Below, piece by piece: positions 1 through 64,000 of a stretch of 64,000 nucleotides of DNA. Numbering within the stretch: the stretch's first letter is position 1; every line of letters begins with the position of its first letter. The DNA comes from Azolla caroliniana (lineage: Eukaryota > Plantae > Polypodiophyta): the NCBI GenBank assembly GCA_043228905.1, contig JBHGNT010000009.1:9486001-9550000 (forward strand). The letters run 5' to 3'. The notes under the pieces are model-generated. The model saw only the letters and a list, made by a program, of their open reading frames with translations, did no database searches and had not been told where the DNA came from. Both the position numbers and the translations under genes were made by a program.

Positions 1-241
1 CAGATAAAGATGTGGATATGATGTGTAAACATTTAATTATGCAATGATTATTTCTATGGATGACAAATAATGGTGTAGTTTGTCGTTTTGACCTCAAATG
101 TGAACCTCAAAGATATTATCATATATATATATATAGGATATTGGTTCATGTCTATAAATACTTGATAGCAAGTTCATACAAGTTATGTTAGTTAAACCTT
201 GGTGTTTTTTGAGAAGACAATTTTAAATATAAAAGTCAAAG

Positions 242-475
242 TTGGACTAAATCTAGATAAAACTTAACCATCCCACCGATATACATCAATATACTTGTAT
301 TACAATGGGGGATGAATAAAGGATATTCTATCAAAACGGTTTTATATGATCATCAATCCAATTTGGACTAAATCTAGATAAAACTTAGACCGTATCATCC
401 CATAAATATACTTGTATTACAATGGGGGATGACTAAAATATATTGCATCAAAACGGTATTATATGATCATCAATC
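242..475. repeat. Diverged tandem duplication, ~120-bp unit (242-357, 363-475)
   Basis: Both copies start TTGGACTAAATCTAGATAAAACTTA, share AATATACTTGTATTACAATGGGGGATGA and end TTATATGATCATCAATC. Confidence 0.85.
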
Positions 476-1226
476 AAAAGATCTTCACGAAGAGAGTCGA
501 CAGACTTTCAAATAGCTCAATATTGTGGTGTGAGGGCCATGGTAAAGAATACAATCAAAAGCAATTCAAAATACATAACCTATTAATTATCCTGCTAACA
601 AAATACATGTACCATAATCATCAAAGACATAATATTCTATGGAAATCAATCACATGAAATTATCTCTCACTAGCTTTACTAATGCAGTGAGAGTGAGTCC
701 ATTGGTGTCATCAATAATCCTTCACACCAATACTCTTCAGAACACCCGGGCCTGTGGTTTTTATGTATTTTAATGCTCCGGACTACAACTTTACATAGAA
801 CAGTGTGAGTGCTTTCGTTTTCAATTGATTTTTTTCTTGATCCATTTATTTTTCCCCTTCTTTTAGTCAAGAAGAATAGTTAACCTTGTTCACCATCACA
901 ACCGTCTCCGTCTCACTATGTAATCAACACGTGTTGGAGGGGTACGGTGAGATGGTTTTTTTCTTTTTAATTCGAGAAAATCCTTCCCGATTTCAGCAAC
1001 CTGCCACTCGATAACGTTGTTCTTGAATATTGAATGAGCGCATTGTTACGTAGAGATAACATTATAGTTATACATGTTTAAAGAGAGAAAGGTTTGCTGC
1101 TACTTACATGGAGAGAAGAATTTCCATTGAGAGAATGAAATGAACAAGATGTTCTATTCATATTCCAAAACCTCAAAAAGAAAAGAGAGAACAAAACATT
1201 AACAAAGATAGCAGTTAGCTACATCA

Positions 1227-4200
1227 TCAAGCTTCACTAGCTATCATTAGGAGGTTCTTAACAAGTTCTTTAAGTCTCTGCATTATCTTGTTCTTTTGCT
1301 CATCCTCACTATTTGATATCCCCTCTTCCATTCTTCCATCAATCTGCTTATTTATCTCTTCACAAACCTCTTGATTAGTCTGGGAAAGTGTTATTTTCAA
1401 GCACCTCCTTGGTGATAATAACCTTGTATAAACAATGTCTAACGCACCCAATGCGTTGGAATAGTCTTCCACCTTCAACGACATAAGAGCTTGCCATAAA
1501 AAGAGTGATGATATGCCCTCTAAAATCATTGAATCTCCCCTTCTGAGTAGCTTGCTCACTTCATTGAGAAATTGTATGGAAAAACAAGACTTTTTATCTC
1601 TTTTAGTATTAGCTGAACTCCCTTCTTCTTGAGAAGTTCTTGATTCTTCCTCTCTATCTTTGGCTTCAGCACTTCTCATTATTTCATAGGCAGACTTGGT
1701 GAAACTTGCAACCCATGGCCTCAATAATCTCTTACCAATCTGATCATTAGAAAAAGCATAAAAGCTATGAAGAGAAGCATCCATAGGTTTAGCCATAGCT
1801 TTAACTGAAGATGATATGCTTATAAAAATGTCTGGGATCCAAGGTTTGATAGAAACCAAGAATGATGTTGCTGCCTTTGGGCCGAAGAAAGCATCGCTAT
1901 ACATGAGCAGATCTAGAAGATCATTGGCTATTTCTGAATATTGTATGGCCCGTCCAGTGTCATTCCTTAGGCTTATATAAAGCATTCTTGCACCATGAGT
2001 AGCTGCGTCTCTAACACATGACTGCATATCTTTCCATTTAGAGCTGCATTCTTTCTTTCCACCTTTGAATTCTTCCCCTTCCCAAGATTTCAGCCAGTCC
2101 ATAGTCCAGTGTAATAGCTTCATTATGAGCTCTGACCAAGACTCCCAAATAGTGTTATCTTTCACCAAGTTAAGAGAAAAGAAATGTGACAAACATTCTA
2201 GTGAAGCATTGGATAATTTAATTCTGCTTAAGAACACATCAACCTCAGATGAGCTACAAGAGCTTGAATCATCTGCATTTTACATAGATTTACACAGATT
2301 AGAACCCGAATGAATCTTCTAAAAGTTTGTTTTCTCCTAATGCATATTGCATATTTACAGATAGTTACCACAGGTGGTATTATTGGATATGTCGGTCAGT
2401 GGTTCTCTCTGTCGAGATCTTAAGCTCTTTGTATGTTTGATTTTCTTTTCTATATTTGCTATTGGACTGCTTGGAACCAAGAAATTTTGCAGACCCATAG
2501 ACCAATCAATCACGTCTTTGCAAACACTTGTAGTATCCTGATGCACAAGTTTGCACTACATAAGCTTGAGGTTTCAACATTAAAAAAAAGAGAGAAAATG
2601 CCCAACATCCCTGAATTTTCATTTATTTCCTCGAATGCCCTTGTATTTTTGCTATTTCCTGAGCCCATGGTCAATCCCCCTTTGAGAATGTATATTTCCT
2701 ACTTCACCAATGTATGGTCACGTTCGAACCAGTTTTCTCAATGATATGAGCTATTTGAGATAGCAATTACATGAGCAAACCCATCCCGTTCTCTCTCTCT
2801 CTCTTTAGGGGCTTGTCTAGGGGCATTTAGGGAAAATAATGAAACTTTTGGGGCATTTGGAGAAATATAGAAAATTTAGGGATGTTTCTGAGCTTTCCCA
2901 CTAATCAAAGAAATAAGGGGAGTCATACACCAATGAATGCCATCGTCACTTACTAGCTGCTCTTCTGAAGTAGAATTAGAAGCTACTTTTTTACCACTTC
3001 TTTTTGAAAGAGTCATATGGATTGTAAGCCCTGTATAAGCTCTAATCGGAGATACTTTTAAGTAGTCCGAAACCTGACAATCTAGGTTGTTATGCATAAC
3101 AGAATCAGCTGTGTTCTTTAGAGCTGAGACCAAAACAGGAATACATTCATGGGCGAGAAGGGCATTTCTTGTTTCTTCCATTTCCAAGAGGTTATCCACA
3201 TGCCATGCTGCTCGGATAGCACTTTCGAGATTCTTGATAGACTGCTCACCTTCTGAAACACTACTTATTTTCTTTCCTCTTGCTGAATTACATTTTTTGT
3301 TCATAGAATTTGTCCAAGGAGATTTGCTACCCTTGCTTTGAGACCTAGTTCTCTTTAATGATTTCCCAGTGCTTGATGACAAGTGAATCATTGAATCTGA
3401 TGTTCTGGGAGCAACTTGAATGAGAATCTGGATGAGTGCATTAATAAGATCATTGAAACCTCCCCATGCCAACATCAAAGAGTGAACAGCTCTTGCTTCA
3501 TTACAATCCAAAGGATTAAGAGAATCATTTGCAGAGTTCATTACCAGATGACTACAATATTCAAAGAGTTCAGGCACATCTTTTGGAGTCATAAGAGAGA
3601 CCAACTGCACAATAGAGGTTCGCAATGCAGAAGTAGTAGCATTAACTAGTAACGACTTCAAAGTTTCTCTTGTGAGAAGAGTACCCAATAGCGTCTTGAG
3701 TTCTTTCTCATTTGCAAGACTATGGCAGAGCTTACTTAAGGCTAGAAATATACCTTCTCTTCCTTCAACATCTAACCCGTTCAGAGAGATTAATTGCGCA
3801 ACAAAGAACTTCACAAGTTCCAATAGTGAGTATAGAGGAGCACCTTCCATCATTGCCAATTCACAAAATCTTGCCCCTGCATGTGGAGACCTCTTTACCA
3901 ATGCAATGCAACGATTACATGCTTGAGCAACTGGGACTTTTGTAGGGAAATAAGATGGAATAAGAAGTCTGGTAAGACGCCTTGCAAGTGGAGGTTTATC
4001 ACTTTCAAGAGCAGATAATAGTGTTTCCAAACCTACAACCTGAAGCAAAATAAATCACTAAGAGAGCAAAGACCAATTTCCACCACAATGTGCAAATGTG
4101 ATGCTATGCAAATTAACTAAGGAGTATATAAGATCAAAATTATTTGTCTTCCAGAGGATCAAATAGTGATGATATCCCCTCAGACGAATGTTGTTATTGT

Positions 4201-6300
4201 TGTTATTCTGTTCTCAAGACGTGTTGGAAACAATGTGATCATTCAATTTCGTTCACAAATCAATTCCAGATTATATCGCAAAATGAACAAAGGATCGTAT
4301 ACCTTGAGGAATGGGATCGAACGGATGCCTTTAATTGCAAGAAGCATATCCACAATTGCTATTCTCACTGCAAGGTTACAATCAGAAAACAAAGACCCTA
4401 GACGTGGGAGAAGAGCTTTTGACAATTCATGGCTAGCTGGATTATCTAGTAAATACGTAATGCCTTGCAGGACAGCACACCTAACAGAAGCATTGGACTT
4501 ATCTAGAGATGTCTCATCAATTAGTTTAGAAAGAAGCTTCACAGTCGTAGTAGGTGATACCACCTCCCAAAACAACCTAAGGATCCGACAGACACCTTCA
4601 ACTGCCGTGATTCTTATGTCCGGACATGGATCGGTTAATAACTTCTCTAAGAAAACAAATTGTTTATCTAACAGAATGCCATTCTCTTCTTTTGAAGCAT
4701 TCGGATCTTCCAAAGGAAACATATCGATCAGCAAAAGTAATGCATTCCGACGCACATTCGAGTTAGCTACCTGTCCAATCAAGCAAAAAAAATATTGGTT
4801 GTACAAGACATCACATATATATCAGCATGTGATGCAATGGCTATTATTTGCAAACGAACTAGAATAACGAAGGAACAAGGGGATTTAGAAGTGAACAAAT
4901 TATCACAACAGGAACTCCCAGCTCAAATTGTATTCCAGCTATTTGTCCATAGATAAAAAAACCTACAACTTCTTTTCCAATTAATTTAAATTCATAAATA
5001 AAGGTACACCAACTATTTTTTTATTATGAATGCAGGCTGTACAGTATCTTTTCAATAGCTAAACTTCACAAAACCAGTGTTAATAAAAATAGTAAAAAGG
5101 TCAAATATTTCCCTTTCAACGCCTAACCAAAAGTATGGATAAAAATTAAGCTGCATTCACAAAACCCTACAAATAAGTCGGTTTGTCAATCAAAGAAATA
5201 TATACAGCAAGAAAACTATGTACCTGTAGGGACCTGAATAGTATAGGTTCTTGAAGACGGAAAAGAAGAGCTTCCACACCTTCTTGTGTCCTTTGTGCAG
5301 TAAATGATACCAAGATCTTACGGATTGAAGATGCTAATGTTTTAGAGGAAGCATAGACAGCACCTTCAATTAAACTTTGCATACAAAACTCTTCAATTAT
5401 ATCACGATTACAATTATCACTTGCTGTCTTCCATGCTCGGAACAGTATCTCACCATACGCTTCAAGAATAGACTTCCTTCCAAAAGGGATTTGAGATTTT
5501 ACGATCACTATGAGCTCTTTGGTGAGTTGACCATTGATGTTGAATAGGAAAGTGATGAATCGGCAACCATCAGTTGAACGGAGATATGCTGGTGTAAGAA
5601 CACATCTCATTAGAAGGTGTTTGAGATCTTCTATGCTCTCATCCATGAAATCGAAGAGTGTAAAAGCTTCCCTCATGTTATAGACTCGATGCACATGAGC
5701 CTTTCTACCAATTTCTAAGGATTTAGAGAGTAAAAAAGGAAGAGATTGTGCAATGAGTGATTCTCGACCAGGAAGATGATCTTTCCACCATGTTTCACAT
5801 AATGTTGCAATGATGTCTTGTAGCTCGATGTCATCTTCGAAGAAAACAAGTTGATCGTGTAAGGTTTGAACTGTAGGAAACAAATCGCATGGCTGAAAAG
5901 CCTTTTTAGGATGACAGAGAGCTAGATGAGTTACCGTCGCACATGCCTTCAGATTAGACAAAATGAAATCTTTCCTGTTTATCCTACCTCTACCTTTCTC
6001 TGGAGAAGAAGCTAAGGAAGAAATATTGCAAGCTCTTCGTCTTCTCTTTCTTTTCGGAGAAGGTGTCTTGAATTCATCAATGTCATTCTCATATTGAGAG
6101 TTGTCAAGGTTCTGAAAAGCTTGAACCTGAAGGTCAGAAAATGCAGAGAGAGATCCACATAGTCGTATGGCTTGATCCTTGGAGCTCCTATGGATGGCTG
6201 CCTTTAGAGAAGCTTTATTAGGTCTGGAGTTATACCTGACCACTAAGCATAATAGCTCGTCTGGTGATGAATCCAAAGCATTGTAGTAGGCTTCCTCCAT
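1227..6300 (-). CDS. CAP-G2: Condensin-2 complex subunit G2, ~1281 aa. Exons 6300-5224, 4770-4303, 4039-2954, 2537-2369, 2272-1227; alternative in-frame ATG at 6327
   Basis: Motifs LFRLQEPILFRSLQVANSNVRRNA, FPLEDP and LLIPSYFP match plant CAP-G2/NCAPG2. GT-AG junctions join in frame (3846 nt including stop). Confidence 0.9.
2592..2900. mobile_element. Degenerate Mutator-like MITE inside CAP-G2 intron 3
   Basis: Left AACATCCCTGAATTTTC...AATGCCC matches the reverse complement of the right end (AACATCCCTAAATTTTC...AATGCCC). The right end finishes TTTCCC. No TSD is readable. Confidence 0.5.
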
Positions 6301-9300
6301 CTTGTTAAGGAAAAGGGAAAAAATCATGCAAGTCTCTTAGCAGATCTTTGACCTCTATACTGTATTTTTGGCAGAATCTAAGCTTCCATTGAATTTAGTT
6401 GAAGCAAACTTTTTCTACAAATGCCCTCGGAATCTTTACCTGGAAAACTATAAATTTTAGAGGAATTTAATTTTTCATGTCATCTTGTTGAAGCAATTCT
6501 TTTCTGCAAAATTTGCTTACAGGTTTTATAGATCGAGATCCATATTTGGGCACAATGAAGGCTTCCATGTCAACTGCTAAAACCAACTAATTTGCTGCCA
6601 TAAAAAACAGAAATTTTGCCTCCACAACTGTGCTTTACTTCTGATGCGTGAATGGAAGGAAGGAAGGAAGGACGGTACTTACTTCTGATGCGGCGTAGAG
6701 AGAGAAGGATCTGCGTCTTCTTCTTCTTCTTCTTCTTCTTCTTCTGCGAGAGCGTGTACACGTCTGTGTGTTTGGGAGGGAAAGAGATTTCGAATGCTCT
6801 CTGTGTATCTTTCAATTTTTGGTTGCATATGACAAACCAACGGTCGATCGAGAGAGAAAGAAAGAAAGAAAGAAATATGTATGTAATTTATAAACGTCTT
6901 CTAAGACCAAATTTGGCCCATGAGACACTTTTGATTACAAATTATTAGCATAATGAGAGAGCTAGCTTAAGGTTGTGGTCCGTGGAGGTGACGTCAATGA
7001 ACACGTAATGGAATGAATGGTCGGGATGAGGCGTGTATTTGTCCTGGCCATCTATTTGTTGGGCCGCAGACCACAAGACACTTCGTCTCGTTTCGTCTCG
7101 CAAGAATATATAGTATATATTGCAAGTTTAAATTGGTAAGTATGTACTCGTAGCAACAAGCTTCGTAACGATATCTAGCAAGTTAAAATTGGTGGTATGT
7201 ACGGGTAGCAACAATTGAAATAAAGAACCCATAAACATACACTTACTTGGCATGCATTGTGGGCCTCTTATCAATGCTCATAATTGAGCGACAAACACTA
7301 ACTCCCAAAAATATGCCTATCTACTAAGCTAGGATCGTAGGCCTCTAACGGCCTATCGATTCTCGTGGATCCAACTCACCAATCCAGCCCTCGCCTTGTT
7401 CAGCCAATTCGGCCCATGTTGAGCTTGCTCGCTCAACACTCCCCCTCAAGCTCAACTTGAGGTCGATCTGTCGACTTGTTCATCTTCGACTGAAACCCGG
7501 GGGGTTGGACCATATACACTTGTTCTTCAAGGTCACCTTGAAGAAACACATTCTTCACATCCATTTGGTGGAGATGCCACACCCCCTTTCCGTTGCAATT
7601 GCCAGCACCATTGTCATCTTCGCGACCGATGCGAAGGTCTCATCGTAGTCGATTATGTGGGTCTACACATATCCCTAGGCCACCAGTCGGGCCTTGTACT
7701 GGTTGATTGAATTGTCGACATTATACTTCATCTTATACACCCATTTGTAGTCCATCGGTTTGAAGTGTCAGGGGGGATCAACCAGGTTCCATGTGTCATT
7801 GGCATCAAGTGTCCACATTTCTTCCTCCATAGCAGTACACCAATTCACATCTTTTGCCACTTCTGTGTAGCTCTCCGGCTCACGCACTTCCGCCACCTTT
7901 GGCATGTAAGCATAATGGTGCGCCATGTACTCATTATATCCATACCGCATGAGGGGGTTCTTCTGGTGGGTAGATCGGCGTAGCTTCTGATTTGCTGATT
8001 TTAAGGCTCTCTTGGCCGACTTGGACTTTGTTTCTGAAGGTCCGTCTTCATTCTTTCTGGTGTTGGACTCACTCTGATCCGACTCTTCTTTGTCGATGTC
8101 GTACTATGACATCTTCTTCTTCATTTTTTCCTTATGCGTGTACCGTCTCCTTGGTTCCTTGTGCGGGGAGTGCACGACCGAGTCTCCAATACTCGTCGAC
8201 TCATCATTCGACTAGTCGTTCCGACTTAGTCCCTCAATCCGCCTATTAGCCAGAATGAGATCAAACTCTCTTCTAGAGCTCCGATGTCTTCTTTTTCTTC
8301 CTCCCAAATCATATTGGGCTCATTGGCCTCATCCTCAGTGATCGGGTGGTCGTAGTTGTCAAGAGTCGGAGTCGGAGTCGATAGGGAGTACCAGGTTGCC
8401 GACTCGTTGAATTCAACATCGCAACTTACTCAAACTTCTTTTGTTCGGGGGTTATAACACTTGTACCCCTTTTGCTCCTTTGAGTAGCCAAATAGTATGC
8501 ATCTATCCGACTTTGGTCCAACTTTCTCCTCTTCTCACTAGACACATGCACATATGCTAGGTTGTTGAACACCCTTTGGTGTCTTAAGTACGGCTTTTGC
8601 ACAAAATACAGCTCAAACAGCTTCAACCCAGTAAAATTTAGGCATGCTCTTCTCCTCTAGCATTGTCGTGTCGTTTCCACAATTGACCAATTTTTCCTCT
8701 CGGTTACGATGTTCTGTTCCAACGTATATCAACAACTCAATTCTCGTCGAATTCCCATTTGTTGTAGGTAATAGTTAAACTGGCCGGAAAAGTATTATTT
8801 TCCGCCATCCGACTGTAGGCACTTGATCTTTTTCTCTATTTCCCTTTCGACTAAACTTTGAAGGTTCTGAAAACAGTCAAAGACTTCACTTTTCTTCTCA
8901 ATGAGATAGATCCATGTATGTTGGCTATAGTCGTCGATGAAGGAGATGAAGTATTGACTCCTATCTAAGCTCATGTTCTGTGTCGGTCCCCATACATCCG
9001 AATGTATCAAGTCGAGCTTGTTTTGGCTCCGGTTTCACTCATTGGGGAATAGACGTCGGTGTTGCTTCCCTAGCTTGCATACTTGGGCTTTCCGGCCACT
9101 AAACTTTGGCAATCCGAACACTACTTGTTTCAATTGTAGTTCTTGAAGCCTCTGATAGTTGACGTGGCCTATCCGCTTATGCCACAAGTCGATGTTTGAA
9201 CCAAATTTTTGCCCTTTTGCAAATAGAGTAGTGCCAACATCATTGGTGTCGAGGATGAACATCCTCCCTTCTCGACGCCCTTGCACAATAATCTTGCCCT

Positions 9301-9826
9301 GTTCCTCGATGAAGCACCTGAGGTGGGTGAATCGAACTTGCATTCCTTGGTCGACGATCTATCCGACTGGCACCAAGTTCTTTGTAATTATCGGGACGTG
9401 CAAAACATTCATGAGTCTCCCCTTCTGTCCAACATGACTACCCCTGATTGTGGAGGGTTCAGAACTACTGTCGGCACCACCTCTATGCCTTCTTTCCTGC
9501 TCTTATCAGCCACCACCATTGCGTGCCAATCCACCTCGTCTGCCACGCCCAGGGGGCCGATCCGCCTCTGTGTACAACATCTGGTTCTTTGATTGAGTGG
9601 TCCTAAGTCGAAGAAGGACGATGGCTTCCCCCATGTGCATATTGCCATCCGGATTGACATGTACCTCTGCGCTAGACCACCGAGGCAGATATGTACCATC
9701 TCATCTTCATCCACCGTCACATTGATGAATCCCATGGCGTCATATATCTCCTTTATTTTGGTGGTGTAGTCAGCGACCAACATATCCTCTTGCTAGATAT
9801 TGTTGAGCTCTTGCCAGAGCTGTAAC

Positions 9827-10968
9827 ATATGCAAAAGGAAATGATCGCACATGATCAAGTCACCTTTCTGAGCATATTTTCCACATGCATTCATGAAGCC
9901 TAATTGGAAGAAGGCCTCGATTGGTTTGAGACAAGTGTTATAAATTTTCAAATCTCATCAAGCATTCAACTCGATGGTTGTAGGATCGATCTTTTTGAAT
10001 GATTTGGAAAGTTAGCTAAGGCAGAAGACCTTATTTTCAGCAGGCCTATAGTGCCTGATGCTCAAGTTTGGAACACTTTTCTTGGTGCATGCAAGGCACA
10101 CGGTGATGGTATCAAAGGATTGTTTGCAATGAATCATGCCATGAACATGGAACCTAAAGATGCAGCACCTTACATTTCTCTGTCAAATATGTATGATGGA
10201 GGGAGATTGGATGTGAAGGGACCAAATAAAGTTCTGGTGAAAATGTGAACATTGTTCTGGATGTGAAAAGTCTGATTCATGAAGTTAAAGTTTGTTTATG
10301 CGGAGACATTTCTGGAATCTATTTACATGAAATATCTAGTGTGCTAGAATTCTGGTTTTTTATTTGCCACAATTAGTTTTGTTTTTGTCTCAAGCACATT
10401 TGAAAACCAAAAGAGTTTTGGTTTCATAACTTCAAATGGTTGTGTTCTTAAAAGCGATGTCGAAGGCGATGTTGAAGGAAAATCATATTGTTTGTGAATA
10501 AGGTAAACTACAATTGTGATGGGCTCACAATGTTTGAAAACTAAAGCACTTGACAGGGAAGGGTATGCTAAGGTGTCCCAGAAAAGAAATTTGATGCAAT
10601 GCAATGTGATGCTAACAAGGCGAGGTCAGACTGTGATTTGAATACTGAATCCTTACCACATTGCTACAGTGAAAGATGCAAGACCATATACTTAAGGAGC
10701 AATTTGACATTGAATTTTTCTACCAAATTGTGAGGGTTAAAAATGCAGGACCATGTACTCAAGCAGCAACTTGAAAATTGAATCCTACTACCAAATTGCA
10801 ATACTCAACTACGCATCATCTTGGATGTGCTCATTGGAAGCATTCTAGTTTATATGAATGCAACATGTGGAAGTTTATCAGATGCATATAAACTGTTTGA
10901 TGGGCTAAGAGTTAAAACTGTAGTTTCTTGGTCTATTGTTATTGCAAGGTATCAAGAACATGGAAATG
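9827..10968 (+). pseudogene. PLS-class PPR (E subclass) gene fragments, with stops, in permuted order
   Basis: 9827-10248 encodes MQKEMIAHDQVTFLSIFSTCIH..DLF..GKLAKAEDLI..PDAQVWNTFLGACKAHG..YISLSNMY (P2-L2-S2-E). 10821-10968 encodes DVLIGSILVYMNATCGSLSDAYKLFD..VVSWSIVIARYQEHG (S plus start of P2). Confidence 0.85.
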
Positions 10969-11100
10969 AGATATTGTTGAGCTTTTGCCGGAGCTGCAAC
11001 TTCCGAGCCTTGGTCCTTGTGGCAAAAATCTTTTTTAGATTTTCCCAAGCCTCCTTCAGTGTTTTCGCCTCTTTGATGTAGCCCAACATCTAATTGTGCA

Positions 11101-11511
11101 TGTTGAGAATCAAGCTCAGCTTGTGTGAAGATGTGCTTATGAAGAAAAGGACAATGTGTGAAAAAGTGTGTGAACACACTTTATTGTACTTCGTGTAGTT
11201 GTCGAGTGTGTGTGAGCACACTTTATTGTAATCCATGTAGTGGTCGAGTGTTAATGTGGTCAAAGAATAATATTAGATATTCTTATGACAAAATCGTACT
11301 CAAGTGGATATTCTGGTTAGATTCCACCAACACATTTAATATGGCAGTCCCTTGAGGACTTGTATATAAAACCCCCTTTGGCCATTTTTGTTTTATTGAT
11401 GATCTTTAGTTAATTAATATAGCTCTCTTAAGTGCATACGTTATCATCCCCCTATTGTGTGTTTTCTTATTTTCTGGTTATTCTCTGTAATTCCTTCTCT
11501 TGCTTATACAT

Positions 11512-11543
<32 letters not shown>

Positions 11544-14479
11544 TACGCTTCTGAATACTAAACTCTACTAGAGTTAGATTCTTTACATGGTATCAGAGCG
11601 TGAGGGTTAGAGATCCTTCACTAAGCTCTACCATTGAAACTGTGTGAGCAACTAGAGACGTTATTTTAAGACCTGTTATCGTCACTACAGTTTTGCACAA
11701 CAAGAGGCTCACATTAACAAGATCATACGAATCAAGCTAAATCAAAACAATGAATGCACATATGGGTAGTGCACTTCCAACAGAGAAGTTGGACAGGCAC
11801 AACTACGCATCTTGGGAATATACGATGCATCAATACCTAGTTGGGCAAGGGTATTAGAGTTATATCGAGGGAGCTCAAGAAACAACCCCCAATAGTACAA
11901 ATCCCAACTACCCCACATGGCAACAAGGCGCCAGTAGGGTGATGTATTGTTTGGCAACATGTGTGCAAGATCACATGTTAAGCTATATTCGTGATGCGAA
12001 ATCCCCATCAGAATCGTGGAAAAACTTGAAGAAGATTTTCGCGGTTTCAACCATAGCGAGAAAACTTCAACTCCGGCAGGAGTTGAACAATATTCAGTAG
12101 GGGGATATGTCTGTGATGGACTACACCCTCCGGATCAAAGACTTATGCGATTCACTTGGCTCCATCAATGTCGCAATTGATGATGACGAGATGGTGCATA
12201 TCTGCCTTGGCCACCTTGCACAAAAATATAGCTCATTTCGAACTGCCATAACAAGGGAGAACACCCCAAGTTTTTTCGACTTGCAATCCATGCTAATGGT
12301 TGAGGAGAACCATACACGGTCGAAAAGCACGACATTTGATGGGTAAATGCTATACACATGATGATCTCGGTCGAGGTCACGGTTGTGGTCGTGGAAATCA
12401 GGGGAGGAATGGCCGAGGAAGAGGTGGACGATGTCCACAACAATTTAATTTTCGTTGGGATTCGCCGAGAATTCTCTTGCCGGGAATTCACCGGGAATTC
12501 TCTTGCCCATAAACACCACTACAAAACGGTGTTCTTAAGCGGAAGAATCACACAATTCTTGAGATGGTACGTGCCATGCTGCATGAGAAGAACATGCCCA
12601 ATATCTGTTGAGCAGAGGCAACAATTACAATTATGTATCTCATCAATAGGTGCACGACCGAGGGTGTCCATGACAGCACCCCTCACGAGAAGTATTTTGG
12701 GACAAAGCCAGACCTTTCGCGCATGAAGGTTTTTGGTAGTATTGCATTTGTGCATGTACTCGATGAGAAGCGGAGAAAGCCTAACCCAAAATCGGTGGAG
12801 AAAGCCTCACCGAGACACAAAAGATTAAAAAGTAGCTTTTAGAGAAGTTCGAGATGAAGGATCTGAATGACTTACATTATTTTCTTAGCATCGAGGTCAT
12901 TCAAACTCCATAAGGGTTCCTACTCTCAGAACAACACAATGTGTTGAACTTGCTCTACAAGTTCAGAATGACCTAGTGTAAGTCCATCTCAACACCCCTT
13001 GATCAAAATATGAAGTTAACTACGGATTTTGGAAAATTCTGCGAGCCGACACAGTATCGCAAAATAATTGGGAGTCTTATCTACTTAACTATCACCCGAC
13101 TAGACCTCAACTATCCGGTCGGGGTTCTTAGCCAGTTCATGGAAACCCCCCATGGCACTCACATGAATTGTGTTAAACGAGTGTTACGTTATATTAGTGG
13201 AACACTTGATTATAGTATCTTCTATAAGCGTGGAGTACCACTTCGACTCGAAGGCTTCACGGATGTTGATTGGGCAGGAAATGCATCTAATAGGCGATCC
13301 ACTTTGGGATTTATGTTTTCACTCGGTAGTCGAGCAATCTCTTGGAGTAGCAAGAAATAACCAACAGTCGCTCTATCAAGCACTAAGACGGAGTATAGGG
13401 CCACAACTGTAGCTACTTGCGAAGCTATATGACTTAAAAGATTGCTGAAAGACTTCAACAAATTGGTGAACAAGCCAATATTGATCCGTTGCGATAATCT
13501 TAGCAGCATCTAGCTCACAAAGAATCTGGTGTTTCATGCCCGGACTAAGCACATCGAGGTGCATTATCATTACATCTGTGAGCGCATAATGGTCGACGAC
13601 ATTGACCTCCAATACGTTGGCACCAACAGGCAGGTGGCTGATATTTTCACTAAGGCACTAGGTCTCGACAAGGTACGACAATTCTCAGTGGATCTAGGCC
13701 TTAGACCACTCGATATGTTGAGCTTGGAGGAGTGTACAAGTACAAAGACAAAGGAAAACATGGAGAATCAGCACCATACAAGAGGAAGAGTGAGACCGCG
13801 ATCGACAAAGTAAGGCTGACACATCTAATCCAACTTGACCCGGCAAGTTAGAGGAAGACTTTCCAAAGCCCAGATTTTTTTAAGTTAGAGATAAACCCGA
13901 CCCTGTAGGCACCCTTGACAAGCTTGAAATTTTGGATCGGCAATATCGACATTGCTAGATCAAGATCGAGTACATAGGAACAATGGGAAAACCACGGTCT
14001 AGTAGTCCAACCAACTGCAGTCGGGTCTTGTGAACATGTGCTTATGAAGAAAAGGACGATGTGTGAAAAAGTGTGTGAACACACTTTATTGTACTCCGTG
14101 TAATTGTTGAGTGTGTGTGAGCACAATTTATTGTAATCCGTGTAGTTGTCGAGTGTTAATGTGGTCAAAGAATATTAGATATTCTTATGGAAAAATTGTA
14201 CTCAAGTGGATATCTTGGTTAGATTCCACCAACACATTTAATATGGCAGTCCCTTGAGGACTTGTATATAAAACCCCCTTTGGCCATTTTTGTTTTGTTG
14301 ATAATCTTTAGTTAATTAATATAGCTCTTTTAAGTGCATAAGTTGTCATCCCTCTACTGTGTGTTTTCTTATTTTCTGGTTATTCTCTCTGTTTCCTTCT
14401 CTTGCTTATACACTCACTCTCTCACACACACACACTACGCTTCTGAATACTCAACTCTATTAGAGTTAGATTCTTTACA
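11101..14479 (+). mobile_element. Ty1/copia element B, internally deleted, nested in the gag of element A
   Basis: TG...CA ends with 5-bp TSD GTGCA (11096-11100, 14480-14484). LTR homology 11124-11587 vs 14030-14479. PBS TGGTATCAGAGC at 11588. Remnants of gag, RT (YRKIIGSLIYL) and RNase H (FHARTKHIEVHYH). Confidence 0.9.
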
Positions 14480-15255
14480 GTGCACACAGGACGCAAGACA
14501 TTACAACACTATGCTTGTTGTTTGCTCCCACATCGGGAAGTCCTTGTCTGCCGGTTCCGGTGCTACTTCATTTGCTCCTTCCACGTAACTCCAGTAGTCG
14601 TGCCCCAACAGGTACTGGTGCATCTTCTACGATCAAGATGTGTAGTTGCTTGGGTCGAGTTTTTCTGTAGGAAACGAGCTTGCCATGCTTCTGTCCATGT
14701 ATATTTTTCTTTCTATTCTTTACCTGGTGTTAGGTTAGGTTTGTATGTACGCTTTGTCGGCAACAAAGGATTCTGAACCCTCACTCTCTAATACCATGAA
14801 ACGAGTAGCGTGCGAAAGCTAACAGACACAACCCGCCCAGTCGGATAGCAACATAAAGAACGAAGGATTAGTGGAAAGCTTAGAGAACACGCAGAGAGAA
14901 CTCGAGAGAGACAGAGAGAGAGCGGAACACTAAAAAACTTAATTTCAAAAATAATACTCAGTGTGTGTACATACAATGTGTTCTGAGAGCACTTTTATAC
15001 AAGTCCTTAAAAGTACTGACAAAAGTACTGACATGTACTTCAATGCTCATAACTGAGTGACTGACATTAACTCCCAAAAATATGCCTATCTACTAGGCTA
15101 GGATCATAGGCCTCTAACGGCCTACCGGTTCTCGTGGATCCGGCTGACCGGTCTGGCTCCTCGATCTGATCCGAGCCTAGCCGATCGGTCTTCATCCGAT
15201 CCGGTTCTTAGCTTGTTCAACCAATTTGGCCCATGTTGAGCTTGCTCGCTCGACA

Positions 15256-15756
15256 TTATTTTTATCTTCTACTTTAAAAGTTGCCTTAATCCAATTCATG
15301 AACTAATCATTCGACAAACTTTATTTAGTTACTTGATCTACGATGGTCTTGATCCAATGAGGAGTACTTGACATTGTCCATTTTAAGAGCTCACTTGTAA
15401 TGAGAGTTACATTAATTGCTTCCCCATTAACCATCTTCTTTATTTCTTTATTGACATCTTCAAGATCAATGGATGTATTACATGTTGTTTCATGTTCTCA
15501 ATCATAGGAGTCACTCCCTCATGCATATTTAGGCTTTGTACATATTCTAACATCACTTCATTTGTAAATTCACCTTTGATATCTTCCTTATTACCATTGA
15601 GTTGTCTCCATGTTAGGCCTAATTGCAACTTAAACAATCTTTTCTTTTTCCATTCTTGCATTTGTAGGTATTGTCTTTTCTTTCTCCTCACTACCTTTTT
15701 ATATTGGTTTCATGCCATGACCCATTTGCTTTCCCCTTTCGCAAACTTACATAGTT

Positions 15757-15799
<43 letters not shown>

Positions 15800-17100
15800 A
15801 CATTCCTCATCAAACCAAGAATTACATGGGAAACTAGATATTCTATATCCACCAACACACATTTGAAAGTGTTGATATCCTACCTTAAGGATGACATCTT
15901 TCAAGTGTTTCCAATTTTCTTTAACATCATTAGAGTTTTGGCAAATGGTTCTCAACTTCTTTTGCATATACCATAGCTTTATTGTAACAAGGTTGAATGA
16001 TGTATCTTATTTCCTCTTTCACTTTACCATATTTGCCAGAGTGTGAGAGTGTAAGGTCCAAGTACACGATCTTATGGTCCGAGTATGGGAATAGAGCACC
16101 AATCTTCAATGCATTCACCATGCATAGATCACATGCCTTCAAAAACACATAATATACAACACTTCCTCTGTATGAGGTTGGTAAACATGTGAGTCATTTC
16201 TCGAAGGAAAACTATTTATACTATTTAAGACAATCAAGTATATGCATAAGAATTCTTCCATAATCTGTCATAATACAATACTTTGAGTCACGTAATAAAC
16301 AAGGATTCACTATATTTTCTTCAGATATCTTTGTATTTGGTATTTTCCAACTCTAGCATTAAAGCCCCCCCATAATCAATACTTTACCAAGCTTCTAAAA
16401 AACAAGTATTTCTTGACATAGATATGTGAAAGGATCATCACGTTCCAACCCAAATCTACTATAATAGTTTGACTCTTTATGAGGATTGTAGCATGTGGCT
16501 ATGTCGATATTCCCTTTGCCCAAATTCCCCCCCAAATTAATCTCCATCCATAGGTATCACTTGTAATTATCATACTTACACAATGTTATATAAATATCTT
16601 ATCTCTCATGGTAAATACATGTTATCCTTGCACGAACAATACTCCCTTTAGAGTGAGGCCATATCTATTTCATAAGGTAGCCATCTATCTTCGGTATACT
16701 TTTTGCATCATGCTCCCAAGTTTCAACCAAAAATATAACATCCATACCTTGCGCTACATCACTTAGTCCTAACCCCTTATCTAATGGATATCCTCTACAA
16801 TTCCAAAACATGTTTGTTCAAAATTGAGGTTATGTAGTCCAGTGGGTGATCACTTTTGTTATGCATTTTGCATTCCTTTCGTAGATGCATATGCATGTCT
16901 TCTACGTTCTTGTTCTTTTGGAGTTCGATCCACCGTTATAAAGAAACTTATAGCCTTAAGATACACCCTACTGCTATTTAAGGTGATAGCTCTTTTGCAT
17001 TCATCTAGGATTGTACAACAAATAGCTCGGCAAAATGTTCCTTCAGACCTTTTCTTATGTAAAGAAATGGAGAGTGTAAGTGATCTTGTGCAGTGGAAGA
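15256..17100 (-). mobile_element. LINE 5' fragment: ORF1 remnant and APE endonuclease domain
   Basis: Minus-strand motifs WNCRG, FLVETW, IMGGFNARVG, SDHKIVY and WFDEECK. ORF1-like ITVDRTPKEQERR. Many stops. Confidence 0.75.
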
Positions 17101-17120
17101 AAACTCTGTGTGTGTGTGTG

Positions 17121-17945
17121 TGTAAGACAAACATAGAGAAAGAGAGCTTAGAGATAGAGAACAAGAAGCTATATTAATCAGGTAATGGTTACAAAACAAA
17201 ATACATCCAACGGTGACTAGGTTATAAAAGGGTTGGTTTGAATACCAACTAACTTAGGACAACTACCATTTCTACTATTTACAAAACAAGCCGGAACCGA
17301 GAGTGTCCATTGCGAGTGTGAAAGCCATTCCATTTTGGGAAGTTAGGTTTGACTCTCAACACGCCCCTTCAAACACAACTTCCGGTCGCCGGAAAGTCAT
17401 CTTACTATTTGGCTCATTTTGTCTTTTTGAATTCCTCGGTTTTGTGTCTAGATGGAAAGCCATCTTCAACTATCTTATTTCAGCTTCGACTAGTCGATTG
17501 TTCTCCTTCGTCTTACTACTTCATGCTCCTTGTTTGATTAGCCTCTTTGTTTGTCTTCGTGCTTCAACTTCCCTTGGTCGGTGTGCTGCTACTTAGACTA
17601 CTCCTTTGGTCGTCTTCGATTGACTGCTGCATTGCACTCTGTTGTACTCCCCCTCAAGCTCAGCAAAGCGGCTCTCGTTAGGCTAAGATCCGACATGAAT
17701 TGCATGAGCTTGTCAACTCTTAAGGCTTTTGTGAACATGTCGGCTACCTGAAGGTTCGTGGTGATGTATTGCAGGTTGACATATACAACCTGAACGCGCT
17801 CTTAGATGAAGTGATAGTGCACTTCGATATGCTTCGTGCATGAGTGGAACACCGGATTCCGAGCCAGATGAATACTGCTCATGTTGTCGTGGTAAAGGAG
17901 AATCAGATCCTTGATAGGAACACCCAGATCCTTCATGTCGAATGA
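17121..17945 (-). mobile_element. 3' end of a Ty1/copia element: RNase H, PPT and LTR ~17361-17121
   Basis: DNMSSIHLARNPVFHSCTKHIEVHYHFI. On minus, PPT TGAAGGGGCG is followed by TGTTGAGAG. Confidence 0.75.
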
Positions 17946-18775
17946 GTGGACAAACAAATGTGGCAAATGAGAGTGGATTGAAAGATGAGGATGAAAGAGG
18001 GTCCCAATCAAGGAAGACGAGGACAAGGATGGGATGGGATATAGGATTACGAGGAGGAGCTTGCGCAAATAGGAGGTGATGAGGAGGAACGTGGGCAAGG
18101 GAACTAATCATGTAACTAGTCACAAGGCAAAAGTATGAATAACATCCTAAGGCTAGCATTGATCTACTCAAAATCAATGGGGGGCTTTTATACATTAGGT
18201 GAGGTAATAGACATGGCCTCTCAAGACTTCACGACCATTAAAGTCATCAAGACAATTCTCAAGAGACAAACAAGCTATTTTCCTCAATCCAAGAACACAA
18301 ACTTCCCAATCTTATGGAGATAAAAAGAAGAAGATGTATGTTGGAGAAAGGAGGTGTAGCAAGAATGGACATCCCAAGACAATGCGTAGAGATTAGGTGT
18401 TATCTCGTGATAGTAAAAGTTGCAGACCCACGGTGAGAAAAGTGTGACCGAGAGGAAAACCTTCGAGACAGAGATATATATATGTATGTATGTATGTATA
18501 AGACTTAAGACACACACACAACAACACAAACTTCCCACTCTTATGTGTGTGTGTGTGTGGTGGGGGCCCGGGGGGGGGGGGGGTGGGGGGGATCCTCTCT
18601 TTTTCTTCTTCGTGGGAAAGGTTTCTTCTCTTATAAGTTATATATGTATGGTCTCGCGTGGAAACGGAAGGTGAGGACAGGAATATAAATAATTGGAACT
18701 ACAAGGCCAGAAAGGAGAAGCGACTTGAGAGCGGGATAAATAGAGAGAGAGAGAGAGAGAGAGAAAAAAGGAAAC

Positions 18776-18790
18776 AGAACATTCTAGAAC
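18776..18790 (+). promoter_or_regulatory. Perfect heat-shock element of HSP90
   Basis: aGAAcaTTCtaGAAc = nGAAnnTTCnnGAAn, about 85 bp upstream of TATATAA (18873-18879). Confidence 0.85.
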
Positions 18791-18953
18791 TCTCCAGACA
18801 TCTCTCGCTTCTTCGGCTTCTCCTCCTCCATCATCGTCTTCTTCTTCTTCTTCTTCTTCTTCTCCCTTCCCCTATATAATCTCTTCTTGCTCCACGCCTG
18901 TCTGCATCTCCATCGATAAGAATCTGATCTCTGCATATACTCGCGCGCACTGA

Positions 18954-22001
<3,048 letters not shown>

Positions 22002-23807
22002 ATGATTCCTCTGTTTCTGGCTGGGAAGGAAATACAGATACTTCAAGCAATCAATCAAGTTTTATCGATGGGTTTGGTTTTTTGTCTGTTATTTCTTGTA
22101 GTGGACTTTTTTCAGAGTGAAAAAGAAGCTTGTTCGTTTTTTTGGACGCTACTTTTTGATCATAAGTGATCAATACGGTCAAATACAATGTAGTTATTAG
22201 CAAAGAATATTTGTCAAAACTTGTGTGTGTAGGTATATCCGATTGTAGTTTCTTATTTATTCTGTAATCAATCCACTACCTTTTTTTTATATTTAACAAT
22301 TGGTTACTCTTACTCTTAGCCTGAATCTTTTTATTTGTTGCTTTGAGTTGGTTTTGATGCATAGATTCTTGTTGCAACTGTCTACTTGTCTCAATGTTCA
22401 GGAATTAGTCCTGACTCGCGATTTTCATCTCTGAACAAATTGTTCATACTGGTCGAAGAATATGTTGAGCATATAACAAATATCCAATGATCAACAATTT
22501 AGTAATTTTATGCTTAATTAACTGAGGCCTTTCACTTTCAACAAGACGTAAAAAGTATGCATGGTTGGTGTCTAATAGATTCGTACCCTAAATGTAACTC
22601 TGTCTATTTCTGTCACGCCTCATTGTACTTTACTTCCCTGTTATTTTGCTATCTATCATGTAAGTTAGCATTTTTGCTCTTGCATATAATGAAATCTATA
22701 AATATTTTTTATCCATAAATGCACGCACAATGTTATCTGAAACTTAATAGCACTAAACACTTATGTAAAACAGAAATATGTTGTGCAAGATTAAAAAGAA
22801 AACAAGAAAGATACACAACAAACTCTATGCACAATACACCACAAAATTTTTTACATTTTTTATTTTTCCAAAAAAATACACCACAAATTTTAGCGTAGAA
22901 AACCCATAAGACGTAAAAACCACGCGACCTAGTCCAGAAATAATGCACTATCAAATATAAATTTGATACACCAAAGTTCGACTCTAAATCTGATATTGGG
23001 TATGTTTGATTTGGCATCGGGGATATCTCCATGTGTGATGATTTGGCGTGGCACAATGACTTGATGTGGTTTTGTGGGCTCGGCTCAGCTCAGCTCAATG
23101 TTTCTCGTGAGCTCTTGTATGTGTTTTCTGATTCGATTACTTTTTGTTCATCGGCTTAAAGCAAGATGTCCACTTTCATCTGTTGGGGGTAACTTTGGCA
23201 TAGTAAGACTCAGTGTAGCCTTCAATCTCGAGTGGATGGACGGGTTCGAAACGTGATAGAGTCTTGGTCTTTTTTCCCGATCTGTCTCGCATTAGAGTAC
23301 ATATGTGTCCAGCTACTTCGAGCTCCTGCATCGAGAATTTCTTGTGAAGTCTTTTCTTTAGCTCCTTGATTTTCTGTTCTATCTTGTTTTAAATTTCAGG
23401 GTTGACTATGATGCGGGCTATGGAAGCTTGAAAATTTAAACAGAAAATTTTAGACAGAGAGAGAGAGAGAGAGTCGTGGAGAGAAGATCGAAGCTGGAGA
23501 CGCATCAGGCCTTGATTTGGCGAAGATTTGGGATATAGGGAAGAGGATTTTTGGTCTGCCTGACGTCCTCACTGATCTGTTGAAGCTATATCCTGCTTCT
23601 TTCTTTTCATATATCGCAAAAATGGTATATTTTATCTTGTATTACCGATGATTTGGGAAAAGCAATCTCTCTTTTCTGTAAAGAAATTCTCCACTTGGTT
23701 GGAAAAACTCTAGTTTTGGTCAGTCAAAGTATCTAGTGTTTTTCCAATGGGCAATCTCTATTTGATTTAGGGTGCTTTACTACAATTGAAGTGCCATTTA
23801 GTTCTCC

Positions 23808-23915
23808 TTGGACTGATACTGGATGTGATGTACCTGGATTGTGGCTCTCCTAAGATGAGACTTGGACTGATACTGGATGTGATGTACCTGGATTGTGGCT
23901 CTCCTAAGATGAGAC
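23808..23915. repeat. Perfect 54-bp tandem duplication
   Basis: TTGGACTGATACTGGATGTGATGTACCTGGATTGTGGCTCTCCTAAGATGAGAC occurs twice in tandem. Confidence 0.95.
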
Positions 23916-25034
23916 AAAATTTCACATATGGCAATGCATAAAGTCAGTATTGCTTAAAGAAAATGTTTTAGTTGCAGAATATGTTTGATTAAGAATTTCC
24001 TTTCTAGTCAGATTTCTATTTCGTTTTTTGGTGCTCTGGGGGCTGTTTTTTTAAATAATAAACTCAATTCCAATGTGCTTCACACCATCTGTTAAATAAC
24101 TATCGGATGTGTATATTATCTGCTTATATGACAGTAATATTTCAGGTCTCCGACATAATAGATATTAGACATGTGTGGGCTATTGTTGGAATCAGAAGGA
24201 TTTGGTTTTGCACCAGAAATCTGGTTTTCCTTGTTTAATTAGACAATATCTTTTTCTTTGATTTTTGCCTCTATTTTTCGGGCAATTTTTTGATCTGCGT
24301 TCTCCTTATTGAAAAACTCCCTCTCTCTACTTCTCTTTCTAAAAAGCTTAATATGCCATAGCCTTCGAAATCAGAAGTTGCTACTACTGAGACTGTGCAT
24401 TGATGATCTTTGTAGGAGATGTATGTCTGCATGGAACGAGGTGTCCATATGTGCCAAGGTGCCCCAGTATTGATGAGCCCCGAAAGGGAGAAATCCTCTG
24501 TTTCATATTGCATAACCAGGGAGGGTTGCTCAATCACCTTATAATCTGTCCATCCCTAGTCTAGATCATGACTCTGTATGCTTCACACTTCTGGCTGACT
24601 CTGCGGTTTAGCAAAGTAGCCCTCCTCACTTGTTGTTGTACATACTGCCTTTCATGCCAATTAAAGACGTTTTGTACTGGTTTAATCTGTAGGTTAATAC
24701 ATCTCATGATGTCCAACACATAGCATGGGCTATAGCATGTTGTATGTTTCTTTACTGTAATACAACGTCTTCTTTAGAAATGCAAAGAATGATATGCCTT
24801 CGACCTCCATATATGTATAGGCAGGCTGAGATGGGAGTTGACAATGTTCACCATGCAATTTTTTCCCAAGGTTCCAAATCCACTGTCCACTGTCAAAGGT
24901 TCCAAGATTGTGGTAATATGGCTCTATACTACTGTTTTCATTTTCTTGTGCAGATATTATTTACAATTGATATTGAAACTGTTGAAGAAGGTTTTGTACC
25001 ATATTTTAAACACTGTTAAGTTTGAGGACTAATA

Positions 25035-25795
25035 ATGTTGTGGGGTACAATTGAAGCCTTCTTTGAATTGATCTCATCTGAAATTGTGGCAGGCACTCCT
25101 GTTATGTTTGTGATCACCTACTTAATAGGACCAAAAGGACAAGCGATATTAGAAGATGAGGAAGGTTATATGTGGAAAGTGGAATGGTTAAGCTACATGC
25201 AATTAGGTAGAAGACTTAATTTCACAGTTGTCTGGCTAGAATTTGACTGTGCTCAGAATATCCAGGATGGCAACTTGCTTATCCTTCAAGTTGTGTCACC
25301 TATCCATTTCAAGCTTCACATAATACCTCTTGGTGGTAACTACTCGAGTCAACAATTTTTTGGATCGGTATTTTTTTCTTGTGGCGAATTTCTGTACTAA
25401 AGTACTTATGCCTTTTAATGAGGCATTTGTTGCATTTCCTGCTAGTTAAGGATGGTGCGTTAGAATGGAAAATGGTTTGGATTCCCATCTGTAAAATAGA
25501 TTCACCAGATATAGAAACTGAAACTCTAGAAAGAATTCTGGTGATACGAGATCCAAAACCGGTAAAACATAAGCCTCCTCTTTCAGAAACGGTATACAAG
25601 GCATCAATGTGCAAGAGATTTTTGTCAGGGAAGAACTCAGAAGAACCTTCCTCTAATTTGTCAACATTTAGAAACTCAAATATGGCAGGGCTAACATCTG
25701 GCTTGGATCATCTTGTTCAGGTGTCTCTTTTCTCAAATAATGTTCATGGACAGAAAGATCCAAGCTATGCAACTGCTCATGATGGAAAACAGTGA
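25035..25795 (+). pseudogene. B3/REM-like DNA-binding domain gene, divergent or decayed
   Basis: AILEDEEGYMWKVEW...WLEF....NIQDGNLLILQVVSPIHFKLHI resembles the C-terminal half of a B3 domain. No clean N-terminal half or full gene model could be built. Confidence 0.5.
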
Positions 25796-27199
25796 TGATT
25801 TTTGAGATGGTTTTACAAGCATGAAGTGCATAAGTAATAGGCATGAGTGTAGTGGTTAGTTGATGGTATGGCAGTTGCAGCTTCCTTTGTCATCAGGATT
25901 CCTATGATCGCTCTATGGTGACTCCTCAACACGTTAAAGAAGGTGAAGAGCCATGGGACTTTTTATTGACATTTAAATGTGTTGTGGAGTGGGCATCGTG
26001 GTTCCTACTTGAAATCTTGTGATTTTTTAGAATAGGAAATCAATCATACAGGGATGGATGGAATTCACTGATTTATAGTCGAAAGGGATATGATGACATT
26101 CACTCATTTTTTGAAAACACATGCATGTCTAATAGTTCATTAGTCAACAGTATATGAGTTGTTCTTGGGCTCATTTGGCATCCTTATATTTTGCTTGGTG
26201 TGGAAGATCAACTGGTAGTTCGTAATGATAGAGACCTAGAATTTCTTATGATCGATGAATTATGTATGACAGTGAGTTTTTTCATCAGTTTCATTAATTC
26301 ATCATTTAAATTATGCCAGCTTATCCAAGCCTACAACAATAAGTGACGTTCTGAAACAGGGAATGAACTACAAAAAGCTACATGAGGTATGTCTCATCAT
26401 ACCTGCAAGTCTTTTTTGGTATCCCTTTTACAAAATTGGTCATCTTTTATGATTTGTATAGTTTGGGAAAATATCTCATCGATACTTCATGCAGTTAAGG
26501 AAGTACCCATGTTTACATCCATAGTAGATGTTGGGGCTTGACAGGTATTTCTAACAAACATTTTGATGGATTTTGTCGTGTTTTCTTCTCGTACTAATGA
26601 ACTTACAGTCAATATATCAGGTTTACCTTTCTCAAGTATTGTCTTTTGAGTACTATTGCCCCTGTTGTGGCACTTGATGCATCGGAACACCATTGCTGTA
26701 TAACAAATGAGCTAAGTGCAGGAATTAAAAAGAACTCGTACAAATACATTTTGGGATAAATATGCTCACCAGCTACTCTGAGATAGAACCCTACCCAATG
26801 AGTCTTCCTATATCAAACAAATATAATATATGAACATACAAGCAACCAATCAAACCATACATACATACAAACAAACAAACATACCTATATACATTCAAAC
26901 ACATTTAAACAGAAAGTTTTAAATTAAAGGAATAAAGTAAAAATATTAATTTAAACAATCATTCAAAACATTATGATGCCTAAGCATGGCGATGATAGTA
27001 AGAATTCATGTTCTCTGTATTTAAGCTCCCCCTCAATCACAACTACACATTGTTTGATGATCTATTAACTATCAATGAGGCTACTATTGTTATCTGGACC
27101 ATATATTTACATAAGGCATGTCACATAACCATACATCTGATTGACTATTAATAGTAGCGTCACATACTGTAGATGAAATCCTCAATATAATTGCAACAA

Positions 27200-28000
27200 C
27201 ATTTGAGATTACTCAAGCCAAATTGGAGTATCCTAAAGTCTTTTCAATTACAAATTTAGGTTCTCTATTAGATTTCCTAGGCATGGAAATGACCTTGCAT
27301 TTTACTAAAATAAATTCATTCGGCATGCTAAACATTAAACCTTGCATGACTCCCTTGTCATCGACATGTGAACTCAATGTCAGTTGGAAATCACTTCGAG
27401 GGAGTTATGGTTACATACACACATTTAACTATAGCGTAACATATAATGATCCAAATTTGAAAGACTAATTCAATCATTATTTGGTTTGTCTGATTCGGAT
27501 TAAGGGGGTGGGGCAGCTACTGATTTTTCATTTATCATGGCGAGAGGAGCACTCAAAGAGTTTTTGACACTCTGATCTATAGATTCAGCGGAATTTGTAT
27601 TCAATAGCAATGGAGTGGCAGCAAGAAAAGAGAATATGGCTAGCAAATTCTACTGAAGGAATGTCAACCATGCAAATAGTTTAATAAATTGAAAACCTAC
27701 TGATGCGATATATCTTGTGTGTACTTTGACAAAGAATCCAAAGAAAACGAGGAATGTAGATTTTAAATATCACTTCATAAGAGAGCCTGATTGAAGAAAA
27801 CAAGCTTACATAATTAGGTTTTACATCCATAAACATAATAAATCCATCCTCTGGGGGCTGATTTCCTAGTAAAGGCTCTAATTCTTCACAAATTAATTAG
27901 TTCCTCTGTCGGTTGATTTCCTAAAAGAGGCTCTAATTCTTGAATCACAAATTAGTTAGTCTATGGGGGGTGTTGAAATAAGCTTAGTAGAGTTAGAATA
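27200..28000 (+). mobile_element. Highly degenerate Ty1/copia RT/RNase H remnant
   Basis: FSITNLGSLLDFLGME, TKNP and DFKYHFIRE. PPT ATGGGGGG is followed by TGTTGAAATAAG at 27969. Confidence 0.6.
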
Positions 28001-28657
28001 AATAAATTAAAAGGAAAAATCGAACGTCTAAAAAAAGGTATCGAAAACAGACGCCTATTTAATGCCATGTCTCCTTATTTAATATGTATACATCACATTT
28101 GTGAAAGTATTATGAGCAGGGTACTGTACTGTTCCTGTTGATCACCTTGTTAACTTAATAATCGTAATCTATGTGTGGAACATTTATATGTTGGAACATA
28201 TATATGATTAAACAATTCATTCAAATTCATCAATGGCTTGAAAAGTCCATGTCAAGTGGATCGTCTTAATTTAGGGTCAACTGAATACCAATTAATAGGT
28301 CACGGTCAATTGTCTCTTTTTGGGTTGATTGTTTCTTTTAGGTCAATTGTTTCTTACAATAGGTTGATCTAAAGTCTAATTCAATTTATCAGTCTAATAG
28401 CTTCAATTGATCATATGGGAAAATAAATTGATGTTAGTTGATGGTTAGGTTAATGTGATATTTAATTTATTGATCATAAACCGAATAATTCGGCTGCATT
28501 ATAATTAAATTAGTGGGATTGAATGAGGTTACGCAATTCTAGACAACAATTTGATGTAATGAGGTTACATGGTGATTAAATAATTAACGCCCGCTAGAAA
28601 CAGACAAAATTTACAGCTCTGATCCATCGACGTTGAGGAAATAACGAAAAGAATCAA

Positions 28658-29040
28658 AGCCGTTGGATCTGGGAAAAAGGAAAGGGCATTCTGCAGAGAC
28701 CTCCGATGATTAGATTTGGACACAAATCAAGAAGCTTTGGTCAAACCAGACTTTTACGAGACGATACAGAAGTAAACTGTTTGTTTGTTCGAGAAATGAA
28801 AATTTCACAAACCCTAAATGAAACAGACAGGAAAGTTACAAGATTGGTCGCGGTAAATGGATGGGACGTATCTACTTACAACTCCGAATTATTAGCTCCA
28901 TGAGATAGATTCCCAAACAGTTTTGGTCCATCATCGCAAAAGCTCCTCAATATACGATGAATTACTCCATTTATTAATGGTGGGATTGATTCATAGTACA
29001 GCTACTGCGTTTAGGGTTCAGGGTTCAGGGTTTAGGGTTG
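28658..29040 (+). promoter_or_regulatory. Promoter motifs of the plus-strand gene: MSA-like element and telo-box cluster
   Basis: AGCCGTTGGA (reverse complement TCCAACGGCT) at 28658-28667. TTTAGGGTTCAGGGTTCAGGGTTTAGGGTT at 29010-29039, followed by a CT-rich leader. Confidence 0.5.
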
Positions 29041-29169
29041 AACTATGTATCGTTTACTTTGGCCACATCGGCCTTCACTTCAGAGATTCTCATAGGCTTC
29101 TTCTTCTTCTTTTTCTTCTCTCTACGATTTTCTCTCTGATTCTGCTTCTGTACAGCATTTCTTCCCCAA

Positions 29170-30084
29170 ATGGAAGGTAATTTAAATGAAAGGGCAGAAC
29201 TTCCAGATTAAAGCACACAATATGCAGTGTTAAAAATCCCCTAAAATTATAAAGTCCTCTCCAAGCAGCGATCAATGACGTGTGCTATATTTGAGCAGTT
29301 AATTGCAAATTCGGAGATTATTTATGTCCTGGAGCAATCACATTATTTATATATACACAGCAGATCATCAAGAAGGAATTGTATGACACACATAAGATTT
29401 CATTTCATGTATTGGATCATGATTACATTCGAGAAGATAGATGTCGTCCAAATGATCATGATGATTGTGTGTGTACTTGTATAACAGCTATGTATATACA
29501 TACATTCTTGAGCTTTGTATATATGTGTATATCTTTCTCTCTTTTTCAATTAGCCCGTCACGCCCACCAGTAAATTCTTGGGCACAGAGAAATTGTTCTG
29601 AACCTGGGCGATGGTGCGGCGAGGTGCCCAGAACATCTTCCCAGAGGTGGAGGAGGTGGAGGTGGAGGTGGAGGGTAGGGCAGCGGGAGGATGTCTTTGT
29701 TGATGATGAGGATGGCGGTTATGGGCATGATGGTTATCATAATAGGCATTCAGAAGCTCCTGGGTCCCGCAGAATTCCTTGGAGAGAGACTGAGACTGTG
29801 GTTCCATGGCCTGCTGCAGGCATCGCCCCGTCTTGGCGAGCCAGTCGGCAATCTCGTTCCCGCGGACGCCGCAGTGGGCCTTCACCTTCCTCAGCCTGAT
29901 GCGATGGCGCGGGAGGGAGGCGGAGATGGCGAGGATGGAGCAGAGCACCGGCATGATGACGCTGCGCAGGAGGGCTCTGTCCCGTGGGCACCGCCGCCTC
30001 AGCATGGCCGCCATGGACGGATCCTCCGCGTACCACCGGATGAGGAAGAGGGATTGCAGCGAATCCACATACATGTTCACCTCG

Positions 30085-30123
<39 letters not shown>

Positions 30124-30142
30124 GCAGGAGATGGAGATGGAC

Positions 30143-30174
<32 letters not shown>

Positions 30175-30684
30175 GAAGCAGAGGTCGTCGAAGGATTGAC
30201 TACAACAGGTCCATTCTTCTGATCGCCATCGCCATGGCCATGATGATGAGCTTCTGAAGTCGAAGAATCTTGTGTCCGGTCCACCAGGGATTGAAGGGCA
30301 TGCTGAATCGCGAGGAGCTCCACCAGCAGAACGTCGGTCCCCAGCGACTCCGGCAAGCGATCCAACGGCTCCCCCTCCTCTGCCGCCGCCACGATCGCAT
30401 CCTCCTCGTCTTTGCTTATACCTCCACAGCCATCATGATCATCATTCACTCTCGACGGCTCTAGAAGAAGATCCGACAATGGCTGGAAATACGGCGCGAG
30501 GTCCAGCTTCTTTGCGATCCCGTATGCTTCCTCCCCCTCGCTGTTGGTGTCGAAGAAGACTCCATAGCCAGCCTCGTATCGTGGCTCATCATCATCATGC
30601 TTCTTCTTCTCACCATTGCTGCTATTCTTCTTGTACGATCCGTCCGTGTATATATTCCATACAGTCGGACTTGATCTCGGGCTG

Positions 30685-30715
<31 letters not shown>

Positions 30716-33700
30716 GTGATGGGGGCCTGTCGAAGCCATCCATGACTCGGAAGCGCTCGAACGTGTCGATCTTCACGAGAGGCATCAGGGGTGTGGGGGG
30801 AATTCAATGTATACCAGAATCTCAAAGAAGGAATTGATTGATTGATAGATTGATTGATTGATTGACAGATTGATAGGTTGTACTAGCAGGAAGCAACAGT
30901 AATAGGGGGGAAGGCAACTGTAAGTAGTAGTAGCTAGCGATTGATACTAAAAAAAACTGAGAACTGAGTGAATTGGATGATGGGTGTAATATCAAGAAGT
31001 TAATAGGAATTGGAGATGAGAAATGATGAGTATGATGATATTAGTAGGTCCGTCATGATGATTAGAGAGAGAGCAGAGGGAAGAGTGGCTGAACAACTGT
31101 AGGAGAAATTGATTCTGGTATAAGAATTCTGCATGATGATCATGAGGAGGAGGTCCATGGAAGGAGATTTGATTAGAAAGAAGCTGCACAGTAAAATGTT
31201 GGTTGGGGAGATTAGCTTACCTATAGCTACTTACTCTACTAGAAAAAAAGAAAAACAGAAGTAAGATGTAAGAAGAAGGAAGTATGTAACAACTAGCTCA
31301 CCTCTGCTGCTCTGCTGCTACGACGGCTCCGACAGAAGTATGTTATGTATGTTATGTATGTATGTATGTATGTTATGTATAATGTATGTATGTTATGTAA
31401 TAAACGGACAAAAGAAAGAGGAGGAGCATTTTCTCATTTTTTTTCTCATTTCGCCATTTCGCGTTTTGCCCATTTCGCGTTTTCCATTTTCCGCGTACAT
31501 TTTCTTTTTTCTTGCGTTTCAGTGCACGCTCGCCCTGCCGGAATATATACCCGCCCGCCACCTGGCATTCTGCTTGCGTCATCACGGCTTCCGGAAAACG
31601 CAAAGATTCGTCATAACAAAATAAAATTAAAATAAACACCAAAAAGGAATGAAGAAAAAGCAAAACCATTTTACATATCTGTTTTTCCGACATGTACGTA
31701 TGTATGCATTTTGTCTTTCTCTTGTTTTTTTTTTGTTCTACTTTTTCCCGTGGGAGGGGTAAGTAAATACATACGGTAGTGGGTGTGGCAAATAATAAGA
31801 ATACAACATTGCGTATTCTGGATGGATGGGTGGGTGGGTCGAGTCGACACAGACGGGTATGTATTTTGGAAAATTCGAGCATGCCTGGCTTCACAAAAAG
31901 AAACCAAAAAACATAGTGCAATGTGTGTCGGTTCAAGGTGTTCGAACCGAGCACATGTCTTTATATCGACCCAATTATACCTCCACACTGATATCATTCC
32001 TCGGAGAATCCGAACCGTCATATATCCCTATTATTAATGGCAAGCTGAGTGAGAGTGGTTGTCAAGCACTCTCGAGCCACTAACCTTGTTTACCTGGACA
32101 TAGAGAACTCTTACTCACCTCTCTCCAAGGCGATCCTCATCAAGAAGTTAACTAGTGCCTCATTGAGGCGTCAACATTAGAAATGTAGACAAGTAAAATA
32201 ATGCAAACACCACATAGACTAACCCCACTTTGATTGGTAAGAATGACCATCACACATACAAGATAAGACAGGTTTGGTTCAAACGGACTTCACACTTCTC
32301 TCCTACGTATGAGAGAGAGAGAGAGAGAGCTTATGTCTTATGGGGTTTAAGAACTAGGAGATGGACCTGGGTTGAAAAGGTATGAAAAAACGGCTCAATG
32401 TCCTATTAGGTTGAGAAGGATAAAAAAGGTTTAAAAGTAACCTTTATAGTTCTTTACAAAAAGGTTCTGTCCCCTTCCACATTGGAGTGAGCCTCAAGCT
32501 CTAGCTTTATAATTCGTCATATGTCCTCCAATTATTTCACACTTAGTGAGGCCTTCGTTGAGGTCGAAGGTAGAGCCCCTTAGTCGTACTATATATTGAA
32601 AGTGTTGTAGCTTGAATGTGGGGTGGGGGTCCAAATCCATAGGATCGTCCAAAGACAAATTGTTGCATGGATCAGTATCCATTTGTGGCTCGTCATGACT
32701 CATGACCTGAAGCATTCTGTCTTCTGTTGTTTGATGGTGGCGAGGGTGAGGAAAAAGTGAGCAATTGAATGGGAGGGTCGTGCACATCCTCGTAGCGTAG
32801 CGACGAAGTGATCACTCACGCTAGGGTGAATGTCGGGGCTAGGAAGTAGAAGACAAAGTTTGGGCAAATGCTGGATGCGTAGACCATGCTTATTAACAAT
32901 CGAAAAGTATATATATATTATTATTTTGTTAGGTCCTTCTCAAGTGAGTGTTCTAGGCCATACATACATACATACATACAGTATGGCCTATTCTGTAGCA
33001 GTACAACGTTGTGATGATGGGGGAGGAGGTTGTTTCAAAGCACGAGGAACTCTTTCGCTACCTCAATGAGATGCTGAAGCAGGTGAGAACCACCAGATTA
33101 TACATACATATTTACACAGTTTTGTCAAGAGTATGGGTAGGCTTTAGATGGACCATATCTAGTTTCTGTGACCTGTCTGTGCTTTTTATTTAGATCGAAG
33201 AAGACATTGGGGAACCTGATTTGGAATTAAGGGAAACCATTTTATCTCTGAAGAAAGAAACAGCACGACCACCCACCGTTGCCGTGCGTCTTGATGATGT
33301 AAGCTCCTTACACCTAAATCTCACCTGTTATTGTAGTTCTTAAATCTGAAATCGCAGCTATCATCACATATCAAATGAATGCCTCTCCATTGTTATCCGT
33401 ATACCTAAATCTTGCTTCGTAATTGGAGAAAGACCGAGGTGGACAGATTGATGCCTTCGTGTTTGACTTTAGCTGTCCCCCCCCCCAAAAAAAACATGTC
33501 CTAGTTCCCTACAACGATCGCCCAATTTTGTATCAAAATATTTTTGAAGGGAACAAAATCTGACCAAAATATACGGATTTTTCGATTAATTCCCTTTCGG
33601 TTTTAAGGTATTTCTGGCTTAGAAACCTTTGCTCAATTGAAATATTACATGAGGAAATTTTGACTACCATTAGGAGACATTATTTTGTCTACTTATATGC

Positions 33701-34538
33701 AGAGATATTCTAGAAAATCGTTTTGACAAGTAGAGAAAACATGCAAAAAACTGATCAGTAACATTAAATTTGATTGTAGTGCAAATTGGTTGTATAGAGT
33801 TCCTATGGGTTAGAACTTGGATAATATGGGTTAGGAACCTCTAAGGTAAATTAAACTGGTAGTAGCAGTTGTGGTGGCATTAAAACATACGTCTGTGGCA
33901 TCAGTTTTATAGACTGAAGAAAACAAAACACCATTAAATTTCTCGAAAACATATGAAGAACCTAAAATAATTTTTTTAGCACATTATAATAGTTGTAGTC
34001 ATTAAAGTCCATAAGTATGTGTGGCATTGGGCATGAACCTTTGCATGCATCCCAGTGTATGAGACCTCATGAATGACCGAATTGTCATGCATACTCCAGG
34101 ATGTATGGAAGACATTAGAGCACATGAATGGAGTATAAACAAATTCGGCTACCTTGCAGTTTGTTTTTTAGCACATTGCTTGTGTTAATCATATTTTCGA
34201 CATCAATACACGAATCATATTTTGAAAATGATAAGTACGAGTTTATGGCTCAGATATATTTTTCTATCAAAGCAAAAGCTTTCTTCTGTTTATGTACACA
34301 GTCAGAGATTGCACAAGAGCTTGATAAGTTATCGGCAAAGCTTGATTGCGTGGAACAAACCATATCACCTTCTCTACTCGATCCACAAGTTCAGGGACTT
34401 TTGAGTGCCACAGCTGATCTATGGATTCCTACTATCACTGCTTCCTCGAATGAGCGAGTTTCCATTGCATCTGCCTCAAACTCTGAGGTACCTAACAAAG
34501 ATAATGTTGTTCCGAAGGATCAAAAGAATAAATTTTAG
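29170..34538 (+). CDS. Small uncharacterised protein. Proposed exons 29170-29176, 32933-32943, 32999-33082, 33194-33298, 34302-34538 (~147 aa); minimal model from ATG 33014 is 136 aa
   Basis: The last three exons join in frame (EELFRYLNEMLKQ|IEED..RLDD|SEIAQELDKLSAKLD..DPQVQGLLSATADLWIPTITA). ATGGAAG|gt plus the 11-nt micro-exon gives in-frame MEGPSQ; these two 5' exons are less certain. Confidence 0.7.
29550..30785 (-). CDS. Stand-alone RNase HI-family protein, 411 aa, with poly-Ser/poly-His inserts
   Basis: All catalytic motifs in order: IYTDGS, AGYGVF, VELLAI, MYVDS, KVKAHCGVRGNEIAD. Uninterrupted 1236-nt ORF with no adjacent RT. Confidence 0.85.
32025..32824 (+). mobile_element. Candidate non-autonomous Helitron, 800 bp
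   Basis: 5' A|TCCCTATTATTAAT. 3' hairpin TCGTAGC-GTA-GCGACGA (32790-32806) lies 14 nt before CTAG (32821-32824). The next base is G, not the canonical T. Confidence 0.55.
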
Positions 34539-34547
34539 AGGGTAGGT

Positions 34548-34760
34548 GTTTCTGTATTGAGATTGTTTTTCATAAGTTGTAAACTAAGATTAAGGAAACT
34601 CATAATTTCATTTTGCTCATTATGTCCTCGGAAGGATGCACTTTTAATAATGAATGGTTAATGTTTCTGTATTGAAATTGTTTTTCATAAGTTGTAAACT
34701 AAGATCAAGGAAACTCATCATTTCATTTTGTTCATTATGTACTCGGAAGAACACACTTTT
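34548..34760. repeat. Diverged ~100-bp direct duplication in the 3' UTR region (34548-34646, 34663-34760)
   Basis: GTTTCTGTATTGA.ATTGTTTTTCATAAGTTGTAAACTAAGAT...CTCGGAAG occurs twice. Confidence 0.85.
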
Positions 34761-35186
34761 GGTGTGTTCATTGTTCATCGTTATGTTGCTCAATTGTAGT
34801 TTTTGATTGTTAATTAAACCCTGTGAGGAGGAAAAACAAAAAACCCTAATTCATAAGAAGTGAGTTCATTTCACTCACATAAAATAGGTGTCAAGAACAT
34901 TGACATGCTTCCTGTTAATATGGGAGCACCTTCAGTTTGATCTCATATCAAAAATTTTAAAGTTGAGGGCAACCTATTATTACATACTGGTTGTCTTGCT
35001 GTATATACGTTGTGTAATCGAAGCATGTAGAAGCTTCACTTGTGAATATGTTCTTATATCAAGCTGATATTCTGTCATATTAGATATTCAGTCAGGGCAT
35101 ATATTGGGCATCTGGTTTTCCTCGAAAGATTCTTGAATTTCTCGCCTTGGTCTTATAAAAGGAAATGATCTTCGTCATTAAATTAA

Positions 35187-35499
35187 GGGAAAAGTACCAG
35201 GATACCCCTGGAAGTTCGTCTATTTACCAGAATGCCCCTGGAAGTTCCAAATTTACCAAACTACCCCTATGTCCAAAAAAATACACTTTATAAAGTAAGT
35301 ATACACTCAAATCTTTGGTAAATAGGGCTAGTTCGGGTCTATTTCTTCCATCTTTGATAAATAGGGCTTGTAGATTTGAGTGTATAATTACTTTATAAAG
35401 TGTAATTTTTTGGACATAGGGGTAGTTTGGTAAATTTGGAACTTCCAGGGGCATTCTGGTAAATAGACGAACTTCTAGGGGTATCCTGGTACTTTTCCC
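35187..35499. mobile_element. Mutator-type foldback MITE, 313 bp
   Basis: Near-perfect ~128-bp TIRs starting GGGAAAAGTACCAGG. Perfect 9-bp TSD TTAAATTAA (35178-35186, 35500-35508). Confidence 0.95.
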
Positions 35500-35699
35500 T
35501 TAAATTAACTATGATTGCTACCATTTATTCTCACCATTATTAGTATAGCCGTTCTTCTTGACATCATCCCAACATCTCCATAAATCGAGTCACTTGAGGG
35601 AACATTGCTTTCACTATTTCTTTTTTCCGGATTCGATACACATCTAACTTAGACATTGAGGACACACTCACATCATGTATCTAGTTAAGTTGTTTTGAC

Positions 35700-38600
35700 A
35701 TCCAACTTTTCTCATGATTTAGATAGAAAGTAGAGAGATCGTTCAGAGTGTATAAAGAAGCTAATGTTTCTTGAATGTATAAATTTAAATGGTATACAAG
35801 TGTATCTTGTCATGGGTTTACATCACATTGAGCTAGGTTTCTCAATATTTTTGTTGCAGAAATGCAAATATGCGGGAGTTGTGAATAAAAAAGATTTGTA
35901 TTGTAATATATCACGTCTAATGATCTTGATCCAATTAAAGTATCTCAGTTCTTTTGTTAACTTTGATAGAGATAACCTGGAATTGTTTGAATTCTAGAAT
36001 GGTGTGGATTCAGGATTTGTAATTATCACAATTAAATTGTCCTAGAGAATCGAGATCAACATTTGACACTAATTCAACCCTTAGTGGTGAGAAAACTACT
36101 CATTTGGATATAGATTTATAAAGAACAAGAATTTGAGGTATTTTAATCAAAACTAATGATAGTTAAATGAATGGATTACGGGTATGTAACCACACCAAGA
36201 ACATGAAAGGGAAGTTCAAGAGACGAATATAAAACCTCATTACTGTCACAAACCATCAAATATGACCTTTTTTATACCTTGGATGTTAGGTGGAAGATAT
36301 GACATATGTGATCTTTGCCTCAACACATCCTCAACATCGTTGAGTTTCCTTTATATAGTTAAACTCCTTAGGCTGCTGAGCTGCCATTTGTTCCCACATG
36401 CCCAAGGTCCTTATGGACCATGGATTTCTCCAAAATCCCAAGATAATGAATTTCACTCTTATCTCGCCCTTAAATCCATTGAAATTAGCTTCCTGATTTG
36501 GTTCATAAGGTTATTCCCATAACATTTTTCAAATATGTTTTTCATTAAGGAAGCTAGTCATAATAACATGCTCTTTTTCCTATGTTTGAACTTGAATCAC
36601 ACATACTTTAATTCAACAACTTAGTTTTGAATTCTCAAACTAGTTTAGATCTCAAATCTTTAATTTGAGTATCAAGAAGATATATTTCTAAATGATAGGA
36701 ATGAGTTGTTATGAGTTCAACCAATCGGTTGCATAGATGAAGACTTGCAAGAATGCTACACATGTGTTCCTAAGTTTGAGTGAGTTTGAGAGTTGTTTTG
36801 CTTAGCTCTTAGGGTGGGATCAAAGATTAATGGGGTGAATGTTCTTGAAGTCAATCATGATGAAAGAATGAAACTTGGTATTCAACTAGAAGATTACAAT
36901 GGTCATAATGGGCTAATCGAGAACCGAGATGATGTAAGAAGAATATGTCAACAATACAATAGGCAGAAAAAGAATTTGTCATCAAGTGCTATAAATAGAT
37001 CTAGGAGATTGGAATACTTAAAATTAACAATGTGTTACAAACGTAGAGGTCAAACAAATTAATGACAAAGGTTTGGACAATTTAGAACAATCTACTTCCA
37101 ACTCACATCGAAGAAAATAACCTGTCAAGAAAAAGTAGCCCATGAATTGGCATAGGCATCAAAAAGTCATATGAGAGCCTAAAAGAGAAGGTTAATGTTG
37201 AAGAGAAGGTGGAGAAAATGCTAAAAGATGATGAGCTATAATACACTTACGAGTTGAACATATACAAGGGAGAATGTGAAGAATTAGAAGCAACTTGAAT
37301 ATTATAACATGTACAATATGAAGAGACGACTAAGGGAGATGGTACAATATATAATACATTCTCAACTTATGGATATGAATTGGGCAATGCGAAAGAAATG
37401 AAAAAGGTTGAATGGGAAATGACTAGATATGATCTAGATGATGCAATGCCAAGAATATCCAAAGCTTCGTACCTCAAAACCATATATTAAGAGAGGGAAA
37501 TATAGAAGTTTGGATGTGATCTAGACAATGAGACAAATACCATCTCCGAACTTCGTGTCCAAGCTTTGGTATACATGAGGGCTCACATGAAGTAGCAGTC
37601 ATATGAAGATATTGGCATTAAAGATGTGATAATGATAAGTAGCCTTGAAGACACTATGCTCGGGACAATACAAAAGAGAGAGGAATTTAAGATGAGGCCT
37701 AGGATTTTGACTAGAAAATATTCAAACATGAGCAAGATGAAGAGGAAGAGTGTAACGAAAATCCCGAGGCTTGGGTGTTGATGATCTGGGATGGTCTGGT
37801 TGGTAGCAAGAAGATCAAAACTTCAGGCCCACATTGCAATAGGACCCAAGAGAAGGATAAAGAGGATGTGAAGATGAATGAGGATATAAAGAGTGAGGCT
37901 AGAGAAAGTAGACAAGAGCCAGATGAAGATCTTGTGGATGAGGACATATTAAGAGGTGTTCTTTTAGATGTATCTAACATGACGAGAACACGGGCTAACA
38001 CAAAGTATTAGTAGATAGAAGATGAGGGTACACATTGGCCATTTTGAAAATTGAAAAGATGGTAGGTACGGAGCTGACATTCATCCCTAAATGTGCACAC
38101 ATTGCACTTGAGGATACTTCCACACGATTACGATAGAAGGCCAAAGCACTATTTTGCAAGGCCAAATAAAAAAGGAAGAGAATGAAGGGGAATGTCTAGA
38201 ACTTGATGAATGGAGAAGAAGATCTTAGAGGGAGGGAATGTTAGTACCTCGTCGTGTGCCACTCCATACTTTTACCATGTGTTGTGATCACATTACTAAG
38301 TAATTCAATCTACGTTTGTTGGTACATTGTTTAACTAAGATTCTTCTACATGATATGCAATATTGTCTCTCATGCTACACGTCCAATCCTTATTGAGCTG
38401 GTAATCTTGCTTTTTCATATACAAGATACATAATGTTGGTTAATGAAGGCCCTACATAGAAGTTGTTAACAATGTTAGAATGGATTACGCATTTCAACTT
38501 AGCTAATTTAGCTTTCTTCCTTTGGAATATCTTTATTCACAATTAATTGCGCTTCACACATATCATCAAAATTTTCTCTTAAACTAGAAATGACAGTTAC
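35700..38600 (+). mobile_element. Very degenerate LTR-retrotransposon-like remnant
   Basis: Purine-rich, stop-riddled sequence. PPT-like AGAGGGAGGGAA is followed by TGTTAG near 38239. No clear domain. Confidence 0.3.
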
Positions 38601-39565
38601 AAAGTCTTAGAAAAAGAGACATTCATTATGTATTAATTGGATAATGACATGATTGACATTGGAGAAGAATGTAGCCTTCGTATATGATGCAATAATATTT
38701 GTCCACCTTAAACCCTTAAGCATGAAACTATCTGAAATCTATCCTAGCTTTTTGACAACCAATCACCTTTTGTCCTTTAGGTGACACCATTTCGAATAGA
38801 TCAACGAGACATTGGTTGTGAATCTAGTCTAAGTGCTCGAACTCGCAACATCGTGTAACTTTCCTAAATTCCGGCTTATACAATTGGTTTTTTTTCAAGG
38901 ACACACACTCAAACCATGACAAGCCATGGTTTCATCAATTTCATGAAGGAAGAAACACAACGGTACTCATTGCCTTCTCTTTCGACTAGGAGAATATTGA
39001 CAATTGTATTAACGTATCCCTTTGATTGTGGGGCAAAATGTTTTGATGACATTATAGCCAAAAGTGTTTCCACAACTAGCAAGCTTGAGAGGATTTGACA
39101 TCTATCATAACCTATCATGTTGACTGTTTAATCTTCGAGAAGGGATGTAATTAGTCAACAATATAAGGTTAGCAGCAGGAAGGGATGTCCAGATGGGGCA
39201 AATTCCTCGAATGAGAGTTGGGCCACATCAAGAAATGGGTGTTGAATGGCACATATCATATGAACCGCTGCGGTGCATTGGAGAGAGCATGTAGAGGAGG
39301 TGGGAGATGTCGATGCGAGTGTTGTGACATACAAGGACACATGTAGGAATGGGTGGTAGGGTCTTCTGTTTTCGGGGAGGCGCATGGGATCGGGCAAAGG
39401 ATCTCGAGAATATTGGGTATCCGTAGTCACGCCAAGCTGAATGATCAAAGAATTGGGTGGCCAACGTGACACGATAGCCGGCCGATTGTGAAGGACTCCG
39501 GAGGCCATCCCAGCCACATCTGTCAAAACATTATTTTGGGAGGATAGAAATTTCATTGAGTGTGT

Positions 39566-39596
<31 letters not shown>

Positions 39597-39870
39597 GGGT
39601 TGGGTGCTCTCTTTTTGAAAGGCCCAGAAAACGAGAGAACAGAAAAATCCTCCTTCAAGGATTTAAAAAAAACCCCCAAAAAATGAAAAGAATAAATAAT
39701 AATCGATTACAAAAATTAGGAAAAGGAAATAAAAAAACCATCACAAAACCAAATCTTCTTCTTCTTCTTCTTCTTCCTTTTTATAATTACATATTTTTGT
39801 TGGCCTTCGTTTCTTCTGCACATACGGAGGGGATCATCCATCCCATCCCATCCCATCCCATCCCTTCCAT

Positions 39871-39902
<32 letters not shown>

Positions 39903-41357
39903 AAGGAAGCTAAGATCAGAGGTCACCCCCCTCCCTCTCTCTCTGCGTGTTTGTTTCTCCATCGCCTCCTCCTCCACTTCTTCTACTCTATTCAGGTATT
40001 CCTCATTCCCTTCATCATGTCCGCCAAGCGTTCTTATTTCTCGTGGAACTCCTTCTTTTAAAAAAAATGAAGCTTTGCTAAATCTTTGCAACTTTTGGTT
40101 GCTTTAGTTTCTGTGCATTTCACTTCTTCTTTCTTCTTCTCGATGCCCATATACTTCTCGGGTATCTTTTGATCATCCTTCGGTAAAGCTTGATTAGGCG
40201 TAAGAACTATTCTCCGATTGGTTCAGTTTTTCGTTTCTTGATACGATAAGCTTTGCTAAATCTTTATCCGCATCATTTTTGCTTCAATTTCGGAGTTTTT
40301 TATTATTATAGATTTTCATATTTTTTTGGTACAACTTTGATCTTCCTTTGGTAAAGCTTACCTGTATGATTTTTAATTTTGGAACTTGATAGGTTTATGT
40401 TGTTTCTTCTGTTTATAGAATTCTCATTGTTGCTGTAATAAGCTTAAATAGCTTATGTTTTTTCGTTCCTTTTTTTGATCTGAGAATGATTTCCAGTACG
40501 GTCTAGATTCTTATAACTCTAGTTCTTTAATTCTCCTATGACGATTTCACATATTTGTTTACTGTCTTTTACTCAGAAATTCTTTTCTGATTCAATATCT
40601 TAAGACTTTTTTATTTTCTCTTAAACTTCCCTCGTTCATTTGTTTTGAGAAACTTTTACTCACTGCAAAAAAGATTCGTTCCTGTATGGTATTTCTGCAA
40701 AAAATTACAGAGGCTATGGTAGGCTTATACGGTTAGGTAATTCTTCGCTTTCGCTTTGGTAAGCCCAAGTACCTACAATATTTGTTCTTCTATTCCTGAA
40801 CATTCTTCACATATTCTTGTAGATTTTATTGTGATAAGGGAAGATTTCTCTTTCTTAAAAACCGATCCTTTCATGGAAGCTAATCATTTCCTCTTTAAAG
40901 ATTTATACTGAAACTATACTTATAGAGTATTCTGAATTGAAAGGATCCTAGTAAGTTTTTCCTCCTAGAATTGTCCATCCTTTATCTGTAAAATGTGAAT
41001 TTCAAGCAGTTTAGACTAATTATTGGATTGTGCCTCTATTCAAATTAAAGAGAAAATTCAGAAACACCGGTTGATAAAATTTTATCCTCCTCCGCAGGAG
41101 GTCAAATAGATAGAGAGAAACAATGGGAGAAATAAATAGATAGATTCATCCTGGAATGTCAAATAGATTTGGAGAGAATTATCAATGAATACGTAAAGAG
41201 ATAGAGAGGCATTCTAAAGAGACCTTAACTTTCTATCTTAAGACTGTTCCAACGCCTTTGTCATTAATATGAGCTTGAGAGTGCGAATTTCTGAGATTCT
41301 CATCCATTCTCCATAACAAACTTTTTTTCTACAGTGTTCTAGCTTTATTCAAGTGTC

Positions 41358-43179
41358 ATGGAGACTTTGAATGCTACCAAAGCTGAATTAGCTCTCATCA
41401 AGAGCTACCTCAATCAATCTGAGGCAAGAGATAAGATATGCCGTGCTATTCAGTATGGTTCAAAGTTCATTAGTGCCGGGGAGAGAGGAGTTGCACTGGA
41501 AGTTGATAGAACTACTAGTCTTGCTCGCAAAGTCTTCCGTTTATTGAAGGTTAGGCCTCATCCTCTCACTGTGCATTGTTTGTATCCACTGCATCTATGT
41601 GCAAGCAAGCATTTGTGCATATGTACTTATACAGATTATATCTTGTGTGCATGGGATATACAAATTCAAGGGGCAAACACTGAAGTATCCTGCATTTTTC
41701 TTTCTTTCCCCGAAATGCCATTGGTTAACCCCCTCTTGTGGATAACTATGTGCTATTTGAGCAACTGCATGGTTCCTTTTTCTCTGTTTTTGGGTAGCCA
41801 AGGGTGCTTGGGGAAATAACGATCCCAAGGGGCTAATGGAAAAACAAGTAAACCATAGGGGTGTTTCCTGGTATAATACATATTGGTTAGGTTCATGTTT
41901 AATGTTAACTATACCTAGGATGTATAAAAGTCCTGATCATTTCTGCATAATAATATATATATGGCAGTCTGTGAATGAACTGGAAGCCTTGGTCACACCT
42001 CCCTCAAAATCAACCCCCTTGCCTTTGGTGTTGCTTTCGAAGGTAGAACACCTTTCTTCTCTGAGTTTCCGTATAAAATTTGGGAATCAGGATTTCATTC
42101 GATTTCTTTGAGTGATGGATTTTTTTGGGCCAGTCCAAAAGCTCGCTGATGGCCACATTCTTTGCACTAGATCAAGTTGTATGGGCAGGGAGAACCGGAA
42201 TATACAAGGTTGGATAACTAATTCTAATATTGGATTTTGTTGAAATATTATACTAAAGCTCAAGCAAGTAACATAATCAAGAAGAGAGACTACCATGGTC
42301 TTATTAAATTAGATTGTAACTTTGCAATGTTGCAGGATAAGGAGCGGACTGACCTAATTGCAAAGATATCATTGTATTGCTTCCTAGGAGGATGTGCTAC
42401 AAACTCACTACTGGATGTGAGTTCTTCACACATTCCTCTTTCTATGAGCTAATTTCCAATTGAAAAATGTACTAATGTGTGTTATTGACATGTCGTACTA
42501 TCATATCAAAAGTAATAAGAAACTAGCGTCTTCTTCTTCATTTGTTAATTTCATTCTTGTTTCATATCCTACGATCCTGGTAAAGCTCTTAACCAATAAG
42601 ATCTTAGTTTATTTAGATAATATGAGCTGCTTATCAATCTGCTCTTTAAACTTGTTAGATGGTTCGCAGGGCAGGAGCTAATTCTTTTACATGTGATTCA
42701 TAAACTAATCTTCTGTGCAGTTCGCAGAATTATTACGCATCGCGCAAAAAAAGAAGACTGCAAACGATCTTTCTGTGAGTGCCAGTACTAGTTAATGTGC
42801 TATATGACACAAATTTTAATAGTAGAAGAGTCTTATTAGGATGTATTTGGTTCATATTTATTTTAAGGAACATGAAAAGTTGCAAAAGCAACTGGAACAA
42901 AGGCTCCTTGGATGGATTAAGTCCTCACTGGACATTGTAGTGGCCATAGGTCTTCTCCAGTTGGCTCCAAAGAAAGTGACACCGAGAGTAACTGGAGCCT
43001 TTGGTTTTGTTACCTCTTTGATTTCATGCTATCAGGTATCATTGATCATTTCCCTACAGAATTGCCTCTTAAATCCTATAGAATTCCCAACTTAATTGAA
43101 CTTACGTCATTCTCATTAATGATTTCTGTTTTGGTTTTCCTCACAGCTTCTTCCATCCCCAAAGGCGAAGACTTTGTGA
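41358..43179 (+). CDS. PEX11: Peroxisomal membrane protein 11 (PEX11C/D/E type), 225 aa. Exons 41358-41549, 41968-42042, 42134-42208, 42336-42416, 42721-42774, 42868-43035, 43147-43179
   Basis: YLNQSEARDKICRAIQYGSKF, TSLARKVFRL, LDQVVWAGRTG and LAPKKVTPRVTGAFG, with a C-terminal dilysine KAKTL. A probable 5' UTR intron runs from ~39996 to 41333. Confidence 0.93.
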
Positions 43180-44039
43180 ACTATGAGATGTAACAAATGA
43201 ATGTTTTAGGTTGCATTATTCACTGGGTTATGGAAGCTATTATATATTATAACTGTATCCTTTATTTGCAGCAACTGATCCGTTGTGTCCTGAAATATGA
43301 TGTTATTTTCTTGAGCATTCATGTTGCTGACATCTGAACCCAAGGTGCCCCTCAACTTTGTTCATTAGGTTACTTATTTAAAAAAAAAGGTGATCTTGAC
43401 ATCTCAGAGATGAATATTGTTTTTAAATTTCCTTACCAATAAGCGTACCTAATTTTGCTTATTACCTTCCTCGTTTGTCCATTACCTCATACCTTGACAT
43501 CTCGAGTGATGTAAGTTTTATGCCCTATCTTACATGGAAGTTTTAAATTATCCATTACTTGGTAATTGAGCACATGGAAAACATTCCTAGCATAATTCAC
43601 TTTCTATATCCTGGTTGTAATTGTATTCATGCTTTGCTATCGATTTCTTGGGTACAATAGTGTCAATTTTAGGAAAGCATTGTCTATATGTTGTCAGCCT
43701 TGAATTTGTTTTACATTCCAATGGTTCCTATGCATGTAATCAACAACCCTTTCCATGGTCATTTCACTTGGAAGTGGTATTGTTTCCAGGAGGGCGTATG
43801 ACATTTGTTTCTTGAGTTTGAGACTTTTTATAAGAAAACACTAAAAACATTTTCAACTTCTTCCAAGTGGATTTAGGGATGTTACCACTCCATACTTTCA
43901 CCCCGTACAGAAGCATTAATGTTACCAAAATGCGCTATTTTATATAATGCATGGTTTATCTTTATTTTGGTTTTTCACGTGCGTTTTATTTTACAACTAT
44001 TAACACTTAACGAGTATAGTATGCATGCAAAATTCTTTC

Positions 44040-44460
44040 AATGTAGTCGTAAGTTCATGTGTATCTCCTAAATTATTTGCAAAAAGCACCACATCATGTA
44101 CATATAAGAAAACATTTTGACTACAAATCTTTCTTATTTTACTATCTTGGTAGACCATTTGGTCTAACTCATCAATGCATAGGCCATGTAAAATTGTTGA
44201 AAATGGAATTCAGCTTAACACCAATAATTTAATTGACAAAATTTGTAAATTCATCACCCATAAGCAAAAAGCATATAATCTTCTCATAGGTTTGGAAATT
44301 GCTAACATATATTCAAGTGGTATCCATTATCTGTCCATATGTGTCAAAAAATATTCATGAGGGATCATATGAAAAACTTTCTCCAAGTCTATGAAAAAAC
44401 AATATAAACCTTCACCTCTAACATAATTTTCTTCCATTAACACTTGAAGTGGGCCAAGAA
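44040..44460 (-). mobile_element. LINE reverse-transcriptase fragment
   Basis: LYCFFIDLEKVFHMIPH matches the non-LTR RT FIDL.KAFD.V motif; degenerate. Confidence 0.6.
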
Positions 44461-45917
44461 CTCTCTCTCTTTTGGGGTCATCAACATCTTTGCTATGACT
44501 TGTATAGACTTGGGGGAGGCGGTTATGGGAATAGAATTCTTGGCTTGGGGTATTGGTGGGCATTTTCCCCATTGGGTTGCCTTTGTATTGTGTTTAACCA
44601 CTTTGCTTTGATACGGTTGAGGTCAATTGGCTGCACCAAACTCAACCTTTCATACTCTCTAAGGTATGTTGTGTGTGTGTGGTTGTGATGTTCTAGCGAG
44701 TTTGTCATCTTTAGGGGCATTGTGGGAAATGGGCAAAGTCGATTGTGATGTTTTACTTGTTTTTGCCTTGCATGGCTTTTGTTTTTTCCGTGATGTAATT
44801 TTCATCCCCTGCTTGTGTTGTTTGTGAGATATGTGTTGGGCTCAAGTAACCACGTTTGCTTCTACCATCGAGAGGATTACCAATAGTACGTTTTTGTGAA
44901 ATGTTTACTTTTTTTTCTAGGAGGTCTAATACTAGGTGTTTGTTAACTTTTTGGCCCATTCTTTATCCCACATAGTTGGGGGAGGTGGTTTGGGAGTTAT
45001 AAATATGCTCCCATTCCTCTTAGTTTTATATCCTCAATTTTGTATTCTTCTCTCCCAACCTTAATAGAGCATGCTGCTTGGAGGATGTAGGCTTAATTGG
45101 TCGACCCTCGGTAAATTCTGGTGTTTTCTTTCTCCTTCTTACTCTATCTAATAGCTTTATTCTCGGTTATATATTGTTCTTTTGACGCTTCCGCAAAAAT
45201 TGGTGTCCAAGCCAAGGTTCTATCCAAGTATGCTCTATGGTCCCAGCTTTGTCTGTTCTTCCACATCAGAAAAGCATTACTTTGGTCATTTTGAAACCTA
45301 GGGTTGATAGTTTGTAATATTGAATACTATTTATCGAGTTTGTAATGGCATCAAGAGATGAAAAAGTAAAGAATACTGTGTCAAAGATTCCACCGGGCTC
45401 GTCATCATCATGGTCAAGGTTCCTAGTGTCCAGTTCGAAACTGGCGGTAGAAATATTTGATGGTATTGGCCATTTCGGCATGCGTCAAGGGGAAGTTTTA
45501 AACTCTCTTTTTCAATAGGGTCTTGATATTGCTATTGAAGAAGTTAAACTAGAAGAGGTAGAAGATAAAGATTGGAGCATTATTAATCGGTTGGCATGCA
45601 GAACAATTTGGGCGTGCTTGTCTAGAGAGCAGAAGAATGCTTTCAAGAATGAGACTTCTGCACTCAAATTGTGGAAGGCATTGGAGGGAAAATTTCTAAA
45701 AAAAAGTGGTCAGAATAATCTTCACTACAAACCATGTACTACTATGAATGAACACATCACTATGTTTAATCAATTAGTAGCAAACTTGTTGAATTTAGAT
45801 GTTAAATTTGAGGATGAGGATCTAGCTTTGATGTTGTTATCATCTCTTCTTGATGAATTTGAACATTTGGAAACTGCGTTACTTCATGGGAAAGAGGATG
45901 TGTCGTTAGATGCTGTT

Positions 45918-46391
45918 TGTTCTGCTTTATATAGTCATGAATTGAGAAAGTAGGATAAGATGATAACCAAGTCAACGACATCAGAAGAAGCATTGGTGGC
46001 AAGAGGTCGTCAACAAAGCCATGCGAAAGGGAGAAGAGGAAGGTCGAAATCGAAAGGCCAAGGCACTGTCAAAGATGAGTGTGATTTTTGTCATGAGAAA
46101 GGGCACTAGAAGAAAGACTGTTCGAAGTTGAAGAGGAAAGGGAAGAGTCCACAATGTTCTGCTTTATATAGTCATGAATTGAGAAAGTAGGATAAGATGA
46201 TAACCAAGTCAACGACATAAGAAGAAGCATTGGTGGCAAGAGGTCGTCAACAAAGCCATGCGAAAGGGAGAAGAGGAAGGTCGAAATCGAAAGGCCAAGG
46301 CACTGTCAAAGATGAGTGTGATTTCTGTCATGAGAAAGGGCACTGGAAGAAAGACTATCCGAAGTTGAAGAGGAAAGGGAAGAGTCCACAA
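45918..46391 (+). repeat. 237-bp tandem duplication of the gag zinc-knuckle region of element D
   Basis: Near-identical copies at 45918-46154 and 46155-46391. Confidence 0.9.
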
Positions 46392-47239
46392 GATGCAAAT
46401 GTTGTAGAATGCAGTGATGCGGAATTAGATATTTCCTTAGTGGTTATGCCTTTGATGTTAGCACATCCATATGAGTGGATTTTAGATTCAGGCTGTACTT
46501 ATTCGAGAATGGTTCTTTGAATTTCAGGAAGTTGATGGTGGGGTTGTTTACATGGGTAATGATCATCCATGTAAAACAACCAGGATAAGTTTGATCAAGT
46601 TGCGCAATCATGATGGAAACACAAGAATTTTGAGGGATGTATGGTACGTGCCAAAGTTGAAGAATCTCATCTCATTATGGGCTCTTGAATCTAAGGGCCT
46701 AGTTGTGATGATGCGAGATGGAGTTCTTAAGGCAACTTTAGGAGTATTGGTTATGTTGAAAGGCGTAAGGAAGAATAATTAGTACTATTACCAAGGTAAT
46801 ACAGTGGTGGGGACAATGGCAACAACAACTTCAAGTATCAAGAAAGACATTGAAGCAACAAAGTTATGGCATATGCGGTTGGGACATGCTGGTGAATTAT
46901 TTTTGCAAATTCTTGCAAAGCAGGGATTGTTGAAAGGCATGAAGACTTGTAGACTTGATTTTTGTGAGCATTGTGTTATGGGAAAGCAAGGAAGAGTGAG
47001 GTTTGGCATTGGATTCATAATACCAAGGGTATTTTGGATTATGTGCACTCAGATGTGTGGGGACCTACCAAGACTCCATCCATCGGAGGTAGGCATTATT
47101 TTGTAACTTTTGTTGATGATTTTTACAGGAGATTTTGGGTGTATACGATGAAGAACGAGAATGATGTGCTTGGAATTTTCCTTAACTGGAAAGCTCAAGT
47201 TGAAAACCAGATAGGGAGAAAGATCAAGGTTCTCAACTT

Positions 47240-48355
47240 GAACTAATCGAAACAACCTCTTCTTCATAAAGAGCTTATCCTGACCACTTTTTTTTAGAAA
47301 TTTGCCCTCCAATGCCTTCCACAATTTGTGTGCAGAAGTCTCATTCTTGAAAGCATACTTCTGCTCTCTAAACAGGCACGACCGAATTGTTCTCCATGAC
47401 AACCGATTAATGATGCTCCAATATTTATCTTCTACCTCTTCTGGTTTAACTTTGTTGAGAGATCAAGCTCAACTTAATTTAGTTAGTTAGTCAACACATG
47501 TAACTTAGTAGTTACCTAGATAGAATCTAGTTAGTGTGTTGACCAGAAAGCCTTAAATAGGATTTTGTACTCGAGTGGGATACATTGTAGATCCACCACT
47601 CCATGCTCATTTAATATAGGACTTACACGTTGTACCTATATTCTCCTAGCACATGTGCACCCTTGCACATGAAACCTATATATACCTCATTGAAGATATT
47701 TTTGTATTTGATGATAGTTGATGATATTTACCTTTTAATATACTTTATCAGATTCCCCCATCTTGTTTTTGTGTTCATAAGTGTACTTCTCTCTCTCTTC
47801 CTCTCACGCACACATACTCGCACATATCACTTAATCTTCCGCTACGTAATCGCTTAATTTAATCACATAATTAGGTAATAATTATTCCTTAATTAATTAC
47901 CTAATCCTTAACAAACTTCTTCAATAGAAATATCAAGACCCTATTGAAAAAGAGGGTCTAAAACCTCCCCTTGCCGCATGCCGAAATGGCCAATACCATT
48001 AAATATTTCTACCACTAGTTTCGAATTGGACACCGGGAACCTTGACCATGATGATGACGAGCCCGGTGGAATCTTTGAAACAATATTCTTTGCTTTTTCA
48101 TCTCTTGATGCCATTACAAACTCGATAAATAGTATTCAATATTACAAACTATCAACAATCCTAGGTTTTCAAATGACCAAAGTAATTCTTTTCTGATGCG
48201 GAAGATGAGACAATGCTGGGACCACAGAGCATACTCAAACATAACCTTGGCTTGGATACCAATTGTTGCAAAAGCGTCTAAATAATAATATATAACAAAA
48301 AATAAAGCTATGAGATAGAGTAAGAAGGAAAGATAAAACAAAACTAGAATTATAC
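47240..48355 (-). mobile_element. Inverted LTR-end/PBS/gag segment of a D-family copia inside the integrase of D
   Basis: Reverse-complement similarity to ~45120-45720, including PBS TGGTATCCAAGC and NETSAHKLWKALEGKFLKKSGQ. Confidence 0.85.
47453..47913. mobile_element. Solo LTR, 461 bp
   Basis: TGTT...AACA ends with 5-bp TSD AACTT (47448-47452, 47914-47918). Confidence 0.9.
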
Positions 48356-51300
48356 TACGATTTAGGAGGAGGGTACTCTGAAGCAAGTGGAGTTTGAGTA
48401 GACAGTGGTGACTTCAAGGCGAAGCACCACCAATGACTCTCCTATGGGTAGAAGAAGAGTTAGATGAGGAAGAGGTTCTAACCCAAGAACCTCTGCAACA
48501 ATAAGAACCAATTGCAATAAGAAGACAGAGATGAGCAATTCAGAAGCTGCTCGTTGGGTTGACATGGTAGCTTATGCACTTCCAGTTTGTAGATGATAAT
48601 GTTCCATCCACCTACCTAGAGGCCATTCACAGCATAGACAGTGGCAACTAGGCTAGTGCAATGGAAGAAGAGATGCAATCTCTTAAGAAGAACATGACGT
48701 GGAAGTTGGCACAACTACCGAAAGGAGAAATTAATGGCAATTGGGTGCAAATGGGTTTTTGCAAAGAAAGAAGGATTTGCGAGTAAAGAAGAAATTCGCT
48801 ACAAGGCAAGGTTGATGGCTAAAGGCTATGCTCAGAAGGAGGGAATCAATTATAATGAGGTATTTTCTCCACTTGTAAAACATTCCTCCATTAGAATTTT
48901 GTTGGCCTTGGTAGCACAATTGAATTTGGAGGTAGCTCAACTTGATGTGAAGACCACGTTCTTACACGGTGATTTGAAGGAGGAAATTTATATGACTCAA
49001 CCAGAAGGATAGAAGGTAAATGGTAAAGAAGATTGGGTTTCTAAACTTAGCAAATCGTTGTACGAACTAAAACAATCTCCGAGACAGTAGTACAAAGATT
49101 TGACAAGTTCATGAAGGGACAAAAGTAGTGGACTCGAAGCAAATACGATCATTGTGTGTATTTGCGCAATCTTCAAGATAGTTCATAAATCTACTTACTC
49201 TTATATGTTCAGATGATATGTTGATTGCAACAAAGAGTCCAATTGAGATTGATAGGTTAAAGGCTCAAATGAATAAAGAGTTCGAGATGAAGGATTTGGG
49301 GGAAGCTAAGAAGATCCTCACCATGGAGATAAGTGGAGATAGAGATTTTGAGGAATGAATCGTTAATCCACAAGCAAGAATACACTGAAATATTTAACTC
49401 AAAAACATAGTAAAACAGTAAAGATCACAAACTCCACTATGCACACGGTTTTATGTGGAAACCCTAACTAGGAAAACCACAGGAACAGAGATTCCACTAT
49501 ATTGAGAATATACAGGACATAATAGGTTACAACACTCTTTGTACGGCGTCTTGGCGTTCAAAGATTCCTAGCTATGGCGCCCCTTACGCTCACATTTTTT
49601 TGTAGAGCTCTCACCTTGCTATTCTCTGTACATACACAATTCCGTTCTACACACATCTCATGTTTACCCGAGGTGTATTTATACTAATACACAAAATGGG
49701 CTATTTACAATCATGGCCATTATTATTATCTAATAATAATAATAATAATAGTCTTACTAATCAGCCGACTCATTCGTTGACTATCGGGTCAGTTCGACTA
49801 GTCAGCCTGACCATCGACCATCCAGTCGACCCGACTAGCCGGTCGTGTCTTCGACCTCGATCAACTGTCCATGTCGACTCTCTCAGAGTCGAATCCTCGA
49901 CTGTCGGCTCTCTCTGAGCAGTTGGCTCCTCCCACTGGAGGGACATATTCCTAACAAACCCCCCCTTCACTCTAGTGGGGAGCGGTCCGTTATTCCTATC
50001 CTTTGTCGCCAAACTCTAAGTCTGTCCACTGGTAGGTTTTTTGTAATCAAGTCATATCCATTGTCATCAGTATGGATCTTCACAAGGGTAAACTCTCCTT
50101 CCTCCACTTTCTCCTGTAACCAATGATATCTCCTTTGTATATGCTTGGTTCGGGAGTGGTACGTAACATTCTTTGCTAGATGTATGACACTCTACTTGTT
50201 ACAATGAAGCAAGAACTCCCTTTGCTTCATCCCCAACTCATTGAGAAAATTCCTCATCCAAATTAGTTCTTTGCCGGCCTCTACTGTTGCCATATACTCT
50301 GCCTCTGTGGTCGACAAGGGCACAGACTTCTGCAGTTGTGATTGCCACGTCACTACTCCCCTTGCATAGGTCATCACGTACCTTGATGTGGATTGGCTTG
50401 AGTCTACATCCCCCGACATGTCCGAGTCGGTAAACCCTTGAAGCATAGGATTCCCAACACCATACCTAAGGCATACTCTCGAGGTGCCTTTCAAGTACTT
50501 GAGTATCCACTTCACCACCGCCCAATGTTCTCTTCTTGGATTATTCATGTGTCGGCTTACTGTTCCCACAACAAAAGCTATGTCTAGTCTTGTGCAGACC
50601 ATAGCATACATTAGACTGCCGACGACCGAGGCATATGGTACTTTCCTCATCTCATGCTTTTCTTTCTCCCCTCTAGGGCATTGCTTTGCATTTAACTTGC
50701 AGTTAGTCGGTTACACAGAGCCGACCGGCTTTGCTTCCGACATGTTGAATCTTTCTAGGATCTTAGTCACGTTTTTCTCTTGTGACAACCACTGTGCAAC
50801 ACTTTCTTAGTTCTATCTCGAACTATGTGCATCCCTAAGATCCACCTTGCAGGTCCAAGATCTTTCATGGCAAATGACTTGCCTAATGCTTTCTACAAGC
50901 TATCGATCTTCCTTGTATCTTGAACAACTATAAACATGTCATCTACATATAATAAGAGAATCAAGAAGTCACCTTCATCGTACCTTTTGAAGAACACACA
51001 ATGATCCGCCGGTGTTTTCTGAAACCATGTTCCATCGTGAAGGATTCAAACTTCTTGTACCACTGGCGTGGAGCTTGTTTCAGACCATACAAGCTTTTCT
51101 TCACTCGACACACTAGGTTCCCTTTCCCTTTCTCCTCAAAGACTTCGGGCTGTTGCATGTAGATCTCTTCATCTAGTTCCCCATGCAAGAATGATCTCTT
51201 GACATCCAACTGTTCGATCTCTAGGTCCATGCTGGTAGCTATGCTCAAAACAGTTCAGATGGATGTCATTTTCACAATTGGAGCGAAAATCTCGTCGAAG

Positions 51301-51546
51301 TCGGCACCCTTTTTCTGTTGGAACCCCTTCACCACTATGCGTGCTTTATACCTAGGCGCGCTGTCGACTTCTCCAGTCTTCACCTTATAGACCCATTTGT
51401 TCCTGAGTGCTCTCTTACCTTTCAGTAATTCTACTAGGTCGTAGGTGTACTTTTCATGCAAGGAGTCCATCTCATATTGCCTCGCGCTCAACCATTTCTC
51501 TCTCTGCTCGTCGGCAATGGCTTCATATAACACTCTAGTTCACCGT

Positions 51547-52439
51547 TGTCGGGGTAGTTGTGGTTCGTGCGGCTAAGTCAAGGTTTGTGCAACAATGTTA
51601 GAAAGATTAAGGATAGGAAGAACAAGAGTTAGAAGTAATGTGCGAGAGAGAGACGAGCATATATAAGAGACTGAGACAATGTGTCATTGAAGAATTGAAA
51701 TGGTATGATAAGAACAAGCTTTAAATATTAAGAATACAAGATTTTACCAATTGTACAATGTCAATACAAGATACAACATTTCTTCCTTAAACTCTAGATT
51801 CGAATCCTTGACTTTGAAACATGAGGCTCCTCACCAAATGAGCTAACTTCTTTGATTGATGAACTCTTTGATTTCTTACTTCGAAACACGAGCCTCTTCC
51901 CAATGACCTAACTTGTTTGTTTAAATATCTTATTTTCTAAGTTTCTCTTCCTTGGGTCCCTTGTTACTTTCCTTCCCCCTCTTTATATAGTTGTTCTCAT
52001 GCAAATGATAATGTGTGGATGCATAACATGCATGGCATGCATGAAATGCATGTGATGCATGATCGCCATTTGGCGCACATGTGTTACATGTGATGCATGA
52101 TAGCCATCATGCTCATCTAAGCTCCCATGTATGAAAATATATATGGGATAACTGTAATGATGGACATTAAACTTTAAAATAAATAACCTAGCTTAGTGGT
52201 GTATGCTTTGTGTTTGGTATACAAGGTTCAAGTCCTTAAATTTTACTTAATACAATATTTAGGTTTATTCTTATATAGTGAAGCACATTCTTGAGAACAT
52301 TTCTAAAAACAAATAGCCTAGGCTACTGGTATATACATTGTGCTTGGTTTATAACGTTGTGGGTTCAAGTGTTTGAAATATTACTAAATATATTGTATTT
52401 AAGGTTATTTTTATATCGTGAAGCAAATCCTTCACGACA
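51547..52439 (-). mobile_element. Solo LTR F, 893 bp, probably gypsy type
   Basis: TGTCG...CGACA termini and a 4-bp TSD CCGT/CCAT. It interrupts ILLTDHGELECY of element E. TATA-like TATATAAAG on minus near 51990. Confidence 0.8.
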
Positions 52440-52843
52440 CCATGATCAGTCAAGAGGATGTATTGACTGACATATGTTGTTGGCGCTCTCCTTTCTCTGA
52501 GTGGGTATCTCCTTCCACTCGTTGTCGGCTTCAGTTCAGATGTCTCTGCCGACTCTACTCTCGGCTCGGGTTCATATGTGTTGATCGGTCGTCAAGGATT
52601 TGCTGATTCCGGCTCGTAGTCTTCGATCGACTTCCATAGATCTGCCGACTCTGACTCATCCGTATTTGTCAGTTGCTCCGAGTCCACCAATTCGGATTCG
52701 GTAGTGTCGACTAGCTGTCTCCGAACAACCGATTGTGTCGGTTCACTTGGCCTTAAATTGATGGTCGTGGGAGTCGATTGGGAAGTCGATTCTAACTTTT
52801 GCTGCTTCCATTCCTCAAACGTCTTGTCTTCCAAGAAGACTAC

Positions 52844-53474
52844 TGATAGAGAGATGATAGAAAGAAGATAGAAGGAAGATATATAGATCGAAAACCACAA
52901 AGATATATTGATAATGAATAATCATGATGGAAGGAAGAGAGAAAGAAGATACATAAATCCAAGTCTACAAAGATATATGGATAACAACACAACCACACTA
53001 CATGAATAGGCAAGAAAAACACCACAAGAAGTAGACCCTCTTACTACCTTACTCTTCTTGCTTTATATAAAGTTCTCTTCCACTAGATAAGTTTCCCTTG
53101 CTTTCTTTTTTATGCTTTTTTTAGAGTTTTTCATCTCCTATTCTTAGCTATGACACATCGATCTTCTAATCGTCATATCTCCCTCGTCCAAGCTCCAAAT
53201 TTAGAGCTTTAATCTACGGATAGCTCTCTTCACAAGCTTTCTAACCCATATTTGAACATGATATTTGGCTTCCAAAGGAAAGAGTTATAAGCATTTGTTT
53301 CAGACTGTGTTTTGGTGGCTCACTTTTTCTTCTTTTACTTTTCTCCATGTGTCTTGCTTTTTGTTTGACTTATCCTCGGGACCTTGGTTCGTGATCTTAC
53401 CCTCCAGATGTGAACGCACCATACCTTATATTCTTGTAGACTTCAATACCTTGAATTCTAAAAACACTTTCGCA
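52844..53474. mobile_element. Solo LTR, 631 bp
   Basis: TG...CA ends with 5-bp TSD ACTAC. It interrupts the SQDVVF motif of element E. Confidence 0.85.
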
Positions 53475-54945
53475 ACTACGTCTTGACTTCTCACTACTTT
53501 CTTATCGACTACATCCAATAGCCTGTAGCCGAACTAATCTTCTGAGTATCCCATGAATATGCATGGCTTCGACTTACTGTCTAGCTTCAACCTTTGATCC
53601 TTAGGCACATACATATACGCTAAGCATCCGAACACCCTTAGATATCAGTAGGAGACATCCTTTCTTGTCCACACCTTTTGTGGGACATCACCTTTTAATG
53701 GTATTGAAGGAGACATGTTGATTAAATAAACAACCGTGTACATCGCCTCAACCCAGTATATCTTCGGTAGTTTAGCATGCAACAACATGCTCCTTACTCT
53801 CTCCATGATTGTTCAATTCATTCTCTTTGCAAGCCCGTTCAATTCAAGGGTCTTCGGTACTGTGTATTCAATTCGAATACCTTGGGCCTTGCAATATTCC
53901 TCGAAATGCCCTTTATATTCGCCACCATTGTCGGTTCAAACAACCTTTAACTTCCGACATGACTCCCGTTCGGATCTTGCTTGGAACTCCTTGAAGAACG
54001 ATAGTAGTTGATCTTTTGACTTTAGTACGAAAGCCCACAACTTCCGACTGTAGTCATCAATGAAAGTCACAAAGTACTGTCCGCCTCGATGCGACGAAAC
54101 ATCTACATAACACACATCCGTGTGTACTAGTTCCAATGGCACTTCTCTTCTCCTTGGTGGTCTTGAGTGGAATGCTGCTCTGTTCTGCTTTCCAACTAAG
54201 CAGTCAACGCACTTCTCCAAGTGCACTCCCTTTACCTCTGGTAGAAGTTTCTGGTCCGCTAGCAGATAGATGCAAACCCTTCTCACTCATGTGGCCTAGC
54301 CTCTTATGCCATATTTGTCCTACCGAGTCCGCTGCCACGTTCACTTCCGACTTGCACAATCAAGCTTGCATCATATACAGTATGCCTTCTTTTTGTGCTC
54401 GGGCCACTATAAGATTTCCTCGATAGAACTTCCACTTCCCATTTCGGAAGCTACCACTGTAGCATTCTTTGTCCAATCTTCCAATCGATATCAGTTTCAA
54501 TATGATATCGGGGACATGTCGAACATCCTTCAGAGTCAGTCAACACCTTGTAGACGTCGTCAAACAAACACTTCCGACTCCAGCTATCTTGCACTCTCCA
54601 TGATCTCCCATCCTTACATAGCCATGATCCCCGGCCATGTAAGTCGAGAAATACTCTCTTGACAGAGTTATATGGAAAGATGCACTAGAGTCAATCACCC
54701 AAGTGCATTCTTCACTCGCTAGATTTGCACTTGCCTGTTCATAAATGAACATGAGTTCATCATTACTTGTAGCAATGACCGAAGTGCTCTTTTCATCAGG
54801 AATCTTCTTGGGTTCGACATTATTACTGACACTCTTGTCCTTTTTAAGATGTCGACAGTCCTTCTGGAAATGTCTAGGCTTTCCACAATAAAAGCACATG
54901 AGCTTACCTCTAGACTTTGACCTGGTTTGAGACTTTTCTCTCCTT

Positions 54946-55548
54946 TAGCAAAGGGCTCGGTTCGGTTCAGTTTCTTGGCCTTGAAAGCAAACCAAACCAA
55001 ACTGTTTAAAATTTATGAAGCCATTTAAACCGAACTGTTGAACCAAACTGTTTACGAAAAATTTAAAACCAAACCAAACCGGTTTATCATAAGTGAAAAC
55101 TAAAACATTTTTTATTGATATTGATCATCACACTTATTATAAATTTGTGTGAGAAAATCATCATAAATTTATTCATCATACTTATCATAAATTTGATCAT
55201 CATACTTATAATATTTGATCATCATAAATGAAAAGGAGACTCTACATATAATACATATAAAATTTAATAAGTTAAAACTAGAGTTTAAAATTAAAAGTTG
55301 AAAGTTAGAGCCTATAGAGAAAATTTATGAGTATTTTTTAGTCTATAAACCTATAAACCTTTAAATCGAACCACATAAATAGAAACCGATAAACTGCTAA
55401 ACTGGTAAATTCAAAATCAAACCGAACCGAAACCGATTAGTAACATTTGAAACCAAACCAAACCATTTATTTATCTTCAAACCTATAAACCGTTAAGCCA
55501 CAGTTTATTGGTTCGGTTCGGTTCGAGCTGAAACCGGGCCCATTGCTA
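54946..55548. mobile_element. Non-autonomous hAT element, 603 bp, in the gag of element E
   Basis: TIRs TAGCAAAGGGCTCGGTT / TAGCAATGGGCCCGGTT (15/17). 8-bp TSD CTCTCCTT/GTCTCCTT. Subterminal AACCG/CGGTT repeats. Confidence 0.9.
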
Positions 55549-57348
55549 GTCTCCTTGGTGGACTCCTTTGCTGGTTCCTTCCTCTACCGGTGTGTTGAGT
55601 CAAGTTTGACTCTGACTGGACTAGGACACCCTTGTCCTTCCTTTTGCTCTCCTCATTCAAGATACTTGTCTTTATTGCTTGTAGGGACAAGTTCTCTTCC
55701 TGACATGGGGTACTGAGAGTCACCACTAGATTCTCCCAACTGTCTGGCATGGTGCACAATAGTAGGATGGCCTGCATTGCATCTTCAAGGGGAAACTTGG
55801 TTGCAACAAGTTGATTTATATACCCCATGAATGTGTTGATGTGTTCGACGATGCTCTCATCGTTTCTATATTTTAGTTGTACGATCTTTCTCATAAGTGA
55901 GTTTTTATTGAGGGCATTCTTCTTCTCGTATAGACCTCATAGCTTCTACCACATCTCGTGGGTATTTGTGTCATTCGGCACATGCTGAAGGACACTTACA
56001 TCGATGCACTATCGGATGGTGGCCACCACCTTTCTGTTAAGAAGTTTCCATTCCGACTCTAATACCCCGTGGGTATTTTTGCTCCGTCGATTGGCTCATA
56101 CAGGTCTTTGACTATAAGAAGATCCTCCATCTTTATCTTCCCATCTACATAGTTTTGTGAGTTTAAAACTATCATACCTGGGAAACCGCTCACACCTCCT
56201 TCCATGCTTGCACCTCAAGCTTTGATACCAATTTGTTGAGGAACGAATAGTTAATCCATAAGCAAGAATACGCTGAAATACTTAACTTAGAAACACAGTA
56301 AAACAATAAAGATAAAAAACTCCACTCACTGTGCACACGGTTTTACATGGAAACCCCAAGTGGGGAAAACTACGGGAACAGAGATTCCACTATATTGAGA
56401 ATATACAGGCCATAATAGGTTACGACACTCTTTCTACGGAGTGTAACAGCCTCACAGGGCTCTTGACGTTCAAAGCTTCCTAGCTATGGCGCCGCTTACG
56501 CTCACCGTTTTCTCTAGTGCTCTCACCTCGCTATTCTCTGTATATACACAATTTTGTTCTACACACATGTCATATTTTCCCTAGGTGTATTTATACTAAT
56601 ACACAAAATGGGCTATTTAAAGTCATGGTCATTATTATTATCTAATAATAATAATAATAATAATAATAATAGTCTTACTAATCAGCCGACTCATTTGTCG
56701 ACTATCAGATTGGTCTGATTATTAGGCTTGGTCATCGACCATCCGATCGGCCCGACTAGTCAGTTGTGTCTTCGACCTTGATCAACTCTCCATGTCGACT
56801 GCTTGACTATCGGCTCTCATCGGACCAGTCAACTGCTCCCTTGTCTTCGACTGTCGGCTCTCTCCGAGCAGTTGGCTCCTCTCACTAGAGGGACATATTC
56901 CTAACAAGAGAGGGGGACAAACTTTGGCTTTCTCAGAAGCAGTATTTGAAGAGGATACTACAACGTTTTGGTATGTACGATGATACAAAACCTGTAAGTA
57001 CTCTACTTGCTCCTCATTTGAAACTAAGTAGTTGATTATCTCCAACAACTGATAAAGATCGAGAATACATGGTGAAAGTTCTGTATGCAAATGAAGTTGG
57101 AAGCTTGATGTACGAAATGGTGTACAAGACCTGATATTTCACATGCTGTTAATATTGTTAGCAGGTATATGCATGATCCAGAAAAGGGTCATTGGCAAGT
57201 TGTGAAATGGATTTTGCAGTATCTTCAAAATACCTTGGATGTTGGATTGACATTTGAGCAGGATAAATCACTTGGTAAATGCATAGTTGGATATTGTGAT
57301 TCTGATTATGTAGGTGATTTGGATAAGTGATGATCTACAACTTGCTAT

Positions 57349-60300
57349 TGTCAGGAACAATACTAAGACAGAGAAGGAATTAGTACTAAAAGAAGTATTA
57401 GTACTAAGAGAGGTGAAGAACTCTCGAGAGAAGGAAAGAGTGAGTGAGAGGGAGGGAGAGAGAGATCGAGAGAGAGAGAGAGTGATGATAAGACAAGATA
57501 TATATTATGTGAAGAAAATGTACAGTAGCTAGGAGGCTTAAGACTGGCGTTGAACCGATTTGGTTCGAAATAATGCCTTGTGCCTCCTTTTATAGTGTTC
57601 TAAGGAATACTCTTGAAGTTTCTAGAATGTTCTAGAGAAATCTGGAATATACATCAATTTTCTATAATAAAACATAAATGAAAATAATATTCTACGTATT
57701 ACAATGTATAGTCTAATGGTCAAGAGCTCGACCCATGTAGCATAAGGTCATGGGTTCGAGTCTTGCCATATCATGACACTATCCCCCCTTTAAAACGACG
57801 AGTGTAACGAGTCGTTTTGGATTGAGGACCCGGTTTGTCTGGAAGTCTTCAAGAAGAGCACGAGCATTGGTGACATTCTCTATCAGTTCCCAAGTACGCT
57901 CGCTGGGACTATATCCTAGCCAATCGACTAGATAGTAGAGCTTGTTGCGAACAAGCTTAGAATCAAGGATGGCGGCAACCTCGTACTCAGGTCCATCTTC
58001 AAGCTCGATCGGGGGTGGAGGTTGTGTAATACGTCCTGGGATGGTGCTCTCTTGATAGGGTTCGAGGAGAGAACTATGAAACACCGAATGTATCCGAAGT
58101 TGTGGAGGTAGATCAAGACGAAAAGCGACATCATTAATCTTTCCTATAATACGGAAAGGACCTAATCGCCGATAATCCAACTTCTCGCATGGGCGAGTGG
58201 TCTTGATGTGTCGTTGGAGTAGCCATACCCGATCTCCAATGTTAAAACTAGATGGGAGTCGATGACGATCCGCATAAACCTTGTGTGTTTGTTGAGCTTG
58301 TTGGAGGTGAGTAGATACATCCGCTTGTATCTTGCATAACCTCTCCAAACGATCTTCTGCGCAAGGATTTGTGGACACCTCTGGGGTTTCAAGTACACAC
58401 CACGGGGGGTGACATCCCGTATAAGCATAAAATGGCGTAACTTTAGTGGATGCGTGGATAGAGTTGTTATAGGCAAATTCGGCGAAGTGGAGAATATCTG
58501 CCCAGTCATCCTGATGATAGCTGAGAAAGCATCGCAGATACTGCTCCAACGTTTGATTGGTTCGTTCGGCTTGGCCATCGGTTTGGGGGTGGTAGCCGGA
58601 GGAGAGGTTACAAGTGACCTTGACCATGTTAAAAAGGTGCTTCCAGAATTTTGACACGAACTGGGGTCCACGGTCGCTGATGATACTATCGGGAAGTCCA
58701 TGATGCCGACATACTTCACGCATGACAATTTCGGCAGTGTCTTCACTGGAGATCTCCTTTGTACATGGCAAGAAATGAGCCATCTTCGTATATCGATCGA
58801 CCACCGTTAGAATCGCATTGAACCCCTTAGAGACTGGAAGATCTGTGATGAAGTCTAGAGCAATAGATTGCCACGGCTTTCTTGGAATTGGTAATGGTTC
58901 TAATAAACCATATGGATGATGCTTAGGCTTGAGGGAGGTAGCCGGAGGAGAGGTTACAAGTGACCTTGAGCATGTTAAAAAGGTGCTTCCAGAATTTTGA
59001 CACGAACTGGGGTCCACGGTCGCTGATGATACTATCGGGAAGTCCATGATGCCGACATACTTCACGCATGACAATTTCGGCAGTGTCTTCACTGGAGATC
59101 TCCTTAGTACATGGCAAGAAATGAGCCATCTTCGTATATCGATCGACCACCGTTAGAATCGCATTGAACCCCTTAGAGACTGGAAGATTTGTGATGAAGT
59201 CTAGAGCAATAGATTGCCACGGCTTTCTTGGAATTGGTAATGGTTCTAATAAACCATATGGATGATGCCTAGGCTTGGCATTTTCGCTCTGCAGCATGTA
59301 TCACAAGTCCGAACAAAATCCTCGACAAATTGTCGCATACAGGGCCACTAGAATGATCGTTGTACTAAATGTAATGTTTTAGTACTACCAAAATGCCCAG
59401 CTGTATATGTGTCATGACAGTTTTGTACTACTTGAAGGTGGCAAGAACCATTAGGAACATACAAAAGTTCTTTAAAGAAGAGTAATCCATCATGGTATTT
59501 GAATTGTCGATAGTCCATACCTGGTGGTTGCGACTGTGAACACGACGCTCGAGAGGGATCAATTTGTGCTAGTATAGCTTGGGCGACCGCATCTGTCTTC
59601 AAGTCTTTGCGTATGGTATCGATAACGCGGGAATACATGGGCATGTCAAAGATCTGTGTTGCTTGTAGTCGTGCCGGTCCCAAGATGACTTGTTTTTGGT
59701 TATCGAAAGCTGGCTCGCCGGGACGGGGTGCTAGATACGAACGCCGTGATAATGCATCTGCCTTCCCTTGGTGCTTCCCCGGACGATATGTAATTTTGAA
59801 GTCGAAACGCGTGAGGAAGTGGGCCCACCGAGCTTGACGTCGATTCAACACACGAGCATCCTGAAAGTAGGCAAGGTTCTTGTGGTCACTAAATACAGTG
59901 ACCGGATGAGAGGATCCCTCTAGAAAATGCCTCCATTGCATAAAAGAATCCACTATTGCCAATAGCTCCTTATCATGAATTTCGTAGTTGATTTCGGCGG
60001 CATCAAACTTGCGTGAGTGAAAAGCCACAAGATGTAGCTTCTCATCATTCCCCTGTTGTGACAGAATACTCCCCAATGCAAAATCCGATGCGTCAGCTTC
60101 GATAATGAATGGTTTTTCCGGATCGACATGAGCTAGAATTGGAGCCGATGTAAATGCCTTTTTAAGACTCTCGAAAGCCATGTCCGTTTCTTCAAACCAG
60201 ATGAACGGTTGTCCCTTCCTGGTAAGTTGTGTGAGAGGTAGAACGATCTTTGAGTAATCTTGTATGAACTTCCGGTAAAAATTGGCAAAGCCTAGGAAGC

Positions 60301-63300
60301 ATTGCACATCCTGCACTGAATGCGGAGTCTGCCATTCTACCACCGTTTTGACCTTAGCTAGGTCCATGGAGATGCCTTTTGACGAAATGATGTACCCGAG
60401 AAATTCCACTTGGTTGCACCCGAAACTACATTTTTCCAGCTTTGCATACAGACCATGTTCTCGAAGTCGTTTTAGTACTAATAATACATGAGAATCATGT
60501 TCTTCTTGGGTCTTTGAATAAACCAGTAGATCATCCAAATAGATGATCAAACAATCATCCAATAGATCTCGGAATATATCATTAGCCATGTGCTGAAAGA
60601 TTGCCGGCGCATTAGTGAGGCCGAACGGCATGAACGTATACTCGAAGTGCCCATATCTGGTGCAAAACGCGGTCTTCCATTCGTCTCCTGGTCCGATCCG
60701 TACGAGGTTATATGCTCCCCGTAAGTCGATCTTCGTGAAGAACCTGGCACCATTGATCCGTTCTAAAAGACTTGAGATAAGGGTAAGAACATACCTATTC
60801 CTGATTGTAACCTTATTCAGGCCACAGTAATTTACAACGAGACGAAGCGATCCATCCTTTTTCTTGACGAAAAAAATGGGCGCGCCAGCTGGAGATTTTG
60901 AATGCCGAATGAAACCATTTTCCAAATTCTCCTCTATATAGGCCCGAAGGACTTCCAGCTCGGTTGGTGACAAATTGTAGATCGGTCCCCATGGCGGCTC
61001 TTTTCCCGGTTGTAAATCGATGGGGCAATCATACGGTCGATGATGAGGAAGTGTGTTGGCTTGTACTTTATCGAACACATCGATGTAATGACGATACTTC
61101 TCGGGAAGTTGAACGGTGGATTCTTCTTTAGTGGTGATGGAGGGGTTTACTAATATTGCAAAGAGGAACATTTCTTCCTTGCGTTGTTCTTTACACAACT
61201 GACATAGCGAAATGGTTGCCATCTTCTGAGTTGACCCTTGGGTTTGTCGACACCGGATTTCTCTTGTTCTCCAATCTATGTCTAGGTTATGGAACTCGAA
61301 CCACGGTAATCCTAAAACTATGGGATGTTCTGGGATACTAATAATATTAAATGATACTACACATGCTAAGTTATCTAGGACAATATTAATGGGCTCTGAC
61401 TCTTCTATGATATTTCCGGAAGCAATGGGACGTCCATCAATGACTACTACAGAGGCTGGACACTGGAGTTTTCTTAGGGATATCTTATGAGCTTGAGCAA
61501 ATTTCTTATCCATAAAGCAAGAGTTAGCTCCGGAATCTAGGAGTGCTAGGACATGTACTGGAGGGGTACTTTTAGTACTAACTATTACTTGGGCTACGAA
61601 CACATCACTAACTTGCTTAGAGGGAATGTAACCACTAATGGGCTGCATAGATCTAGGGCTGTCCAACCAAACGGCTCCTATTTTGGCTGGACTTAGTCGT
61701 TTAACTCTTCTTCTAACTGACTAAGGACATCAAATCTGTTCGCTAGATCTGGGCTATTAGTACTATTAGGACTATCAAATATCCCTACTGAAATAGACTC
61801 GGGTTTAGTACAATTAGAACTAGCGACTATTTGGTTTACCTGTCTTCTTGGCCTATGGGGGCAATTTATTGCAATATGTCCTGGTCCACCGCAGTAAAGA
61901 CATAGTCGATTTGTATGGCGTCGCTACTTTTCTTCTTCGGATAATGGCCCTCGACGACGTGTAGTGTCAATCTCCATCGGAGTCGGAGTATTCGCTGGAG
62001 GCGCATTATATGACTCCCTCGGAAAAGGTCTTGCTACCACTGAGGCGTAGGTGGGCTCTGATCTTGCCCTCGGCATCTGTAGTTGTCGTTCCGAACGTCG
62101 CTCAAAGAGGCGGTTGTCACATCTCACCGCACGACTGATTGCTTCTGTTAAGGACTTCGACTCTTCGGGGAAGGGCAAGAGTAAATCCTTGACGTCGTTG
62201 CGTAAACCATAACGAAATTGCTCCATCAACGCTTGATCATCCCAAGGGATATCGGCGGCGAGTAGGCGAAAATCTGCAGCATATGCGGAGGCTGGACGGT
62301 CACCTTGGCGTAATCGCCGAATTTTGTTGATTGCGGTCCTGATGCTGTCAGTATCTCCGAAACATGCTTTAAACTCACCTAGAAACTCTTCAAAATTGTT
62401 GAGTAACGGGGATTCCTTTTCTAATAGTGGAGCGAACCATGCCAACGCTGAGCCACTTAACAAAGTGCCTACTAAACCCACTCGTGATGCATCGGTGGGA
62501 TACCGGGAAGGATGCATTTGAATAACTAATCGTACCTGGTTAAGGAACCCTCTAAACTGCGATCGCGTTCCATCAAACTTTGTGGGAAGGCCAATCTTGG
62601 GTTCTTTATGAATCCCTTGTGTTCCGAGCCCTTGTTGTTGCATCGCTACGATGGTTGCTTCGAGTTGTTGCACGCGTAACGCAAGTTCCCCATGCTGTTG
62701 TTGCGTTTGCTGCTTTTCTAAGGAGATTTGCTGAAGATCCCCCAACAACCGTTGGTTTTCTTGTTCCAAAGCATGGAACTTCTCTTTCAAGCATTGAAAT
62801 TCCGAGAAAACAGATTGATATTCTTCAGCGCTAACAGTGGCCATGGGATGAAAGAAAAGAGGAATAAGAGATTAGTAGGAAATGAGAGAGACAGAAGGTA
62901 GGAAAATCGGTTCAAACTGTCAGGAACAGTACTAAGACAGAGAAGGAATTAGTACTAAAAGAAGTATTAGTACTAAGAAAGGTGAAGAACTCTCGAGAGA
63001 AGGAAAGAGTGAGTGAGGGAGGGAGAGAGAGGTCGAGAGAGGTCGAGAGAGAGTGATGATAAGACAAGATATATATTATGTGAAGAAAATGTACAATAGC
63101 TAGGAGGCTTAAGACTGGCGTTGAACCGATTTGGTTCGAAATAATGCCTTGTGCCTCCTTTTATAGTGTTCTAAGGAATACTCCTGAAGTTTCTAGAATC
63201 TTCCAGAGAAATCTGGGATATACATCAATTTTCTATAATAAAACATAAATGAAAATAATATTCTATGTATTACAATGTATAGTCTAATGGTCAAGAGCTC

Positions 63301-63345
63301 GACCCATGTAGTATAAGGTCATGAGTTCGAGTCTTGCCATATCAT
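57349..63345 (-). mobile_element. Ty3/gypsy chromovirus H (Tcn1-like). 3' LTR 57778-57349, 5' LTR ~63345-62918
   Basis: Similar LTRs. Gag 62844-61924 with downstream CLYCGGPGHIAINC, protease LLDSGA, RT YLDD, RNase H ADASD, integrase and chromodomain EYEVAAILD..YLVDWLGY..RTWE. PPT AAAGGGGGGA. Confidence 0.95.
59348..61666 (-). pseudogene. Pol (protease-RT-RNase H) of chromovirus H; integrase and chromodomain continue to 57779 with a stop and a frameshift
   Basis: 772-aa ORF with LLDSGANS, MPFGLTNAPA, YLDDLL and EADASDF. Confidence 0.9.
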
Positions 63346-63360
63346 AAGGTCATGGGTTCG

Positions 63361-64000
63361 AAGCGGAGTACATGGCGGATGTGGAAGCCGCCAAGGAAGT
63401 ACTATGGATGAAGGACTTCATCGAAGAGCTAGGGATCCGGCAAGAGGAATACCGACTCTATTGCGACAATCAAGGTGCCATCCACCTTGCGAAGAATGCA
63501 ACGTATCATTCCAGGACGAAGCACATCCAGCGGAGGTACCATTGGATTTGGGAGCGAGTAGAAGACCGAGAGTTCGTACTAACGAAGATCCACACGGAGG
63601 AGAACGGGTCGGATATGCTGACCAAGGTGCTGACACTCGACAAGCTAGACGCATGTCGGAAGCATATCGGATTGACGAGGCATCCCATTCTGGAGTGAAG
63701 GGGGAGTTTGTTAGGATCTTGGTCCCTCTAGATGGGATACGAAGTACCCGGCAACGGAAGACCCGATGAGAACCGGATGACGAGTACCCAGCAACGGAAG
63801 ACTCGGTGAGAATCGGATGTTGTAGGCCCGGTGAGAACCTCTCATCGGATGGAAGGGACATATATGTAAATATGTTCCAGAGAGCCCACTAGGGCTATAT
63901 TTGTAAATAGCCTGAAAGTCATATTAGTATAAATATGACCTAGGGAAAACTCAAAAGATGATGATAGAGTTATTGGTGTAACTCCTGTACAGTGCATAAG
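63361..64000 (+). mobile_element. 3' end of an E-related Ty1/copia element: RNase H, PPT, LTR from 63709
   Basis: EAEYMA, YCDNQGAIHLAKN..YHSRTKHI and GSDMLTK. PPT GAAGGGGGAG is followed by TGTTAGGA. Confidence 0.88.

What the first reader, a model, noticed from the sequence alone, without database searches (positions are those of the whole stretch)
29550..30785. Stand-alone His-loop RNase HI gene of a type atypical for land plants
Seen: an intact 411-codon ORF with all four acidic catalytic residues (TD, VE, VD, AD) and KVKAHCGVRGNEIAD. It is visibly more GC/CpG-rich than the neighbouring genes and has no RT, endonuclease or LTR beside it. Known: land-plant cellular RNase H1 and the extra RNase H of Tat/L1 elements are archaeal-like, with Arg in place of this His. 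The His-loop form belongs to bacteria, fungi, metazoa and some non-LTR elements. Inference: the DSL.SL.LI.....P segment recalls RNase H of green-algal Dualen/RTEX LINEs. This may be a domesticated or horizontally acquired RNA:DNA-hybrid nuclease gene.
Basis: partly seen in the sequence, partly recalled or inferred. Interest (0 to 1): 0.82.

Follow-up and report, generated by a model that had tools for sequence, protein, structure and literature searches.

The report
Fern gene for non-plant RNase H
A fern carries an intact, low-copy gene, conserved in related species, for a predicted RNA:DNA-hybrid-cutting enzyme of the histidine type known from bacteria, fungi, animals and some jumping genes rather than the arginine type described for plants, and it was likely captured from a mobile element and kept as a host gene.

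Summary
Observation confirmed. 29550-30785 (-) is an intact, intronless 411-aa ORF with D48/E156/D241/D314 and the His loop (H304). It matches Pfam RNase_H, not RVT_3, and models as a type-1 RNase H (core pLDDT >90; Z 14.7 to human RNase H1).

The host is a fern (neighbouring condensin G2 exon 73% to Adiantum). The gene is not a LINE fragment: single-copy depth in two runs and no RT nearby. Full-length stand-alone homologues (49% identical, same start) exist in relatives, with dN/dS 0.14 in conserved blocks. A second version in another organism has only in-frame indels (4 of 4). No close relative turned up outside this family among 1.84 billion representatives.

Origin is unresolved. Loss of the TN(N/Q)RAE motif and of the Trp-lined protrusion resembles I-group LINE RNase H, but trees cannot separate LINE, viral or cellular donors. 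The Dualen/RTEX link could not be tested. High GC is shared with the distant homologue, so it does not show recent transfer. Expression and activity are not shown. The scan had not noted this gene on other DNA.

Verdict: new variant of a known kind, a likely domesticated or acquired His-type RNase H1 family in ferns.

The parts
29550..30785 (-). Intronless ORF, 411 aa + TAA, His-type RNase H1-fold protein
   Evidence: homologues start at the same Met
30750..30785 (-). Conserved N-terminal motif MPLVK[IV]DT[FL]ER (res 1-12), family-specific, role unknown
30624..30662 (-). beta1 with catalytic D48 (30642-30644) and N54 (position of E. coli N16)
30483..30572 (-). beta2-beta3 (res 72-101) followed by conserved K-x-x-L-x-x-[YF]-F
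30285..30338 (-). Helix A with catalytic E156 (30318-30320), preceded by D-V-L-L-V where cellular enzymes have T-N-(N/Q)-R-(A/M)
30084..30272 (-). Low-complexity Ser/His insertion (res 172-234), not conserved, predicted disordered
30015..30083 (-). beta4 and helix B with catalytic D241 (30063-30065) and invariant IRWYA.DPS
29916..30014 (-). Family-specific basic segment (RRR, P.DRAL.R) and helix D, in place of the Trp-lined basic protrusion
29823..29906 (-). beta5, His loop KVKAHCGVRGNEIAD (H304 29874-29876, D314 29844-29846) and helix E
29553..29822 (-). C-terminal tail, mostly low-complexity; one short block (KEFCGTQELLNAY) loosely shared with homologues
31552..31585 (-). Non-coding block 33/34 identical in the orthologous locus L002 (contains TGACG and GGCGGGCG); candidate promoter element
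30786..32530 (-). Upstream region alignable in blocks to L002 at 75-82% identity, showing the same locus in a related species

Best explanation
[quoted passage not shown] Shown: intact ORF, all five active-site residues, stand-alone homologues in relatives, coding constraint, low copy, no RT nearby. Predicted: a complete five-strand, five-helix type-1 RNase H fold with long loops inserted. Inferred from the family: two divalent metals held by D48/E156/D241/D314 hydrolyse the RNA strand, with H304 on the flexible loop. With no HBD and no Trp-lined protrusion, it would grip the hybrid through the conserved RWY..DPS / RRR / DRAL.R segment. The likely job is removal of nuclear RNA:DNA hybrids (R-loops or reverse-transcription intermediates), as a second RNase H1 beside the Arg-type enzyme that ferns are assumed, but were not shown here, to have. 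Component odds: constrained gene 0.9; active hybrid RNase 0.7; non-LTR donor 0.45.
For: Residues and fold: pLDDT >90 over 111 residues; Z 14.7, rmsd 2.9 A, 144 aligned to human RNase H1; Ty3 and cauliflower mosaic virus RT only Z 6.1-7.1. Constraint: dN/dS 0.14 over 153 block codons, 0.32 over 333 aligned codons versus L001. In the second version in run X5, 20 of the 32 listed substitutions that I tallied fall at third positions (p=7e-4), 16 of 26 changed codons are silent against 25% expected, and 4 of 4 fully listed length changes are multiples of three. Low copy: contig depth 13-17 on the gene versus 11-18 on flanks in X1 and X4, while a MITE 4.4 kb away has bin depths of about 6,000-33,000. 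Stand-alone in a relative: L001 has no RT in 3.9 kb. LINE-like features: I-group LINEs have (S/T)V(F/L).(A/S)E and DSL/DSQ without the W..W..W segment, whereas cellular bacterial, fungal, animal and oomycete enzymes have T(N/T)(N/Q)R(A/M)E and that segment (PMC5348765 Additional file 8); the fern protein reads DVLLVE and DSL and lacks the segment. Four of the nine weak full-library hits come from arthropod genomes and read like LINE RNase H (my reading of the sequences).
Against: No RNA evidence was obtained and no activity was measured. Origin is not resolved. The fern clade sits in an open polytomy of His-type enzymes. With the His loop removed (63 columns), AU tests reject neither fern+Arg-type (p=0.19) nor fern+proteobacterial-like RNase HI (p=0.23). 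Profile scores to LINE (70), tandem protein P0011 (71), phage (69) and eukaryote-type cellular (69) sets are tied, and those sets were picked by similarity to the query. The structural match to Arg-type archaeal enzymes (Z 14.1, 13.7) ties with human RNase H1. The good model was built with bacterial RNase HI in its alignment; without them it had mean pLDDT 37.5. Asp151 stands where E. coli has Thr43 at the start of helix A, where the DNA phosphate pocket lies (pocket location PMC4132731 passages; residue role recalled), so specificity or activity may be altered. No fern LINE with a His-type RNase H was found as a donor.
Confidence: 0.5

Rival explanations
1. Same functional gene, but acquired horizontally from a giant DNA virus, phage, bacterium, fungus or oomycete rather than from a retrotransposon.
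For: Intronless and foreign to described plant RNase H1. The beta2 motif AGYGVFF and the KVKAH.G..GNE.AD.LAK loop also occur in yeast-type, oomycete, phage and metagenome cellular enzymes. PHROG 531 E=1e-8. Top viral fold hits are Medusavirus and Solivirus RNase H, at 15-16% identity. Nearest row by path in the tree is a metagenome cellular-type enzyme, unsupported.
Against: No close relative in GTDB genomes (0 of 151 in one phylum sample), viral contigs, plasmids, phages (best E 8e-3) or 1.84 billion representatives. Cellular donors keep the Asn-rich motif and Trp protrusion that this protein lacks. Proteobacterial-like RNase HI scores low (29-33).
Confidence: 0.28
2. The gene is real but the protein has shifted specificity or role: a nuclease for another duplex (dsRNA, RNA-DNA junctions) or a weak or regulatory RNase H.
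For: Thr43-position Asp and hydrophobic residues at the Asn44/Asn45 positions in all 6 family sequences; no HBD; rebuilt protrusion; long variable insertions. An archaeal RNase HI that lacks the canonical elements cleaves dsRNA (PMC9719913 passage).
Against: All five active-site residues plus N54, N310 and E311 are invariant across dS>1. LINE RNase H domains also lack the two Asn.
Confidence: 0.15
3. An ancient green-lineage cellular His-type RNase H1, retained only in this fern lineage.
For: Deep divergence from everything else is compatible with long residence; oomycetes carry both types as cellular genes (PMC5348765).
Against: No family member appears among annotated Adiantum, lycophyte, liverwort or seed-plant proteins, which the collection does hold. 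Intronless, with LINE-like motif losses.
Confidence: 0.05
4. A dead or selfish fragment of a LINE, or an assembly contaminant.
For: LINE-like motifs; no transcript seen.
Against: Single-copy depth; a contig in X4 joins the 3' end of the gene to 2.2 kb of flank; conserved start and upstream region in a relative; purifying selection and frame-preserving indels; no RT remains.
Confidence: 0.02

Closest known systems
Fungi/Metazoa-like type 1 RNase H (fmRNH; E. coli RNase HI, human RNase H1; PF00075)
   Same: DEDD core, His loop H-x-G-x-x-G-N-E-x-A-D, predicted fold (Z 14.7 human, 13.0 E. coli)
   Different: No HBD, no TN(N/Q)R motif, no Trp-lined protrusion, three long insertions, conserved novel N-terminal motif, found in a fern; about 20% structural identity
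RNase H domain of I-group non-LTR retrotransposons (I factor, You, Lian, TRAS1, Tad1-like)
   Same: His type; hydrophobic V-(F/L) in place of Asn-Asn before the catalytic Glu; DSL in I factor and You; no W..W..W segment
   Different: Stand-alone with its own conserved Met start, no RT or endonuclease, low copy, purifying selection; KVKAH rather than WVPGH/WIKAH; no supported grouping in the tree
Plant cellular RNase H1 (Arabidopsis RNH1A/B/C; Arg 'archaeal' type) and Tat/L1 aRNH
   Same: Type 1 RNase H fold and acidic core; structural Z ties with archaeal enzymes (14.1, 13.7)
   Different: Those have Arg in a short loop and an ATNNVAEY-type helix A, and the cellular ones were defined by an HBD (bioRxiv 10.1101/662080). 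This protein has His, the longer G..GNE loop, no HBD and no RVT_3 match; profile score to Arg-type set 16-20 versus about 70 to the best-scoring His-type sets
Dualen/RandI and RTEX LINE RNase H
   Same: Dualen/RandI is reported to encode RNase H (PMC4640811 passage); resemblance of KVKAH and DSL motifs is recalled, from no call
   Different: Not testable: no such RNase H sequence was available in the tools or supplements searched

Membership tests
Type 1 RNase H, His (fmRNH) subtype | DEDD acidic core | tested here: met
   D48, E156, D241, D314 in invariant columns with bacterial RNase HI
Type 1 RNase H, His (fmRNH) subtype | Conserved His in the loop before helix E (PMC5348765, PMC4408406) | tested here: met
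   H304 in KVKAHCG.RGNE.AD, invariant in 6 of 6 family sequences
Type 1 RNase H, His (fmRNH) subtype | RNase H1 fold (five strands, helices A-E) | tested here: met
   Model; Z 14.7/2.9 A/144 aligned to human RNase H1; model was alignment-assisted
Type 1 RNase H, His (fmRNH) subtype | Metal-dependent cleavage of RNA in RNA:DNA hybrids | not testable with these tools
   Needs in vitro assay
Type 1 RNase H, His (fmRNH) subtype | Groups with His-type enzymes in a tree | tested here: inconclusive
   100/99 on the His side with the loop included (Arg-type loop misaligned there); fern+Arg-type not rejected without the loop, p-AU 0.19
Plant cellular RNase H1 (aRNH, RNH1A/B/C) | Arg at the fifth active-site position, short loop | tested here: not met
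   His and long loop
Plant cellular RNase H1 (aRNH, RNH1A/B/C) | N-terminal hybrid-binding domain (Cauli_VI/HBD) | tested here: not met
   No PF01693 match in P0001, P0002, P0006; the same scan detects it in P0013
Non-LTR retrotransposon (LINE) ORF2 | RT and endonuclease in the same or adjacent frame | tested here: not met
   L001 likewise
Non-LTR retrotransposon (LINE) ORF2 | Multi-copy, 5'-truncated, decaying copies | tested here: not met
   Single-copy depth; dN/dS 0.14-0.32
Domesticated LINE RNase H | Phylogenetic nesting within a LINE clade | tested here: inconclusive
   Only 1-2 partial LINE-like rows; open polytomy
Domesticated LINE RNase H | Host-gene behaviour: low copy, same locus in relatives, purifying selection | tested here: met
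Domesticated LINE RNase H | Transcribed as a host mRNA | tested here: inconclusive
   No RNA holder listed; small runs X11, X12 do not cover the gene apart from repeats
Dualen/RTEX RNase H | Closer similarity to Dualen/RTEX than to other His-type domains | not testable with these tools
   No reference sequences obtainable
LTR-retrotransposon / caulimovirus RNase H | Degenerate loop without His | tested here: not met
   His loop present; Z 6.1 to Ty3 RT and 7.1 to CaMV RT versus 14.7

The most novel reading that the evidence does not exclude
A fern lineage domesticated a retrotransposon RNase H as a stand-alone nuclease that attacks the RNA:DNA intermediates of reverse-transcribing elements, including the polypurine-tract primer that LTR elements' own weakened RNase H spares. 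It would be a plant anti-retroelement factor built from a retroelement enzyme, and a possible reason why unreviewed notes on this same genome describe an abundant gypsy family that replaced its polypurine tract by a tRNA site.
Probability: 0.07. Interest if true: 0.85.

Novelty: new variant of a known kind. Interest (0 to 1): 0.55.

Why it matters
The papers read here split type 1 RNase H so that land-plant cellular genes and plant Tat/L1 elements carry the Arg type, and the His type belongs to bacteria, fungi, animals, oomycetes, retroviruses and non-LTR elements. A conserved, stand-alone His-type gene in ferns is an exception to that split. It is also a candidate case of a non-LTR RNase H domain becoming a host gene, or of gene transfer into ferns. 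It is directly testable: a 1.2-kb intronless gene that can be expressed, assayed on hybrids and used to complement an E. coli rnhA mutant. If active, a plant lineage runs two unrelated RNase H1 enzymes, which bears on R-loop control and retroelement restraint outside flowering plants.

Tried and rejected
No whole genome is held, so genome-wide copy number, LINE relatives and the presence of an Arg-type RNase H1 in this fern were not checked directly.

Expression: no RNA holder listed. X11 and X12 showed no cover beyond repeats; this is no evidence either way.

Searches for a donor:
- Sequence search of PDB gave only poly-His noise or E>=0.19.
- No relative was found in viral contigs (also none for P0012 or P0015), GTDB contigs, 151 genomes of one phylum or plasmids.
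- ESM Atlas listed generic RNase H clusters, best scores 0.91 and 0.89; the taxa shown rest on 2-8 members and were not used.

P0011 (tandem RNase H, ENA) first looked like a sister (HH probability 96.9), but other reference sets scored the same, tree support was 58/77, and it has no relatives. It is not accepted as a sister.

The first structure model was poor (mean pLDDT 37.5; no Foldseek match at E<=0.001).

High GC was rejected as evidence of recent transfer, because L001 has the same composition at dS 1.1-1.5.

CGCGTT is not enriched in the window (7 found, 5.5 expected). No Rfam match in 26000-36500.

A test of whether the K-x-x-L-x-x-YF segment binds a sliding clamp gave no verdict; the question is open.

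Tree rows dropped: P0010; P0010, P0016, P0015 and phage Phobos; only 8 of 80 GTDB His-type loci and 8 of 14 Arg-type loci were used.

Literature searches found no description of a His-type stand-alone RNase H in ferns. The library lacks most subscription papers, including Smyshlyaev et al. 2013, which I saw only as cited. One supplement of PMC4408406 could not be searched, and part 1 of 5 of PMC5348765 file 8 was not read.
Full report
Observation. The minus strand holds an uninterrupted ORF from ATG 30785 to TAA 29550, 411 aa, far longer than chance (longest ORF in 1000 shuffles: mean 124, max 295 aa). Pfam gives RNase_H (PF00075, E 5e-8, above cut-off) on residues 233-320 and no RVT_3 or HBD match. 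D48, E156, D241, H304 and D314 fall in invariant columns when the core is aligned, unguided, with 31 bacterial RNase HI proteins, one metagenome RNase H and four homologues. The gene is GC-rich (55.5%, GC3 0.62; 0.84 in the conserved blocks) against 38-40% and 0.30-0.45 for five neighbouring exons or ORFs. CpG o/e of 0.82 is high for host genes here but not above the gypsy ORFs. No RT, integrase or copia-like remnant lies in 22001-41000, Pfam finds no retroelement domain in nine flank ORFs, and no LTR-sized repeat brackets the gene.

Host. The condensin-II G2 exon at 5203-6300 is 73% identical to two Adiantum proteins, 57% to a Ginkgo-labelled record (Gb_ prefix, my reading), 50% to Riccia and Selaginella, and mostly 43-49% to angiosperms at full coverage. 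The host is therefore a fern, not close to Adiantum. Earlier unreviewed notes on this genome also guessed a fern. No whole genome is held.

Family. Two 90% clusters with five members in all (P0002-P0006, ENA, 404-414 aa) are 49-50% identical to the protein. They begin with the same MPLVK.DT.ER and keep every catalytic block, while the Ser/His-rich insertions differ in place and length. A profile of the core run over 1.84 billion representatives returned one strong hit (P0002) and nine weak ones (E 7e-8 to 8e-4). These were four arthropod sequences that read like LINE RNase H, a ctenophore RNase H1 with HBD, and four unnamed or metagenome RNase H proteins. No annotated plant protein appeared, although Adiantum, lycophyte, liverwort and seed-plant proteomes are in the collection. 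Members hidden inside the P0002 50% cluster or unannotated in those genomes cannot be excluded. Two metagenome contigs carry the family (2 of 87 pattern matches). L001 holds the whole P0005 gene with unrelated flanks and no RT. L002 holds the gene start of a close relative with 1.7 kb of upstream DNA alignable in blocks at 75-82%, i.e. the same locus.

Copy number and selection. In runs X1 and X4 (organism A) contigs on the gene have depth 13-17, like the flanks (11-18), while a MITE 4.4 kb away has bin depths of 6,000-33,000. One X4 contig joins the gene's 3' end to 2.2 kb of flank. Run X5 (organism B) has a near-identical and a roughly 89% identical version. Run X8 (organism C) has two differing contigs of the L001 type (loose ends match L001). 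X9 (organism D) has a short piece sharing two variants with B's second version, and X12 has nothing laid. So the family has about one to a few copies per genome in four organisms. Against L001, dN/dS is 0.14 over 153 conserved-block codons (blocks chosen by eye from the alignment, so biased low) and 0.32 over all 333 aligned codons; dS is 1.1-1.5 and near saturation. For B's second version I tallied 32 substitutions from the rows shown (16 rows of the table were not shown): 20 at third positions (p=7e-4), 16 of 26 changed codons silent against 25% expected. The four fully listed length changes are +3, +3, +21 and -48. L001's gene has the same GC bias (54.5%, GC3 0.60), so composition is maintained, not a mark of recent arrival.

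Structure. With six sequences the model was poor (mean pLDDT 37.5), though its top Foldseek rows were all His-type RNase H1 or RT, none significant. With bacterial RNase HI added, the 288-residue core reached pLDDT 75 (111 residues above 90), with five strands and helices A-E in RNase H order and the insertions as low-confidence loops. The wide structural search gives human RNase H1 Z 14.7 (2.9 A, 144 aligned), archaeal Arg-type enzymes 14.1 and 13.7 (tied), E. coli 13.0, and Ty3 or cauliflower mosaic virus RT 6.1-7.1. The fold therefore shows type 1 RNase H of the non-degenerate kind, but not the subtype, and the model is partly circular.

Subtype and origin. PMC4408406 and PMC5348765 (passages) define the subtypes by Arg versus His and place plant cellular genes, Tat and plant L1 in the Arg type. 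Additional file 8 of PMC5348765 (parts 2-5 of 5 read) shows Selaginella, Physcomitrella, Ostreococcus, rice, grape and Arabidopsis with the short Arg loop. bioRxiv 10.1101/662080 (first third read) defines plant RNase H1 by catalytic domain plus HBD. The fern protein has the long His loop and no HBD. Profile scores are 16-20 to Arg-type sets, 29-33 to proteobacterial-like RNase HI, 52-69 to phage sets, and about 70 to LINE-like, eukaryote-type and P0011 sets, the latter groups being selected by similarity to the query. In the same file cellular His-type enzymes have T(N/T)(N/Q)R(A/M)E and a Trp-rich protrusion. I-group LINEs have (S/T)V(F/L)xxE, DSL in I factor and You, and no such protrusion. 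The fern family reads D(V/I)LL(V/L)E and DSL and lacks the Trp pattern, which tilts me to a non-LTR donor. Against this, AGYGVFF and KVKAH look as much like cellular, phage or giant-virus enzymes. Trees on 83 and 63 columns leave the fern clade (98/98) unplaced among His-type rows, and without the loop cannot even reject a union with the Arg type (p-AU 0.19). PMC4640811 (passages) likewise notes weak support in RNase H trees. The Dualen/RTEX lead could not be tested for lack of sequences.

Mechanism. By family knowledge (PMC9719913 passages) the four carboxylates bind two metals and hydrolyse the RNA strand, and DNA is recognised by a phosphate pocket at the start of the first helix and by the protrusion (PMC4132731 passages). 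Here the carboxylates, His, N54, N310 and E311 are invariant, so catalysis is likely kept. The Thr43 position is Asp, the Asn44/45 positions are hydrophobic and the protrusion is rebuilt around an invariant IRWYA.DPS-RRR-P.DRAL.R segment (residue roles recalled), so substrate preference may be shifted. The acidic, conserved N-terminus does not look like an organelle transit peptide (my reading; no predictor was run), so I infer a nucleo-cytoplasmic enzyme that removes RNA:DNA hybrids. A role against reverse-transcribing elements is possible but unsupported beyond the statement in PMC4408406 that LTR elements' weakened RNase H is thought to spare the polypurine primer, and unreviewed notes on PPT-less gypsy elements in this genome, which I did not test.

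Novelty and verdict. Ten library searches found no report of a stand-alone His-type RNase H in ferns; other papers seen as passages only (PMC12652420, PMC3747384, 10.1101/572842, PMC5603734) added nothing on it. The scan's own index had no look-alike. It works like an RNase H1 and meets the tested sequence and fold criteria of the His subtype; it fails membership of plant RNase H1 and of intact LINEs. It is a new variant of a known kind: real, constrained and unusual for plants, with donor, expression and activity open. Interest 0.55.

Noticed in passing
window 35178-35508: MITE with 137-bp terminal inverted repeats (97% complementary) and internal 30-bp repeats; bin depth about 6,000-33,000 against about 15 for unique DNA, so a very high-copy family.
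   Followed up: partly
window 30486-30509 (-), residues 93-100: K-x-x-L-x-x-[YF]-F conserved in all six family sequences right after beta3; resembles a PCNA-binding box lacking its Gln (motif recalled, found post hoc); binding untested.
   Followed up: partly
window 31440-31585 and L002:1103-1260: Conserved non-coding blocks upstream of the gene: a 34-nt block (33 identical) with TGACG and GGCGGGCG, and CGCG-containing repeats; candidate promoter.
   Followed up: partly
P0011 (ENA, contig up to 2564 bp): 437-aa protein made of two tandem RNase H domains, the first degenerate; no relatives among 2891 candidates.
   Followed up: partly
window 25026-25400 (+): Weak B3 DNA-binding domain match (E 2e-4, below cut-off), possibly an exon or remnant of a REM-type gene.
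   Followed up: no
window 57779-59300 (-): Gypsy integrase region appears as tandem near-duplicate pieces (three similar ORF stretches) downstream of a pol ORF at 59348-61720 and gag at 61924-62871.
   Followed up: no
run X5 on window 29564-30666: Organism B carries two versions of the gene, one near-identical to the window and one about 89% identical that shares variants with organism D; fits a hybrid or polyploid origin.
   Followed up: partly
window 34128-34538 (+) and 34547-34760: 136-aa ORF without a family match followed by a 115-bp tandem duplication; covered by contigs of the putative RNA run X11.
   Followed up: no
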